Positions 1-64,000 of a DNA stretch of 64,000 nt are shown in pieces. Position 1 is the first letter of the stretch. Each line of letters begins with the position of its first letter. A program made the translations under genes and the position numbers. The notes below the pieces were generated by a model, which had not been told where the DNA came from, made no database searches, and saw only the letters and a list, made by a program, of their open reading frames with translations. Source of the stretch: Opitutales bacterium (lineage in GTDB: Bacteria > Verrucomicrobiota > Verrucomicrobiia > Opitutales > UBA2987); contig CBDDEL010000012.1 of the NCBI GenBank assembly GCA_965226885.1, positions 96,001 through 160,000 of the forward strand. Direction: 5' to 3'.

Positions 1-182
1 AAATGAACTATGTACCCTATTGATTTTTTGTTCCAAATAAGTTATACTATCAATTACTTTTCCCTAATCCCATTATTTCTTCAGCTAACTAGAGTTTGGT
101 GGATTTCGATATCGTTAAACTTCAAATATGGTCGCATTTCCAATTGAGAAGATGTTTGCAAATTCTAAGCCATATAATTCCA

Positions 183-614
183 ATGAATAAAGTCTATATT
201 GTTGAGGACAATCCAATTTTTTACGATTTGTACTCTGCGTATTTTCAGATGGCTTTATCTGAATTTGATTTGGTGGGAATTGCCCGAGATGGTCAAGAGG
301 CCTTGCGAGCCTGTGCAGACCTGTTGCCTGACCTCATCCTTTTTGATATCCTGTTGCCCAAAATTAACGGGCTTGTGTTGTTTAAAATTTTTAAGAAAAA
401 ATACCCCACGATCATTGGGGCGTTTTTTTCGGGTTCCATTGACCTTGGAACCATTAAGGAAGCCATAGTAAGTGGAGCGGACGGATTTATTGAGAAATCC
501 TGTGGCCTGAAGGAATTGAATAAAGCACTGCCATCCCTCTTTTCCAGAAAGAAGTATTTTAGCCCGAATGTCCATCGTCAGTTACAAATATTAGGTATAT
601 CTCAAGTGGGTTGA
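183..614 (+). CDS. Response regulator, receiver domain only
   Basis: REC motifs IVEDN...LILFDILLP...GADGFIEK; no HTH output domain; ATG at 183 preferred to TTG at 96. Confidence 0.8.
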   Translation: MNKVYIVEDNPIFYDLYSAYFQMALSEFDLVGIARDGQEALRACADLLPDLILFDILLPKINGLVLFKIFKKKYPTIIGAFFSGSIDLGTIKEAIVSGADGFIEKSCGLKELNKALPSLFSRKKYFSPNVHRQLQILGISQVG

Positions 615-638
615 TAAGGAACCGTTATCTTTGGTTTA

Positions 639-1736
639 TTGAGCAGCATACATAAAATCCTCGTCGTTGACGATCAGCCCGTAAACGTAAAGTTGCTCCA
701 GTATGCGCTGGAGCGGAACGGGATGCTGGTCTGGTCCGCCTACAGCGGCCAGCAATGCCTCGATCAAGTTAATAATGAAATGCCGGACCTGATCCTGCTG
801 GACATTATGATGCCCGAAATGGACGGATTTGAGGTTTGTAAAATCCTCAAAGAAGATGAGGCTACCCAGGCAATCCCCATAATTTTTTTAACCGCGAAAA
901 CTAGCAAAGAGGGAAAATTGAAAGGGTTGGATGCGGGAGCCGTCGATTACATCACCAAGCCGATCGACCTGGAGGAAACGCTTGCCCGGATAAAGACCCA
1001 GCTCCGTTTTCAGCAGATCAACCGCGAAAACATCGAATTGCAGAAGCGCCTGGCAGACTCACGGCAAACCGCTGCCATTGGGGCAATCGCCCAGGGCATA
1101 TCGCACAATCTAAACAACCTTCTCGGTGTGGTGGTAGGCTATCTGGACCTATTGAAAACCATCAAGGATAACCCGGCAGCGGTCGAGCGTTGCTACAATC
1201 AGATTGGCCAGGCCATTCAAAGAATGGTCAATATTGTCCGCAGACTGGGCAAAATCGCCAATAAAGAACATTTTGCTTTGCAACCTCTGTCGCTGCAGCG
1301 ACTCCTCGACAGCAGCATTCGTCGATTCGAGGCCGAGAACAATACATCCGATTCCATAGTGGTTATCAACCCGCTGGAGAATATTCAGGTGCCGGCCAAT
1401 GCTGAAATCTTTGAAAGCATTCTGGGCAACTTGATGATGAACGCTCTGGAAAGTTACCCAGAAGGAGAAGAAAACCGCAAGGTAACCATTAAAACGGAAC
1501 TAGTCGATTCCGATTCCAAACAGAGCATCCTGATAAAAGTTTTTGACGAAGGCACCGGAATCAGTCCTGAAGTTAAAGATCACATTTTTGAACCCTTTAT
1601 CAGCGGAAAAACCTCCGTCGGCCGTGGAATGGGATTGACCATTGCCCGCAACGGAATACGCAACCTCGGCGGCGAACTTATCCACAAACCGAGAACCCGT
1701 GGCGGAACTTGCGCCGAGCTGTTGCATCCCCTTTAG
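639..1736 (+). CDS. Hybrid response regulator / sensor histidine kinase
   Basis: N-terminal REC (ILVVDD, LLDIMMP), H-box SHNLNNLL, N-box NLMMNALES, G boxes DEGTGI and GRGMGL. Confidence 0.93.
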   Translation: MSSIHKILVVDDQPVNVKLLQYALERNGMLVWSAYSGQQCLDQVNNEMPDLILLDIMMPEMDGFEVCKILKEDEATQAIPIIFLTAKTSKEGKLKGLDAGAVDYITKPIDLEETLARIKTQLRFQQINRENIELQKRLADSRQTAAIGAIAQGISHNLNNLLGVVVGYLDLLKTIKDNPAAVERCYNQIGQAIQRMVNIVRRLGKIANKEHFALQPLSLQRLLDSSIRRFEAENNTSDSIVVINPLENIQVPANAEIFESILGNLMMNALESYPEGEENRKVTIKTELVDSDSKQSILIKVFDEGTGISPEVKDHIFEPFISGKTSVGRGMGLTIARNGIRNLGGELIHKPRTRGGTCAELLHPL

Positions 1737-1894
1737 GTCCCGTGATCGGACCACCAAAAATACGGCCACTGCCAGTGAGAGTCTTTTCGGAGAAATTACC
1801 GAATTAGCTCATGACGAAATACGGTCGCCCATTCAGTTGCCCCACCACCTTGGAAATGGCGATACCCCGTTCCCTTTTCTTTTCAGGATTGCCA

Positions 1895-2053
1895 GTATCA
1901 AACTATATTGTTCTTGATTTCCGGGGATTCAAGGGAAATGGCATTTGAGTATTAAACTTTATTGTTCTTAGGCATTTCACGTTTCACTTTACACTTGTTG
2001 ATCATCAATGATTTATGAATCCGTCCGGTATCAAACTTTATTGTTCGAGTACA
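1895..2053 (-). mobile_element. Tn7-like transposon end with left-end architecture
   Basis: Minus strand starts TGTACTC-GAACAATAAAG; three spaced 19-bp TnsB-site-like repeats gtat(c/t)aaact(a/t)tattgttc at 1895-1913, 1949-1967 and 2028-2046. Confidence 0.8.
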
Positions 2054-2133
2054 TGTAGACGGACAATAAAGTTGTATCCTAGACAATAAACTTGGAAACT
2101 GACCACTCCGCGCCGGACAATAAAGTCGACTCC
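2054..2133 (+). mobile_element. Tn7-like transposon end with right-end architecture
   Basis: TGTAGAC-GGACAATAAAG resembles the Tn7 right end TGTGGGC-GGACAATAAAG; closely packed repeats at 2061-2079, 2081-2099 and 2115-2133. Confidence 0.8.
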
Positions 2134-2172
2134 TGTCCCTGCCAGGTAGAGGAGTGAACGTAACTTGTTGAA

Positions 2173-2580
2173 TCATAAAGGATTCCGATGATATCCCAGG
2201 ATACATTCAACCTCTGAGGAATCCCCGACTCGGTAGTCAACGGCCAAGTTTGCAACCGCCGTTTGCCATTCCATCCCGAAGACAAGGGCCATCGCCGCAT
2301 CGCGGAGAGATTCCTGCGATCCGATGTCTAGTCGCTTCTAATACTTCCTGCTGCGCAGCGTCGGTTCCAAACAAGCCAGCAATACGATATCGAAATCGAA
2401 CGATTTCGCCACGATGACACCCAACCGACGAACCGCCTCGGGCTGCGGATTTCTCAATTTGACGTTTTTTGGAAGTTCTCCTTTCGGTGCATCCGGAACG
2501 TAATCTGGCTGAAGCTGAAATGACACCTTCTCCACGTCATCGATGGTAATCTCTGGGTGAATCGGGCGCAATTTACGCCC
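2173..2580 (-). pseudogene. Hypothetical gene 3' fragment
   Basis: Frame continues past an internal TAG at 2338-2340 to TGA near 2173; 5' end cut at the IS1380 boundary. Confidence 0.4.
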
Positions 2581-2583
2581 TAG

Positions 2584-4149
2584 CCCGGAAATTTCATAAA
2601 AAAAGTATCGCTGATATGCTTATCTGCTGATATACAGCAGGATAGATTAAACATTAAAGCAATATCAGCGATGACAAAAAGTAAACAATTAGAACTACAG
2701 TTGACAAGGGTAAAAGGCCGCCGTGTGCGGGTTGATTTTAAGGGCGGTGAGGTTACTTCGGATGCCGGGCTGCTTTTGATCCGGGAAGTGGATCGGCGGT
2801 TGGGCTTGACCGAGCAAGCGGCCCGGCAATTAGTAGACAAACGGCAGAAGGGCAAAGTGCGCCATGAGATGCTGGCCATGATCCGGCAGCGCGTTTACGG
2901 GCTGGTGGCGGGCTATGAGGATTTGAACGACTTTGACACCCTGCGCCGCGATCCTTTGTTGCAAACGGTAACGGGGCGCACTGAAGCGTTGGCCAGCGCG
3001 CCGACTTTGTGTCGTTTTGAAAACGGGCAGGATCGGCGGGCAGCCTTTGCCCTGAACGAGTTGCTGGTCGAACAGTTCATGGGATCCTTTGCCGAGGAAC
3101 CCGAAGAGATCATCCTGGACTTTGACGCCACCGACAATCCGGTGCACGGGCTCCAGGAGGGACGTTTTTTCCACGGTTATTATGATCATTACTGTTTTGT
3201 GCGCTGTATGTTTTTTGCGGCGATCAGCTTCTGGTGGCCTACCTGCGGCCCAGCAAGATCGATGCGAGCAAGCATGCCGGGGCCATCCTCAAATTGCTGG
3301 TTAAACGGATTCGCCAAAGCTGGCCCCATACGCGGATTATTTGGCGTGCCGACAGCGGATTCTGCCGGGATCGGATTCTCTCGTGGTGCGAGCGCAACGA
3401 GGTTTATTTTATAGTGGGAACGGCCCGCCATGCACGCTTGCAGCAAGCGGCCCGGCAGTTGCAGGAGCAAGCCAAACAATGGTTCGAGGGTAGCGGCAAA
3501 AAGCAACGGCTGTTTCAGCACTTCGAGTATGGGGCAAAATCGTGGCGGCGCCAACGCCTTATCATCCACAAAGCCGAACACACCGCACAGGGGTCCAACC
3601 CGCGCTTCGTGGTGACGAACCTGCAGGGCGATCCCCAAGAGCTTTACGACAAAGTATACTGTGGCCGCGGTGAGATGGAGAACCGGATCAAGGAACAGAT
3701 GCAATTGTTCAGCGAACGCACCAGCGCGCATAAATGGTGGGCCAACCAGTGGCGATTGCTCTTGTCGGGGCTGGCCTACACCTTGATGGAAGCCTTGCGC
3801 CGGTTCGCATTAAAAGGGACGAAGTGGGCGCGGCTCCAATGCCACAGTCTACGGCTAAAATTAATCAAGATCGGAGCGGTAATCGTGCGCAACACCCGAA
3901 CGATTCACTTTCATCTAAGTGAAAGTTATCCATGGGCCAGTCTTTTCAACCATGCGGCCCGCCGGTTGGTGCCAACCTAAAGGGCGCATTGGCGCTGCCC
4001 CCGGCGCTACCGAACCAATGGGGGAAAGGGGGAAGTGTCTCTACACCCTGAAAAACACCTCAAAATCAAGACGATCCGCCCAAAATACAAAGAAATCCAT
4101 CTCCAATAGCAATAACGAGCCAAACTTTACCCTTCATGAAATATCCGGG
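2584..4149 (+). mobile_element. IS1380-family element (type A, divergent isoform)
   Basis: Inverted repeats cccggaaatttcata / ttcatgaaatatccggg; flanks ctag and gtag do not form a perfect target duplication. Confidence 0.93.
2671..3980 (+). pseudogene. IS1380 transposase, frameshifted
   Basis: ORFs 2671-3414 and 3234-3980 together match the intact copies; one base is missing near 3200 (ttttgtgcgctg versus ttttctgccgcta). Confidence 0.85.
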
Positions 4150-4280
4150 GTAGTTCTCTGGCTGCCTCGCTGATCTCGGACTCATCTCTGAACTCGGCTT
4201 CCACTTCTGCCCACTCCAATCGCACCATAACCTTTTCCGTCAGCTGGCGGTCGCCTCTGTTTACCAACATAAGTAAGGAT

Positions 4281-4388
4281 GTGCTGACCCTCAGTTTCCT
4301 GGGTGTTTGCGGAGTTCTCGTCAGCGACCTGCTGCTCATTATGCTGGACCCGCGCATTCGCTATGATGAAGGCGCAAGTGGAAAATAA
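4281..4388 (+). pseudogene. C-terminal remnant of an OppB/DppB-like ABC permease
   Basis: VLTLSFLGVCGVLVSDLLLIMLDPRIRYD carries the typical LDPRIR tail; 5' part absent. Confidence 0.75.
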
Positions 4389-4436
4389 AACATTTTCGCT
4401 GGTCTTTACGACAGGAAAAACTACTTTGATTTTTAT

Positions 4437-5342
4437 ATGAATTCTCAACTGCGAGTCGGAATCATCGGCCTGGACACCTCCCACGTGGCAGGGCTAGCCA
4501 ATTTCCTAAACGATCCTCAGCACAAGGATTTTATCCCCGGAGCCCGCATTACGACGGGATACCCCGGAGGTTCACCGGATTTCGAGAAGAGCGCATCGCG
4601 GGTCGAGGGTTTTACCCGGAAACTGAAGGACGAGTTCGGGGTGGCCTTGGTTGAATCTCCCGAGGAGGTGGCCGAACAATGCGATGTTATACTCCTCACC
4701 TCGGTGGACGGGCGCGTTCATCTCGACCAGTTCTCCCGCATCGCCCCTTTTGGCAAACCGACTTTCATTGATAAACCATTTGCGGTAAGCTCTGAGCACG
4801 CTCGTCAAATCGCGGAACTGGCTGAAAAAAACCAGGTCCCCTTGATGAGTTCATCTCCCTTACGTTATGCCGAGGCTTTGACTGTGGCTCTCGCCGGGCG
4901 CTCGGGCGAAAACATAACGGGCGCTGATTTTACCGGCCCCATGCCAATAGAACCCACCCAACCCGGCTTTTTCTGGTATGGCGTACACGCGGCGGAAGCT
5001 CTTTTTGAAGTCATGGGGCCCGGCTGCGCCGAGGTCCGCGTAACAACTGTGGAAAACCATGACCTTGCCGTCGGCCACTGGCGGGATGGGCGCATAGGAA
5101 CCATCCGGGGATTCCGCGGTTCCGGTTATTACTTTGGCGGCGTCCTCCACACGGATAAAGAAATGATATTCCTCGATCTCGATTCCGGCGAGAAAACAAA
5201 ACACGTTCATCTGACGAAATCCATAATCGAATTTTTCCGCACCGGGATAAGCCCCATCGCTGTGGCCGAAACAGTTGAAGTCATCCGGTTTCTGGAAGCC
5301 GCCAACGAGAGCCGCTTGACCGGTAATACCGTGCCGCTCTAA
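4437..5342 (+). CDS. Gfo/Idh/MocA-family oxidoreductase
   Basis: Rossmann start RVGIIGLDTSH, FIDKP motif, WYGVH motif. Confidence 0.9.
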   Translation: MNSQLRVGIIGLDTSHVAGLANFLNDPQHKDFIPGARITTGYPGGSPDFEKSASRVEGFTRKLKDEFGVALVESPEEVAEQCDVILLTSVDGRVHLDQFSRIAPFGKPTFIDKPFAVSSEHARQIAELAEKNQVPLMSSSPLRYAEALTVALAGRSGENITGADFTGPMPIEPTQPGFFWYGVHAAEALFEVMGPGCAEVRVTTVENHDLAVGHWRDGRIGTIRGFRGSGYYFGGVLHTDKEMIFLDLDSGEKTKHVHLTKSIIEFFRTGISPIAVAETVEVIRFLEAANESRLTGNTVPL

Positions 5343-5345
5343 TTT

Positions 5346-6242
5346 ATGATAAATCCTCGGAAGATCGTTGATACCCATCAGCATGTGAACTGGCACCAGC
5401 GTAATGTGTCCGGGTCGATTCGCGATATGGATGAGCACGGGGTCAGCTATTCCTGGCTGCTGACCTGGCTCACGGAACCGGACGACCCGGTGCCGTACTC
5501 GGGTGGCGCGCTCAATCCCGTCAATGTCCGCCTGGACGGGTCGCAAGAGGGCATTACCCTGCGCGATATTGTGGAGGCCAAGGAGAAGCATCCTCAACGA
5601 TATGTGGTGGGCTATTGCCCCAACCCCCGTTGGCGGCTGGCGGCCATTTACCTGCGCAACGCCCACCACATGCATGGGGCTCAAATGTGCGGTGAGTGGA
5701 AGTATCGAATGCTCTTCGACGATCCGCGCTGCCTGGAGATTTTTCATGTCGCGGGCGAGTTGAAAATGCCGGTCGTGCTGCACCTGGACGTGCCCTATTT
5801 GCTACAAAATGGCCGACCCGAGTACCAGCCCGATTGGTACGGCGGAACCGTAGAAAACCTGGAGCGCGCCCTTCAGGCCTGTCCGGACACCATATTCATC
5901 GGGCATGCTCCGGGGTTTTGGAGAGAGATCAGCGCGGATGCGGCCACCGATGGGAAACCCTATCCGGATACACCCATTCCCGCCCCCGGAGAAATCTACC
6001 GGCTTTTCGATACTTATGAGAATTTGTTTGCGGATTTATCGGCGGGCTCCGGCCGCATCGCCCTGCAGCGCGACCCCCAACATGCGGTTTCCTTTTTGCA
6101 AAAATATTCCCATCGCCTGCTCTTCGGGCGAGACCAATACGAGCAGAAACTACACCAGTTTCTGCAAACGCTTCCCCTTGATGAAGCAACCGTTAACCGG
6201 ATTTATTACCAGAATGCGGAGAGGCTGATTCCGGCCCCTTAG
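5346..6242 (+). CDS. Amidohydrolase family protein
   Basis: DTHQH metal motif, GEWK, VVLH, IGH and LFGRD motifs. Confidence 0.88.
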   Translation: MINPRKIVDTHQHVNWHQRNVSGSIRDMDEHGVSYSWLLTWLTEPDDPVPYSGGALNPVNVRLDGSQEGITLRDIVEAKEKHPQRYVVGYCPNPRWRLAAIYLRNAHHMHGAQMCGEWKYRMLFDDPRCLEIFHVAGELKMPVVLHLDVPYLLQNGRPEYQPDWYGGTVENLERALQACPDTIFIGHAPGFWREISADAATDGKPYPDTPIPAPGEIYRLFDTYENLFADLSAGSGRIALQRDPQHAVSFLQKYSHRLLFGRDQYEQKLHQFLQTLPLDEATVNRIYYQNAERLIPAP

Positions 6243-6244
6243 AA

Positions 6245-7174
6245 TCATTGATGCGTTGGGCGGGATGCTGCTTCAACCGCCACCACAAGAGCCCCCAGGT
6301 CCTGGATGCGATCACCCAGTTTTGACGGCCGCACGGTGCACAACCTGGCCACCTCGGGTTGGACTTCCCGCAAATACCGCTGGTGCACGAGATTCAGCCA
6401 ATCGCTTCCAAAATAAGAGGCCAGGCTGCCCAAAACGATGATATGCGGACAGAGCAAGTCCGCCAGAAGTGCGCATACGTCGCCCAACGCCTCGGCATTG
6501 AGGCGAATAATCTCCAGGGCATCAGCGTCGCCTTTCGCCGCCAGCACACTGATTTCAGGACCCGAAGGTGGGTTCATTGTCCAACGGCCAGGAAATTTCC
6601 AGGCGGCCAGCAATGGCAAGCCCGTCCCGGAACAATAAGCCTCTACCGTGCCTTCCTTGCCATAAGCGACGGGTCCATGCTGGCGAATGCGCCAGTGTCC
6701 GAGATCGCAGGGGTAGCCACCGGCCCCGCGATGAATCCTGCCATCGAGCACCAGGCCGGCCCCGCAACCCGTGCCGCAAGTCAGGTAAACCAGATGGCGG
6801 ACCTCGCCGTCCGTCCCCCACCGGAATTCCGCCAAGGCGCAGGCCGCCGCGTCATGCTCGACCGCGACCGGCAGCCGCAGTTGCTCTTCCAGCCGTTCCT
6901 TCAAAGGAAGTGCATCCCAACCCGGCAAATGGGGAGGCGACTGAATGATGCCACGATCCGCGTCCAACGGCCCTCCAATCGAAACGCCAACCGCTTTCAC
7001 ACCGGGAAAGATTTTTAGCAATTCCCGCGATCTTTCCCGAATATCCGCCAACATGGCTTCGGGGCCCCGCTCGGCATTTGAGGCCCAGGCTCTGCGCTCG
7101 ATGATTTCGCCCTCAACCGCGCCGATCACGGCGACAGATTTCGTTCCCCCAATATCGAGTCCAAGAAGATGCAT
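6245..7174 (-). CDS. ROK-family sugar kinase
   Basis: LGLDIGGT, EHDAAACALAE, TCGTGCGAG and GHW...GTVEAYCSG motifs. Confidence 0.9.
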   Translation of the reverse strand: MHLLGLDIGGTKSVAVIGAVEGEIIERRAWASNAERGPEAMLADIRERSRELLKIFPGVKAVGVSIGGPLDADRGIIQSPPHLPGWDALPLKERLEEQLRLPVAVEHDAAACALAEFRWGTDGEVRHLVYLTCGTGCGAGLVLDGRIHRGAGGYPCDLGHWRIRQHGPVAYGKEGTVEAYCSGTGLPLLAAWKFPGRWTMNPPSGPEISVLAAKGDADALEIIRLNAEALGDVCALLADLLCPHIIVLGSLASYFGSDWLNLVHQRYLREVQPEVARLCTVRPSKLGDRIQDLGALVVAVEAASRPTHQ

Positions 7175-7214
7175 CACCCTTTCCAGCAAGCCAGCATGAA
7201 AATTTCCGCTCTAG

Positions 7215-8787
7215 CCCGGATATTTCATGAAGGGTAAAGTTTGGCTCGTTATTGCTATTGGAGATGGAGATGGATTTCTTTGTATTTTGAGCAGATCGTC
7301 TTGATTTTTAGGTGTTTTTCAGGGTGTAGAGACACTGCCCCCTTTCCCCCATTGGTTCGGTAGTGCCGGGGGCAGCACCAATGCACCCTTTAGGTTGGCA
7401 CCAATCGGCGGGCCGCATGGTTGAAAAGACTGGCCCAAGGATAACTCTCACTTAGGTGAAAGTGAATCGTTCGGGTGTTGCGCACGATGACCGCTCCGAT
7501 CTTGATTAATTTGAGCCGCAGGGTGTGGCATTGGGCCCGCGCCCACTTCGTCCCTTTTAAGGCTAACCGGCGCATGGCTTCCATCAAGGTGTAGGCCAGC
7601 GCCGACAAGAGCAATCGCCACTGATTGGCCCACCATTGATGGGCGCTGGTGCGCTCGCTGAACAATTGCATCTGTTCCTTGATTCGGTTCTCCATTTCAC
7701 CGCGGCCACAGTATACCTTGTCGTAAAGCTCCTGGGGATCGCCCGGCAGGTTCGTCACCACGAAGCGCGGGTTGGACCCCTGTGCGGTGTGTTCGGCTTT
7801 ATGGATGACCAACCGCAGCCATCGCCACGAATCGGCAGCATAGACGAAGTCCTGGAATAACCGTTGTTTTTTACCCCTTAGTTCGAACCATTCTTTGGCC
7901 TGCTTTTGCAACTGCTGGGCGTCTTGCTGCAAGCGTGCATTGCGAGCCATCCCCACGATGTAACTAACTTCGTTGCGGTCGCACCAAGAGAGTATCCGGT
8001 CTCGACAAAATCCACTGTCGGCGCGCCAAATAATCCGCGTACGGGGCCAGCTTTGGCGAATCCGTTTAACCAGCAATTTGAGGATGGCCCCGGCATGCTT
8101 GCTGGCATCGATCTTGCTCGGCCGCAGGTAGGCCACCAGCAGCTGATCACCGCAAAAAACATATAGCGGCAGAAAACAGTGATGATCATAATAACCGTGG
8201 AAAAAACGTCCCTCCTGGAGCCCGTGCACCGGATTGTCGGTGGCGTCAAAGTCCAGGATGATCTCTTCGGGTTCCTCGGCAAAGGAGCCCATGAACTGTT
8301 CGACCAACAGCTCGTTTACCGCAAAGGCCGCCCGCCGATCCTGCCCGTTTTCAAAACGACACAAAGTCGGCGCGCTGGCCAACGTTTCAATGCGCCCCGT
8401 TACCGTTTGCAACAATGGATCGTGGCGCAGGGTATCAAAGTCGTTCAAATCCTCATAGCCCGCCACCAGCCCGTAAACGCGCTGCCGCAGCATCCCCAAT
8501 ACCTCATGGCGTACTTTGCCCTTCTGCCGTTTGTCCACTAACTGTCGGGCCGCTCGTTCGGTCAAGCCCAACTGCCGATCCACTTCCCGGATCAAAAGCA
8601 GTCCGGCATCCGAAGTAACCTCTCCGCCCTTGAAATCAACCCGCACACGGCGGCCTTTTACCCTTGTCAACTGTAGCTTTAATTGTTTACCTTTTGTCAT
8701 CGCTGATATTGCTTTAATTATTGATCTATCCTGCTGTATATCAGCAGTTAAGCATATCAACGATACTTTTTTTACGAAATATCCGGG
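7215..8787 (-). mobile_element. IS1380-family element (type A)
   Basis: Terminal inverted repeats cccggatatttc; CTAG on both flanks (7211-7214 and 8788-8791). Confidence 0.96.
7390..8700 (-). CDS. IS1380 transposase
   Basis: TSDAGLLL, GYEDLND, LDFDATD, RADSGF and RGEMENRIKE motifs. Confidence 0.95.
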   Translation of the reverse strand: MTKGKQLKLQLTRVKGRRVRVDFKGGEVTSDAGLLLIREVDRQLGLTERAARQLVDKRQKGKVRHEVLGMLRQRVYGLVAGYEDLNDFDTLRHDPLLQTVTGRIETLASAPTLCRFENGQDRRAAFAVNELLVEQFMGSFAEEPEEIILDFDATDNPVHGLQEGRFFHGYYDHHCFLPLYVFCGDQLLVAYLRPSKIDASKHAGAILKLLVKRIRQSWPRTRIIWRADSGFCRDRILSWCDRNEVSYIVGMARNARLQQDAQQLQKQAKEWFELRGKKQRLFQDFVYAADSWRWLRLVIHKAEHTAQGSNPRFVVTNLPGDPQELYDKVYCGRGEMENRIKEQMQLFSERTSAHQWWANQWRLLLSALAYTLMEAMRRLALKGTKWARAQCHTLRLKLIKIGAVIVRNTRTIHFHLSESYPWASLFNHAARRLVPT

Positions 8788-8952
8788 CTAGGCTGTTGCT
8801 TTTTCATTACTAAATGCATTGAACTTAAATCCAACAAGCTGTAGTATTCAATTTACGCAAATTGATTGGTTGGAAACGACAAGATAGAAATTGAGCTTGG
8901 GTTAGTTACTCAGGCATGGTCAAAGATTAATATTTTAGTTGAGAAAACAACA

Positions 8953-9996
8953 ATGACCACAATTTGTGGGAGCGGGAGTGAGAACCGGGAGGTGGTTCTG
9001 CAGATTGAGGGTTTGAAAACCTATTTTTATACGGAGGAGGGAGAAATTCCGGCGGTCGATGGCGTGAATTTGACTTTGGAAAGGGGAAAGACACTGGCCA
9101 TTGTGGGCGAGAGTGGCTGCGGCAAGAGCGTCACGGCTTTTTCGATTCTTAGGCTCATCCAACGACCGGGCAGAATTTTGGGAGGAAAGATAAAGTTTTT
9201 TCCCATGGGAGGGGAAGTGATCGATATGGTTGCTTTGGATGAGAAGGACGAGCGGCTTTATCAAGTACGCGGCGGCAAGATCAGCATGATTTTCCAGGAG
9301 CCGATGACGGCGTTGAGCCCGGTACACACCATCGGCAACCAGATTTGCGAGGCCATTTTGCTGCATCAGGAAGTTTCGGAAACCGAAGCGCGTCGGTTGG
9401 CGGCCGAGATGCTGGAGAAGGTTGGCATTCCCAACCCTGTAGAACGCCTCAACCAATACGCGCATGAGATGAGCGGGGGAATGCGCCAGCGCGCCATGAT
9501 TGCGATGGCCCTGGTGTGCCGGCCGGAAGTGCTCATTGCAGACGAACCAACGACGGCCCTCGACGTTACCATACAGGCCCAGATTTTGAAATTGATCAAA
9601 GACTTACAGAAAGAGATCGGCACCTCGGTTATCTTTATTACCCATGACCTTGGGGTGGTGGCGCAGGTCGCCGACGATGTGGCCGTGATGTATCTGGGGC
9701 GCATTGTGGAGCGAGCCTCGGTTCGGGAGGCGCTGAAATCTCCGCTCCATCCCTATACCATTGCCTTGCTCGAATCGCTACCCCGCATGGAAAGCCATCA
9801 CCAACGCTTGTCGGCCATCACCGGAAGCGTACCCTCGTTGATGGAAATACCGACCGGGTGCCCCTTTCATCCCCGGTGTTCTCACGCCGCGCCGGGTGTC
9901 TGCGATGTTGGAAATCCGCCCCGTCTCGAGGTGCAGAGTGACGGTCGTCTCGTTGCCTGTTTGCGTATAAAGGAGATAGCGCAGGCACATTCCTGA
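8953..9996 (+). CDS. oppD: Oligopeptide/dipeptide ABC transporter ATP-binding protein (OppD/DppD-like)
   Basis: Walker A GESGCGKS, IFQEPM, MSGGMRQR, IADEPTTALD, C-terminal GCPFHPRC. Confidence 0.92.
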   Translation: MTTICGSGSENREVVLQIEGLKTYFYTEEGEIPAVDGVNLTLERGKTLAIVGESGCGKSVTAFSILRLIQRPGRILGGKIKFFPMGGEVIDMVALDEKDERLYQVRGGKISMIFQEPMTALSPVHTIGNQICEAILLHQEVSETEARRLAAEMLEKVGIPNPVERLNQYAHEMSGGMRQRAMIAMALVCRPEVLIADEPTTALDVTIQAQILKLIKDLQKEIGTSVIFITHDLGVVAQVADDVAVMYLGRIVERASVREALKSPLHPYTIALLESLPRMESHHQRLSAITGSVPSLMEIPTGCPFHPRCSHAAPGVCDVGNPPRLEVQSDGRLVACLRIKEIAQAHS

Positions 9997-10015
9997 ACCA
10001 ATCCGTGAGACAATT

Positions 10016-11050
10016 ATGACAGCATTGGAGGTTAGTTCATGTAGCGAAACGGAGCCCGAGGTGCCCGGAACGGATCTTCTTTTAAGGGTCCGCAATCTGT
10101 GCAAACATTTTCCCGTTTTCAGCCGTGGATTCTTTAAGAAACAAATCGCCACGATAAGGGCGGTTGATCAGGTTTCCTTTGATTTGAAACGCGGAGAAAC
10201 CCTGGGCCTGGTGGGCGAAAGCGGCTCGGGCAAGACCACCTGCGCGCGAACTATCCTGCGGGCTTTGAAACCGACGGAAGGGGAAGTACTGTTCCGGGCA
10301 AACGGTAAGACTATAGACCTGGCCAGAGTCCAGGAGCGTGACTTGAAACCCTTGCGGACGAAGATGCAAATGATCTTTCAGGATCCGTTTTCATCCTTGA
10401 ATCCACGCATGACGGTTGGCGACATCGTGGGCGAGCCGCTGACGATCCACCGCCTCGCCAAAGGTTCAGAATGGGAGGAGCGCATCGTGGAAATGCTGCG
10501 CATGGTAGGATTGAAACCCGAACACCGTCAGAGGTATCCGCACGCCTTCAGCGGCGGTCAGCGCCAGCGCATAGGGATCGCCCGCGCTCTCATAATGCGG
10601 CCGTCCCTGGTGATCGCAGACGAAGCGGTCTCGGCGCTCGACGTATCTGTGCAGGCCCAGGTAATCAATCTGCTCAAAGACCTGCAAAGCGAATTCAATC
10701 TGACCTATATATTCGTGGCCCATGATCTAAGTGTGGTGCGGCATGTATGTGACCGGGTAGCTGTCATGTATGCGGGAAAAATCGTCGAGATAGCGCCCAC
10801 CCGAGACCTCTTTGACGATCCCCGGCACCCCTACACCAAAGCGCTCATTTCAGCCATTCCCAACCCCGATCCGGACATCAAATTAGATTTTTCAATCGGC
10901 GGCGAAGTAGCCGACCCAGGGAAATTGCCGTCCGGTTGTAGCTTTCACCCCCGCTGCCCCGAATGCTTTGCCCCCTGCAAAAGCGAGACGCCCGAATTGA
11001 TCAGGCTGGAGAAAAACCGCCAAACCGCCTGCCACCTCTACCAGCCTTAA
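10016..11050 (+). CDS. oppF: Oligopeptide/dipeptide ABC transporter ATP-binding protein (OppF/DppF-like)
   Basis: GESGSGKT, IFQDPFSSLNPR, FSGGQRQR and GCSFHPRC motifs. Confidence 0.92.
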   Translation: MTALEVSSCSETEPEVPGTDLLLRVRNLCKHFPVFSRGFFKKQIATIRAVDQVSFDLKRGETLGLVGESGSGKTTCARTILRALKPTEGEVLFRANGKTIDLARVQERDLKPLRTKMQMIFQDPFSSLNPRMTVGDIVGEPLTIHRLAKGSEWEERIVEMLRMVGLKPEHRQRYPHAFSGGQRQRIGIARALIMRPSLVIADEAVSALDVSVQAQVINLLKDLQSEFNLTYIFVAHDLSVVRHVCDRVAVMYAGKIVEIAPTRDLFDDPRHPYTKALISAIPNPDPDIKLDFSIGGEVADPGKLPSGCSFHPRCPECFAPCKSETPELIRLEKNRQTACHLYQP

Positions 11051-11066
11051 AAACACCGGAATATGG

Positions 11067-11107
11067 AAAAACTGCCGTCTATGCAATTGCATAGACGGCT
11101 GTTTTTT
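11067..11107. terminator. Bidirectional rho-independent terminator
   Basis: Perfect palindrome gccgtctatgcaattgcatagacggc (11074-11099) flanked by an A run and a T run, between convergent genes. Confidence 0.85.
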
Positions 11108-11172
11108 GTCATGAGCTTTCGGGTCTTTTCTGCGGAAAGACCCTCATTGGCAATGGAGTGGCTAGTAGCCGA

Positions 11173-12381
11173 CTAAAACAGCTCTTTGACTACCTGGGCC
11201 ATGGCGTCGCCGATCTTTTCCAGGTCTTCCTGGCTGTGGCGGGCCGATATCGAGGTGCGGATGAGGTCTTTGCCCGGGGCTACTCCAGGGGTGACCGCCA
11301 TCACCGTGAAGACTCCTTTTTCCATCAGCGATTTCCAGAAGCGAAAGGTGAGCGCTTTGCTGCCCAGCACGATGGGCACCGCGGGCGATTCGCTGCCCCA
11401 GGTGTCCAGCCCTAGCCCGTTCAGTATTTTGATGTATTGGCGGGTGTTTTCCCACAGCCGCTGGAGGTGCTCCGGCTCCGTTTGGAGGATTTCCAGGGAG
11501 GCTTGCGCGCAGGCCGCCTGGCAGGGGCTGATGGCCGCGCTGAATACGGTCTGTTTGGAATTGGTGCGCAAATAATCGATCACTTCCTTCGAGCCGGCCA
11601 CGAAGCCTCCCGTGCTGGAGAGCGCTTTGGACATGCTCCCGGCGATCACATCAATCGAGTTGGTCACCCCCAGGTGGTCGGCCGTGCCGCGCCCTTCGCG
11701 CCCCAAAACGCCCAGCCCGTGGGCGTCGTCCATTACGATGAAGCAGTTTTTCCCTTTCGTGATTTTGAGAAATGCGGGTATCTGCGCGATGTGCCCTTCC
11801 ATCGAGTAAACTCCCTCGATGACGAGCAGCTTGGGCCCTTGCGGCGGCTCCAGCGATAAAATGTCCTGCAAATCGGCTGGGTTGTTGTGGCTGAAGCGTT
11901 CCACCCGGGCTCTCGACACACAGATGCCCGACCACAGCGAGGAGTGGGCGTTGCGGTCCACCAGGATGAGATCCCCCCTGCAGGCGAAGGTGGCCACCCC
12001 GGACATGCACGAGAGGTAGCCGGCGGCGCTCACATGACAAGCCTCCTTGCCCAGAAAATCGGCCAGCATCTCCTCCAGGGCCAAGTGGTAGCGGCGGCTG
12101 CCGTTGGCCAGGCGGGCCCCGGTGGTGCTGCTACCCCATGTTTCGAGGGCGCGTTTGCCCGCCTTGATGACCTTGGGATGATGGCTCAAACCCAGGTAAT
12201 CGTTGCTGCTGAGCATGACCAGTTCCTGCCCGTTGACCTGGACGTGGGAACCGTTTTGCCCCTCAATAGTGTGGTAGTAAGGATTGTATTTGAGACGCAG
12301 GCGGGTAGCCTCATCCTCCCGGCAACGCCGGCGGATGGAGTTGCCCGTCCTCCTTACCGTAAAAGTCGATAGTTTTTCCAC
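11173..12381 (-). CDS. PLP-dependent alpha-oxoamine synthase (serine palmitoyltransferase / AONS family)
   Basis: SNDYLGL, HSSL, EGVYSMEG, DDAHGLG and PLP-lysine motif SMSKAL. Confidence 0.88.
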   Translation of the reverse strand: MEKLSTFTVRRTGNSIRRRCREDEATRLRLKYNPYYHTIEGQNGSHVQVNGQELVMLSSNDYLGLSHHPKVIKAGKRALETWGSSTTGARLANGSRRYHLALEEMLADFLGKEACHVSAAGYLSCMSGVATFACRGDLILVDRNAHSSLWSGICVSRARVERFSHNNPADLQDILSLEPPQGPKLLVIEGVYSMEGHIAQIPAFLKITKGKNCFIVMDDAHGLGVLGREGRGTADHLGVTNSIDVIAGSMSKALSSTGGFVAGSKEVIDYLRTNSKQTVFSAAISPCQAACAQASLEILQTEPEHLQRLWENTRQYIKILNGLGLDTWGSESPAVPIVLGSKALTFRFWKSLMEKGVFTVMAVTPGVAPGKDLIRTSISARHSQEDLEKIGDAMAQVVKELF

Positions 12382-12722
12382 TTTGATGTTATTACCTCAG
12401 CAATGGTTGTTGAAAAAGAAGGTAGGTAAACCTTTTGGATTGCACAATAAATACAAGTTATGGAACCAATAGGAAATTCATAAAGCACTATCAGAAAGTA
12501 TATTTACCCGGTTCAAGGCAAGAAAAATTACTAGTTTCCGCTAGGAACTCAAATAGATATATATTCCATTTCATAGTCAGGGAGCGATGACCAAACCACC
12601 GTCTAACCAATTTAAGGGTTCTTACCATTTTGTAAAGTAAGAAGATTAAATTTACGATTTCTTAATTTATCTGAGTTCTCCGGCTGCATAAGCTTTCGTT
12701 TGAATACCTACAGCTTATGCCC

Positions 12723-13859
12723 TTAAAAGAGGACGTTTACATTGTGATTCCAGGTAAATCGCGCGGCATATGTCCTGCCTCCATTCCCCAGTTTTTGTCG
12801 CAATACTTTATCTTCACATAGCTTCTGAACGGTGCCAGCCAATTCCAGAGAGTCGCCCGGCGAAACCAAAATCCCCGTTTCCCCATCCAGAACGGACTCC
12901 TCGATTCCCCCGCTGCGGGAAGCCACAATGGGCAATCCATAACCCGACGCTTCCAGGCAGACAAGACCGAAGCCCTCGACGCTCTTATTATGTAAATGGC
13001 TGGTTAAAAGGAAGATATCTGCCCCCGAATAAATTTCTCCAAGCGATGAATCATCGACTTCTCCCCATATTCTGATTTTAATGTCATGCCGTGAAGAATA
13101 GTGCTCAATTTCACGCAAATAGCTTTTCTGCCCCCGGGATCGGGCAGGCCCGGCAAGCCAATATTCCACCTTCTCTAGCACATCTTTGGGCAACAGCCTG
13201 AGCCCCTGCAAAACCCTCAATTGGCCTTTGCGGGGTGTGATTCTTCCTACCGTCAATAGAATAATCCGATTGTTTTGCTGTTGTTTAATTTTAGACAGAA
13301 TCTTCAAATCGCTGCGCAATGCGCCGGATGTCAGGACCGTTTTAGCCATTGATGAGGGAAATTTTTCAACCAGTAATTTGCGGCAAAAACGGGACACCAC
13401 TCCAATTTTGTCCGCTTTTTGCAGAAGTTTATTGAATAACCAGCGCCGGTGGATCGGGGATGAAAACCGCAATATTTCCGACCCGTGAAGGGTAATGATC
13501 AATTTTTTCCACGAAATGGCCGGAATCCATTGCAGATACATCATGGCCCGCAGTGGGCCCGGTTCCGGCAAATAGACAATTTTATTGGCCAGTAATTTCC
13601 GATGATGCCAAATGTAGAAGCCCAGCCTGAACCTGTCCATCCAGCCCTGGCCCCCTTTGACGGGTAGCTCCCTTACCCAATATGGAAAAGATTTTTCCCG
13701 CAAACGATCATGCCTGGGAGCCCATACCTCCACCTGAAAACCCATTTCGGCGGCACATCGGGCCATTTCCTGCACATAAGTCGATATTCCTGCTTTTCGC
13801 GGGAAAAATTCATGCGTCACCATCACAATTTCAGCATTTGGCAATTTCTCGCTTTCCAT
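12723..13859 (-). CDS. Glycosyltransferase family 4
   Basis: TVGRITPRKG and EGFGLVCLEA motifs. Confidence 0.9.
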   Translation of the reverse strand: MESEKLPNAEIVMVTHEFFPRKAGISTYVQEMARCAAEMGFQVEVWAPRHDRLREKSFPYWVRELPVKGGQGWMDRFRLGFYIWHHRKLLANKIVYLPEPGPLRAMMYLQWIPAISWKKLIITLHGSEILRFSSPIHRRWLFNKLLQKADKIGVVSRFCRKLLVEKFPSSMAKTVLTSGALRSDLKILSKIKQQQNNRIILLTVGRITPRKGQLRVLQGLRLLPKDVLEKVEYWLAGPARSRGQKSYLREIEHYSSRHDIKIRIWGEVDDSSLGEIYSGADIFLLTSHLHNKSVEGFGLVCLEASGYGLPIVASRSGGIEESVLDGETGILVSPGDSLELAGTVQKLCEDKVLRQKLGNGGRTYAARFTWNHNVNVLF

Positions 13860-13943
13860 GGCAGACAAATCAAATGCTCAATTAATGGGTTGATTGCAAC
13901 CTATTGCAAGGCACACAATTTCATTTCATTTCCATTTATAAAA

Positions 13944-15044
13944 ATGAAAATAATGATTCTTCAGGATTTTCTGCGTTCGGGCGGGACTGAGCGGCAAACG
14001 ATTTTCCTGGCCAAACACTTCCGGCGAAGCGGGCATGAAGTATCGCTGCTCACCTTTCGCCCCGGCGGTCGATTATCGTCGCCATGGGCCAAAAATCGCC
14101 CGGACGGAATTTTATTAAAATCATTGCAGAAATTCGACTCGGGCTTGTCGTTTTACGCTCCTGGTTTGATAAATGAGATCGCCCGCCAATCCCCCTATGC
14201 CGTCATGTGCATGGGCCGCATGGCCAACCTATACGGGGGAAAAATACAAAAAAGCTTCCCCAAAATTCGAGTTGTCGGCACTCTGCGCACCGGCAAAAAA
14301 TTGTCTTTCTTATCCGCCAGGTCCCTTAGGGGAGTCGGGGGGATAATTGTGAACAGCCAATGGTGGAAACACCGATTGGAGGGCGATGGCTTTAAGAGCC
14401 ATAAAATCAAAATCATCCGCAATTCCATGACTTTGACCGGCGGCCAGGATGAATCGGCCCAAGATCGAAAATTAGAGAACGACCGCCTCTGGGAGTCTCA
14501 TACCGACGATCCCGCCTGTGTTTTCCTCAGTGTGGCCGCATTTCGGCAGGGAAAAGGGCAAGATGAATTACTCAAGATTTTTTCCCGGCTCGACCCCTCC
14601 CTAAAATGGCGGCTCCGATTTGTTGGCGACGGCCCGAACATGCGCCGCTGCGAAAGATTGGCGGCGCGATTGGGCCAAACGAATCGAGTCGCTTTCCTGG
14701 GCTATATCGACGACCCTCGTGGCCTTTACCGGCAAGCGGATATTGCCGTATCGGCCTCGCAGGAGGATTCCCTGCCCAATTTCCTGATCGAAGCCCAATG
14801 GTATGGATTACCGGTCGTGGCAATGAAATACAGGGGCATTGAGGAGACTTTCCAGGACGGCACGACCGGCCATCTCATTGCACGGGGAGATCAATATGCT
14901 TTTGTGAAAGCCTTGCAAAATATGATCCTCCACGCGGAAAAGCGGAAACAATTTGGCATTGAGGCTCAAGAACATGCCCGAAAGAATTTTCCCCCGCAAA
15001 AACAAGCGGAAAAAACACTTCGGTTTTTATTGGGAAATCAATGA
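13944..15044 (+). CDS. Glycosyltransferase family 4
   Basis: GGTERQ N-terminus, KGQ and DSLPNFLIEA motifs; start moved to ATG 13944 to avoid overlap with the divergent gene. Confidence 0.85.
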   Translation: MKIMILQDFLRSGGTERQTIFLAKHFRRSGHEVSLLTFRPGGRLSSPWAKNRPDGILLKSLQKFDSGLSFYAPGLINEIARQSPYAVMCMGRMANLYGGKIQKSFPKIRVVGTLRTGKKLSFLSARSLRGVGGIIVNSQWWKHRLEGDGFKSHKIKIIRNSMTLTGGQDESAQDRKLENDRLWESHTDDPACVFLSVAAFRQGKGQDELLKIFSRLDPSLKWRLRFVGDGPNMRRCERLAARLGQTNRVAFLGYIDDPRGLYRQADIAVSASQEDSLPNFLIEAQWYGLPVVAMKYRGIEETFQDGTTGHLIARGDQYAFVKALQNMILHAEKRKQFGIEAQEHARKNFPPQKQAEKTLRFLLGNQ

Positions 15045-15916
15045 CCCCGAAGAATCTTTTGTAAATAATCCCGATAAGGCGAATGGGCCAAAGATTCGAT
15101 CTGGCGCTGCAAAGCCTCGGCATCGATCCAACCCTTGCGGTAGGCGATTTCCTCCGGACAGGATATTTTCATCCCTTGCCGTCTTTCGATGACCTGAACG
15201 AAGTTTGAGGCGTCCAAAAGACTGTCGTGGGTTCCGGTGTCCAGCCAGGCGATTCCGCGCCCCAGTAGCTCCACCCGCAATTGCCCTTTTTCCATATACG
15301 CCCGGTTCAAGTCGGTGATTTCCAGCTCACCGCGCTCGGAAGGTTTTAGCTGGCCCGCCATTCGAGGGGCCTGATTGTCGTAAAAATAAATTCCTGGCAC
15401 AGCATAGGGCGAACGCGGCCGGGCAGGTTTTTCCTCGATCGATAGGGCTTTCCCGGTAGCGGAGAACTCGACTACCCCGTAGCGCCCCGGATCGGATACT
15501 TGATAACCGAAAATAGTGGCCCCTGCCTCCCTGCCATCGGCGGCCAGTAGGGTTTTTGGCAAATTGTGCCCATAAAATAGATTGTCGCCCAAAATGAGGG
15601 CCGAGGGATCCCCATTGAGAAACTCTTCAGCGATGATAAGGGCCTGGGCGAGCCCCTCCGGGCGGGATTGTTCGGCATAGGAAACGCGCATTCCGAACTG
15701 ACTGCCGTTTTGCAGCAAATGGCGAAATAAAGGCAAATCGGTGGGCTTCGAGATGACCAGAACTTCCCTCAGATTCGAAAGCATAAGAACGGACAAGGGG
15801 TAATAAATCATCGGCTTGTCGTAGATCGGCATCAACTGCTTGCTCACGGCCAGGGTCAACGGATACAATCGCGTCCCCGAACCGCCTGCCAATAAGATCC
15901 CTTTTCTCTGTTTCAT
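15038..15916 (-). CDS. rfbA: Glucose-1-phosphate thymidylyltransferase
   Basis: GILLAGGSGTRLYPLT, SKQLMPIYDKPMIYYPL, RGELEITD and WLDTGT motifs. Confidence 0.97.
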   Translation of the reverse strand: MKQRKGILLAGGSGTRLYPLTLAVSKQLMPIYDKPMIYYPLSVLMLSNLREVLVISKPTDLPLFRHLLQNGSQFGMRVSYAEQSRPEGLAQALIIAEEFLNGDPSALILGDNLFYGHNLPKTLLAADGREAGATIFGYQVSDPGRYGVVEFSATGKALSIEEKPARPRSPYAVPGIYFYDNQAPRMAGQLKPSERGELEITDLNRAYMEKGQLRVELLGRGIAWLDTGTHDSLLDASNFVQVIERRQGMKISCPEEIAYRKGWIDAEALQRQIESLAHSPYRDYLQKILRGH

Positions 15917-16058
15917 TTTTCCGATTTCCGATGCTGTCTTATGTCATAAGCCATTGTCTGTCAGCGCATGTAAGGCTAAATTTCATGCCCGGAAATTTAT
16001 CGACCTAACCCCTGGGACTTGCCTGAAAATAGATTTTTCCCTCTCCCGGCTCCTCCTT

Positions 16059-18667
16059 TCACCCTTTCGGCTGAAGGATCGAAACGAAGGCATCGGTCTC
16101 GCGAACCGAGGCAAAATCGCCTTCCCGGCGCAGGTCGTCGACTGTCCAGGAAACGACATTGGGAAAGTTTTGCATAAAAGCATCCTGTAGCAGGGACGCC
16201 GCCTGTTCCTTGTCGTCGATGAGGGCGGCGATGCGGGCCCGCATATAGCTGTCCCAGCCATAGGATTCCGGGTAATCGGCAGTGCGCATGTCATTAAAAA
16301 TTTCCAACGCTTCCCTCGTTTCGGCCATGCGGGCCGCGCACAATCCTACATAACCGATGGGAACGGGATACTCGCCATATTCGCTGGCCAAGGCGATGAA
16401 GACTTTTTTAGCCTCCTCATATTTACCGGCCCGGTAGAGAAGTTCTCCATAAAAAAACCGGTGTTGATCGGTTTCCACCATCTTGTCGGGCAGTTTTTCG
16501 ACCCATAGAAAGGCCTGGTCGTAGAGTTCCTTGGCTGCTGAAACATTGCCCTTTGCCGCCAGCACCATGCCCGTGTCGAGAAGCAGCCGCCCGGTCGTCA
16601 TATCTCTCAGTGGCGTAAAACGATAAGAGGAACTGATGCGCCGGTTGACTTCGTTCAATTGGCCCAACTCGGCCAAGGCCAGGGTTTCCGCCCTCAGGGC
16701 GATAAAATTGAATGGAAATTCTTTAACCCCCTCCTGGGCTACTTTCAGGGCTTCCTCGTAGTTGCCCAACTGCCTCTGGGCCACGGAATGAAAATTGTAG
16801 GTATAAGCGTCCAATGGGGTCATGCGCAGCTCCGGATCCGTTTTCTGGAAAATTTCCAGCGCTTCCCTCGGCCGATTCAGCCAGAGCGCCCGAAGCCCCG
16901 CATTGACAAGGGTGCGGTGGGAGGACTCCAGATCAACCAATTGCCTCGCGTATTGGTAGGAGCGCAATACCTCTCCATTGTTCGAGGCTAAAGCAAAGTC
17001 CACATAAGCCTGGTCGAGGTCGTTAAGCTGATTGCCTTTTTTCCTTAAATTCTCGAATAGGGCATTGGCCTGCTGTACTTTATCCAGATTGGCCATGGCG
17101 GCCGCCTTCATCACAGTCGGGGTCATAAATTGAGGGTCCTTTCTCTGGGCTTCATTGAAATTATCGAAGGCTTCCTGGTAATCCCCATGGCCGAAGCTTT
17201 TCATGCCCTCCTCATACAGTTTATAAGCGCTGTACAACGGTGGCCAGTTTTTGGTCGCGTCGGCCAGAAAACGATAGGTGGAATAATAGAGGGACATGGC
17301 GCTGGCCACCCGTTCCTGCAATTCGCCCACTACTTTGCGCGGCGACATCAACGGACCGCTCACCGGATCCATCGAATTGAGCACTTCTCCGGTCTCCACC
17401 AGAATGATCTTGGTCTGTATTTTTAGATCGTAGGTTTGCCAGAAATAGGAGCCGTAGATGGCAATTCCGGCCCCGTTCTGCTCCGCCTGCCCGACGATGG
17501 AACCGCTCGCTCCCCCCTCCACTCCCTGGTTGATAATGGAATCCGCCGACACACGGTTGATTGTGGCCGGAATGACCGACACCAGCTTGGTTCCCTCCAG
17601 CCCCTGGGCGATGGAATCGCAAATCACATTGCCCAGTTTTTGCTCTGCCGGATCGCCCGTCAGGTTTTCGAAAATGGCCACATAAATACGCTTTACGTCC
17701 AGCTTCGGGGTCGTCGCTTCCAGCGCCTCGGTTTTTGCCGTTTCCACCGCCGCCGCGATGGCCGCTTCGGATTCTTCAGTAACTTTGGCTACTTCTTCCT
17801 CTGCCTTGGTGACGGCTTCCTCCTGCTGTTTCAAGGCGGTCTCGAATTGCCCCAAAACATCCTGTAGCTGGCTGGCGGTTTCTTCCTGTTCTCTGGCCAC
17901 CCTGTCGGCTTCTTCCACTGCGGCCGCTGCTACTACTGCTTCCCTGGCCGCCGCCGCTTCTTCCTTGGCCAGTTCTTTCTTCTTAATCAACGGATAGATG
18001 CCGAAGGCGGCCACGGCAGCGATCACTGCGGCGCCGACCAACACCAGGGACATGGTTTTCCGCTTTTTCTTTTTCGGAACCGAGCCTTTTCTTTTCTTGA
18101 CCCCTTCTTCACCCAGATGCGCCTCCAGCAGCAACTGGTAAACGGGCACTTTTTCCCGGATGTTTTTCAGTTCAATGGGGCCCAGGTAGGTGGTGTCCAG
18201 CTTGATGCTGTTTTTCACCACATCGTAAACCGTTTGGGAAATGCAGATCCCCCCGGCTCCGCTTTGGATTCCAGGCGCGAGGCGATGTTCACCCCATCGC
18301 CCATGACATCGGACTGGTTGAAATAGACATCCCCGATATGGATGCCGATGCGGTGCAGGAGCCTTTTCTCATTGGGTTCCTTTTTTGCCAGATCGTGATT
18401 GGCATTCTGGATTTCCATGGCGCAGGCGACCGCCTGGGAGGCGCTGTCGAAATACAGAAGCAGCCCGTCGCCCATCGATTTAAGGACTCTTCCCCCCTTC
18501 TTTTCACAGATTTCGCGCATCATCGTGAAGTCGCGATTGACCCGTTTCAGAGTGCCCATTTCGTCCTCGTTCATTTGGGCGCTGAAACTGGCCACGTCTG
18601 TAAAAACAATGGTGGCCAGGGTGCGTTTGGTAGTGATTTCGGGAGGCAAATTGGTTTCGTCGCTCAT
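16059..18667 (-). CDS. Class III adenylate/guanylate cyclase with transmembrane helix, TolB-like domain and TPR repeats (frameshifted as given)
   Basis: FTDVASFS, KSMGDG, RIGIHIGDV and GDGVNIASRLE in 18215-18667; one extra G in the G6 run near 18249-18254 restores EPGGICISQTVYDVVKN and joins ORF 16059-18221. Confidence 0.85.
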
Positions 18668-18841
18668 ATCAGATCATTAAATTATTAATTTATTATGGTG
18701 ATCGAATTACCGTTGGAGATTATATTGTTCAATATTTTCACCAAACTCAACTTAAAGCTTTGTGCGGGTAAATGGCAAGCGGCATTGCAATAGGTTAACC
18801 CTGATAATAATTATCCGGCCTTTTCTGGGTGATCTTCAAGC

Positions 18842-19615
18842 TTAGACTTTCTCCAATGCCTCTTGCACGGCCGGTGGAAAGATAGCGCCCACATCGCCTT
18901 CCAGCCGCAGCGTCACCGATGGCTCGCCGTCATGGTCGGTCGCGCCGCGGTTGATGATGACGTAAGGAACGCCCCTTTGCGCGGCAATCAGCGGCATGGA
19001 GGCTGCCGGATAAGCCGACAGCGTGGAGCCCAAGGCTACCACCAGGTCTGTCTCGATAGCGGCTTTTTCCGCCCCGCGAATATCTTCGCCCCGCAGGTTC
19101 TGGCCGAAACTAATCGTTGCCGGTTTTAAAAAACCGCCGCATTCGCAACAGGGCGGCTTACCTGTCCGGCGAAAATAATCGAAATGCGGACCGGGCAGGG
19201 AACGGCGCTGACAGCTTTGGCACTCGATCTCGGCATTGGTCCCGTGCAATTCTATGACCAGTCCGGGCGAGGCCCCCGCCTTCTGATGCAGCCCATCAAT
19301 GTTTTGGGTGACCACACGGAGGATTTTTCCCGCTTTCTGCAATGACACAATGGATTCGTGGACACTGTTGGGGCGGGCATCCTTAAAATCGTCCCACGCT
19401 TCCAGCTTATAGTCCCAATGCTCGATCCGCGCCTCTTCCGAACGCATAAAATCCTGATAATAGACAGGCTTGCGACGGCTCCAGACACCCCCCGGCCCCC
19501 GAAAATCGGGAATCCCGCTGCCGGTCGATATCCCAGCCCCCGTAAAAATCAAAATCTTCCCACTCCGCCGCAGCAGTTCGCTCAATAATTCTGTAGATTC
19601 TTTGGTCATATTCAT
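18842..19615 (-). CDS. cobB: NAD-dependent protein deacylase (sirtuin, CobB-like)
   Basis: GAGISTGSGIPDFRG, TQNIDGLH, ELHG, zinc-binding CxxC/CxC and GSTL motifs; start ATG 19615. Confidence 0.88.
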   Translation of the reverse strand: MNMTKESTELLSELLRRSGKILIFTGAGISTGSGIPDFRGPGGVWSRRKPVYYQDFMRSEEARIEHWDYKLEAWDDFKDARPNSVHESIVSLQKAGKILRVVTQNIDGLHQKAGASPGLVIELHGTNAEIECQSCQRRSLPGPHFDYFRRTGKPPCCECGGFLKPATISFGQNLRGEDIRGAEKAAIETDLVVALGSTLSAYPAASMPLIAAQRGVPYVIINRGATDHDGEPSVTLRLEGDVGAIFPPAVQEALEKV

Positions 19616-19625
19616 AGCCCTTTCT

Positions 19626-20531
19626 TCAATGACCCGATTCCCGGTATTTTTTTTCACCCGCAGTGATTCTGACAGACAAGCGATTCTGGGGCGCTGGTAG
19701 CGGGCAGGTGGCAAAATCGGTAAAGGCGCAGGGTGGATTGTAAGCCCGGTTGAAGTCGATTGCATAATTGTCCGAATCGTAGGACTTTTTTACATACAGG
19801 TATCTTCCGCCACCATAGGTTTCTTCTCCATTGGTCGCGTCGCCAGAGATTACATAAAGCATTTCATCGGCAGGATCGCCGACCATTGAGGCTTCCAGGC
19901 GGTAGGTTTGCTTATCGACCCGGAAAACTAGAGTCCCTTTGGAAAGCATATCGATTTGAGTCCCCAGGACTGTCGGAATGGATAAAGTTTTCGGGATTTC
20001 ATATTCCTCGAATCGAGCCTCGATGCGCCAGGCAGGATCCACCTGATATCGCTCCAAACCTTTAAAAGCGAGCAGATCAGGGCTTTCGTAATCGCGCAAG
20101 CGAACGCCATACCTGCTGCTGCGCTCGATCACAAACCATATCAGGGAACCATAGGAAAGCACTGTCGGCTCCCCGCTTTGGTCATTTTTCAGAACCTGGG
20201 CGGTGACGATTTTTTCACCATGCAAAACCCGGATGCCGGCATTTACCTGAATCGTGACCTCCCCCTTCTCAAGGAAAAACGAACCCATCAATTCAGGGCA
20301 TTTCCCCGCCGGGAAAACAATATCGTTGGCAGGATCGGAGCCGAAGCTGTTCTTGCCATCTTTCAGCCATCCCGAAGGAGAAGTTAATGATTTTTCCCGC
20401 TCCTGCTGCCAATTTTTGATTTCAGCGGCATAGGAATCCGCAACGGCAGCTTCTCCATCGGCTGCAAATCCAATAAAAGGGCTAAGAAAAATCAATAAGG
20501 AGCTGAACAAACAAAAAGCCAAAGAAATCAC
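19626..20531 (-). CDS. DUF1684-family exported protein
   Basis: Signal peptide; DATNGEETYGGGRYL and IDFNRAYNPPCAF...TCPLP motifs. Confidence 0.88.
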   Translation of the reverse strand: MISLAFCLFSSLLIFLSPFIGFAADGEAAVADSYAAEIKNWQQEREKSLTSPSGWLKDGKNSFGSDPANDIVFPAGKCPELMGSFFLEKGEVTIQVNAGIRVLHGEKIVTAQVLKNDQSGEPTVLSYGSLIWFVIERSSRYGVRLRDYESPDLLAFKGLERYQVDPAWRIEARFEEYEIPKTLSIPTVLGTQIDMLSKGTLVFRVDKQTYRLEASMVGDPADEMLYVISGDATNGEETYGGGRYLYVKKSYDSDNYAIDFNRAYNPPCAFTDFATCPLPAPQNRLSVRITAGEKKYRESGH

Positions 20532-20691
20532 GGCAGGAGCCTATACCTTTATGTAAGCGCCAGGCAACAGGCAATATCGAGGCCTGAACAGCCACCGCGG
20601 AATACTTGCTGGATTTAATAAAAAATAAAGAAGCGGGAAGATTAATTAGGGGCCAGCCGATTTCGCCAGGTTTTAAGGCCGACTATGCCTC

Positions 20692-21018
20692 CTAATCGTC
20701 GTCATCGTCGTCGTCGTCATTTTCTATTTCCACCTCGATCACCTCGCCCTCGGGAGTGATCTCAATCTCGTATTCCGTGTCACCTACATAGCCCTCGATT
20801 TCATAGATCAGCCCCTTCCTGGTTTCCTCGATTTCGGCATCGGTCAGGATAATTCCTTCCACCGCAGCCTTGGCCGCTGCAATTACTTGCTCCGGGACCT
20901 CCGAGAGCGGGATATCCCTCTCTTTTTCTTTATTCCCGGAAGCCAAAGCAGTCATGCAAAATCCTCCCAATATAATGATGAATAATGCCTTCAAGACTGG
21001 ATTTAATTTTGTTTTCAT
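20692..21018 (-). CDS. PepSY-like exported acidic protein
   Basis: Signal peptide; LSEVPEQV...YEIEG...YEIEITPEGEV pattern; poly-Asp tail. Confidence 0.75.
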   Translation of the reverse strand: MKTKLNPVLKALFIIILGGFCMTALASGNKEKERDIPLSEVPEQVIAAAKAAVEGIILTDAEIEETRKGLIYEIEGYVGDTEYEIEITPEGEVIEVEIENDDDDDDDD

Positions 21019-21179
21019 TTTTTTCTTTGGTATTGGTTACACATCAAAAATGTTAACCTTTGAATAAACTCAATTTATATAACGAACGGAATCCATCATA
21101 ATAATCCATATAATGAATTATTCAAGCCTGATATTGAACCCGATACCCTTAATAATGCTGCCCCCCCGCAAACTTGAAT

Positions 21180-21659
21180 TCAGTGATGCGGATCCATCGG
21201 TAGTTGGTCTTTATCTGCATTCTCCTCCGTCTGGAACGGTTTTCCAGACAGTTGCCAAGCGATAAAGCCTCCATCCAGATGGTAAAGCTGCTTGAATTCC
21301 AACTTTTTCATCAATTTTTCAGCGCGTCGGCTGCGGCCTTTGGGCACTCCCGCCGCACAGTGCAGCAAATAAGTTTTACCTTTTTCCAGCTTGCCGATTT
21401 TTTCCCCGAAAGCATCTCCGTTAATATTGATATTTATCGCCCCCTCAATGTGGCCGATGGAAAATTCCTGCGGCGTCCTCACATCCAAAACGATCACATC
21501 TTTCTCAGCCGTTAACAATTCCAGCGCTTGGGCGGCATTTAGACTCGAAGATTTGGTATCCCTGGCGCCAGCATCAAATTCAGCCGATTTTTCCGCCACA
21601 GCGAATGGACTCGACCCTAACAACACAGCGATGATTATAAGTAGGTTTGTGAATTTCAT
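21180..21659 (-). CDS. Exported rhodanese-like protein
   Basis: LDVRTPQEF..GHIEGA, active-site HCAAG and LDGGFIAW motifs. Confidence 0.88.
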   Translation of the reverse strand: MKFTNLLIIIAVLLGSSPFAVAEKSAEFDAGARDTKSSSLNAAQALELLTAEKDVIVLDVRTPQEFSIGHIEGAINININGDAFGEKIGKLEKGKTYLLHCAAGVPKGRSRRAEKLMKKLEFKQLYHLDGGFIAWQLSGKPFQTEENADKDQLPMDPHH

Positions 21660-21720
21660 TTTTAATCTGCGGTGTCTGCGTTATAATTATCTTACTTAAA
21701 TCGTTGGTTTGTGCACAGGC

Positions 21721-23076
21721 TCAAGACTTTCTCAATTTCTTCAAGGTCCTGGAAAGTTTTTTCCGCGCTTCAGCAGCTTTCGGCATAGCGTTGTTCGAGT
21801 CCAGAGGTTTTTGTTCCTCAGGATCGGCCACGAGGTCGTAAAAGCGGCCGTCGTTATAGAGTTTCCAGTTTTTGGAACGTATCCAGTAAGTCCCCTCATG
21901 TTCGGTATAAACCCACTCGCGCGGCGTATAGGCGCCACCGGTCATCATCCCGGCAAAACTGTGCCCATCGATCTTAAAATCCGGCTTCGAACGGTCCGCC
22001 ATTGCATTCAGTGTGGGCAGAAAATCACTGAAATCAATAAGGTCTGAGGAAACCGAACCGGCTGGAATTTTACCTGGCCAGCGGGCAATGGTGGGAACCC
22101 GTGTTCCCCAGTCGTTGAAACTTTTTTTCCCGCCCCGAATTTTAACCCCATTCATCATCGAAAAATTAGACTCCGACAGGTATTCACCGTTTTCATGGCG
22201 GATGATGGTTGAGTGAGCGGTGCCGTTATCACTGGTGAAAAGGATAACGGTTTCATTTTTCAATCCAAGATCATCGACCGCATCTATGATTTTGCCCACG
22301 ATGCGGTCCATCTGTTCCATCATCTCTCCAAAATTATCATAACGCCCTTTCGGTCCGTAGGGCGGAGGCGGATCAAGGTCGTTAGAAACGGCATGGGACA
22401 AAGCCATCGAGTGATAGGCAAAAAACGGACTGTCTTCCTTATTTTTGTGCCGTCTCATAAAATCGATCAGAAAATCCGCATAAACATCCGGCCCGTAACG
22501 ATCTTTGACATCCTCTCTGAGACGACCGTTTTGCCAGATGCGCGGTTCATGGTAGCGGGGCCCTTCATGCCAGCCAAAGAGGCAGTATTCGTCGAAACCC
22601 AAACGGTGCGGGTGATCCGGTTCATCCTCCAGCTTGGCGATCTGCCATTTGCCCGCGATGGCGGTGGCGTAACCCGCCTTTTTCAGTTCGTGGGCAAAAG
22701 TCTGCATTTCCGCGCGCGCCGGAAAGGTCCCCCATTTGGGGTTACCCAGCCGAAAAGGGTATTGCCCGGTCATAAGACAAATGCGCGTTGGATGGCAGAC
22801 GGGCGCCGAATAAACGTGCTCGAAACGCATGCCCGCCGCCGCCAGTCGGTCGATACGGGGAGTTTTGTAGGATTCGCCCCCATAGCATCCGAGCGCCTCC
22901 CTCCCGACATCATCGAGCATGATCAAAAGGATATTCGGCCTCTCCGTCCCTTTACCCCAACTCTCCGCGGCCCGCAAAGTTCCGGCCAAAGGAAGCGCCA
23001 AACCGGCCTTACCCATGGTCCTCAAAAAATCCCGCCGACTCTTGTTTTTATTTATATTAATATTATTTGAATTCAT
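21721..23076 (-). CDS. Sulfatase with Tat signal peptide
   Basis: SRRDFLR signal, PNILLIMLDD, CHPTR formylglycine motif, GKW and FTSDNG. Confidence 0.93.
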   Translation of the reverse strand: MNSNNININKNKSRRDFLRTMGKAGLALPLAGTLRAAESWGKGTERPNILLIMLDDVGREALGCYGGESYKTPRIDRLAAAGMRFEHVYSAPVCHPTRICLMTGQYPFRLGNPKWGTFPARAEMQTFAHELKKAGYATAIAGKWQIAKLEDEPDHPHRLGFDEYCLFGWHEGPRYHEPRIWQNGRLREDVKDRYGPDVYADFLIDFMRRHKNKEDSPFFAYHSMALSHAVSNDLDPPPPYGPKGRYDNFGEMMEQMDRIVGKIIDAVDDLGLKNETVILFTSDNGTAHSTIIRHENGEYLSESNFSMMNGVKIRGGKKSFNDWGTRVPTIARWPGKIPAGSVSSDLIDFSDFLPTLNAMADRSKPDFKIDGHSFAGMMTGGAYTPREWVYTEHEGTYWIRSKNWKLYNDGRFYDLVADPEEQKPLDSNNAMPKAAEARKKLSRTLKKLRKS

Positions 23077-23081
23077 TTCAA

Positions 23082-24053
23082 TTACTCCCATAAATCTGTG
23101 CTTAAATACTTGAGACCCGAATCGTTGATGATGGTGGCGACAGTTTTTCCTATTAGCGGTCCTTCGAGCAGTTTAAGGGCCGCTGCGATGTTGGCTCCAG
23201 AAGAAAATCCCGCGAAGATCCCTTCTTTTTTGGCCAATTGCCGGGCCCAATGGATGGCTTCTTCATCCGAAACCGTTAAAAATCCGTCGATATGTTCACG
23301 GTTCAGGCATTGCAGATCGTTCCGGCAATACCCCCCGCCCTGAATCCGGTGGCTGGGATCGATAAGCGGCTTTCCGGCCAGAATGGCGGCGTTTTCGGGC
23401 TCCACCACGAAACACTGGATGGCCGGATCTCGCACCTTCAAAGCGGCTGCGCAACCGGCAAAAGCGCCCCCCGTTCCCACAAAATCACAAAACCCGTCAA
23501 TCGCTCCATCCGACTGTCGGATAAACTCAGGGCCGGTGTGTAAATAATGGGCCTTGAAATTGCCTTCGAGCAGAAATTGATCGGCCCGAAAGGCGTTTCT
23601 CTCACTGACTATTTCGCGGGCTTTACATTCGACCAACTCAAGATCGCCGCCGGACACTTTGCCCGCAGTCGAATCCGGCAATTGATCCACCAGGACAACC
23701 TCCGCTCCCAAGGCTGCCATCATGCGGGCTCTCTCCCGCGAATTCCCCTTGGACATAACGGCGACAAAAGGATAGCCCTTCACCCCACAGACAATGGCCA
23801 GACCGGTCCCCGTATTGCCGCTGGTCAGCTCCACGACCGTTTGCCCCGGCCGCAGGTCGCCGCTTCTTTCCGCATCCTCAATGATCTGCCGCGCAATCCG
23901 GTCCTTCTTGGAAAAACCCGGATTCAAATAATCAAGCTTGGCCAAAATCCGTCCTTCCAGGCCCAACCCGTCAGTCAACCGGCTCAACTCGACCAAAGGC
24001 GTGGAACCGATTGCCTCGATCGCTGATTTTAAAAGAATTTCTTCCCGGCTCAT
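23082..24053 (-). CDS. Cysteine synthase family PLP enzyme
   Basis: IGSTPLV, NPGFSKKDR, TSGNTG, VGTGG and GFSSGA motifs. Confidence 0.9.
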   Translation of the reverse strand: MSREEILLKSAIEAIGSTPLVELSRLTDGLGLEGRILAKLDYLNPGFSKKDRIARQIIEDAERSGDLRPGQTVVELTSGNTGTGLAIVCGVKGYPFVAVMSKGNSRERARMMAALGAEVVLVDQLPDSTAGKVSGGDLELVECKAREIVSERNAFRADQFLLEGNFKAHYLHTGPEFIRQSDGAIDGFCDFVGTGGAFAGCAAALKVRDPAIQCFVVEPENAAILAGKPLIDPSHRIQGGGYCRNDLQCLNREHIDGFLTVSDEEAIHWARQLAKKEGIFAGFSSGANIAAALKLLEGPLIGKTVATIINDSGLKYLSTDLWE

Positions 24054-24111
24054 GGATGAATCTCTTTTATCAGACCATTTAAAAGCGCTACAAATACCAT
24101 TACATTTAAAT

Positions 24112-24187
24112 TGGTGGAGCCGATCGGGATCGAACCGACGACCTCGTCATTGCGAACGACGCGCTCTTCCAACTGAGCTACGGCCCC
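24112..24187 (-). tRNA. tRNA-Ala (anticodon CGC)
   Basis: GGGGCCGTAGCTCAGTTGGAAGAGCG...TTCGCAA...GGTTCGATCC...CTCCACCA; 76 nt with encoded CCA. Confidence 0.97.
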
Positions 24188-24574
24188 ATGCCATGGGTGT
24201 TTAAATATGGTTTTATCCAGTAGAGTCTCACATCTCCCGAGTCAATCCGATGTTTGGGCAAGACCTGGAAATAAAAAATTTATTTTCATTAATACTTTTT
24301 TAAGCGAAGATCGCACCTTTAACAAACATAGCGGATTCCGGGCGGCAATGAAGCGGAATCTCATCAAAACCGACTGTTTGTAGCGGAAACACGGCGAACT
24401 TTACAATCGCCTCTTTCGTGACCGGTAGAAAGGGGTTTACGTAGCCTTTGCTGAATTTACCTACGATCATGTTGAACTGCAAATGACAGAGTTCGAGTCT
24501 TTCTTTTGGATGTCAAATTTCTGTTTACATCACAGCTGGACATTGAGTAGGAGAAACGGTATTGAAGGAATGCC

Positions 24575-26221
24575 ATGCCCCCACCCCCAAACCTCATTCT
24601 CCACGACACCCCTACATATCCCGACCAGCTGACCGTCTCCGCCTGGGTGCGGGCCGACGACGACCGGGCCGAGGGGTTGCAGGTGATCGCCTCCCAATGG
24701 CGTCTGCGCCAGTCGTTCGACCGCTTCGCAGGCTTCGATGCCAGTCACATCAACGGGCTGGAGACCTCCGGCTACTTCGGTGCTGTGTTCGACGGCCGCC
24801 ACATCTATTTCTGTCCCGAGCTACACCCCGACGGCGGTCACGGCGTGGTGCTTCGCTACGACACCCACGCCGATTTCCACGACCCGTCCGCCTACCAGGC
24901 CCACGACGCCAATCCCACCGATGGGCTGGAAACCCGCGGCTACTATGGCGGAGTGTTCGACGGCAACTTCGTCTATTTCATACCGCGCCACTGCGACGGC
25001 TACAACCACAGCCATCTGCTCCGCTATGATCCGCGGCGGGACTTCCGCGACCCGGCGTCTTGGAGCGCCTTCGACTTCGGCGAGCGGCAGGACCACCAAG
25101 GCGCGGCCTTCGACGGCCGCTATATCTACTTCTGTCCCGGCTATCGCCAAGACCAGGAGGGCAAGAGCCGCCTGTCCGGTCGCGTGATCCGCTACGATAC
25201 CCATGCGGAATTCTACGACCCCAACAGCTACCAGCGGTTCGACGCCGAGGGGTTGGACGGTCTCGCCGTCGGCTGCTACGACGGTGGCGCTTTTGACGGT
25301 CGGCACATCTACTTCATACCCTTGAGTACTGGCATCGCCCTGCGATATGACACCCATCGGCCTTTTGCGAAGGCATCGTCCTGGCAAACCCGGGACGGGG
25401 GCTCCATCGGCCTCGGCATGTGCGTCGGCTCCGTGTTCGATGGCCGATATCTCTATTACGTACCCTACGGCGACGGCCAGGGGCGGGTGGTGCGCTTCGA
25501 TACCGAAGGGGATTTTCAGTCCCTCGAGGCCTGGACCATGTTCGATGCCGGCGTTACCGATGGCCTGGACACCCGCGGCTTTGACGGCGGTTTCTTCGAT
25601 GGCCGTTACGTCTACTTCGTGCCATTTTTCTTCGATGGGCATTTCCACGCCCGCTGGCTGCGCTACGATACACAAATGCCTTTCGAGAACCCGGAAGCCT
25701 GGGCGGCGCATGAGGCTCCCTCCGCCCATGGGGTCCGGATCGTCGGCTACAACGGCGGCGCTTTCGACGGTCGCTTCTTCTACGCGGCGCCCTGGCGCAG
25801 CCGCTGGGGTAAGACCATGGCCGAGTGGGACATCCACGGCCGCATCGCCCGCTACGATACCCTCGGCGACGAAGGCGCCTTCAGTCTGCGCTACTGCGAT
25901 TATGGTCACAACGGCGGTCTCTGCGCGGCGGTGCCGGGACCGGCTTTTCTGGTCAACACAGCGCAGGGGATACGCAGTATCGCCACCCATCGTCCACTGG
26001 CGCCTGGACGCCACCATCTGGCTGGTGTTTACGACGGCGTTTCGCTGAAGCTCTATATCGACGGGAAAACGGCTGCCGAGCGGACCGCCACCGGTGCGTT
26101 GCTGGACTGCCAGGCGCCCATCGTCACCGGGCGCATCGAAGGGGGCGGGGGCTTGTTCCGAGGGGAAATAGAGCAGGTGGTCGTCGCCCGAGATGCGAAG
26201 TGGATCAAAAAGACCTGGTAA
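24575..26221 (+). CDS. LamG/ConA-like domain protein with inserted 7-repeat (GxxFDGRxxYFxP) beta-propeller
   Basis: Seven ~55-aa repeats flanked by LTVSAWVR and HHLAGVYDG..LKLYIDG..FRGEIEQV. Confidence 0.8.
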   Translation: MPPPPNLILHDTPTYPDQLTVSAWVRADDDRAEGLQVIASQWRLRQSFDRFAGFDASHINGLETSGYFGAVFDGRHIYFCPELHPDGGHGVVLRYDTHADFHDPSAYQAHDANPTDGLETRGYYGGVFDGNFVYFIPRHCDGYNHSHLLRYDPRRDFRDPASWSAFDFGERQDHQGAAFDGRYIYFCPGYRQDQEGKSRLSGRVIRYDTHAEFYDPNSYQRFDAEGLDGLAVGCYDGGAFDGRHIYFIPLSTGIALRYDTHRPFAKASSWQTRDGGSIGLGMCVGSVFDGRYLYYVPYGDGQGRVVRFDTEGDFQSLEAWTMFDAGVTDGLDTRGFDGGFFDGRYVYFVPFFFDGHFHARWLRYDTQMPFENPEAWAAHEAPSAHGVRIVGYNGGAFDGRFFYAAPWRSRWGKTMAEWDIHGRIARYDTLGDEGAFSLRYCDYGHNGGLCAAVPGPAFLVNTAQGIRSIATHRPLAPGRHHLAGVYDGVSLKLYIDGKTAAERTATGALLDCQAPIVTGRIEGGGGLFRGEIEQVVVARDAKWIKKTW

Positions 26222-26580
26222 TCCTCGGGCCCTTAAAACCGCATCTGTCGGGGCAATTTGTACCTATTTAATATCTCAGCATTTCGGCCGGATTGGCAAA
26301 TAGTGCGGCCTCCTTCCGTCAGCAGGACCACCACCAGGGTAAGAAAGCTGGCGTTCAAAACAGCGTCCAGTCTATCTTCCGACAGGTTGGCGAATTCCCA
26401 CCGTCAGCGCGTCATGGCCCAATAGGGCAACAAAACAAACGCGGCCATTTCTCCTTTTAGACTTGATTTGATGAAAAAAACCGCTACACGCAGGCTTTGT
26501 TTTTTCCAAAACCATAATTACACCAATCGAAAATTAATTTCAGAACGGAGAAATCATTCTCAAATAGAATACATAACCTA

Positions 26581-26985
26581 ATGAGCAACAAATCTTTAAA
26601 AAATAAAAAAACGACCGCCCCGAAAAAAGCGGTGAAGAAAACCGTGAAAAAGAAGGCTGCCAGAAAAACGGCCCCCCGCAAACTCCGCACATCAACCCGG
26701 AAAACAGCTCTGAAAACGGCCCAAGCGTCCATCACTACCGTCATCGCGAAAATCGATGTCGGTTTCGGCAATCAGCTTTTCATCCGGGGCAGCGGAGCCA
26801 ATCTGAATTGGGACCGTGGCATTGCTATGGACAATACCAACAGCGATGAATGGAAGCTCACCTCCAGCGAATTCGGGAATGACTTCGAGTGCAAGTTTCT
26901 CATCAACGACCGCATCTGGTCGGCCGGGGAGAACCTTACCCTCAAGGCCGGAAAGCAATTGGTGGTCGAGCCGAAATTTTCCTGA
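26581..26985 (+). CDS. Protein with Lys/Ala-rich histone-like N-terminus and CBM20-like C-terminal domain
   Basis: KKAVKKTVKKKAARK tail followed by DVGFGNQLFIRG..LNWDRG..W..ECKFLIND..W..GEN. Confidence 0.7.
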   Translation: MSNKSLKNKKTTAPKKAVKKTVKKKAARKTAPRKLRTSTRKTALKTAQASITTVIAKIDVGFGNQLFIRGSGANLNWDRGIAMDNTNSDEWKLTSSEFGNDFECKFLINDRIWSAGENLTLKAGKQLVVEPKFS

Positions 26986-27029
26986 CCACCTTCCATTTCC
27001 GGCCCGTCCAGTCCGGCTCAATGCTTCTC

Positions 27030-27692
27030 TCACTCGTCCGGGTCGGGGGATATTTCCATCATTTCCCTTTTTAAAAAGGCTGCCGCTTCCTCCACCGATT
27101 CCGCGCCCAGGGATTCGTAATGGGGAAAGTAGCGCACCTTCATCTCGGCTCTGGAGAAGGGCACCGGCAAGTAGAAGCGATCCCAGCTATGCAATCGCCA
27201 GGATCGCCCCAACCGGCCGGAAATAAGCATGATGGGCGCGCCCGATTTCAGGGCCACACGCACCGCTCCTTTTTTAAAACTGTAACGGGGCCCCCTCGGC
27301 CCGTCCGGGGTCAAGCCGATGTCTTTGCCCGATTGCAGTGCTTTCATCAACTCACGGGAAGATTCCAATGTGCGTTGATTGCTGGATCCGCGCACCGATC
27401 CGAGACCCATCAATGAAAAAAAAGCGGCCAACCAGGCCCCGTCCCGGCTGGCGCTGACCAATCCGCAAACCCCCCGGTGCTTGCGAAAGCGGCGAAAAAC
27501 ACTGGCCGCCAGAAATAGTCGATTATGCCATAGAATAATGACCGTCGGAGAATCCTTGCGCGTTAATATTTCCAATTCATGAGGGTCAATGCGGAGCCGG
27601 ATGGTGGCCCCCCAGAGACGCACCAGAACGCTCAAAGGCCATAATGCCAGCTTGCGCCAACCAGAAATTTCATATACAGGCTCAGGCTCCAT
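27030..27692 (-). CDS. DUF374 / lysophospholipid acyltransferase family protein
   Basis: LWHNR, SASRDG, VRGSS, TPDGPRGP and SWDRF motifs. Confidence 0.9.
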   Translation of the reverse strand: MEPEPVYEISGWRKLALWPLSVLVRLWGATIRLRIDPHELEILTRKDSPTVIILWHNRLFLAASVFRRFRKHRGVCGLVSASRDGAWLAAFFSLMGLGSVRGSSNQRTLESSRELMKALQSGKDIGLTPDGPRGPRYSFKKGAVRVALKSGAPIMLISGRLGRSWRLHSWDRFYLPVPFSRAEMKVRYFPHYESLGAESVEEAAAFLKREMMEISPDPDE

Positions 27693-27812
27693 TCAAAAAA
27701 TCTGCGTTTACATTTACATTTACAGGATTTAGCCGACTTTTGGTCAAAAGCAAACCCTTAGCCATCGAAGGCTTCTCCCTCGGCTCCTCAAGACCAAAGC
27801 GGCGCCCACATC

Positions 27813-28361
27813 ATGCCCGATTCACCCCAACCATGCCCCCACCTCCCGCCGGCCTTGCCCGATATGGATTGGAGGTGCCTGCATGCCTTCGGCAAAATCC
27901 GCGATATTGAGTTTTACCTTATGGCCTTGCGTTACGCCCAATACCTTTGGCTCCATGACTCTCCGGCCAGGGCGATCCTATCCATGACCCGTGCACTCTA
28001 TGCGGAACTCGATGGATGTGAGGAACAATTGACTCGATGGCCCCTGCCCTACTGCGCCTTGCAGTGGTTTCTATTAAACTACCGGGAGGACTACGGGTTT
28101 TTGGGCAATCCGCGAATCAGCTACCAGCACCAGGCGGGCCGCATTCGGGGCCGGAGGCAGCAACGGCTATCCTGGCGAGCCTGGGCCTGCTGGCAAATTG
28201 TCAGGCAAGCCAGGCCGGACTTCGCAGCGGACCACAAACACCACATCGAAGAGCCGCAAAAAAACGACATTTTAACAGGCCTGAAAAAGCACGGAATCGC
28301 CCGTGAACCAGAAATCTGGCAGACCGTGGTGGACAATCGAGTAACCGCCAGCACAAAATAG
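27813..28361 (+). CDS. Hypothetical protein
   Basis: 182-aa ORF filling the intergenic space with protein-like composition (FLGNPRISYQHQA). Confidence 0.65.
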   Translation: MPDSPQPCPHLPPALPDMDWRCLHAFGKIRDIEFYLMALRYAQYLWLHDSPARAILSMTRALYAELDGCEEQLTRWPLPYCALQWFLLNYREDYGFLGNPRISYQHQAGRIRGRRQQRLSWRAWACWQIVRQARPDFAADHKHHIEEPQKNDILTGLKKHGIAREPEIWQTVVDNRVTASTK

Positions 28362-28410
28362 CCGAACCATCCGGGGCCGCGCGCCAACCGGTATAAGGTT
28401 AAGCTTCATG

Positions 28411-29330
28411 TCAGAAGCTTTTGAACCTGCCCTTATAACGGTGGACCAGTTCCCGCATTTCCCGGGAATTATTTTCTTTCATCCCAAACCCGATAAAATG
28501 AATGCGCGCCTTCTTCTCCAAGTTTCGCTGATAGCTTTCCAAATCCTCGGAAAGTTCGCTCCAGGGCACATTCTCATAGCGTTTATCAGGATGGTTCCGC
28601 TGAAAAGATCCATCCGAAATAATCAGGACGACATCGGGATTAAACTGAAAAGCCGCCCCCAAAACCGATTGAATCCCATTCGGATCCTTCAACGTCCAAT
28701 TACGCCCACTATTACCCGTGGTCTTGAACTCGGTGCGGAGCCATTCCCGGGCCGCCTTTTTGTTGCTCTTGGTAGCCGCAACCAGGTATTCGGCAAAAAG
28801 ATCGTATCGACGGCTGAATTGGATAAGGGCAAATAGACTGTTGGCATTGAGGCTGCCCACGACACTGGCTGTTTCATCCCGGACCCTCAAAATATCCATG
28901 CCACTTTTGGCCATGTTATCGACCACCGAACTAGAAATATCAAAAGCAATCACCAGGCGTTTGGCTTCATCCGAAATACCCAGAATGGAAAATTTGGAAA
29001 CCTCCAAACTCAAGTCCTCCATACCGCTCAACAACCCGCTCCGTCCCAGCAAGGATTCCCCTAATTGCGGGCTTAAACCGCTACTCAAAACCCTTGCATC
29101 CATAAATGGCAGTTGCGGTAGGGTGGGCAAAGAATCGGGTAGCAAATTATCCGAAGTCAGCCTGCTCAGCAAAGCTGGCGGATTCGAAAGCTGCCGCAAT
29201 TCAGCCAACGTGGCCCGATGCTCCAATTCCCTCTGGGGAAGGTAAATGGTCTTCCTGGCCACAAATACAGGTTCAGGACTAAACCGGGGAACGAAAACCA
29301 CCACAAACCCCGTGCCGGCCAGAAGCAATG
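28411..29330 (-). pseudogene. vWA-domain protein, 5' end truncated by IS3
   Basis: MIDAS-like FDISSS, IISDG and IHFIGFG motifs; frame runs into the IS3 end at 29331. Confidence 0.75.
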
Positions 29331-29393
29331 TGACGTGTACTGGATTTGTTGGACACGGGATTCTCTTATATTCATTGTTTATTGATTAGTGTG

Positions 29394-30311
29394 TCAGGCG
29401 GCTTGTTTTGGTAAAGGGTTTTGTTTTCTCGTTGCCCCCCATGGGGGGCAAATATTTTCCTCGAATTGGACTGGGCTTTGGTAACTCAGAGAGGAATGTT
29501 TGCGATATCGGTTGTAGAAGATTTCCACGTATTCGAAGACAGTTGATCGCAGTTCGCGCTCGTCGGCAAAGTGGCGGCCTCGAATCGTGCTGGTCTTGAA
29601 GCGGCCGTAGAACGATTCCATGGCCGCGTTGTCGTAGCAGTTGCCTTGGGCGCTCATGCTCGGCTTCATGCCTAGTTCAGAGACCAGCCTCTGATAGTCG
29701 TCGCTGGCGTAGGGGCTGCCCCGATCGCTGTGATGAATAATCCCGGTGCGCAGTGTGCCGCGGGTCATGGCCGCGGCTTTGAGGGCCTTGCCAACCAGCT
29801 TCGCGTCGTTGTGGTTGGAAACGCTCCAGCCCAGCAGGCGTCGGCTGAACAGGTCCATCACCGTGGCCAAGTACATCCAACCGGCCAGGGTCCGTAGGTA
29901 GGTCGTGTCCGCCACCCAGACCTCGTCGATATGGGTCGGCTGGCCATGCTTTTTAAGCACATTGGGGCTGTAACCATAGGGATGGTTACTGTTGGTTTTT
30001 AATGGCTTAAAGCGTTTACTCTGGGTGCTTTTGATTCCCATTTCACGCATCAGATGCAGAGCCCGGTCACGGCCGCAATCGATGCCCTCATCATCCTTCA
30101 GATGGCGGTGCATTGGCCGATGCCCATAGCGGCCCTTGGCCTCTTTGTGTACCTTCAGGATCGCCCCCTTGATTCCCTCGTCCTCGATCCGCCGGGCCGA
30201 GGGCGCTCGGTGCCTCCAGCAGTAATAGCCACTGCGACAAATCCCCATCGCCGAGCATATTTCCTCGATCTTGAAGCGCCCCTCGTTGTCTTTGACAAAC
30301 TGGTACTTCAT
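29394..30311 (-). CDS. IS3 transposase OrfB (DDE integrase core)
   Basis: WVADTTY, MDLFSRR, HHSDRGS and DNAAMESF motifs. Confidence 0.92.
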   Translation of the reverse strand: MKYQFVKDNEGRFKIEEICSAMGICRSGYYCWRHRAPSARRIEDEGIKGAILKVHKEAKGRYGHRPMHRHLKDDEGIDCGRDRALHLMREMGIKSTQSKRFKPLKTNSNHPYGYSPNVLKKHGQPTHIDEVWVADTTYLRTLAGWMYLATVMDLFSRRLLGWSVSNHNDAKLVGKALKAAAMTRGTLRTGIIHHSDRGSPYASDDYQRLVSELGMKPSMSAQGNCYDNAAMESFYGRFKTSTIRGRHFADERELRSTVFEYVEIFYNRYRKHSSLSYQSPVQFEENICPPWGATRKQNPLPKQAA

Positions 30312-30619
30312 TGTTCGTCCTTGGCAAAGTAGCCCACCGTTTTTTTTAGTATCTGGTTGATCCGCTCCGAGCGGCGCAGCTCTTTGCGAAGACGATCTAT
30401 CTCGGCCGCCATCTCCTTCGGACTGCTCTGTCGCTTTGAGGTGGCTTCGCCCTGCTGATCGTCCAGATAGAGCCTCTTCCACCTATACAATTGGTTGGTG
30501 TTGACCCCAAGTTTGGTCGATACCTCGGTGGCGCTCAGACCATCGAGTATCATCAGTTGAACTGCCTCATTTTTGAACTCTATACTAAAGCGTCTTCTTC
30601 CCATGCTTCGATTCTCCAT
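30308..30619 (-). CDS. IS3 transposase OrfA
   Basis: RRRFSIEFKNEAV HTH-type start; ATGA overlap with orfB. Confidence 0.9.
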   Translation of the reverse strand: MENRSMGRRRFSIEFKNEAVQLMILDGLSATEVSTKLGVNTNQLYRWKRLYLDDQQGEATSKRQSSPKEMAAEIDRLRKELRRSERINQILKKTVGYFAKDEQ

Positions 30620-30801
30620 TTAGGAGAATCTCGTGTCCACTTGCGTCTTCTTCCCATGCTTCGATTCTCCATTTAGGAGAATCTCGTGTCCACTTGCGTC
30701 TTCTTCCCATGCTTCGATTCTCCATTTAGGAGAATCTCGTGTCCACTTGCGTCTTCTTCCCATGCTTCGATTCTCCATTTAGGAGAATCTCGTGTCCACT
30801 T
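30590..30801. repeat. Four exact tandem copies of a 53-bp unit at the IS3 left end
   Basis: Units start at 30590, 30643, 30696 and 30749; the sister IS at 48059-49387 has a single copy. Confidence 0.95.
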
Positions 30802-30817
30802 TTTCCAGTGCACATCA

Positions 30818-30962
30818 CTACCGAACCAATGGGGGAAAGGGGGCAGTGTCTCTACACCCTGAAAAACACCTAAAAATCAAGACGATCTGCTCAAAATACA
30901 AAGAAATCCATCTCCAATAGCAATAACACGAGCCAAACTTTACCCTTCATGAAATATCCGGG
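30818..30962 (+). mobile_element. IS1380 type A right-end remnant
   Basis: Matches the last ~145 bp of the copy at 44306-45872 and ends atatccggg. Confidence 0.92.
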
Positions 30963-31174
30963 CTAAGACACTTATGGTTGTTAGTAACAGAAGTGATGTA
31001 ACGATTGTTTTCATTTTAAGATATTATTTAGCGTGAATTTTTCATGGTATGGGGACTATCTTATCAAGAACTTCTAGATTTGGCTAATACCCTGATCTTG
31101 CCATTGGCATGCATTTTTCGTATACCCCAGTATTGATGTTGCCCTGGAATCATTCCTCAAATAATTTCAGTCTT

Positions 31175-32956
31175 ATGCGTTACCTTAATCTCATTCTCTC
31201 CATAGCTCTCCTGACTTTGGGATCTGTTTTTCTACAGGCTGATCCCAGTGAAAAAGAACATGCCTGGCCGAATGCCCCGCATGGCTGGCATTTGCAGGAA
31301 CTGGGGCCGCGAACGGAAACGGTGGACACCGCTTCTTATGGTCGAATTGTCCATGTGTCGGCGACAAAGGGAAACGATCGCAAGGGTAACGGTACGCGGG
31401 AAAAACCGTTTCAGACGATTCAGGCGGCACTGAGCGGGGGGAGTGAATCAACCGCAGATAACCGCACGGCAGTGCTGGTGGCGGGTGGCATCTATTCGGA
31501 GACTCCTGTTAAGATGGCGGCTTTCGTCGATCTGTATGGGGGTTACGATCCGGTTTCGTGGGAGCGGAATATTTTTGAGCATCCAACAACGCTGGATGCA
31601 TTAAAGAAGAGCCGGGTTGTGATCGGGAGCGATGATACAAGGCTGGACGGATTTATCGTGACTGGGGGTGAGATTGCAGGGCATGGCGCGGGGATTTACT
31701 GCTACCGGACGTCACCGAAGATCACGAACAATGTGATCCGCAACAACCATGTGCTGGCACCGGCAGACTTCGAGCGCGATGCGGACCGGTTGCGCAAACA
31801 GGGCAACTATGGCGGCGGTATCGGGCTGGAGTATAACTCCAAAGCGAAGGTGCTCCATAACCTGATCATCCACAACACCACAGAGATTGGTTACGGCGCG
31901 GGACTGGGCGCAAAGGACGACTGCATGCCGCAGGTGGGCTATAATGTGTTTTTCGGGAACCGGGCCGGTGCAGGCGATGCGGACGACACCCGGTCCTCCA
32001 ACGGCGGAGCCTTGGCGCTGATCGCCAGCTCACGCGCGGGAGTGTTGCATAATCTTTTCGTAGACAACCAGGCGCTGGGCGAGAGCGACGGCGGGGCGAT
32101 TTTCTGCGAATACTTCTCGTGGCCAATAGTGCGCTGGAATATTTTTCTGAACAACCATGCCGGGGACGACGGGGGCGGGCTGGATTCTCAGAAGTTTTCC
32201 TACCCCCGGGTGAAGTATAACATGTTTTTCGGGAATAACGTGAACGGTTCGGGCGGAGGCGTTCATGGGGACGATTCACTCATCATGCTGGAGAACAATA
32301 TTTTCGCCTACAATACCGCGAAGTCCCACGCCGGTGCGTTGGGCGGCTCGCATGTCTGGCTGCATATCGTAAACAATACGGTGGTCCATAACACATCCGA
32401 CAAGCATGGCGGGGGCGTTTATTATTACAACACCAAGAATCCGTTCCTCAAGGTGCCGGTGGTGCGGAATAACATATTTTCACATAACGAACCGGACGAG
32501 GTATTTTTCGAACCGCATACGGATGCATCCTATAATCTGATACGCGGCGGTTTCGAAGCGGCTTACGGGGTTTCCGGGCATGAGCCTGGGTTTCTGGACG
32601 ACGGCTTGACACTCACAGCGAGCAGCTCGCGTTATGATGGAAGCAGGTTTCAAACGACGATTATGATGGAGGGTTTGACCGCTCATGCGCTCAAGGACCG
32701 CGTGGTGCGAATGGGAGACGAGTGGACGCTGGTGACGGACAACAATGTCGAAAGCCTTACGGTTTGGGGAAAGTTTGACATGGAGTCAGGAAGCGAACTT
32801 GAGATCATCCCGACATTTCACCTTGCACCGGACTCTGCGAGTATCAACCGGGGGATTTACGCAGATTTTGCGGCGGACGACATAGACGGGCAGCAGCGTT
32901 ATTTCCCCACGATCGACCTCGGGGCAGACGAGTATGTACCGGAGGGAGAAGAATAA
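31175..32956 (+). CDS. Secreted parallel beta-helix repeat protein (DUF1565-like N-terminus)
   Basis: Signal peptide; GNDRKGNGTREKPFQTIQAAL; repeated N-x-A..GGG motifs; C-terminal DLGADEY. Confidence 0.85.
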   Translation: MRYLNLILSIALLTLGSVFLQADPSEKEHAWPNAPHGWHLQELGPRTETVDTASYGRIVHVSATKGNDRKGNGTREKPFQTIQAALSGGSESTADNRTAVLVAGGIYSETPVKMAAFVDLYGGYDPVSWERNIFEHPTTLDALKKSRVVIGSDDTRLDGFIVTGGEIAGHGAGIYCYRTSPKITNNVIRNNHVLAPADFERDADRLRKQGNYGGGIGLEYNSKAKVLHNLIIHNTTEIGYGAGLGAKDDCMPQVGYNVFFGNRAGAGDADDTRSSNGGALALIASSRAGVLHNLFVDNQALGESDGGAIFCEYFSWPIVRWNIFLNNHAGDDGGGLDSQKFSYPRVKYNMFFGNNVNGSGGGVHGDDSLIMLENNIFAYNTAKSHAGALGGSHVWLHIVNNTVVHNTSDKHGGGVYYYNTKNPFLKVPVVRNNIFSHNEPDEVFFEPHTDASYNLIRGGFEAAYGVSGHEPGFLDDGLTLTASSSRYDGSRFQTTIMMEGLTAHALKDRVVRMGDEWTLVTDNNVESLTVWGKFDMESGSELEIIPTFHLAPDSASINRGIYADFAADDIDGQQRYFPTIDLGADEYVPEGEE

Positions 32957-32962
32957 GCAGGC

Positions 32963-33232
32963 TTAGAGCATGTCCTTGATGGTGCGCTCGTATTCGGGGA
33001 AGTAGCGACCGATGAGGGGGAGGTCGAAACTGCTGAGAATCATGGTATTGCTCTCTCTTGCGAGGAGGAACTGGAAGGATTTCTCGATGAGAGTTTCGGG
33101 CGTGACTTCACCGTCGGTCAACTTCCGGTAATAATCATCGGCAAGAGATACGGTGTGCTCGGTGGTGGTGCCGGCTTTGACGGTGACCTGGTAGGTATTC
33201 GCATCGGAATTCTGGACGGTTATTTCTGCCAT
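32963..33232 (-). CDS. Small hypothetical protein (89 aa)
   Basis: MAEITVQNSD...LIEKSFQFLLARE..IL..FDL..I.RYFPEYE; start lies 10 nt after the upstream stop. Confidence 0.75.
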   Translation of the reverse strand: MAEITVQNSDANTYQVTVKAGTTTEHTVSLADDYYRKLTDGEVTPETLIEKSFQFLLARESNTMILSSFDLPLIGRYFPEYERTIKDML

Positions 33233-33242
33233 AAGCAAATGT

Positions 33243-34397
33243 TTAAGGTTGCCAGATGGTCCAGGCGATGTGCTGTTCTTTGCGTTCGGCTGTTGCGATG
33301 TAATAGAGGCAGAGGATACGGCCGTCGGGGAGGACGACGGCGCGGGGGTAGCCGAGGTCCCAGTTGAGGCCGTCGTCGCGCAAGATGATTTCATGGCCCC
33401 AGGATTTGCCGCCGTCGGCACTGACTTTGGCCCGCATGCCATATGGAACGCCGCGGTAGCCATACATGACGGCGACACGGCCATCGGGCAGTTTGACAAG
33501 GGCGGGAGGGTTGCCGTTGCGGTGCTCGGTATCGGTAAAGGCGACGATTCCGCGTTTTTCCCAGTCCTCCCCGTTGTTGAGGGAGTATTCGGCTTCGAGG
33601 AAATTGATGTCGACGCGGCCGAGGGCTTCGTCGTCATGGGCGTCAAAACGGCGGCGGACGACGCTGAGGAGTTCGTGGTCGTGGAGGCGGACGGTCGAGG
33701 GCATGACGGAGCGGATGTTGTAGGGATAATGGGTCATCCAGCCGTTGAAAGACCATGAGAGGCCGCCATCATCGGTTTTGGCGCAGAAGGCGCGGTCCTG
33801 TATGCCGGCCTCGACCTGGCCGTCTTTTGCGGAGAGGAAGACGGTGAGGGTATCCTCATCGTAGACGAGGTAATCGGTGCGGGCGGAGAGCGCGTTTTCG
33901 AGGCCGAAGTCGGGAAAGAGGAAGGGGCCGCGCCATTTGTGGCCGCGGTCTTCGGAATACCAGAAGAGGTTGTTGCGGCTGCGGAAGGCGAAATCGGGGT
34001 TGGACAGGTCCATAGGCCGATCGAGGGTGGCGGGATTGTCAGTGGAGAATGCTTCGGTGTGGTGGGTTTCCCAGGTGCGGCCGCCATCGGTGCTGCGGGC
34101 GAGGACGAGGTAACGGGGCTTGCTGGGGTCGCGCGAATGGCCGTCGGGGTAATAGTGGTAGGCGGCATTGGAATAGCAGACGAGGATTTCGTTGCCCCAT
34201 GACCAGACGCCGCGGTTGGCGGCATGAGCGAGGAAGCGGCCTTCCTCGTGGGAAACGATTCCGTGCTCCATCTGCGGCGCGGCGCGGAGGTCAGGCTGCG
34301 GGAGGCAAAGGGCGAAGAGGAGCGTGAGGGTAGCGAGAGGCAGGCAGCGGCGGCCTGGCAGCGAGGTGCGGAATTGGCGGGGGGCGATGGCGATCAT
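33243..34397 (-). CDS. Secreted sialidase-like BNR/Asp-box protein
   Basis: Asp-boxes STDGGRTW, SEDRGHKW, TDDGGLSW, SLNNGEDW and SADGGKSW; DLGYP motif. Confidence 0.88.
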   Translation of the reverse strand: MIAIAPRQFRTSLPGRRCLPLATLTLLFALCLPQPDLRAAPQMEHGIVSHEEGRFLAHAANRGVWSWGNEILVCYSNAAYHYYPDGHSRDPSKPRYLVLARSTDGGRTWETHHTEAFSTDNPATLDRPMDLSNPDFAFRSRNNLFWYSEDRGHKWRGPFLFPDFGLENALSARTDYLVYDEDTLTVFLSAKDGQVEAGIQDRAFCAKTDDGGLSWSFNGWMTHYPYNIRSVMPSTVRLHDHELLSVVRRRFDAHDDEALGRVDINFLEAEYSLNNGEDWEKRGIVAFTDTEHRNGNPPALVKLPDGRVAVMYGYRGVPYGMRAKVSADGGKSWGHEIILRDDGLNWDLGYPRAVVLPDGRILCLYYIATAERKEQHIAWTIWQP

Positions 34398-34603
34398 AGA
34401 TTTAGAATTTTCGATTTAAGATATCTGATTTCAATATTTCGATCCAATTTTTTGCTTTCAAGGTGATATGGCAAATGATTTTGGTATCTGCGGTCAATTA
34501 TCCCCCTTCCGTCCTGCCCGGACTAGATCAGGCAACAGGAAGCAGAACTTCAAAAAGCTGATAATCCAGACGAACCAGGGATTGGGAGGGCTTGCCGGTC
34601 TTT

Positions 34604-35364
34604 TTAAGCCTGCAAAAGTTCAGGCTTGTTCATTTTCCAGGCGGCAGCGCCAGCCAGGAGGGTCATCAATACGATGATGCCCCATTCGTTTAGCGTTGGA
34701 ATGACGGCCGTGAACGACCCGGCTGGGATGGGGGTGTCGGGCGTGTCTTCCCAGGCCCAGTCGACGATGGTGATCGAGGTGCTGCCTGCTGCAAGGTTGA
34801 CCTGAATCCAGCCGAAGTGCCGCTGGTTTGTGCCCGCATTCGTAAACTGGACGCCGATGTACTTGTTTCCCGCGCCGGGGAAATCGCCAAATCGCCAAAT
34901 GTACGGTAGCCAAGAAGAGGGTATCTGCTATTCCACGTTCCATTCCCGGTAAGGGTGTTGGCAATATTGTAGTTTGCGCTCAAGGCCCTGGCAATACCAC
35001 CCGAGGCAATGATGCTCGCACCATATCGTGGAAAGATTTTGGCGGAAGTAAAAAAGTAGGTGGAACCATAATAGGTCGAGGTGGTATAGGCATGGTTTAT
35101 AATAAAGTTATTAACGCCATCACCGTCCACATCGACGAACAAATTCTTGTTCGTCACCAAAATATTCTGCGGACCGCTGTATTGTAAGACGGCTTCCGCC
35201 GCAGGGGTGACGGCCAGGGCAGCGCCACCGGCAGCAGCACTAGCCAGGGCGAGATTCCCGAGCCTTGCCGGACCTTTCCTCGCCGCAAGGGCCGATGCTC
35301 GGTAAGCATCCAGCTTGTCCTTTAAATCACTGATTTTCTTAACTGCTGGCTTTTTCATCATCAT
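34604..35364 (-). pseudogene. IPTL-CTERM sorting domain surface protein, frameshifted by an 8-bp duplication
   Basis: Removing one aaatcgcc copy (34881-34896) gives ...HFGWIQV...WAWEDTP...VIPTLNEWGIIVLMTLLAGAAAWKMNK..., stop at 34604. Confidence 0.85.
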
Positions 35365-35635
35365 TTAGGAGTTTTGGGGTAAACAATCATACTTGTACTT
35401 TCAGGGGTAGAAAGCAGACTGAATTTTCTTATACCCTTAGATGACCTATAAGTCAACAAATACTGCCCCTACAAGGTTTCTGGCAAATCAGTTGCCACCA
35501 CAAGGCAGGCTCATCCCCCTTTGCAGAAAAAATTTTGATCGGCATTTGACTAATACGTATATCGCCACCAGGGAAAACAGCCTGACCCCCTCCCCCCCTT
35601 GCCCTAGGTTAATCAGTTAATCAGGTTAATAGTTA

Positions 35636-37452
35636 GAGGCTGTCCCAAAAATATAAAGATTTTATAGTCAACTGGATGACGTTGATAAAAAGAGCCGGAA
35701 AGAGCAAGTTTTTGCTCGATCCGGCCAAAAAAGGGTTCTATAATTGAGTTAGCGAAAATCAATATAGCCCTTTCTATGAAAAATATAGCCATCCAATGCC
35801 TCCTGCGTCCAGCTTTAACTGTGGTCGACCGGTGCCTCGATTACGATAACTTCCGCGCCACCATTGATCGAATCGATCGGCTGCTGATCGACTCGGAGGT
35901 GGAATCGCAGGCCATTGAGCTGGCCTTGGAGGGGTGGCCGCCAATGGGTCTAAAGGCCCGGCGGCAGCGGGCCAGTTTTGCCATCAAGGCACTGCGCATG
36001 GATACGCTGGGCCGTCTGCTCGGAGGGATTTCGTTTCGGCATTTGTCGCGGGCTCTGGGCAGCAGCGATCTGTTGGCCGACTTTTGCCGTGTCCGGCAGA
36101 TCGATGGCATCAGGGGCATCTCCAAAAGCACCCTGGAGCGGGCCTCGAAGTTTTTCAGCGAAGAGCAGTTGAGGGCCTTGCACCGGACCTTGGCTGAGGT
36201 GGTGGGCGATGCCCTTCTGGCCCGGCAGGTGGGATTGGACAAGCCGATTGACACCACCATTTGCCTGATCGACGGCACCTGTTTGGAGGCTAACATTCAT
36301 TGGCCGACGGACTGGGTATTACTCAAGGATGTAGCCGGCACGTTGCTCAAAGCGATCCGGCTGATCCGCGAGAAGGCCGGTGTGCGCCATCGCATGCCGA
36401 TCGAACCGGAGCCCTTGGCTCGGCAGATGAATCGGCTGTGCATACAGATGACCCACAGCCGGCGGCGAAAGGACAGCGCGCGGCAGCGCAAGGGTATCTT
36501 GAGGCAGATGAAAAAGCTGCTCAAACGGATCGGGGAGCATGCCCGCAGTCACCGGGAATTATTGCAAGCCTGCTGGGAGCAAAGCGATTATAGCGAAAAA
36601 CAGGTCCAACAGATCCTCGCCCGGATGGAGCGCATGAGCGAGCAAATCCCGGTGGTCATCAAACAGGCGCACGAGCGGATCATTGGCGGCCGCCAGGTGA
36701 AAAACGCAGAGAAAGTCTTGAGTGTTTACGAACTCGATGGGCAGGTGATTGTGCGAGGTAAAGCGGGCCAAGAGGTCGAGTTCGGCAACACCCTGTTTTT
36801 GGGAGAAAGCGTTGAAGGGTACCTGCTGGACTGGAAACTCTACGGCAGCCGAACTCCAAGCGAAAATGAACAGATGCAAGAGAGTTTGCAAAGACAGAAC
36901 CGCTTCAACCTGGAAGAACCCATAGCGGCCATGTGCGCGGACCGGGGATTTGCCTCCCAGCGGGCCCGCCGGCAGTTAGCCCAGGAGGGAATCTACGACG
37001 CGCTCTGTGCACGGGCTCCGAAGCAGTTGAAAAAACGGATGGAGGAACCACTGTTCAGACAATTGCAAAAGCGCCGGGCCAGCACCGAAGGGCGGATCGG
37101 GGTATTGAAGAATCGCTGGCAGGCCGGGCGGTTGCGCAGCAAAGGCTTTGCCAACCGCTCGATCAGCGTAGCCTGGTCGGTACTCTCGCACAACCTATGG
37201 AAAGTAGCCAAGATGCTGGCCCAGCAAGACGAACTAAAAACCAAAGCGGCGGCCTAGAGAGCGGAAAAGCAAGGACAATACTTTTTCACAGCCTTACTGT
37301 CGGCTCATACAAAGAAAACCAGGCAACCGGACCCCAAAACCAGTATCCTAACGTCATAGGAGAGCAAAGTTGATACTCTCCCAAATGCAAATACCTCTAA
37401 AATGAGCGCCTATCAGAAGCCCTCGCAAAAATCACCCTTTTGGGACAGCCTC
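35636..37452 (+). mobile_element. IS5-family-like element, copy 1
   Basis: 15-bp inverted repeats gaggctgtcccaaaa; flanks tagtta and taagta do not match. Confidence 0.92.
35776..37257 (+). CDS. DDE transposase (IS5-like)
   Basis: IDGTCLEANIHWPTD, RGKAGQEVEFG, ADRGF and RASTEGRIG motifs. Confidence 0.9.
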   Translation: MKNIAIQCLLRPALTVVDRCLDYDNFRATIDRIDRLLIDSEVESQAIELALEGWPPMGLKARRQRASFAIKALRMDTLGRLLGGISFRHLSRALGSSDLLADFCRVRQIDGIRGISKSTLERASKFFSEEQLRALHRTLAEVVGDALLARQVGLDKPIDTTICLIDGTCLEANIHWPTDWVLLKDVAGTLLKAIRLIREKAGVRHRMPIEPEPLARQMNRLCIQMTHSRRRKDSARQRKGILRQMKKLLKRIGEHARSHRELLQACWEQSDYSEKQVQQILARMERMSEQIPVVIKQAHERIIGGRQVKNAEKVLSVYELDGQVIVRGKAGQEVEFGNTLFLGESVEGYLLDWKLYGSRTPSENEQMQESLQRQNRFNLEEPIAAMCADRGFASQRARRQLAQEGIYDALCARAPKQLKKRMEEPLFRQLQKRRASTEGRIGVLKNRWQAGRLRSKGFANRSISVAWSVLSHNLWKVAKMLAQQDELKTKAAA

Positions 37453-37853
37453 TAAGTATCGTAAACACCTATCTGTATGAGACGACGCAAGCCTCCGCCC
37501 GGAAGGCAATGGATATTCTGGAAGCGCACCTGAAGGCCTATCCCAATAACCCTCTGAATACCGTAATGCATTTTCGAGCCGACTACACATGGTCGGACAT
37601 TCTCTTGGATTACGAAAAAGCGCTTCCCCACGCCCTTGCCCTGGCAGAACAGAAGATGAGCGATCCCTTCCGGTGGAGCCGACACTACTGGCACGTCGCA
37701 TCCATCTACCATCTCCGCCTTAAACAACCGGAAAAAGCCATCCCCTGGTATCAGTCGATTATCGAAGAAACCCCAGAGTCCCCCCATGTCTTCGCCGCGA
37801 AACAGATGGTGCAACAGCTGAAGCAGGAACACGCCTCTGAAGTGGATCATTAA
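37453..37853 (+). pseudogene. TPR-like protein C-terminal fragment
   Basis: Helical repeat pattern KAIPWYQSIIEETPES; frame begins at the IS boundary. Confidence 0.6.
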
Positions 37854-37902
37854 CGCGCGCGCTCCGAGATCGTCAATCATCGCCAGGAAAACCCACATCG
37901 AC

Positions 37903-38859
37903 ATGGCAGAAAACACCAATTCGCAAAAGAAGGTCCGATTCCGGTGGGAAACCCTTTTTAAACGAGATCTGGCCGTTTGCATTGTGCTCGGTCTCTATCT
38001 CATAAGTGTCTTCCATGTCGGCCGCCACGACCTCCGGGAAAAAGGTATCGGTTCTACGGCTTCCACAGTGGTTCGTGTAGCCCATAACCTCAGCGAAAAG
38101 AACGTCAATCGGGCCTTTCGCGAATTAGCCGCCCGCTATCACGTGCTCCACCCCGAAGTTGCCGTCTATATACAATCCATTCCCCTGCGAGCCTACGAAC
38201 AGTGGGTGACGACTCAACTGATGGGGGACACCGCCCCGGATCTCATCCTGCTCCTCGATCGGAGCGGAACCTGGTCCAACCTGGCCCAGGAGCACCTGGT
38301 GGCACTCAGCCCGCACGTCCTTGCGCCCAACCCTTACAACCGGGATAACCCGCATAAGGGAACGCGGTGGAGGGAGACCTTTGTGGATAACATGGAAGGG
38401 GGCTACTTTTTGCACCTCATGGAGTTTTACGGCATACCGCTTACCCTGGATAGCGCCCGTGTATTTTATAATAAGGATTTGCTCAAATCCATTACGGGAA
38501 GCGACCAACCTCCGGAAAACTTTCGAGAAATGATCCGCATGTTTCGCCAAATCGAGGCCTACGCAGAAGGAAGGGAGGAAACCCTGTACCCTATCGCCGT
38601 ATCCCAAACCGATGTAAGGACCTTGTATGATCGGTATTTTCCGACGTTGAATGCGAACATGATGGACAGGTTCAGCTCATTGATGTGGGGAACCCCTGCC
38701 AATCCGCTCTACGAAACGTTTGGCGGGAAATTCGACTACAAAGAGCCAGGAATTCGCAAGGGATTCGAGCTCTTAAAGACCCTCGCACAGTTTTTCCAGC
38801 CGAGTTTTATCATCGACCAGGGGGCACAGATTCGTTTCCTCTTCTTCCAGGGAAAGTGA
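37903..38859 (+). pseudogene. Sugar ABC transporter substrate-binding protein, 3' truncated
   Basis: GDTAPDLI, FYGIPL, FYNKDL and LFFQGK motifs; ends at the IS3 scar. Confidence 0.8.
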
Positions 38860-38884
38860 TGTCCACTTTTTCCAGTGCACATCA
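38857..38884. mobile_element. 28-bp IS3 type A scar
   Basis: tga followed by tgtccactttttccagtgcacatca, identical to the IS3 type A terminal repeat. Confidence 0.85.
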
Positions 38885-39141
38885 TACATGTTGGTGAGAG
38901 ACAACTGAATAGAATTTTTAGAGAGTTTGAAGATATACCTATTCACAGATTTATTCTCCAACATCGGCTCAAGATGGTTAAAAAGCTGATCACAGAGGAC
39001 CCTCATTGTTCTATCAAGACCATCGCTTACGAATCAGGTTTCTCAAGTGCGGCGCACCTGAGCCAAAGATTCAAGAAGGAATTTGATATACGGCCAAGTG
39101 AATTTAGGAAACATGTAATAACACGCGGTAGTAGAGCATAG
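38885..39141 (+). pseudogene. AraC-family regulator C-terminal HTH fragment
   Basis: SIKTIAYESGFSSAAHLSQRFKKEFDIRPSEFR motif. Confidence 0.85.
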
Positions 39142-39167
39142 CTCTCTCAAACTTGAAGACACGCTTA

Positions 39168-39331
39168 ACTGCCGACGGATTTTTTGGGTTTTCTTACAAT
39201 TGCACTGGATCATCCCCTGTCCCGGCAGGCAGGGACAGGGTTTCGAAAAAAAACCTCGTAGGACGACAGGCGATCCTGAAGGGCGAAAAGCCGTAGATTC
39301 CCCGCAGTCCCGGCGCGCCGGGACGGGCAGT
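39168..39331. repeat. MITE-like structured element with internal palindromes
   Basis: Ends actgcc / ggcagt; palindromes ccctgtccc..gggacaggg and gtcccggcgcgccgggac. Confidence 0.5.
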
Positions 39332-39360
39332 AGGCTATTTGAGGCTGTCGTTCAGTTCCG

Positions 39361-40269
39361 GTGACAATGTCTGGAAATTGCAACAATCTGTCTGATCGCT
39401 CGCCTTTGTGGTGCGCGGTCGGGTGGCAGGATGGTGATGTACTAAGGTTTTCTCATCCTGAGATTCTACTTTATAACGATCAGGACGTAACCAAGAGCGC
39501 GGAAGGAAATCGCTTCTGTGTCCATGCACCCTTTTTATTCGAAACGGATGGACGGTTGTTCGTTGCTTATTCCAACAAGAAAACAAAATTACAAATAAGC
39601 GAAGTACCGCAGGATCTGCTTAATGGCCTGGCAAACCAACGAAAGGTCCGCAGCGTGTACACAGAACGGCTGAAAGTGTGCGTAGGTGTGCATCGATCAA
39701 GCGATGTCATTGAAGACATCGATCAAGCCATAACCGGAGCCACCCTCATCAAGAGTCAGGACGGTTCTGTGGCTGCATTCATCAATGAAGAATCGCGATA
39801 CATACTCTTCGATGATACCAACGCGCCCTTGAAGGTTGAATTGGGTGAAACCTTCAAACGGTTCAAGAAATTGAAGGATGGAGGATCATTTGCCATTGAA
39901 GCACAGGTCGCATTTGATGGATTGGAAGCCGGTCAAACCATCATTGACCTCAGAAACGAAAAAGGCCAAGGCGTCTTCTGGATTGGTCTTGGGAACGAAG
40001 GTAAAGTAGAAGCACAGTTAATTGATGAAACCGATAGATGTATATTCGTCTCCAGCGCTCCCTTGAGTTTTGAGCCGAAAGATTGGGTTCATTTCGTGGT
40101 CAATGTGGATGGCCTGAGCTTTTTGAGCCAAACTGATCGGAAATTGCTTTTTGGCGGCGGAGCCGACCGGGAAGGTGGTTATAATTATCCTTTCATCGAG
40201 TCTTCCGTTTTTGGGCAACAACAAAGCGCACATCCAGGCAAGGAACGGGACCAGGGATATGCAACATAA
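39361..40269 (+). pseudogene. C-terminal fragment of a sialidase-LamG protein
   Basis: DRSPLW...FSHPEILLY resembles DRNPVW...WSQPEIVLY of 53138-55024; LamG-like WVHFVVNVDG; N-terminus absent. Confidence 0.6.
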
Positions 40270-42205
40270 CCTTGTCAGCGGTGACTTCCGCTGTAAGTGA
40301 ACGTTCGGAGCCGTCAGCTTTGATTTCACAAAACGCCGAGGTTGCAAATTCCGGCCCCAGTTGTAAGGGAACATCCTCGTAGGGCCCAGTGCTGTAATTG
40401 ATAACAGTAATCAAAGCAGCGTTTTTGTCGGGAAGTCGACATATCTGAACAGCAACTCGGGCCCGCTGTTCAACTTGGACGGGAAGCGGCTTCCCACTCA
40501 CCCAGCTAATCAGGTCACTCAATAACGGCGGAAACCAAGGGTGCAGCCAGGAATAGATCGGCCACAACCGGTAGGAAAAATTGATAAAGGCAAAACGCCC
40601 TCCGTTCGGGGATGTCCATTTTAACGACAAAGGCACCAGTGGTTTGCCGGAAACCCCGTGAATCCAGTTTCGAATCTCAGCGTTAGAGATTTCAATGGAA
40701 ACAGGACAGCCGGATACCGGAAGGGCACGGATAAAATAATACAGGTCCCAAACCTTTTGCCCGAGTTGATCCATGCGATCAAAACGAATACCGCCAAGGT
40801 CGTATAGATTGCACGCAGGACCCATTTCACAACCCAGCGATGAAAGGAGATTTCTTTCCTCCAGTATTCGCAGCGAGTCCACATCAAACACGCCGCCTCG
40901 GTCTACCACTTGGTGTACCTGTTCATCGGAGCACCCCGAAAGCGCATTGCCGAAATGAATCACCGCATCCTGCACATTTCGTGTCGCATCGAAAGGCAAA
41001 CCCAGTAATTCCAGATTTATGTTTTGCCTGGACCAGACTCCAATGCCGGCAGGTTGCGTCGTGCCATCCAGCAGTCGAGCGATCTGTTGGATCTGATTTT
41101 TTCTTTGAGCCACATAGTGCACTATTCGTCGGGATTCCCCCGCGGGAATTTCCCCGTAATTATTACTATTCAGACTGGTTGCCGGAGCACTTTCTCCTCG
41201 CGCGAAAATGGTCGCCAGATGTGCATATACGGCCGGCCCTGACTTGCTGCAATCACAATCATTATAGGGGCAGTTCTCACATTCCGGATAAAACTCAAAG
41301 TCTTCCCCCAGCCTTGCTTTCCACTTGGTCACCGACCAAAAGGCCGCAGGGTAATCATACAAGGCCTTTTCCTCCCGATATAACGTAACCTGCGGGCGAA
41401 CGAAGGGCTGATGCGGACCCGCCAGGGCCCGTGCTACCCGCCCCACGTCAATGACCACACTATCAGGAAACATCAATCCAAGCCGCGTCCGCGGTGCAAC
41501 GGCATGCACTGCTTCCTGCATGACCTTTGCGAAATCCTCCAGGTCCCGTGTTGCCAGGTCCAGCATGATCTGACAGGCTCGATTAGATTTTTCCGGATCA
41601 CTGCTTTGAACCAAACTCACCACCGCTTCGCGTGTCGGCGCACAGCCCAACTGCTGGGCAGCTTCCACCACCCGACCAGAATGAAACGCAGTTTCAAGCT
41701 TCACATGAAAATCGTCATCCAAGAACATCAGCCTCGGCTGTAGTGAGGCATAACGGGCATAGACCCGTCTCAGGTGCCGGCGCAATTTGGAACAACGTGG
41801 GTCCAGCACCGGATGCACGGCCCATTTGCCATCCATGGTAATCTGTCGCTCAAATCCAAACCTCTCTACGATTTCTTGCGGCACACGCACATGCCCCAAG
41901 GTGTGAAAAACGTTTAGAGTGAAGATCAATCCCGCAGCGCGGATGGCTTCTGCGCAGGACTGAAGATGGGGCATCAATTGCCTTTCGAATTGAGTTTCTT
42001 CAAGATACCAGGCGTTATAAAGTGTCGTAAAGAGCGACACTTCCTTAAATCCACAGGCTTTGCAGGTGGCCATACATTCTGCAAGGTGCTCCTCACGCGT
42101 TTCAGGGGGAACATAATACCGCAGAATGGGCCCTCGTTCCGGCATTTGCTTATCCAGCTCCCAAGCTTTACTATTTTGTTGGTTATCTTTCTTCGGGGTC
42201 CTCAC
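40193..42205 (-). CDS. Hypothetical glycoside-hydrolase-like protein
   Basis: 670-aa ORF; TIM-barrel-like TLGH and FLDDDFH motifs; glycan-catabolism context. Confidence 0.55.
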   Translation of the reverse strand: MRTPKKDNQQNSKAWELDKQMPERGPILRYYVPPETREEHLAECMATCKACGFKEVSLFTTLYNAWYLEETQFERQLMPHLQSCAEAIRAAGLIFTLNVFHTLGHVRVPQEIVERFGFERQITMDGKWAVHPVLDPRCSKLRRHLRRVYARYASLQPRLMFLDDDFHVKLETAFHSGRVVEAAQQLGCAPTREAVVSLVQSSDPEKSNRACQIMLDLATRDLEDFAKVMQEAVHAVAPRTRLGLMFPDSVVIDVGRVARALAGPHQPFVRPQVTLYREEKALYDYPAAFWSVTKWKARLGEDFEFYPECENCPYNDCDCSKSGPAVYAHLATIFARGESAPATSLNSNNYGEIPAGESRRIVHYVAQRKNQIQQIARLLDGTTQPAGIGVWSRQNINLELLGLPFDATRNVQDAVIHFGNALSGCSDEQVHQVVDRGGVFDVDSLRILEERNLLSSLGCEMGPACNLYDLGGIRFDRMDQLGQKVWDLYYFIRALPVSGCPVSIEISNAEIRNWIHGVSGKPLVPLSLKWTSPNGGRFAFINFSYRLWPIYSWLHPWFPPLLSDLISWVSGKPLPVQVEQRARVAVQICRLPDKNAALITVINYSTGPYEDVPLQLGPEFATSAFCEIKADGSERSLTAEVTADKVMLHIPGPVPCLDVRFVVAQKRKTR

Positions 42206-42796
42206 TCCTTAGCCTAAGGCTCAGAAGGGTGCATGTCGGAAAGAAACGCCTCGCTGATTCGCTTCCCAAGAATGAAGTGCTTTCGATCAGGATACCACAG
42301 AACAGCTTCGCCGTTGATCTCCGTGAATCCGCAGTAGTCAATCGCCTCGTAGCGGGGAACGGAAAAGCCGACATCAATAGGCACGTCGTCGATGTCGATA
42401 AAAAGTTTCGGCTTACTCCACCAAATCGGTTGATGCGCTTCGGTGCGAAACGCGCCCACCGACACGTAGCATGGTCGCCTGTTTCGGGTGTCGTGGACAT
42501 CTATCGTATTGAAGGCATTCCCATCGTTATCATGGTAAAACAAAAGATATCTTCCATCGGATAGCCTGTATAGAGGTGCGTTATCGGAGGGGTTTAGAAT
42601 AGAGGCTGTCCCAAAAGGGTGATTTTTGCGAGGGCTTTTGATAGGCGCTCATTTTAGAGGTATTTGCATTTGGGAGAGTATCAACTTTGCTCTCCTATGA
42701 CGTTAGGATACTGGTTTTGGGGTCCGGTTGCCTGGTTTTCTTTGTATGAGCCGACAGTACGGCTGTGAAAAAGTATTGTCCTTGCTTTTCCGCTCT

Positions 42797-44278
42797 CTAG
42801 GCCGCCGCTTTGGTTTTTAGTTCGTCTTGCTGGGCCAGCATCTTGGCTACTTTCCATAGGTTGTGCGAGAGTACCGACCAGGCTACGCTGATCGAGCGGT
42901 TGGCAAAGCCTTTGCTGCGCAACCGCCCGGCCTGCCAGCGATTCTTCAATACCCCGATCCGCCCTTCGGTGCTGGCCCGGCGCTTTTGCAATTGTCTGAA
43001 CAGTGGTTCCTCCATCCGTTTTTTCAACTGCTTCGGATCGCGTGGACAGAGCGCGTCGTAGATTCCCTCCTGGGCTAACTGCCGGCGGGCCCGCTGGGAG
43101 GCAAATCCCCGGTCCGCGCACATGGCCGCTATGGGTTCTTCCAGGTTGAAGCGGTTCTGTCTTTGCAAACTCTCTTGCATTTGTTCATTTTCGCTTGGAG
43201 TTCGGCTGCCGTAGAGTTTCCAGTCCAGCAGGTACCCTTCAACGCTTTCTCCCAAAAACAGGGTGTTGCCGAACTCGACCTCTTGGCCCGCTTTACCTCG
43301 CACAATCACCTGCCCATCGAGTTCGTAAACACTCAAGACTTTCTCTGCGTTTTTCACCTGGCGGCCGCCAATGATCCGCTCGTGCGCCTGTTTGATGACC
43401 ACCGGGATTTGCTCGCTCATGCGCTCCATCCGGGCGAGGATCTGTTGGACCTGTTTTTCGCTGTAATCGCTTTGCTCCCAGCAGGCTTGCAATAATTCCC
43501 GGTGACTGCGGGCATGCTCCCCGATCCGTTTGAGCAGCTTTTTCATCTGCCTCAAGATACCCTTGCGCTGCCGCGCGCTGTCCTTTCGCCGCCGGCTGTG
43601 GGTCATCTGTATGCACAGCCGATTCATCTGCCGAGCCAAGGGCTCCGGTTCGATCGGCATGCGATGGCGCACACCGGCCTTCTCGCGGATCAGCCGGATC
43701 GCTTTGAGCAACGTGCCGGCTACATCCTTGAGTAATACCCAGTCCGTCGGCCAATGAATGTTAGCCTCCAAACAGGTGCCGTCGATCAGGCAAATGGTGG
43801 TGTCAATCGGCTTGTCCAATCCCACCTGCCGGGCCAGAAGGGCATCGGCCACCACCTCAGTCAAGGTCCGGTGCAAGGCCCTCAACTGCTCTTCGCTGAA
43901 AAACTTCGAGGCCCGCTCCAGGGTGCTTTTGGAGATGCCCCTGATGCCATCGATCTGCCGGACACGGCAAAAGTCGGCCAACAGATCGCTGCTGCCCAGA
44001 GCCCGCGACAAATGCCGAAACGAAATCCCTCCGAGCAGACGGCCCAGCGTATCCATGCGCAGTGCCTTGATGGCAAAACTGGCCCGCTGCCGCCGGGCCT
44101 TTAGACCCATTGGCGGCCACCCCTCCAAGGCCAGCTCAATGGCCTGCGATTCCACCTCCGAGTCGATCAGCAGCCGATCGATTCGATCAATGGTGGCGCG
44201 GAAGTTATCGTAATCGAGGCACCGGTCGACCACAGTTAAAGCTGGACGCAGGAGGCATTGGATGGCTATATTTTTCAT
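42797..44278 (-). CDS. DDE transposase (IS5-like)
   Basis: Near-identical to 35776-37257. Confidence 0.9.
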   Translation of the reverse strand: MKNIAIQCLLRPALTVVDRCLDYDNFRATIDRIDRLLIDSEVESQAIELALEGWPPMGLKARRQRASFAIKALRMDTLGRLLGGISFRHLSRALGSSDLLADFCRVRQIDGIRGISKSTLERASKFFSEEQLRALHRTLTEVVADALLARQVGLDKPIDTTICLIDGTCLEANIHWPTDWVLLKDVAGTLLKAIRLIREKAGVRHRMPIEPEPLARQMNRLCIQMTHSRRRKDSARQRKGILRQMKKLLKRIGEHARSHRELLQACWEQSDYSEKQVQQILARMERMSEQIPVVIKQAHERIIGGRQVKNAEKVLSVYELDGQVIVRGKAGQEVEFGNTLFLGESVEGYLLDWKLYGSRTPSENEQMQESLQRQNRFNLEEPIAAMCADRGFASQRARRQLAQEGIYDALCPRDPKQLKKRMEEPLFRQLQKRRASTEGRIGVLKNRWQAGRLRSKGFANRSISVAWSVLSHNLWKVAKMLAQQDELKTKAAA

Positions 44279-44305
44279 AGAAAGGGCTATATTGATTTTC
44301 GCTAA

Positions 44306-45872
44306 CCCGGATATTTCGTAAAAAAAGTATCGTTGATATGCTTAACTGCTGATATACAGCAGGATAGATCAATAATTAAAGCAATATCAGCGATGACAAA
44401 AGGTAAACAATTAAAGCTACAGTTGACAAGGGTAAAAGGCCGCCGTGTGCGGGTTGATTTCAAGGGCGGAGAGGTTACTTCGGATGCCGGACTGCTTTTG
44501 ATCCGGGAAGTGGATCGGCAGTTGGGCTTGACCGAACGAGCGGCCCGACAGTTAGTGGACAAACGGCAGAAGGGCAAAGTACGCCATGAGGTCTTGGGGA
44601 TGCTGCGGCAGCGCGTTTACGGGCTGGTGGCGGGCTATGAGGATTTGAACGACTTTGATACCCTGCGCCACGATCCATTGTTGCAAACGGTAACGGGGCG
44701 CATTGAAACGTTGGCCAGCGCGCCGACTTTGTGTCGTTTTGAAAACGGGCAGGATCGGCGGGCGGCCTTTGCGGTAAACGAGCTGTTGGTCGAACAGTTC
44801 ATGGGCTCCTTTGCCGAGGAACCCGAAGAGATCATCCTGGACTTTGACGCCACCGACAATCCGGTGCACGGGCTCCAGGAGGGACGTTTTTTCCACGGTT
44901 ATTATGATCATTACTGTTTTCTGCCGCTATATGTTTTTTGCGGTGATCAGCTGCTGGTGGCCTACCTGCGGCCGAGCAAGATCGATGCCAGCAAGCATGC
45001 CGGGGCCATCCTCAAATTGCTGGTTAAACGGATTCGCCAAAGCTGGCCCCGTACGCGGATTATTTGGCGCGCCGACAGTGGATTTTGTCGAGACCGGATA
45101 CTCTCTTGGTGCGACCGCAACGAAGTTAGTTACATCGTGGGGATGGCTCGCAATGCACGCTTGCAGCAAGACGCCCAGCAGTTGCAAAAGCAGGCCAAAG
45201 AATGGTTCGAACTAAGGGGTAAAAAACAACGGTTATTCCAGGACTTCGTCTATGCTGCCGATTCGTGGCGATGGCTGCGGTTGGTCATCCATAAAGCCGA
45301 ACACACCGCACAGGGGTCCAACCCGCGCTTCGTGGTGACGAACCTGCCGGGCGATCCCCAGGAGCTTTACGACAAGGTATACTGTGGCCGCGGTGAAATG
45401 GAGAACCGAATCAAGGAACAGATGCAATTGTTCAGCGAGCGCACCAGCGCCCATCAATGGTGGGCCAATCAGTGGCGATTGCTCTTGTCGGCGCTGGCCT
45501 ACACCTTGATGGAAGCCATGCGCCGGTTAGCCTTAAAAGGGACGAAGTGGCCGCGGGCCCAATGCCACACCCTGCGGCTCAAATTAATCAAGATCGGAGC
45601 GGTCATCGTGCGCAACACCCGAACGATTCACTTTCACCTAAGTGAGAGTTATCCTTGGGCCAGTCTTTTCAACCATGCGCCCCGCCGATTGGTGCCAACC
45701 TAAAGGGTGCATTGGTGCTGCCCCCGGCACTACCGAACCAATGGGGGAAAGGGGGCAGTGTCTCTACACCCTGAAAAACACCTAAAAATCAAGACGATCT
45801 GCTCAAAATACAAAGAAATCCATCTCCAATAGCAATAACGAGCCAAACTTTACCCTTCATGAAATATCCGGG
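44306..45872 (+). mobile_element. IS1380-family element (type A) nested in the IS5 leader
   Basis: Inverted repeats cccggatatttc; target duplication ctaa on both sides. Confidence 0.96.
44393..45703 (+). CDS. IS1380 transposase
   Basis: Near-identical to 7390-8700. Confidence 0.94.
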   Translation: MTKGKQLKLQLTRVKGRRVRVDFKGGEVTSDAGLLLIREVDRQLGLTERAARQLVDKRQKGKVRHEVLGMLRQRVYGLVAGYEDLNDFDTLRHDPLLQTVTGRIETLASAPTLCRFENGQDRRAAFAVNELLVEQFMGSFAEEPEEIILDFDATDNPVHGLQEGRFFHGYYDHYCFLPLYVFCGDQLLVAYLRPSKIDASKHAGAILKLLVKRIRQSWPRTRIIWRADSGFCRDRILSWCDRNEVSYIVGMARNARLQQDAQQLQKQAKEWFELRGKKQRLFQDFVYAADSWRWLRLVIHKAEHTAQGSNPRFVVTNLPGDPQELYDKVYCGRGEMENRIKEQMQLFSERTSAHQWWANQWRLLLSALAYTLMEAMRRLALKGTKWPRAQCHTLRLKLIKIGAVIVRNTRTIHFHLSESYPWASLFNHAPRRLVPT

Positions 45873-46052
45873 CTAACTCAATTATAGAACCCTTTTTTGG
45901 CCGGATCGAGCAAAAACTTGCTCTTTCCGGCTCTTTTTATCAACGTCATCCAGTTGACTATAAAATCTTTATATTTTTGGGACAGCCTCTAGAATAGGAG
46001 CCCCTCCATCTTGGTCGCGCATCACTTCTGGTTGCCTGAAAGTTACTCCATC

Positions 46053-47386
46053 TGAAGTGGACGGGGTTGTTTGGACAATTTTGACGTGGGATTAAGGTGG
46101 AAATCGTGTTCATATTATTTTTTAAAAATATATTTTGTCCTTAGCCAAAGACGGGCACGCAGGTGCCCGCAAGCTGTATTGGCGGGGAGGTTGGTTTTGC
46201 TCCGATTGCATGGACTTCGGCCGGGGTCCGGTAGCCCAGGGCTTGGTGGGGGCGCAGGTGGTTGTAGAAGTCCAGGTAGCGGGCTATCCCTTCGCTGGCT
46301 TCCTTTGCCGTGGCGTATTCGCGCAGGTAAATGTCTTCATACTTGAGGGTTCTCCAAAAGCGTTCAACAAATATGTTGTCCAGGTAGCGGCCACGCCCGT
46401 CCATGCTGATGCGCACCCCGGCTTGCCCCAGCACCGAGGTGAACTCGCTGCCGGTAAACTGGCTGCCTTGATCGGTGTTGAAGATTTGAGGTTGGGCCCG
46501 CCTCAGAGCTTCCTCCAGGGCGAGCACACAGAAGCGGCTCTCCAGGGTGTTGGAAAGCTGCCAGCTCAACACGTAGCGGCTGAACCAGTCCAACACCACG
46601 GTCAAGAAAAGGAATCCTCGGCTCAGCCGCAGGTAAGTGATGTCGCTGCACCATACCTGGTCGGGCCGCTCGACCGCCAAACCCCGCAGCAGATAAGGGA
46701 AAATGCGGTGCTGCCGGTGCCCCTGGCTCAAGTTTCGACGCGGATAAATAGCCTCCAGGCCCATTTGGCGCATGAGCCGCTGGATGCGGCCTCGTCCCAC
46801 TGCATGGCCCTCTCGACGCAGCCACTGGGTCATCCGGCGAGAACCAAAAAACGGATATTGGGTGTAGAGCTCATCCATGCGATGCATGTAGAGAACGGTT
46901 CTGCTCGCACTGGGCACGGGCCCGATAGTAATAGCTGCCGCGGGCCAGCCCCAGCAACTGACATTGCCTGCCGATACTGATTTTTCCTTGAAGTGGTTGC
47001 ACCATCTTGCGCCTCTCACCAACCGAATTGTTCAGACTTTTTTTTTAGCCAATCGCATTCTACTTTCAGCTTTCCAATCTCCTGGTAAAGGTGATCTTTT
47101 TCCGTCTCGTTGTCCTTGCTGAGAGTCTGCCGCTGGCGCGAAAACAGCTCCGTTGCTCCCTGCAAAAGCTGCTTCTTCCATTGGGTCACCTGGTTGGGAT
47201 GCACCTCAAAACGACCGGCGATCTCGTTGATGGTATGAGCGCCCCTGATGGCTTCCAGGGCCACTCGGGCTTTAAACTCAGCACTGTATTGTCTTCTCTT
47301 TCGTGATTTAATAACATTCATAGGTTAGCGGATTTAGTGGTTCAAGACCACCTTATTCCACTGTCCAGTTTTCCCCGTCCATTTCA
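46053..47386 (-). mobile_element. IS3-family element (type B)
   Basis: Inverted repeats tgaagtggacgggg..tggaca / tgtcca..ccccgtccatttca; target duplication atc; orfA 47016-47321 with A9G slippery site; orfB 46141-47022 (WCSDITY, NTDQGSQ, DNIFVERFW) with an extra frameshift near 46897. Confidence 0.94.
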
Positions 47387-47445
47387 ATCATCATCGCTAA
47401 CACTATACCACACTTGCCCAAGGCGTGTGCGGAGAGAGATAAATA

Positions 47446-49580
47446 GGTAGTGTATAAAAAAAGAATGTTATTTTGTATTTTTAGCTGTACAAATAGCGTT
47501 AGGCAATTTATTCTTAGTGCATGGTTACTAAAATTATTAATTGTCGGCACTGTGGAAGTGAAAATATCATTAAATTTGGCAAGACGCCCAACCATAAACA
47601 GCGCTACCGCTGCCATGATTGTGGTAAACAAAGCCGCGAAAACCCCACAGTGAAATACACCGAAGAGCAAAAAGAAATGATCCTTCGAGTCTATCAGGAA
47701 CGCAGCAGTCTACGCGGTTTACAGCGCGCCTTCGGGGTGAGTCCCAACACCGTTTTGAGTTGGTTAAAAAAAACGACAATCGCTGCGACCGCTCAAAAGC
47801 ACGATTCTTGCGGCCCGCCGCCATGATGTCATTGAACTGGACGAACTGTGGTCTTTTGTGGGGCGCAAGAGCGATGCCCAATGGGTTTGGATCGCTCTTT
47901 GCCGACGCACCCGTCAAATCCTCTCCTATGCCATTGGGCCTCGGGATTGGTATCGTTGCCGGGAACTTTACGAGCGTCTTGCCACGGGCCTACAAAAGAA
48001 GTGCCACCTACAGCGACTTTTGGAGCACTTATGATGAAGTCTTTCCTCATAACCGATCTGACGTGTACTGGATTTGTTGGACACGGGATTCTCTTATATT
48101 CATTGTTTATTGATTAGTGTGTCAGGCGGCTTGTTTTGGTAAAGGGTTTTGTTTTCTCGTTGCCCCCCAGGGGGGGCAAATATTTTCCCTCGAATTGGAC
48201 TGGGCTTTGGTAACTCAGAGAGGAATGTTTGCGATATCGGTTGTAGAAGATTTCCACGTATTCGAAGACAGTTGATCGCAGTTCGCGCTCGTCGGCAAAG
48301 TGGCGGCCTCGAATCGTGCTGGTCTTGAAGCGGCCGTAGAACGATTCCATGGCCGCGTTGTCGTAGCAGTTGCCTTGGGCGCTCATGCTCGGCTTCATGC
48401 CTAGTTCAGAGACCAGCCTCTGATAGTCGTCGCTGGCGTAGGGGCTGCCCCGATCGCTGTGATGAATAATCCCGGTGCGCAGTGTGCCGCGGGTCATGGC
48501 CGCGGCTTTGAGGGCCTTGCCAACCAGCTTCGCGTCGTTGTGGTTGGAAACGCTCCAGCCCAGCAGGCGTCGGCTGAACAGGTCCATCACCGTGGCCAAG
48601 TACATCCAACCGGCCAGGGTCCGTAGGTAGGTCGTGTCCGCCACCCAGACCTCGTCGATATGGGTCGGCTGGCCATGCTTTTTAAGCACATTGGGGCTGT
48701 AACCATAGGGATGGTTACTGTTGGTTTTTAATGGCTTAAAGCGTTTACTCTGGGTGCTTTTGATTCCCATTTCACGCATCAGACGCAGAGCCCGGTCACG
48801 GCCGCAATCGATGCCCTCATCATCCTTCAGATGGCGGTGCATTGGCCGATGCCCATAGCGGCCCTTGGCCTCTTTGTGTACCTTCAGGATCGCCCCCTTG
48901 ATTCCCTCGTCCTCGATCCGCCGGGCCGAGGGCGCTCGGTGCCTCCAGCAGTAATAGCCACTGCGACAAATCCCCATCGCCGAGCATATTTCCTCGATCT
49001 TGAAGCGCCCCTCGTTGTCTTTGACAAACTGGTACTTCATTGTTCGTCCTTGGCAAAGTAGCCCACCGTTTTTTTTAGTATCTGGTTGATCCGCTCCGAG
49101 CGGCGCAGCTCTTTGCGAAGACGATCTATCTCGGCCGCCATCTCCTTCGGACTGCTCTGTCGCTTTGAGGTGGCTTCGCCCTGCTGATCGTCCAGATAGA
49201 GCCTCTTCCACCTATACAATTGGTTGGTGTTGACCCCAAGTTTGGTCGATACCTCGGTGGCGCTCAGACCATCGAGTATCATCAGTTGAACTGCCTCATT
49301 TTTGAACTCTATACTAAAGCGTCTTCTTCCCATGCTTCGATTCTCCATTTAGGAGAATCTCGTGTCCACTTTTTCCAGTGCACATCAATCCGTGGGAAAA
49401 GAAACCGGTGAAACGGCCCATGTGGAACGATGGAACAATACCCTGCGCCAACGACTGGGTCGTTTCACACGCAAAACCCTCTCCTTTTCCAAGCTTAAGA
49501 GTATGCATGAAACCTGTCTGAGACTTTTCATTCATCAATATAATCAAGAATTAGCCACCATTCCTACTTAATACACTACC
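47446..49580 (+). mobile_element. IS1-family element interrupted by IS3 type A
   Basis: Ends ggtagtgtat / atacactacc; 8-bp target duplication gataaata; InsA zinc finger 47521-47826. Confidence 0.94.
48059..49387 (-). mobile_element. IS3-family element (type A) nested in IS1 insB
   Basis: Same inverted repeats as 29331-30817; target duplication atc; orfA 49037-49348, orfB 48114-49040. Confidence 0.96.
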
Positions 49581-50341
49581 GATAAATATACGACCGTCTG
49601 GAAGCGGAATCGGATTCGACTCGTTCGCCCATTTCAACCCGGGCATATTGGAAGGTACAGTCCAGAGCCTCGCCTTTACCTTCGGGAAGCCAAGTTATCT
49701 GCAAGTCTGACGGATCAGGGCCTTCGGCGATATTCTCAAATCGGATAACCTCGCTCTGGCACCATTCTTTAGGCCTTTCCTCGGAAGCTAGTTTGCTGTC
49801 GAACCGGGTAAAGGGAAAGAGTGCCCGCCCTTGGGCGTCCCATTCGACCTGCCGCCAGCCAAGCCAGGCGACCGGTATATTGGGATCGGGATGGTCTATC
49901 GATCGTCGTTTCATCGGTAGTAGCACTTCGGAGCCCCAGCTGCGTCCGTCGTCGTCTGAAACCCGGCAGGCCAAGTGGGCCATGCGGGTACTGGGCGCCG
50001 GTACATATTTACAGTAAAAAAGGTAAATGCGACCCGACGGGATGATTACGGGCACTTGCCATCCCGCTCTGTCTCCCTTGCTGCCAGCAATTAGCATAGG
50101 TTGGGTCCCCAGCTTTTGCCACCGTCATTGCTTCGGCTGGAAAATAGTCTAAGAATCCATGACTTGAATGGCCCGTGTCCGGTCCACGTAGCAAGCAGAT
50201 CCCCGTTTCTTGTAGCGACAATAATTGTCTGTTCGTTGAGAACCGTGAAATCCTCATCGTCCCATCGTGGATTTCCGTCCGGAGCCGGATGATACACCAC
50301 ATAGTCCGGGCATGTTCTGCGCCACTCCTCCGCGTAGGGGA

Positions 50342-50411
50342 GCGGGCCTTCTTGGGTACTGGCTCGAAATGTAGACGCGGGCCTTCTTGGGTACTGGCTC
50401 GAAATGTAGAC
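50342..50411. repeat. 35-bp exact tandem duplication
   Basis: gcgggccttcttgggtactggctcgaaatgtagac occurs twice and frameshifts the 5' end of the sialidase-like gene. Confidence 0.95.
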
Positions 50412-50419
50412 ATTAGTTA

Positions 50420-52252
50420 GAGGCTGTCCCAAAAATATAAAGATTTTATAGTCAACTGGATGACGTTGATAAAAAGAGCCGGAAAGAGCAAGTTTTTGCT
50501 CGATCCGGCCAAAAAAGGGTTCTATAATTGAGTTAGCGAAAATCAATATAGCCCTTTCTATGATCTATGAAAAATATAGCCATCCAATGCCTCCTGCGTC
50601 CAGCTTTAACTGTGGTCGACCGGTGCCTCGATTACGATAACTTCCGCGCCACCATTGATCGAATCGATCGGCTGCTGATCGACTCGGAGGTGGAATCGCA
50701 GGCCATTGAGCTGGCCTTGGAGGGGTGGCCGCCAATGGGTCTAAAGGCCCGGCGGCAGCGGGCCAGTTTTGCCATCAAGGCACTGCGCATGGATACGCTG
50801 GGCCGTCTGCTCGGAGGGATTTCGTTTCGGCATTTGTCGCGGGCTCTGGGCAGCAGCGATCTGTTGGCCGACTTTTGCCGTGTCCGGCAGATCGATGGCA
50901 TCAGGGGCATCTCCAAAAGCACCCTGGAGCGGGCCTCGAAGTTTTTCAGCGAAGAGCAGTTGAGGGCCTTGCACCGGACCTTGACTGAGGTGGTGGGCGA
51001 TGCCCTTCTGGCCCGGCAGGTGGGATTGGACAAGCCGATTGACACCACCATTTGCCTGATCGACGGCACCTGTTTGGAGGCTAACATTCATTGGCCGACG
51101 GACTGGGTATTACTCAAGGATGTAGCCGGCACGTTGCTCAAAGCGATCCGGCTGATCCGCGAGAAGGCCGGTGTGCGCCATCGCATGCCGATCGAACCGG
51201 AGCCCTTGGCTCGGCAGATGAATCGGCTGTGCATACAGATGACCCACAGCCGGCGGCGAAAGGACAGCGCGCGGCAGCGCAAGGGTATCTTGAGGCAGAT
51301 GAAAAAGCTGCTCAAACGGATCGGGGAGCATGCCCGCAGTCACCGGGAATTATTGCAAGCCTGCTGGGAGCAAAGCGATTACAGCGAAAAACAGGTCCAA
51401 CAGATCCTCGCCCGGATGGAGCGCATGAGCGAGCAAATCCCGGTGGTCATCAAACAGGCGCACGAGCGGATCATTGGCGGCCGCCAGGTGAAAAACGCAG
51501 AGAAAGTCTTGAGTGTTTACGAACTCGATGGGCAGGTGATTGTGCGAGGTAAAGCGGGCCAAGAGGTCGAGTTCGGCAACACCCTGTTTTTGGGAGAAAG
51601 CGTTGAAGGGTACCTGCTGGACTGGAAACTCTACGGCAGCCGAACTCCAAGCGAAAATGAACAAATGCAAGAGAGTTTGCAAAGACAGAACCGCTTCAAC
51701 CTGGAAGAACCCATAGCGGCCATGTGCGCGGACCGGGGATTTGCCTCCCAGCGGGCCCGCCGGCAGTTAGCCCAGGAGGGAATCTACGACGCGCTCTGTC
51801 CACGCGATCCGAAGCAGTTGAAAAAACGGATGGAGGAACCACTGTTCAGACAATTGCAAAAGCGCCGGGCCAGCACCGAAGGGCGGATCGGGGGGATCGG
51901 GGTATTGAAGAATCGCTGGCAGGCCGGGCGGTTGCGCAGCAAAGGCTTTGCCAACCGCTCGATCAGCGTAGCCTGGTCGGTACTCTCGCACAACCTATGG
52001 AAAGTAGCCAAGATGCTGGCCCAGCAAGACGAACTAAAAACCAAAGCGGCGGCCTAGAGAGCGGAAAAGCAAGGACAATACTTTTTCACAGCCGTACTGT
52101 CGGCTCATACAAAGAAAACCAGGCAACCGGACCCCAAAACCAGTATCCTAACGTCATAGGAGAGCAAAGTTGATACTCTCCCAAATGCAAATACCTCTAA
52201 AATGAGCGCCTATCAAAAGCCCTCGCAAAAATCACCCTTTTGGGACAGCCTC
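50420..52252 (+). mobile_element. IS5-family-like element, copy 3
   Basis: Same inverted repeats; transposase 50567-52057 carries a 9-bp in-frame duplication; flanks do not match. Confidence 0.93.
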
Positions 52253-52277
52253 TAAACTACAGAACTATTTCAAATGA

Positions 52278-53079
52278 GGTAGTGTATAAAAAAAGAATGT
52301 TATTTTGTATTTTTAGCTGTACAAATAGCGTTAGGCAGTTTATTCTTAGTGCATGGTTACTAAAATTATTAATTGTCGGCACTGTGGAAGTGAAAATATC
52401 ATTAAATTTGGCAAGACGCCCAACCATAAACAGCGCTACCGCTGCCATGATTGTGGTAAACAAAGCCGCGAAAACCCCACAGTGAAATACACCGAAGAGC
52501 AAAAAGAAATGATCCTTCGAGTCTATCAGGAACGCAGCAGTCTACGCGGTTTACAGCGCGCCTTCGGGGTGAGTCCCAACACCGTTTTGAGTTGGTTAAA
52601 AAAAACGACAATCGCTGCGACCGCTCAAAAGCACGATTCTTGCGGCCCGCCGCCATGATGTCATTGAACTGGACGAACTGTGGTCTTTTGTGGGGCGCAA
52701 GAGCGATGCCCAATGGGTTTGGATCGCTCTTTGCCGACGCACCCGTCAAATCCTCTCCTATGCCATTGGGCCTCGGGATTGGTATCGTTGCCGGGAACTT
52801 TACGAGCGTCTGCCACGGGCCTACAAAAGATGTGCCACCTACAGCGACTTTTGGAGCACTTATGATGAAGTCTTTCCTCATAACCGATCCGTGGGAAAAG
52901 AAACCGGTGAAACGGCCCATGTGGAACGATGGAACAATACCCTGCGCCAACGACTGGGTCGTTTCACACGCAAAACCCTCTCCTTTTCCAAGCTTAAGAG
53001 TATGCATGAAACCTGTCTGAGACTTTTCATTCATCAATATAATCAAGAATTAGCCACCATTCCTACTTAATACACTACC
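52278..53079 (+). mobile_element. IS1-family element, intact copy
   Basis: Ends ggtagtgtat / atacactacc; insA 52353-52658; insB frame ([25 protein letters not shown]) ends 53070; no target duplication. Confidence 0.94.
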
Positions 53080-53137
53080 CAAGAAAAGGCTAAAGCCGTT
53101 CAGAATCCAGACAGACAGTTGCAAATTTCAGACATCC

Positions 53138-55024
53138 TCATCGGTTGAGGTTGAAATTGCTAACTGCCTCCGCGGTGCGTAGGGCGCGGGTATAGATGCG
53201 TAATGAGTGAATCGCGCCTTTCACATTTTCGCCGATGCGTAACGTATCACCACCGTTGGCCTCTCTCAGATGCGGGCTGAATCGACCCCATCCGAACTGT
53301 CGGTATTCACCACCATCACAGAACTTGCCGTCTACGACAAAGGAGATGATCTTCGGACCACCGTCAACGATGACTGTTAGGTGATGGCTTTTTTCCGCCT
53401 CCAAACAATCGGGATCGCAGTCCCATCGGTTTTCGGTTCGCCCATCGTTGAGGACGATCTCGATGGTACCATTATTTGTCGTCTGCAGGCAGAGGCCTTT
53501 GCCGTCGTCGCGGTGGTTTTCGATCAGGACTTGCCCGGGATCAAGGAATTCCAACGCGAACGACACGTCGAGTGTGAATCCCTGACGCAGGTCGCGCGTC
53601 CCGTAACCGTGGCCAGTGTTATCGCGCTCATTGAAATGTGGGAGGTCCGGGGCAGGTATCCCAGCCGTTTTTATTCCGGACTCCTCGGACAGATTCAGGA
53701 TAAGGCCTTCTTCGGCGATTCCTTTGGCCTCGAATGAATTCCACATCCCTTGAAGAAGCACAGGATCGACCTCGTGCACCCGGGCGATAAACTTTTGCGT
53801 TTCGCTGAGATAATAGCAGCCCTTCTCCTCGATGAGGTCGGGATAGCTGATTCGGATGTAGGGGTCATCCTCATAGAGGACGATTTCCGGTTGCGACCAC
53901 TGGATCCGTTTCCCTTCCGGAGTGGCGGTTTCAGTGCCACCGCTGAGCCATACCGGATTGCGATCCTGGTAGGAGATGGTCCTCCGTTGTGGATGTTCGC
54001 GAATCTGCCGCCCGCCGTGATTATGAAACCAGTATAGGAACTTACCGTTCTGGCACCGCCAGGCGAAATTAGCGGCGCGGGGATGCTTCATCCGCCGGCC
54101 GTCGGCATAGGTTGTGTACTCAGGCTCGGTCCAGGTATGGCCACCATCGTAACTGTAGGTGCAGACGGAATACCCCTCGATGGTACGGTAGACGCAATAT
54201 AGGGTTCCATCGCTTAGAACCGTGAAACTCTGTTCTTCGGCAATGGGCCCGCCTCCCGGTGGCGCCTGCAGACCGACCTCGCCATCGGGCAGGGTCTCCC
54301 ACTCGATCTTGTCGGGATCGTCGGCGAGAAGAAGGTTTTGGCTCGCCAGAAGAGCGCCTTCGGACGCTGTGAACCACCCCTCTCCAAAGCCTCCTACTTT
54401 ATGAATGGGAAGAAACGCTGTTCCCTCAAAAGTGAATGGCCGACCCACGTTCCAGAAAAACCGGATTTTGCCCTGGTATACATTTTTGCGATCGATCTCA
54501 AATTCACGGACCGGAATGGTATAGCGCTTGTCGGACCAACTGCGGCCATGATCGTCACTGTATTTGAGAACATAATACCCAAATGAATCCATACGTTGGG
54601 TGTAACCGCTCGAATAGGGCGGGTTATCCGCCTTCAATTCGCGTCTGTTATCTGTGTTGTGGATATAGAAGGCATAGATGCGGCCGGAAGGCGCGGTGAG
54701 AGCAACGGCCCAGGAGGCTTCTGGCCCGCCGGGCGGCTCCATGGGTACGGGATCTTCCCAGGTCTTCCCGCAGTCCATGCTTCGCAAAGAGATCACGTGT
54801 TGGCCTTGCTCTCCTTCTTTTCCCGATCCCGTGGTCATGACGCATAGCCAAGCACCGTCATTTGTCTTCACAATGTAGGGTTGATCTGCGTAGTGGAGGC
54901 TGGGAATCTCGCTTCCGTAGCTGATATGTCGCTTATCCGGCAGAGTTTCCGTCTGCCGCTTGCCTTCGGCGAGTCGCTGGTCGGCTAAGGACGTGCTGTT
55001 GGAATCCCTATTCTGTTGTTTCAT
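53138..55024 (-). CDS. Sialidase-like BNR protein with C-terminal LamG domain
   Basis: Asp-boxes SMDCGKTW, SDDHGRSW and SYDGGHTW; ISYPD; HHLTVIVDG..LRIYTRAL. Confidence 0.88.
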   Translation of the reverse strand: MKQQNRDSNSTSLADQRLAEGKRQTETLPDKRHISYGSEIPSLHYADQPYIVKTNDGAWLCVMTTGSGKEGEQGQHVISLRSMDCGKTWEDPVPMEPPGGPEASWAVALTAPSGRIYAFYIHNTDNRRELKADNPPYSSGYTQRMDSFGYYVLKYSDDHGRSWSDKRYTIPVREFEIDRKNVYQGKIRFFWNVGRPFTFEGTAFLPIHKVGGFGEGWFTASEGALLASQNLLLADDPDKIEWETLPDGEVGLQAPPGGGPIAEEQSFTVLSDGTLYCVYRTIEGYSVCTYSYDGGHTWTEPEYTTYADGRRMKHPRAANFAWRCQNGKFLYWFHNHGGRQIREHPQRRTISYQDRNPVWLSGGTETATPEGKRIQWSQPEIVLYEDDPYIRISYPDLIEEKGCYYLSETQKFIARVHEVDPVLLQGMWNSFEAKGIAEEGLILNLSEESGIKTAGIPAPDLPHFNERDNTGHGYGTRDLRQGFTLDVSFALEFLDPGQVLIENHRDDGKGLCLQTTNNGTIEIVLNDGRTENRWDCDPDCLEAEKSHHLTVIVDGGPKIISFVVDGKFCDGGEYRQFGWGRFSPHLREANGGDTLRIGENVKGAIHSLRIYTRALRTAEAVSNFNLNR

Positions 55025-55025
55025 A

Positions 55026-56381
55026 CTAGAAATCGACTTGTACTCTTTGCACCCGCTGCTCTTCTTTGGCGTGTGTGTACTGGTGCAGGCGGATGCGGTC
55101 GGCGAGGAGCTTTTCCATCAGTTCGGCAGTGATGCGTTCGTATCCCGCGACACCGGTGAGGTTACTCAACTCGTGGGGATCATTGACGAGGTTGTAGAGG
55201 TGCTGCACGCCACCCGCCTGGGGGTCGTAGACAAGCTTCCAGTTGCCGGTGCGGATCATGACCGCGGTGCCGAGTTCCGAGATTATCTCACGATGGATTC
55301 CCGTGGACGAATCACTTCCCATCGCCGCGAGGATGTTGCGTCCCGAACGGATGCGGGACTTCGGCATATCGCATCTGGCCAGGTGGAGAAGGGTAGGATA
55401 GAGATCAAGGTGGGAAAGGAGGCACTTGCTCACGCGTGGGCCGTTCATGCGTTCTTCTTTTGCGATACCCGGACCCGCCATGATGAAGGGCACGCCCACA
55501 CTTTGTTCGTAAAAGAATCGTTTTTCCCAGATGCCGAAATCTCCCAGGTTTTCCCCGTGATCGGAGGTGAATATAACAACTGTGTTCTCAGCCAGGTTAC
55601 GGTCTTTGAGCACCTGAATCAGGGTCCCCATATAACTATCAATCAAGGAACATTTATCCATGTAGTGTGCTCGCCGAATACGTTCTTCTTCCGTGTCTTC
55701 GCGGCCCAGCGGTGCCGGCATATCCTTCGGTCTGTGTTTTAACTCTCCGGGATGCCAAAAGGGAGGATGCGGACCGATAAAGGATAGGTTCAGGTAAAAT
55801 GGTTTATCACCGTTGTAATGCTCGACGAAGTCGATGCCGTGGCGCCCGATAAACCCTTCCGCGGTTTCGTCAGGATCATCAAAGGGATGCCGGTAGCCGC
55901 CTTTTTTCAGCGCTTCTCGGAATTCCTTCAGCTTTCCCTTCCCCTTCAGGTAATGTGTGTATTCGTCGTCGTTGTGCCCGTTCTCGGCATCGTCCTGAAC
56001 CTGGAAGACGTGATCAAACCCGTAATCCGCGATCAGTCCGTTATTTTCGCACGTGTCGACGCCCAGGCCGTAAGAATCGATGTAATGATGCTTGCCGATC
56101 ATCGCCGTGTAGTAACCGGTCCTTTGTAGGTGATGCATGAAGGTATCGTGGCGAAGGAATTCATCCAGTGGTTCCGTCTGGTTGCCACAGATGCCAGTCT
56201 GCGAATTGTGCAATCCGCTCATGATGCAATTGCGCGAAGGCATGCACAACGGCGAGGCGCAATAGGCATTTGTGAAGCGGATCCCCTCCTCTGCCAACTT
56301 CATCAGATTCGGCGTGCTGGACCCCAGCGCGCTGCGCCGGAGGTGATCGGTTAGGATTAAGATGATGTTCGGATGATTCAT
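55026..56381 (-). CDS. Sulfatase (choline-sulfatase-like)
   Basis: PNIILILTDH, CMPSR, GKHH, PHPP and FTSDHG motifs. Confidence 0.93.
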   Translation of the reverse strand: MNHPNIILILTDHLRRSALGSSTPNLMKLAEEGIRFTNAYCASPLCMPSRNCIMSGLHNSQTGICGNQTEPLDEFLRHDTFMHHLQRTGYYTAMIGKHHYIDSYGLGVDTCENNGLIADYGFDHVFQVQDDAENGHNDDEYTHYLKGKGKLKEFREALKKGGYRHPFDDPDETAEGFIGRHGIDFVEHYNGDKPFYLNLSFIGPHPPFWHPGELKHRPKDMPAPLGREDTEEERIRRAHYMDKCSLIDSYMGTLIQVLKDRNLAENTVVIFTSDHGENLGDFGIWEKRFFYEQSVGVPFIMAGPGIAKEERMNGPRVSKCLLSHLDLYPTLLHLARCDMPKSRIRSGRNILAAMGSDSSTGIHREIISELGTAVMIRTGNWKLVYDPQAGGVQHLYNLVNDPHELSNLTGVAGYERITAELMEKLLADRIRLHQYTHAKEEQRVQRVQVDF

Positions 56382-56690
56382 ACTTGTAAATGAAGGGAAT
56401 AAGAGCTTTAAAATATATGATATATCAAAAATGTTGACTGGGAAAAACTTTCTTTGTCTTTAGCGGGATGGCGAAGGAGCCCGGAGATTTCGAAGGACGA
56501 ATTAGATTCTGGCTACGAAATACCAAAATGACCGAATACAACGTCTCCAAGGCCATGGTAAAAATGTTCATTGCAGAAGCGGGCGAGCTCGAGGTCGGAA
56601 GAGTAATAGGGTCGGAGGGTACGTTATGAATTGGGGTTGGAGATCAAGGAACGTCTTTACCGCACAGATTTTCATTTTAATATTTGCTAT

Positions 56691-58021
56691 CACTAGTGTC
56701 CAGTTAAGCGGCCAGTCTAAAGTCGTATTTCGTTGATGATGTGTTTGTTGAGTAGCCACATGGATGTGACGCATTTGAAGTTAGCTGGCGCTTTCCGCAC
56801 CCTTTTTGAGACTGGGCAGCATGAACGAAGGCCGCCTTGCATTCACGCAGGCGATGGATTTGCTCCATCGCGAACAGTTCGAACGCTGCGTTAGTCTTTA
56901 TCCCATGCCAAGAACCAGTCGTAGTTTCAGTGCCCGTGATCAGTTCTTGAGCATGGCCTTTGCGCAAATGACATTCCGTGAGAGTTTGCGTGACATCGAG
57001 GCGTGTCTGCGGGGAAGTCCTCACTTGTATGCGATGGGAATCCGGGGCAATGTGACACGCACGAACTTGGCCTACGCCAACGAGCATCGCAACTGGCGCC
57101 TTTACGAAGCATTGGCTCAAGTGCTCATCGCCAAGGCGCGCCGTTTGTATGCCCAAGACGCGATTGGATTGAATGTAGACGAGATGGTTTATGCCCTGGA
57201 TGCCTCGACCATAGACCTGTGCCTGTCGTTGTTTTCGTGGGCAACATTTCGCCGCACCAAGGCGGCCATCAAACTGCATACGATGATGGACTTGCGTGGC
57301 TCCATCCCTATATTCATCAGTATTACAGACGCAAGCGTGCATGACGTGAACATCCTTGATGAACTGGCTTTTGAACCCGCAAGCATTTACGTAATGGATC
57401 GTGGTTACGTCGATTTTCAGCGGCTCTTTCGCATCCATTTGGCTGCTGCCTTCTTCGTCACCCGCGCCAAAAGCAATATGAGTTTTTACGTTAGTGCTTC
57501 CCAACCCGTGGACCGATCCAGCGGAATCAGTTGCGACCAGATCATCGGATTGAAAGTCGCCAAAAGCAAAAGCCAATACCCCGGCAAGCTCCGGCGCATT
57601 CGCTACCGCGATGGCGCAACTGGCCAGAGGCTGGTCTTCCTCACCAACAACTTCACCTTGCCCGCCTTGACTATCGCGGCCATTTACAAAAGCCGCTGGC
57701 GCATTGAGCTGTTCTGCTGGCGCATTGAGCTGTTCTTTAAGTGGATCAAGCAAAACCTCCGCATCAAGGCTTTCTACGGCACCACCGAAAACGCCGTGAA
57801 GACCCAAATTTGGGTAGCCATATGCGTTTATCTCATGGTCGCCTGTTTGAAAAAAGTGCATGGAGTCACTGAAAGTCTGAGTCGGATTCTGCAAGTTTTG
57901 AGTGTGAACGTCTTTCAAAAAGATCCTGTATATCAACTACTTGCAAAGTTCGAAACAAGAAAGCCAAACTTAGCATTACACAACCAGTTGATGCTCAAGG
58001 GCTTTTAACTGGACACTAGTG
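56691..58021 (+). mobile_element. IS4-family element
   Basis: 17-bp inverted repeats cactagtgtccagttaa / ttaactggacactagtg. Confidence 0.93.
56821..58008 (+). CDS. IS4 transposase (DUF4372 + DDE) with a 7-aa duplication
   Basis: RESLRDIE, LDASTI, MDRGY and YKSRWRIELF(CWRIELF)FKWIKQ motifs. Confidence 0.9.
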   Translation: MNEGRLAFTQAMDLLHREQFERCVSLYPMPRTSRSFSARDQFLSMAFAQMTFRESLRDIEACLRGSPHLYAMGIRGNVTRTNLAYANEHRNWRLYEALAQVLIAKARRLYAQDAIGLNVDEMVYALDASTIDLCLSLFSWATFRRTKAAIKLHTMMDLRGSIPIFISITDASVHDVNILDELAFEPASIYVMDRGYVDFQRLFRIHLAAAFFVTRAKSNMSFYVSASQPVDRSSGISCDQIIGLKVAKSKSQYPGKLRRIRYRDGATGQRLVFLTNNFTLPALTIAAIYKSRWRIELFCWRIELFFKWIKQNLRIKAFYGTTENAVKTQIWVAICVYLMVACLKKVHGVTESLSRILQVLSVNVFQKDPVYQLLAKFETRKPNLALHNQLMLKGF

Positions 58022-58460
58022 ATATTAAATATATCTGGCAGGATAAATGCAACCATATTCACCTCTTTGAAAGTTTCAATTCTATCTTGAAGCCATTGTG
58101 TTTCTTATTCAAGCCCATATTTTCCATTTCATCATAAGAAAATTTGTTTGAAATAATCGCTATGTGTTTAATAATAAGTTATTTAAGTATACTTATAGCG
58201 AAAGCGAACAAATTCTTAAAATCCAATGGGTGACGCAAAAAAGAGCAGTTTTCGGGTTCAATTCAACCGTCGAATCAAGTTGGAGTTCCACGGTGCGAAG
58301 GTTACCAGTGATGCAGGATTGTTACTCTACCGGGAACTTGATGAGGCTTTCGGGCTGACTGCGATAGGAAGCGAAAATGTCGTGGATGTAAACGCCGGGG
58401 AAAAACCGGTACGGTAAAGAGGGCGCTTTAAAACCGGTACGCTTATCCTAGAAAGGAGGA

Positions 58461-59968
58461 GTGTATCGAGATATGAAGCAATGGACAAGAGTGCGGCACA
58501 AAGTGCTGCGGGACAAGCAGAGCAAGCGCTCTGTAATGCGAGAAGAGGGACTGCACTGGGAGACCCTGGGAAAGATGCTGGCCTATTCCCAGCCGCCGGG
58601 ATACCGGCGCAAGAAGAGGCGAGAGCGCAAGATCGATCCGTATGTGGGCTGGATCGAGGAGGTGCTCAAAGCGGACCGGAACGTGCCCAAGAAGCAGCGC
58701 CATACGGCCAAACGGATCTACCAGCGTTTGGGTCGGGAGAAGGGCTACCAAGGGGGCTACACGGCGGTCAAGGAGGTGGTGGCCGAGCTGCGAGCGAGGC
58801 GGCGGGAAGTGTTCGTGCCGCTGGAGCACCGCCCCGGGGAGGGACAGGTGGACTTCGGTCATGCCCTGGTGAAGGAGGCGGGGCAATTGCGTAGGCGGCC
58901 ATTTTTTGCCATGAGCCTGCCCTACAGCGATGCCTTTTTCGTGCAGGTGTTCGAACGGGAGTGCACGGAGAGCTTCTGGGAGGGGCACCTGCGAGCTTTT
59001 GAGTTTTTCGGGGCGGTGCCCCGGCGCATCAGCTACGACAACTCGAAGGTGGCGGTGGGTAAGATTATCGGTTCGCGTGAACGCAAGCTGACCGACGGGT
59101 TTCTGCAGCTACAGAGCCATTACCTGTTCGAGGAACACTTCTGTCTGCCCGCCCGGCCCAACGCGAAGGGCGTGGTCGAGGGGATCGTGCGTTATGCCCG
59201 GGCCAACTTCCTGGTACCGGTACCGCAGGTTCGGGACCTGGAGGAACTCAACGCAAAGCTGTTGGAGGCATGTGAGCGGGACATGGAGCGTAAATTACGC
59301 GGGAAAAGGGCGGTGAAAAAGGAACTGCTGGCCGAGGAGCGCGCCGTCATGCTGCCGTTGCCGCCCATACCCTTTGAAGCGAGCCGCAAACGCTCGACCT
59401 GCGTCAGCAGCCTCTCGCTGGTGCGCTTCGAGTGCAACGACTATTCGGTGCCGGTGCGCTGCGCCCACCATCCGGTGGTGGTGGAAGGGTCCTGTCGGCA
59501 GGTGGTGATCTTCTGTGGGGGCCAAGAGGTGGCCCGGCACCGCCGCATTTGGGATAAAGAGCAAGTCTCTTTCGAGCCGGTGCACTACCTGGCTTTGCTG
59601 GAGAAAAAACCGGGCGCTTTGGACTTCGCCCGCCCACTCTCGGGCTGGCAGTTGCCGCAGTGCCTGCAGGTCCTCAGACGCCGGCTCGAAAGCCAATGCG
59701 GGGGCGAAGGCACCCGGGAGTATATCCGGGTGCTGCGGCTGTTGGAGAAACACCCCATGGCGGCCTTGCAGCAGGCCGTCGTCTCGGCCCTGCGGGTGGG
59801 GGGACTGACTCGTGAGGCCATCGCCCAGTATCTCTATCCTCAGGAAGACTACGGGAGCAGAACCTTCCGGCTGGGGACGGCCATCCACACCTGCGTCACG
59901 TCCGTGTGGCCGCCCCTGACCTCGGTGCCTACAGCGAACTGCTCAAGATTCCAGGAGGGGCTTTATGA
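58461..59968 (+). CDS. istA: IS21 transposase IstA (frameshift near 59875)
   Basis: QVDFG, YDN and KGVVE motifs; the alternative frame after ctggggac reads DGHPHLRHVRVAAPDLGAYSELL and ends at a TGA overlapping the istB ATG. Confidence 0.88.
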
Positions 59969-60732
59969 AGGAAGAAAAAAACCAGCTGCTGTTACACCAT
60001 CACCTCAAGAAACTGAAGTTGCCCACCATCCTGCGCGAATGGCCGGCGGTGGCCGCGGCTTGTTCCCGGGACCGGCTCGATTACGCCGCCTTTTTGTTGC
60101 ATCTGGTCGAACGGGAGCTCATTGAACGCGAACAGCGGGCCGCCCAGCGGCGGATCAAAAACGCCCGTTTCCCCGTGCTCAAGACCCTCGAGAGCTTCGC
60201 CTTTGAAGCGCAGCCCTCGATCAACGAAGCGCTCATCCGAGAGCTCATGCGCGGGGAGTATGTCGACCAGCGCGAAAACGTGCTGCTCCTCGGTAACGCC
60301 GGTACCGGTAAAACGCACCTGGCCACCGCCCTGGGCTTTGCCGCCTGTGCCCAGGGCCGGCGGATCCGTTTCTTCGGGGTCACCGCCCTGGTTACCCATA
60401 TGCTCGAGCAACGCGACAACCACGACCTGCAGCGCTTCATGAAGCAACTCGAAAGGCTCGACCTACTCATCCTCGACGAACTCGGTTACGTCCCTTTTTC
60501 CAAGACCGGTTCCGAACTGCTCTTCGACGTGGTCAGCCGCGCTTACGAGCGCACCAGTCTCATCGTCACCACCAACCTGCCCTTTGAGAACTGGATCGAA
60601 GTGCTCGGTTCCGAACGGCTCACCGGAGCTCTGCTGGACCGACTCACCCATCGGGTGCATATCCTCGAAGCCAACGGGCAAAGCTACCGCTTGCGCGATG
60701 CTCGACGCCGTCGCCGTGGCACAAAACAATAA
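59965..60732 (+). CDS. istB: IS21 helper ATPase IstB
   Basis: GNAGTGKTHLA, LILDELGY, TTNL and ALLDRLTHR motifs. Confidence 0.96.
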   Translation: MKEEKNQLLLHHHLKKLKLPTILREWPAVAAACSRDRLDYAAFLLHLVERELIEREQRAAQRRIKNARFPVLKTLESFAFEAQPSINEALIRELMRGEYVDQRENVLLLGNAGTGKTHLATALGFAACAQGRRIRFFGVTALVTHMLEQRDNHDLQRFMKQLERLDLLILDELGYVPFSKTGSELLFDVVSRAYERTSLIVTTNLPFENWIEVLGSERLTGALLDRLTHRVHILEANGQSYRLRDARRRRRGTKQ

Positions 60733-60980
60733 ACGCCTTGGGCCCGGCTCGTCGGCCTCCGGCCTCCTCACCGACCCCAAGCCAATCCCCAAAACCAACT
60801 CCCAAACCCTAAACCTTGACGTACCTGCAATTACTAACCTAAACCTTATTCCAAGCGTACCGGTTTTACCCCGACCCCCGTACCGGTTTCATCCCGGCGT
60901 TTACACGTGGAGGAGCGCACGGGCAAAAATATCCAGCATGGTATAGCGGCTCTGCTTCGGCAGTCTGTCTTCAGTCGCCT

Positions 60981-61180
60981 GGCAACCTACAAGACACGAA
61001 TTGATCTCATCTGAAGCATATCTGAGTTGGCCATCACCAACCCGGATACTCCTGGCATTTTTAACGCTGTCACAGATCAACAGCTTTTTGAGTCCTTCCG
61101 AGAATGGGTCCATATAACTCGTCGGAGGAAGGACTCGAAAAAGCTGGGCAATCATACTGAGGCAACCTACAAGATACGAA
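60981..61180. other. 160-bp structured non-coding insert between 20-bp direct repeats
   Basis: ggcaacctacaaga(c/t)acgaa at 60981-61000 and 61161-61180; transposase homology stops at the first repeat and resumes at the second. Confidence 0.85.
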
Positions 61181-62528
61181 CGATGCGGAGCGACTGCGCT
61201 TTGATCCGGTCATGAGGCAGATTGTCGGGGGTCGTGCCGATTGGCAACCGGCGGCTTCGACCAGTGAAATGAGCCGCTTTGAAACACAGATGTTAACCAA
61301 GCCTGCGAATCTGAGCGCACTGATGGACATGAGTGGTCAATGGATCGACCAGGTGAATAGGCGAGTGGGGATGAAAAAATTGATTCTCGATATGGATAGT
61401 TCGGAGAGCCCTACTTACGGGAAGCAGGAAGGCTCGGCCTTCAACGGTCATTTCGGCTGCACCTGTTACCATCCCCTGTTCTGCTTCAACCAGTTTGGTG
61501 ATCTGGAACGGGCCAACCTGCGTAAAGGCAATGTGCACAGTGCCGACGATTGGTTGTCGGTGCTCCAACCGGTCGTTGCCCGCTATCGTGACTGTCCCCT
61601 GAAACGATTTTTCCGAGGTGACGCAGCCTTCGCCAATCCGGACCTCTACGGTTACCTTGAGCAAGAGAACTTCTCCTATGCCATTCGGCTGCAGAGCAAC
61701 ACGATTTTACAAAAACATATCGCCCCTTTACTCACTCGGCCAGTGGGGCGACCCTCGCGGGCACCCAAGGTGTTTTATACGAGTTTTTTGTATCAAGCCG
61801 CCAGTTGGCAGAGACCTCGCCGGGTGGTGGCCAAGGTCGAGTGGCAGGCCGGAGAGTTATTTGCGCGGGTCGGTTTCATCGTGACGAATCTGAACTGGCC
61901 ACCCAAGAAGGTAGTGAAATTTTACAACCACCGGGGCACCGCAGAGCAGTGGATCAAAGAGGGCAAACATGCCATCCACTGGACCCGCTTGTCCTGCCAT
62001 GACTTTGAGGACAACGCCGTTCGGCTTCAGCTCTTCGGCTTAGCCTACAATCTGGGTAACTTCATGCGCCGGTTGATTCTTCCCGGCAAGGTGAAGCACT
62101 GGATGCTGAGCTCTCTACGGGAGAAACTCATCAAAATCGGAGCAAAGGTGATCCACCATGCCAAGTATATCACTTTCCAGATGGCTGAGGTGGCCATCCC
62201 AAGAGAAATGTTTCGAACCATGCTGAAGCGAGTAGAGCGACTGCGACTCGCACCTGATACGGGGTGAGTAAGAAGATTTTTCGATACAAAAGGAACCAGT
62301 GCTGTGGAAACCTCCAACAGAAGGAAAGACCTTTCCCATGTTTGACCGAACAAAAGGAAAATCAGCAATAATTGTTAAATACTACCGATTTGATCATCAA
62401 ATAACGAAGGAATGGATTGCCAAATCACAATGAAAGTAGATAATTGGATCGAAATATTAGAAAGTAGTTATTTTCAACGATTACGAATGTTCATATGGGA
62501 AATCTCGGCTATAACCATTACAATTATG

Positions 62529-62544
62529 GGTAGTGTATTAAGTA
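62529..62544 (-). mobile_element. IS1 right-end stub cut by IS5 insertion
   Basis: ggtagtgtattaagta is the reverse complement of the IS1 right end at 53064-53079. Confidence 0.8.
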
Positions 62545-64000
62545 GAGGCTGTCCCAAAAGGGTGATTTTTGCGAGGGCTTTTGATAGGCGCTCATTTTAG
62601 AGGTATTTGCATTTGGGAGAGTATCAACTTTGCTCTCCTATGACGTTAGGATACTGGTTTTGGGGTCCGGTTGCCTGGTTTTCTTTGTATGAGCCGACAG
62701 TAAGGCTGTGAAAAAGTATTGTCCTTGCTTTTCCGCTCTCTAGGCCGCCGCTTTGGTTTTTAGTTCGTCTTGCTGGGCCAGCATCTTGGCTACTTTCCAT
62801 AGGTTGTGCGAGAGTACCGACCAGGCTACGCTGATCGAGCGGTTGGCAAAGCCTTTGCTGCGCAACCGCCCGGCCTGCCAGCGATTCTTCAATACCCCGA
62901 TCCGCCCTTCGGTGCTGGCCCGGCGCTTTTGCAATTGCCTGAACAGTGGTTCCTCCATCCGTTTTTTCAACTGCTTCGGATCGCGTGGACAGAGCGCGTC
63001 GTAGATTCCCTCCTGGGCTAACTGCCGGCGGGCCCGCTGGGAGGCAAATCCCCGGTCCGCGCACATGGCCGCTATGGGTTCTTCCAGGTTGAAGCGGTTC
63101 TGTCTTTGCAAACTCTCTTGCATTTGTTCATTTTCGCTTGGAGTTCGGCTGCCGTAGAGTTTCCAGTCCAGCAGGTACCCTTCAACGCTTTCTCCCAAAA
63201 ACAGGGTGTTGCCGAACTCGACCTCTTGGCCCGCTTTACCTCGCACAATCACCTGCCCATCGAGTTCGTAAACACTCAAGACTTTCTCTGCGTTTTTCAC
63301 CTGGCGGCCGCCAATGATCCGCTCGTGCGCCTGTTTGATGACCACCGGGATTTGCTCGCTCATGCGCTCCATCCGGGCGAGGATCTGTTGGACCTGTTTT
63401 TCGCTGTAATCGCCTTGCTCCCAGCAGGCTTGCAATAATTCCCGTTGACTGCGGGCATGCTCCCCGATCCGTTTGAGCAGCTTTTTCATCTGCCTCAAGA
63501 TACCCTTGCGCTGCCGCGCGCTGTCCTTTCGCCGCCGGCTGTGGGTCATCTGTATGCACAGCCGATTCATCTGCCGAGCCAAGGGCTCCGGTTCGATCGG
63601 CATGCGATGGCGCAAACCGGCCTTCTCGCGGATCAGCCGGATCGCTTTGAGCAACGTGCCGGCTACATCCTTGAGTAATACCCAGTCCGTCGGCCAATGA
63701 ATGTTAGCCTCCAAACAGGTGCCGTCGATCAGGCAAATGGTGGTGTCAATCGGCTTGTCCAATCCCACCTGCCGGGCCAGAAGGGCATCGCCCACCACCT
63801 CGGTCAAGGTCCGGTGCAAGGCCCTCAACTGCTCTTCGCTGAAAAACTTCGAGGCCCGCTCCAGGGTGCTTTTGGAGATGCCCCTGATGCCATCGATCTG
63901 CCGGACACGGCAAAAGTCGGCCAACAGATCGCTGCTGCCCAGAGCCCGCGACAAATGCCGAAACGAAATCCCTCCGAGCAGACGGCCCAGCGTATCCATG
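62545..64000 (-). mobile_element. IS5-family-like element, copy 4 (runs off the window)
   Basis: Terminal repeat gaggctgtcccaaaa; transposase 62740 to beyond 64000 is near-identical to the other copies. Confidence 0.93.

Follow-up and report, generated by a model that had tools for sequence, protein, structure and literature searches.

Transposon ends that stand back to back, 0 to a few bp apart, are a feature of the tandem dimers of IS21 and IS30 and of the circles of the IS3 family, in which the junction joins the two ends of one element, is a transposition intermediate and often makes a promoter. TnsB and TnsC of Tn7 are relatives of IS21 and Mu proteins. Tn7 with TnsA is excised in linear form, and no circle intermediate is known for it. 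Tandem Tn7-like elements at attTn7 have reportedly been described in older surveys. According to the covered parts of the published accounts, target immunity should suppress further insertion where an element is already resident (PMC11014353, PMC11406308). The Tn6022-type islands of Acinetobacter baumannii nevertheless comprise insertions within or next to resident elements and, like the locus described here, represent natural genomes with Tn7-like insertions proximal to a resident copy despite immunity that is measurable in the laboratory; the covered parts of that paper describe no 0-bp junction (PMC11014353). According to the same parts, these islands differ in their target, comM, and in their use of TniQ and TnsF, and the events are tied to a TnsC'-'TnsF fusion allele, to which nothing comparable was seen in the genome studied here (PMC11014353). 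Among telomeric Tn7-like elements, different ones that compete for the same niche accumulate as tandem arrays, with residents sometimes disrupted; their target is the telomere, as opposed to glmS here, and the available portion of the source gives no junction spacing. A full-text literature search, which is not proof of absence, returned no description of a 0-bp junction between a left and a right Tn7 end in the portions of the sources covered. Tandem Tn7-like insertion is already known, and the locus presented below is real and well explained as a probable case of it.

The window, a 64-kb stretch of DNA, corresponds to positions 96001-160000 of contig C12 in genome G000 (5.48 Mb in 17 contigs). 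Its host, an uncultured member of the Opitutales (Verrucomicrobiota), is a first difference from Tn7. Within window positions 1879-2133, a repeat search identified six related sites of 21-22 nt arranged round a common core, all at the positions claimed in an earlier sequence-only reading, which had described six motifs round 2053/2054, three of them spaced on the minus strand and three packed on the plus strand. The left-type sites (1892-1913, 1946-1967 and 2025-2046, minus strand) are direct copies of a 22-nt unit with start-to-start distances of 54 and 79, and the right-type sites (2060-2080, 2080-2100 and 2114-2134, plus strand) are direct copies of a 21-nt unit with start-to-start distances of 20 and 34. 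The 64 kb contain four exact copies of the core, ACAATAAAG, against an expectation of 0.34; all lie inside 1957-2125, and four were reached in none of 100 shuffles. The remaining two sites are each one mismatch off the core (ACAATATAG and ACAATAAAC), as had been read from the letters.

In the left and right site sets alike, a TGT stands nine bases ahead of the first core, an offset that we, like the sequence-only reading, take to be Tn7's own. The plus strand across 2053/2054 reads ...GAGTACA|TGTAGAC..., with one TGT at 2053 on the minus strand and the other at 2054 on the plus strand. The left-type end (1879-2053) abuts the right-type end (from 2054) with 0 bp between them, which bears out the zero spacer, ACA|TGT, proposed earlier; the junction (2053..2054) lies inside the palindrome TACATGTA (2050-2057). 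A 31-nt inverted repeat (2023-2053 and 2054-2084) is formed by the innermost pair of sites, with 0 nt between its arms, and homology between copies ends exactly at the TGT terminal bases. As in Tn7, both ends in the window have 5'-TGT...ACA-3' termini, and their repeats of about 20 nt, spaced in the left end and packed contiguously in the right, are predicted TnsB-binding sites. The evidence supports their identification as true Tn7-type ends, a left-type and a right-type one, that belong to two different elements standing back to back. Between left-end sites 1 and 2 lies a palindrome, GTTGATCATCAA (window 1994-2006), that is retained in every copy aligned. It is nearly invariant across five left-end copies, the surroundings being merely 74-88% identical, and could be a candidate binding site for a host or transposon factor.

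Contigs from four runs (X19, X21, X22 and X23) were compared with the junction, all of them assembled contigs and no raw reads. A 2435-nt Logan contig from run X19, possibly the source sample of the genome, matches window 1400-2191 throughout, without a difference or a gap, and a 211-nt contig from run X23, which bears another organism label, covers 1891-2101 gap-free with 16 differences. Both span the junction, which argues against the misassembly that had been named as a danger to the original observation. The contig from run X22 has the same ends, with GTAGTTTTGT after 2053; it represents a paralogue with a 10-bp spacer, a different junction. That from run X21 (2024-2191) was excluded from the count, as it has just 30 nt left of the junction.

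The second danger named, that the motifs might recur through the genome as the operators of a transcription factor, was addressed by a genome-wide scan with a relaxed core, in which the motif clusters had no operator-like spread. Clusters with end architecture were Tn7-type ends only, on C4, C12, C16 and C17, and the other relaxed-core clusters listed were chance ACAATATTGT palindromes or unrelated pairs. Site clusters of end architecture thus occupy five places in G000: the window, C4:22081-22317, C17:873216-873452, C16:675305-675379 and a degenerate end relic at C12:398444-398490. This last relic, extending over C12:398444-398675, has the terminus CGTAAACAA in place of TGT..., two adjacent sites and a left-end-like inner sequence with a REP; it is solo, with unrelated DNA on its flanks.

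Both halves of the window structure are truncated. Reading leftwards from its terminal TGT at 2053, the left-type end relic with its three spaced sites (1879-2053, minus strand) is 81-82% identical in BLAST, and 83% in a global alignment, to the left ends at C4:22175 and C17:873310. By global alignment it is 88% identical to the left end on contig C430 of G003, one of the four congeners sampled (G001, G002, G003 and G004). Homology to C4 and C17 stops after 175 bp, at 1879. That to contig C62 of G002 continues through an inner left-end relic (1742-1878, minus strand), window 1742-2053 being 77% identical to the inner left-end region of G002:C62, and stops at 1742; the left piece therefore measures 175-312 bp. 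A response-regulator/histidine-kinase gene ends at 1736, and the match to its orthologue on G002:C100, which has other downstream genes than those in the window, stops at window 1740. Window 1743-1801 is a copy of a 60-bp dispersed REP/MITE-like repeat found at more than 40 other loci in G000 and also in G003, G004 and G032; one copy lies within the inner left-end region in G000:C12 and G002:C62 alike.

The right-type end relic starts with the terminal TGT at 2054, carries three sites and is split by an IS into a first part (2054-2583, plus strand) and a second part (4151-4300, plus strand). It is 93-94% identical to the right ends at C16:675296, C4:22164 and C17:873299 and 96% identical to that on G003:C116, and it has one 20-bp site fewer than the sister right ends on C16, C4 and C17, which carry four. 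The second part is 98% identical to C16:675843-675992, C4:21617-21468 and C17:872752-872603. The IS between them (2581-4153, plus strand, 1.57 kb, with about 3 bp duplicated) is 99% identical to many copies in G000, and its DDE_Tnp_1_4 transposase (Pfam PF13701 on 3234-3977) is split into two ORFs. A conserved 220-aa ORF, read on the minus strand, has its 3' part within the first part of the relic; every other copy ceases to match at 4300, inside the 5' part of this ORF, which leaves a right piece of about 680 bp. Next to it is a novel joint (4301-4350, plus strand), an unrelated fragment with the 3' end of an ABC-permease-like reading frame, and chromosomal genes (a 307-aa ORF and ROK) follow from 4355. 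Window 4355-7174 is 88-89% identical to G004:C16, whose upstream neighbour differs.

The scar at 1742-4300 is thus flanked by two novel joints, and the synteny of the window flanks in G002 and G004 revealed no relative with an 'empty' version of the joint. In a family scan, 0 of the 67 ORFs in the window matched a tns gene, which agrees with the earlier statement that the 64 kb contain none. The genes expected beside the right end of a Tn7-like element (tnsA, tnsB, tnsC and a selector) are absent in the window copy and present on C4, C17 and, in broken form, C16. Considering that right-end homology stops at 4300 and that no ORF matched, the window holds end relics and no element, and in being merely two truncated ends this copy differs from Tn7. 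The earlier suggestion that the elements are relics therefore stands; the accompanying one, that they extend outside the window, does not, as homology on both sides stops at the novel joints. No partner ends for the left or the right half were found on C12 by homology and motif scans. With its ends facing away, no partner ends and no intact tnsB in the genome, the scar cannot move, and the locus is without evident function today.

Outside the window, three tnsABCD copies were found when the genome was scanned for tnsB, tnsC and tniQ homologues, as had been proposed, and all three have a broken tnsB. These sister copies share with Tn7 the order tnsA-tnsB-tnsC-tnsD beside the right end, and the solved Tn7 proteins are the nearest to their TnsB and TnsD. 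On C16, where the right end follows glmS and is itself followed by tnsA, tnsB, tnsC and tnsD, IS copies interrupt tnsA and tnsB, and tnsD is split. The C4 and C17 copies are 99-99.98% identical over about 10 kb and encode a TnsA of 278 aa (PF08722 and PF08721), a TnsC of 525 aa (AAA_22/TniB) and a TnsD of 637 aa (PF15978 plus TniQ) that matches Tn7 TnsD (8glu_X, E 2e-31). Their broken tnsB (C4:16082-18260 and C17:869353-871531) is spread over three frames: a 492-aa ORF matches residues 216-663 of Tn7 TnsB (7pik_A, E 1.8e-83), a separate 203-aa ORF matches residues 17-136, and the stretch between them is in a third frame. Given that PF09299 has only three matches in the genome, of which the one on C16 is interrupted by an IS and those on C4 and C17 are in three frames, no intact tnsB was found in G000. 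The sister elements are close relatives of prototypic Tn7.

The near-identical pair on C4 and C17 (G000:C4:12280-22680 and G000:C17:864082-873815) includes the junction of a left and a right end with 10 bp between them and about 500 bp beyond the left end. The two tnsABCD copies differ solely by IS insertions, and the pair looks like a recent segmental duplication, or else C4 may be a separate replicon. In both copies a truncated AAA-type ORF comes after tnsD; on C4 (11552-12361, minus strand) it lies directly after that gene as a 269-aa AAA/STAND-like ORF, cut by an IS, which could be cargo or a second target selector. A further difference from Tn7 is the conserved 220-aa ORF between the right end and tnsA, located at C4:21363-22025 (plus strand), C16:675435-676097 (minus strand) and C17:872498-873160 (plus strand), with fragments at window 2190-2580 and 4154-4300 (minus strand). 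It reads towards the terminus, matched no Pfam or NCBIfam family and has about 69% DNA identity in G004; its position is unusual for a gene in a Tn7-like element.

Another point of likeness with Tn7 is the position of the right end relative to glmS. The right end is glmS-proximal and starts 23 nt after the glmS stop in G000:C16, 24 nt after it in G003:C116 and 25 nt after it in G004:C4, and in G001 the glmS flank is unoccupied. The glmS of G000 is on C16; the window junction is on C12 and not beside glmS. The genes downstream of glmS in G001 map to three different G000 contigs, which points to strong rearrangement of G000. In the empty-site comparison with G001, the first post-glmS gene was found beside a GTPase gene on C7, with no end relic there, and the distal boundary of the island was not located.

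All three well-preserved left ends of G000 (window, C4 and C17) abut a right end. On C4 and C17, left and right ends are separated by the 10-bp spacer GTAGTTTTGT; the junction on G003:C430 has the 10-bp spacer CTAATTGTAA, and that on G003:C393 the 9-bp spacer CTAATGTAA. The left end on G002:C62 is solo and runs into an IS-like fragment. The exact junction pattern was detected in 2 of the 401 genomes of the order (G000 and G003). A search of metagenome-assembled contigs gave only two contigs of the genus; the 14 metagenomic loci with the 20-nt left terminus represent 8 distinct sequences, of which four abut another Tn7-type end, at 8, about 6-7, 9 and 5 bp, three are solo and one is ambiguous.

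The spacers of the sister junctions are suggestive of attachment-site DNA: CTAATT is also the last 6 nt before the right end at the glmS of G003, and GTAGTT..GT resembles the glmS flank of G004, CTGTAGTTGTT. We take this likeness to be suggestive only, because the strings are short (6 nt) and come without a statistic, the register in G003 is one base off, and G000's own glmS flank (..GGTGCTGG) is unlike the spacer on C4 and C17.

The two halves of the window junction have different nearest relatives, the left half being closest to G003:C430 (88%) and the right half to G003:C116 (96%). The right end that is paired with the nearest left end, on G003:C430, is only 74% identical to the right end in the window. 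Left and right partners have thus been reshuffled between junctions, which indicates that the junctions arose independently, and a single ancestral junction that spread is ruled out on the same grounds. That makes at least four independent left-right junctions in the genus, with spacers of 0, 9, 10 and 10 bp.

We consider it probable that the window junction is the fossil remnant of TnsD-directed insertions made in tandem at attTn7 and dispersed afterwards through IS-driven rearrangement. This reading builds on what was observed directly: the anatomy of the locus, the truncations, the sister copies, the association of sister right ends with glmS and the reshuffled partners. In the tnsA-tnsB-tnsC-tnsD elements of the clade, TnsD would direct insertion to a site 23-25 bp past the end of glmS, oriented so that the right end is the one nearer the gene. 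A second element arriving at an occupied site would land between glmS and the resident, with the newcomer's left end against the resident's right end, so that left would meet right in exactly the orientation observed. Such junctions would have formed several times, independently, in the genus, most of them retaining 9-10 bp of attachment-site DNA and the one in the window retaining 0 bp. From the sister copies we infer that the window junction itself formed at glmS. Its zero spacer may have come about through a 5-bp staggered cut placed on the resident's first 5 bp (TGTAG) or through later deletion of a short spacer. IS insertion, deletion and rearrangement driven by IS or repeats would have cut the elements to about 0.3 kb on the left and 0.7 kb on the right, and rearrangement would also have parted the scar from glmS. 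The right-hand relic would be the older element of the pile-up, which fits its lost 20-bp site, its IS insertion and its truncation.

Several observations weigh against this reading. The window junction is not beside glmS, nearly every left end of G000 is at a junction, the sole solo relic being the degenerate one at C12:398444, and the abutted partners share the core ACAATAAAG, so target immunity, as known from prototypic Tn7, should strongly disfavour tandems (PMC11014353, PMC11406308). If immunity acts as in prototypic Tn7, recurrent tandems of partners with the same core need weak immunity or long evolutionary time, and the recurrence of such junctions suggests that target immunity in this clade is weak or overcome. 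Second insertions at an occupied site appear to recur in the genus, in contrast to Tn7, in which, in the covered parts of the source, immunity suppresses them (PMC11014353).

As to the spacer, 5 bp are left when a second insertion uses the same 5-bp target. Moving the target 5 bp closer to glmS leaves 10 bp, and moving it 5 bp the other way leaves 0 bp, the target then being the resident's TGTAG. The whole set of spacers (0, 5, about 6-7, 8, 9, 9, 10 and 10 bp) is compatible with a loosely positioned cut. It is possible, if on the unlikely side, that the clade routinely inserts 0-10 bp from a resident right end, immunity being weak or leaky, and that the 0-bp junction is a primary product of a cut inside TGTAG. 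The predicted duplication was sought at other copies: TGTAG was present at 0 of 3 other right-end flanks, and GTACA at 0 of 2 other left-end flanks, counts that say little either way because the partner ends are missing. The 5-bp flanks come from single ends only (GCTGG, TTTGT and TTTGT for right ends; GTAGT and GTAGT for left ends) and form no pairs, and no complete element with both ends was found among the copies examined. No microhomology was detected at the would-be spacer deletion. The X19 and X23 versions of the junction differ by 8%, and the 0-bp form can be no younger than this divergence. Two subfamilies with insertion offsets 5 bp apart were considered as an explanation of 0 versus 10 bp and dropped, since the two resident right ends, at 93% identity, are of one type. 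A primary zero spacer would mean that integration can take the very end of a resident element as its target, and the locus would then be a natural record of a Tn7-type transposon targeting the terminus of another copy.

A primary zero spacer would also result if the junction had formed away from glmS by a TnsD-independent insertion next to a resident end or within its last 5 bp, for example through a local hop, a failure of immunity or a selector that recognises the transposon end. We regard such an origin as distinctly improbable. The truncated AAA/STAND-like ORF after tnsD on C4, as a possible second selector or cargo, would suit it, as would the abutment of ends at 0-10 bp in many loci. The distance of the window junction from glmS also points that way, but the present position says little, since the relic is bordered on either side by a novel joint and the genome is heavily rearranged. 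Against this origin, the sister spacers resemble glmS-flank DNA, and neither TGTAG at the three right flanks nor GTACA at the two left flanks was found.

The sequence-only reading had offered two explanations for the zero spacer, and tandem insertion, as set out above, fits the data well. The other, an end-to-end joined (circular) form of one element that was reintegrated or fixed in the chromosome, is very unlikely. Direct joining would be expected to produce the zero spacer and the palindrome TACATGTA, but the two halves have different nearest relatives, the partners vary between junctions, and four sister junctions have spacers of 9-10 bp. Both ends of a circle or tandem dimer should come from one element, and the values for the two halves (88% to G003:C430 versus 96% to G003:C116, with 74% for the pair) speak otherwise. 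The linear excision of Tn7, for which no circle intermediate is known, also speaks against this explanation.

We give equally little credence to a functional 'reactive junction' comparable to the tandem-dimer ends of IS21 and IS30, serving as a transposition substrate or as a junction promoter. The kinship of TnsB and TnsC to IS21 and Mu proteins and the recurrence of abutted ends in the clade would favour it. A search of window 1700-2600 found no sigma-70-like site spanning 2053/2054, the one site detected (expected 1.0) being at 1880-1909. The window copy has no adjacent transposase gene, no intact tnsB was found in G000, and spacer length, at 0 to 10 bp, is not conserved. The window junction thus differs from those of IS21, IS30 and the IS3 family in the separate ancestry of its halves and in having neither a junction promoter nor an adjacent active transposase. 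That the site is misassembled, or is a set of operators for a transcription factor, has nothing in its favour beyond the symmetry of the site and is practically out of the question, with independent contigs spanning the junction and motif clusters confined to TGT-terminated Tn7-type ends beside tnsABCD or glmS.

For annotation, the locus is best described as a dead scar marking a rearrangement breakpoint in a genome overrun by IS copies; mobile element, regulator site and CRISPR-associated transposon would all be wrong labels. With this finding, an uncultured Opitutales lineage is added to the hosts of close relatives of prototypic Tn7, and its wider interest is limited to target immunity and to the precision of TnsD-directed insertion at occupied sites.

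The IS load of G000 was apparent throughout. The genome measures 5.48 Mb, compared with 3.4-4.3 Mb in the four sampled congeners, and the region just left of the window (G000:C12:68000-96000) has an extreme density of nested and truncated IS copies. Within the window, IS-dense parts are found at 2581-4153, 7200-8800, 29394-30479, 44333-45700, 46141-47318, 48114-49208 and 61212-63996. A 2.5-kb IS encoding a 554-aa transposase with a Mu-transposase C-terminal domain (PF22483) lies at window 58381-60910 and at many other loci. Copies of its end motif, CCGTGGC(A/C)CAAAACAATAAAC, number 78 in the genome and account for most of the genome-wide matches to the 8-mer ACAATAAA.
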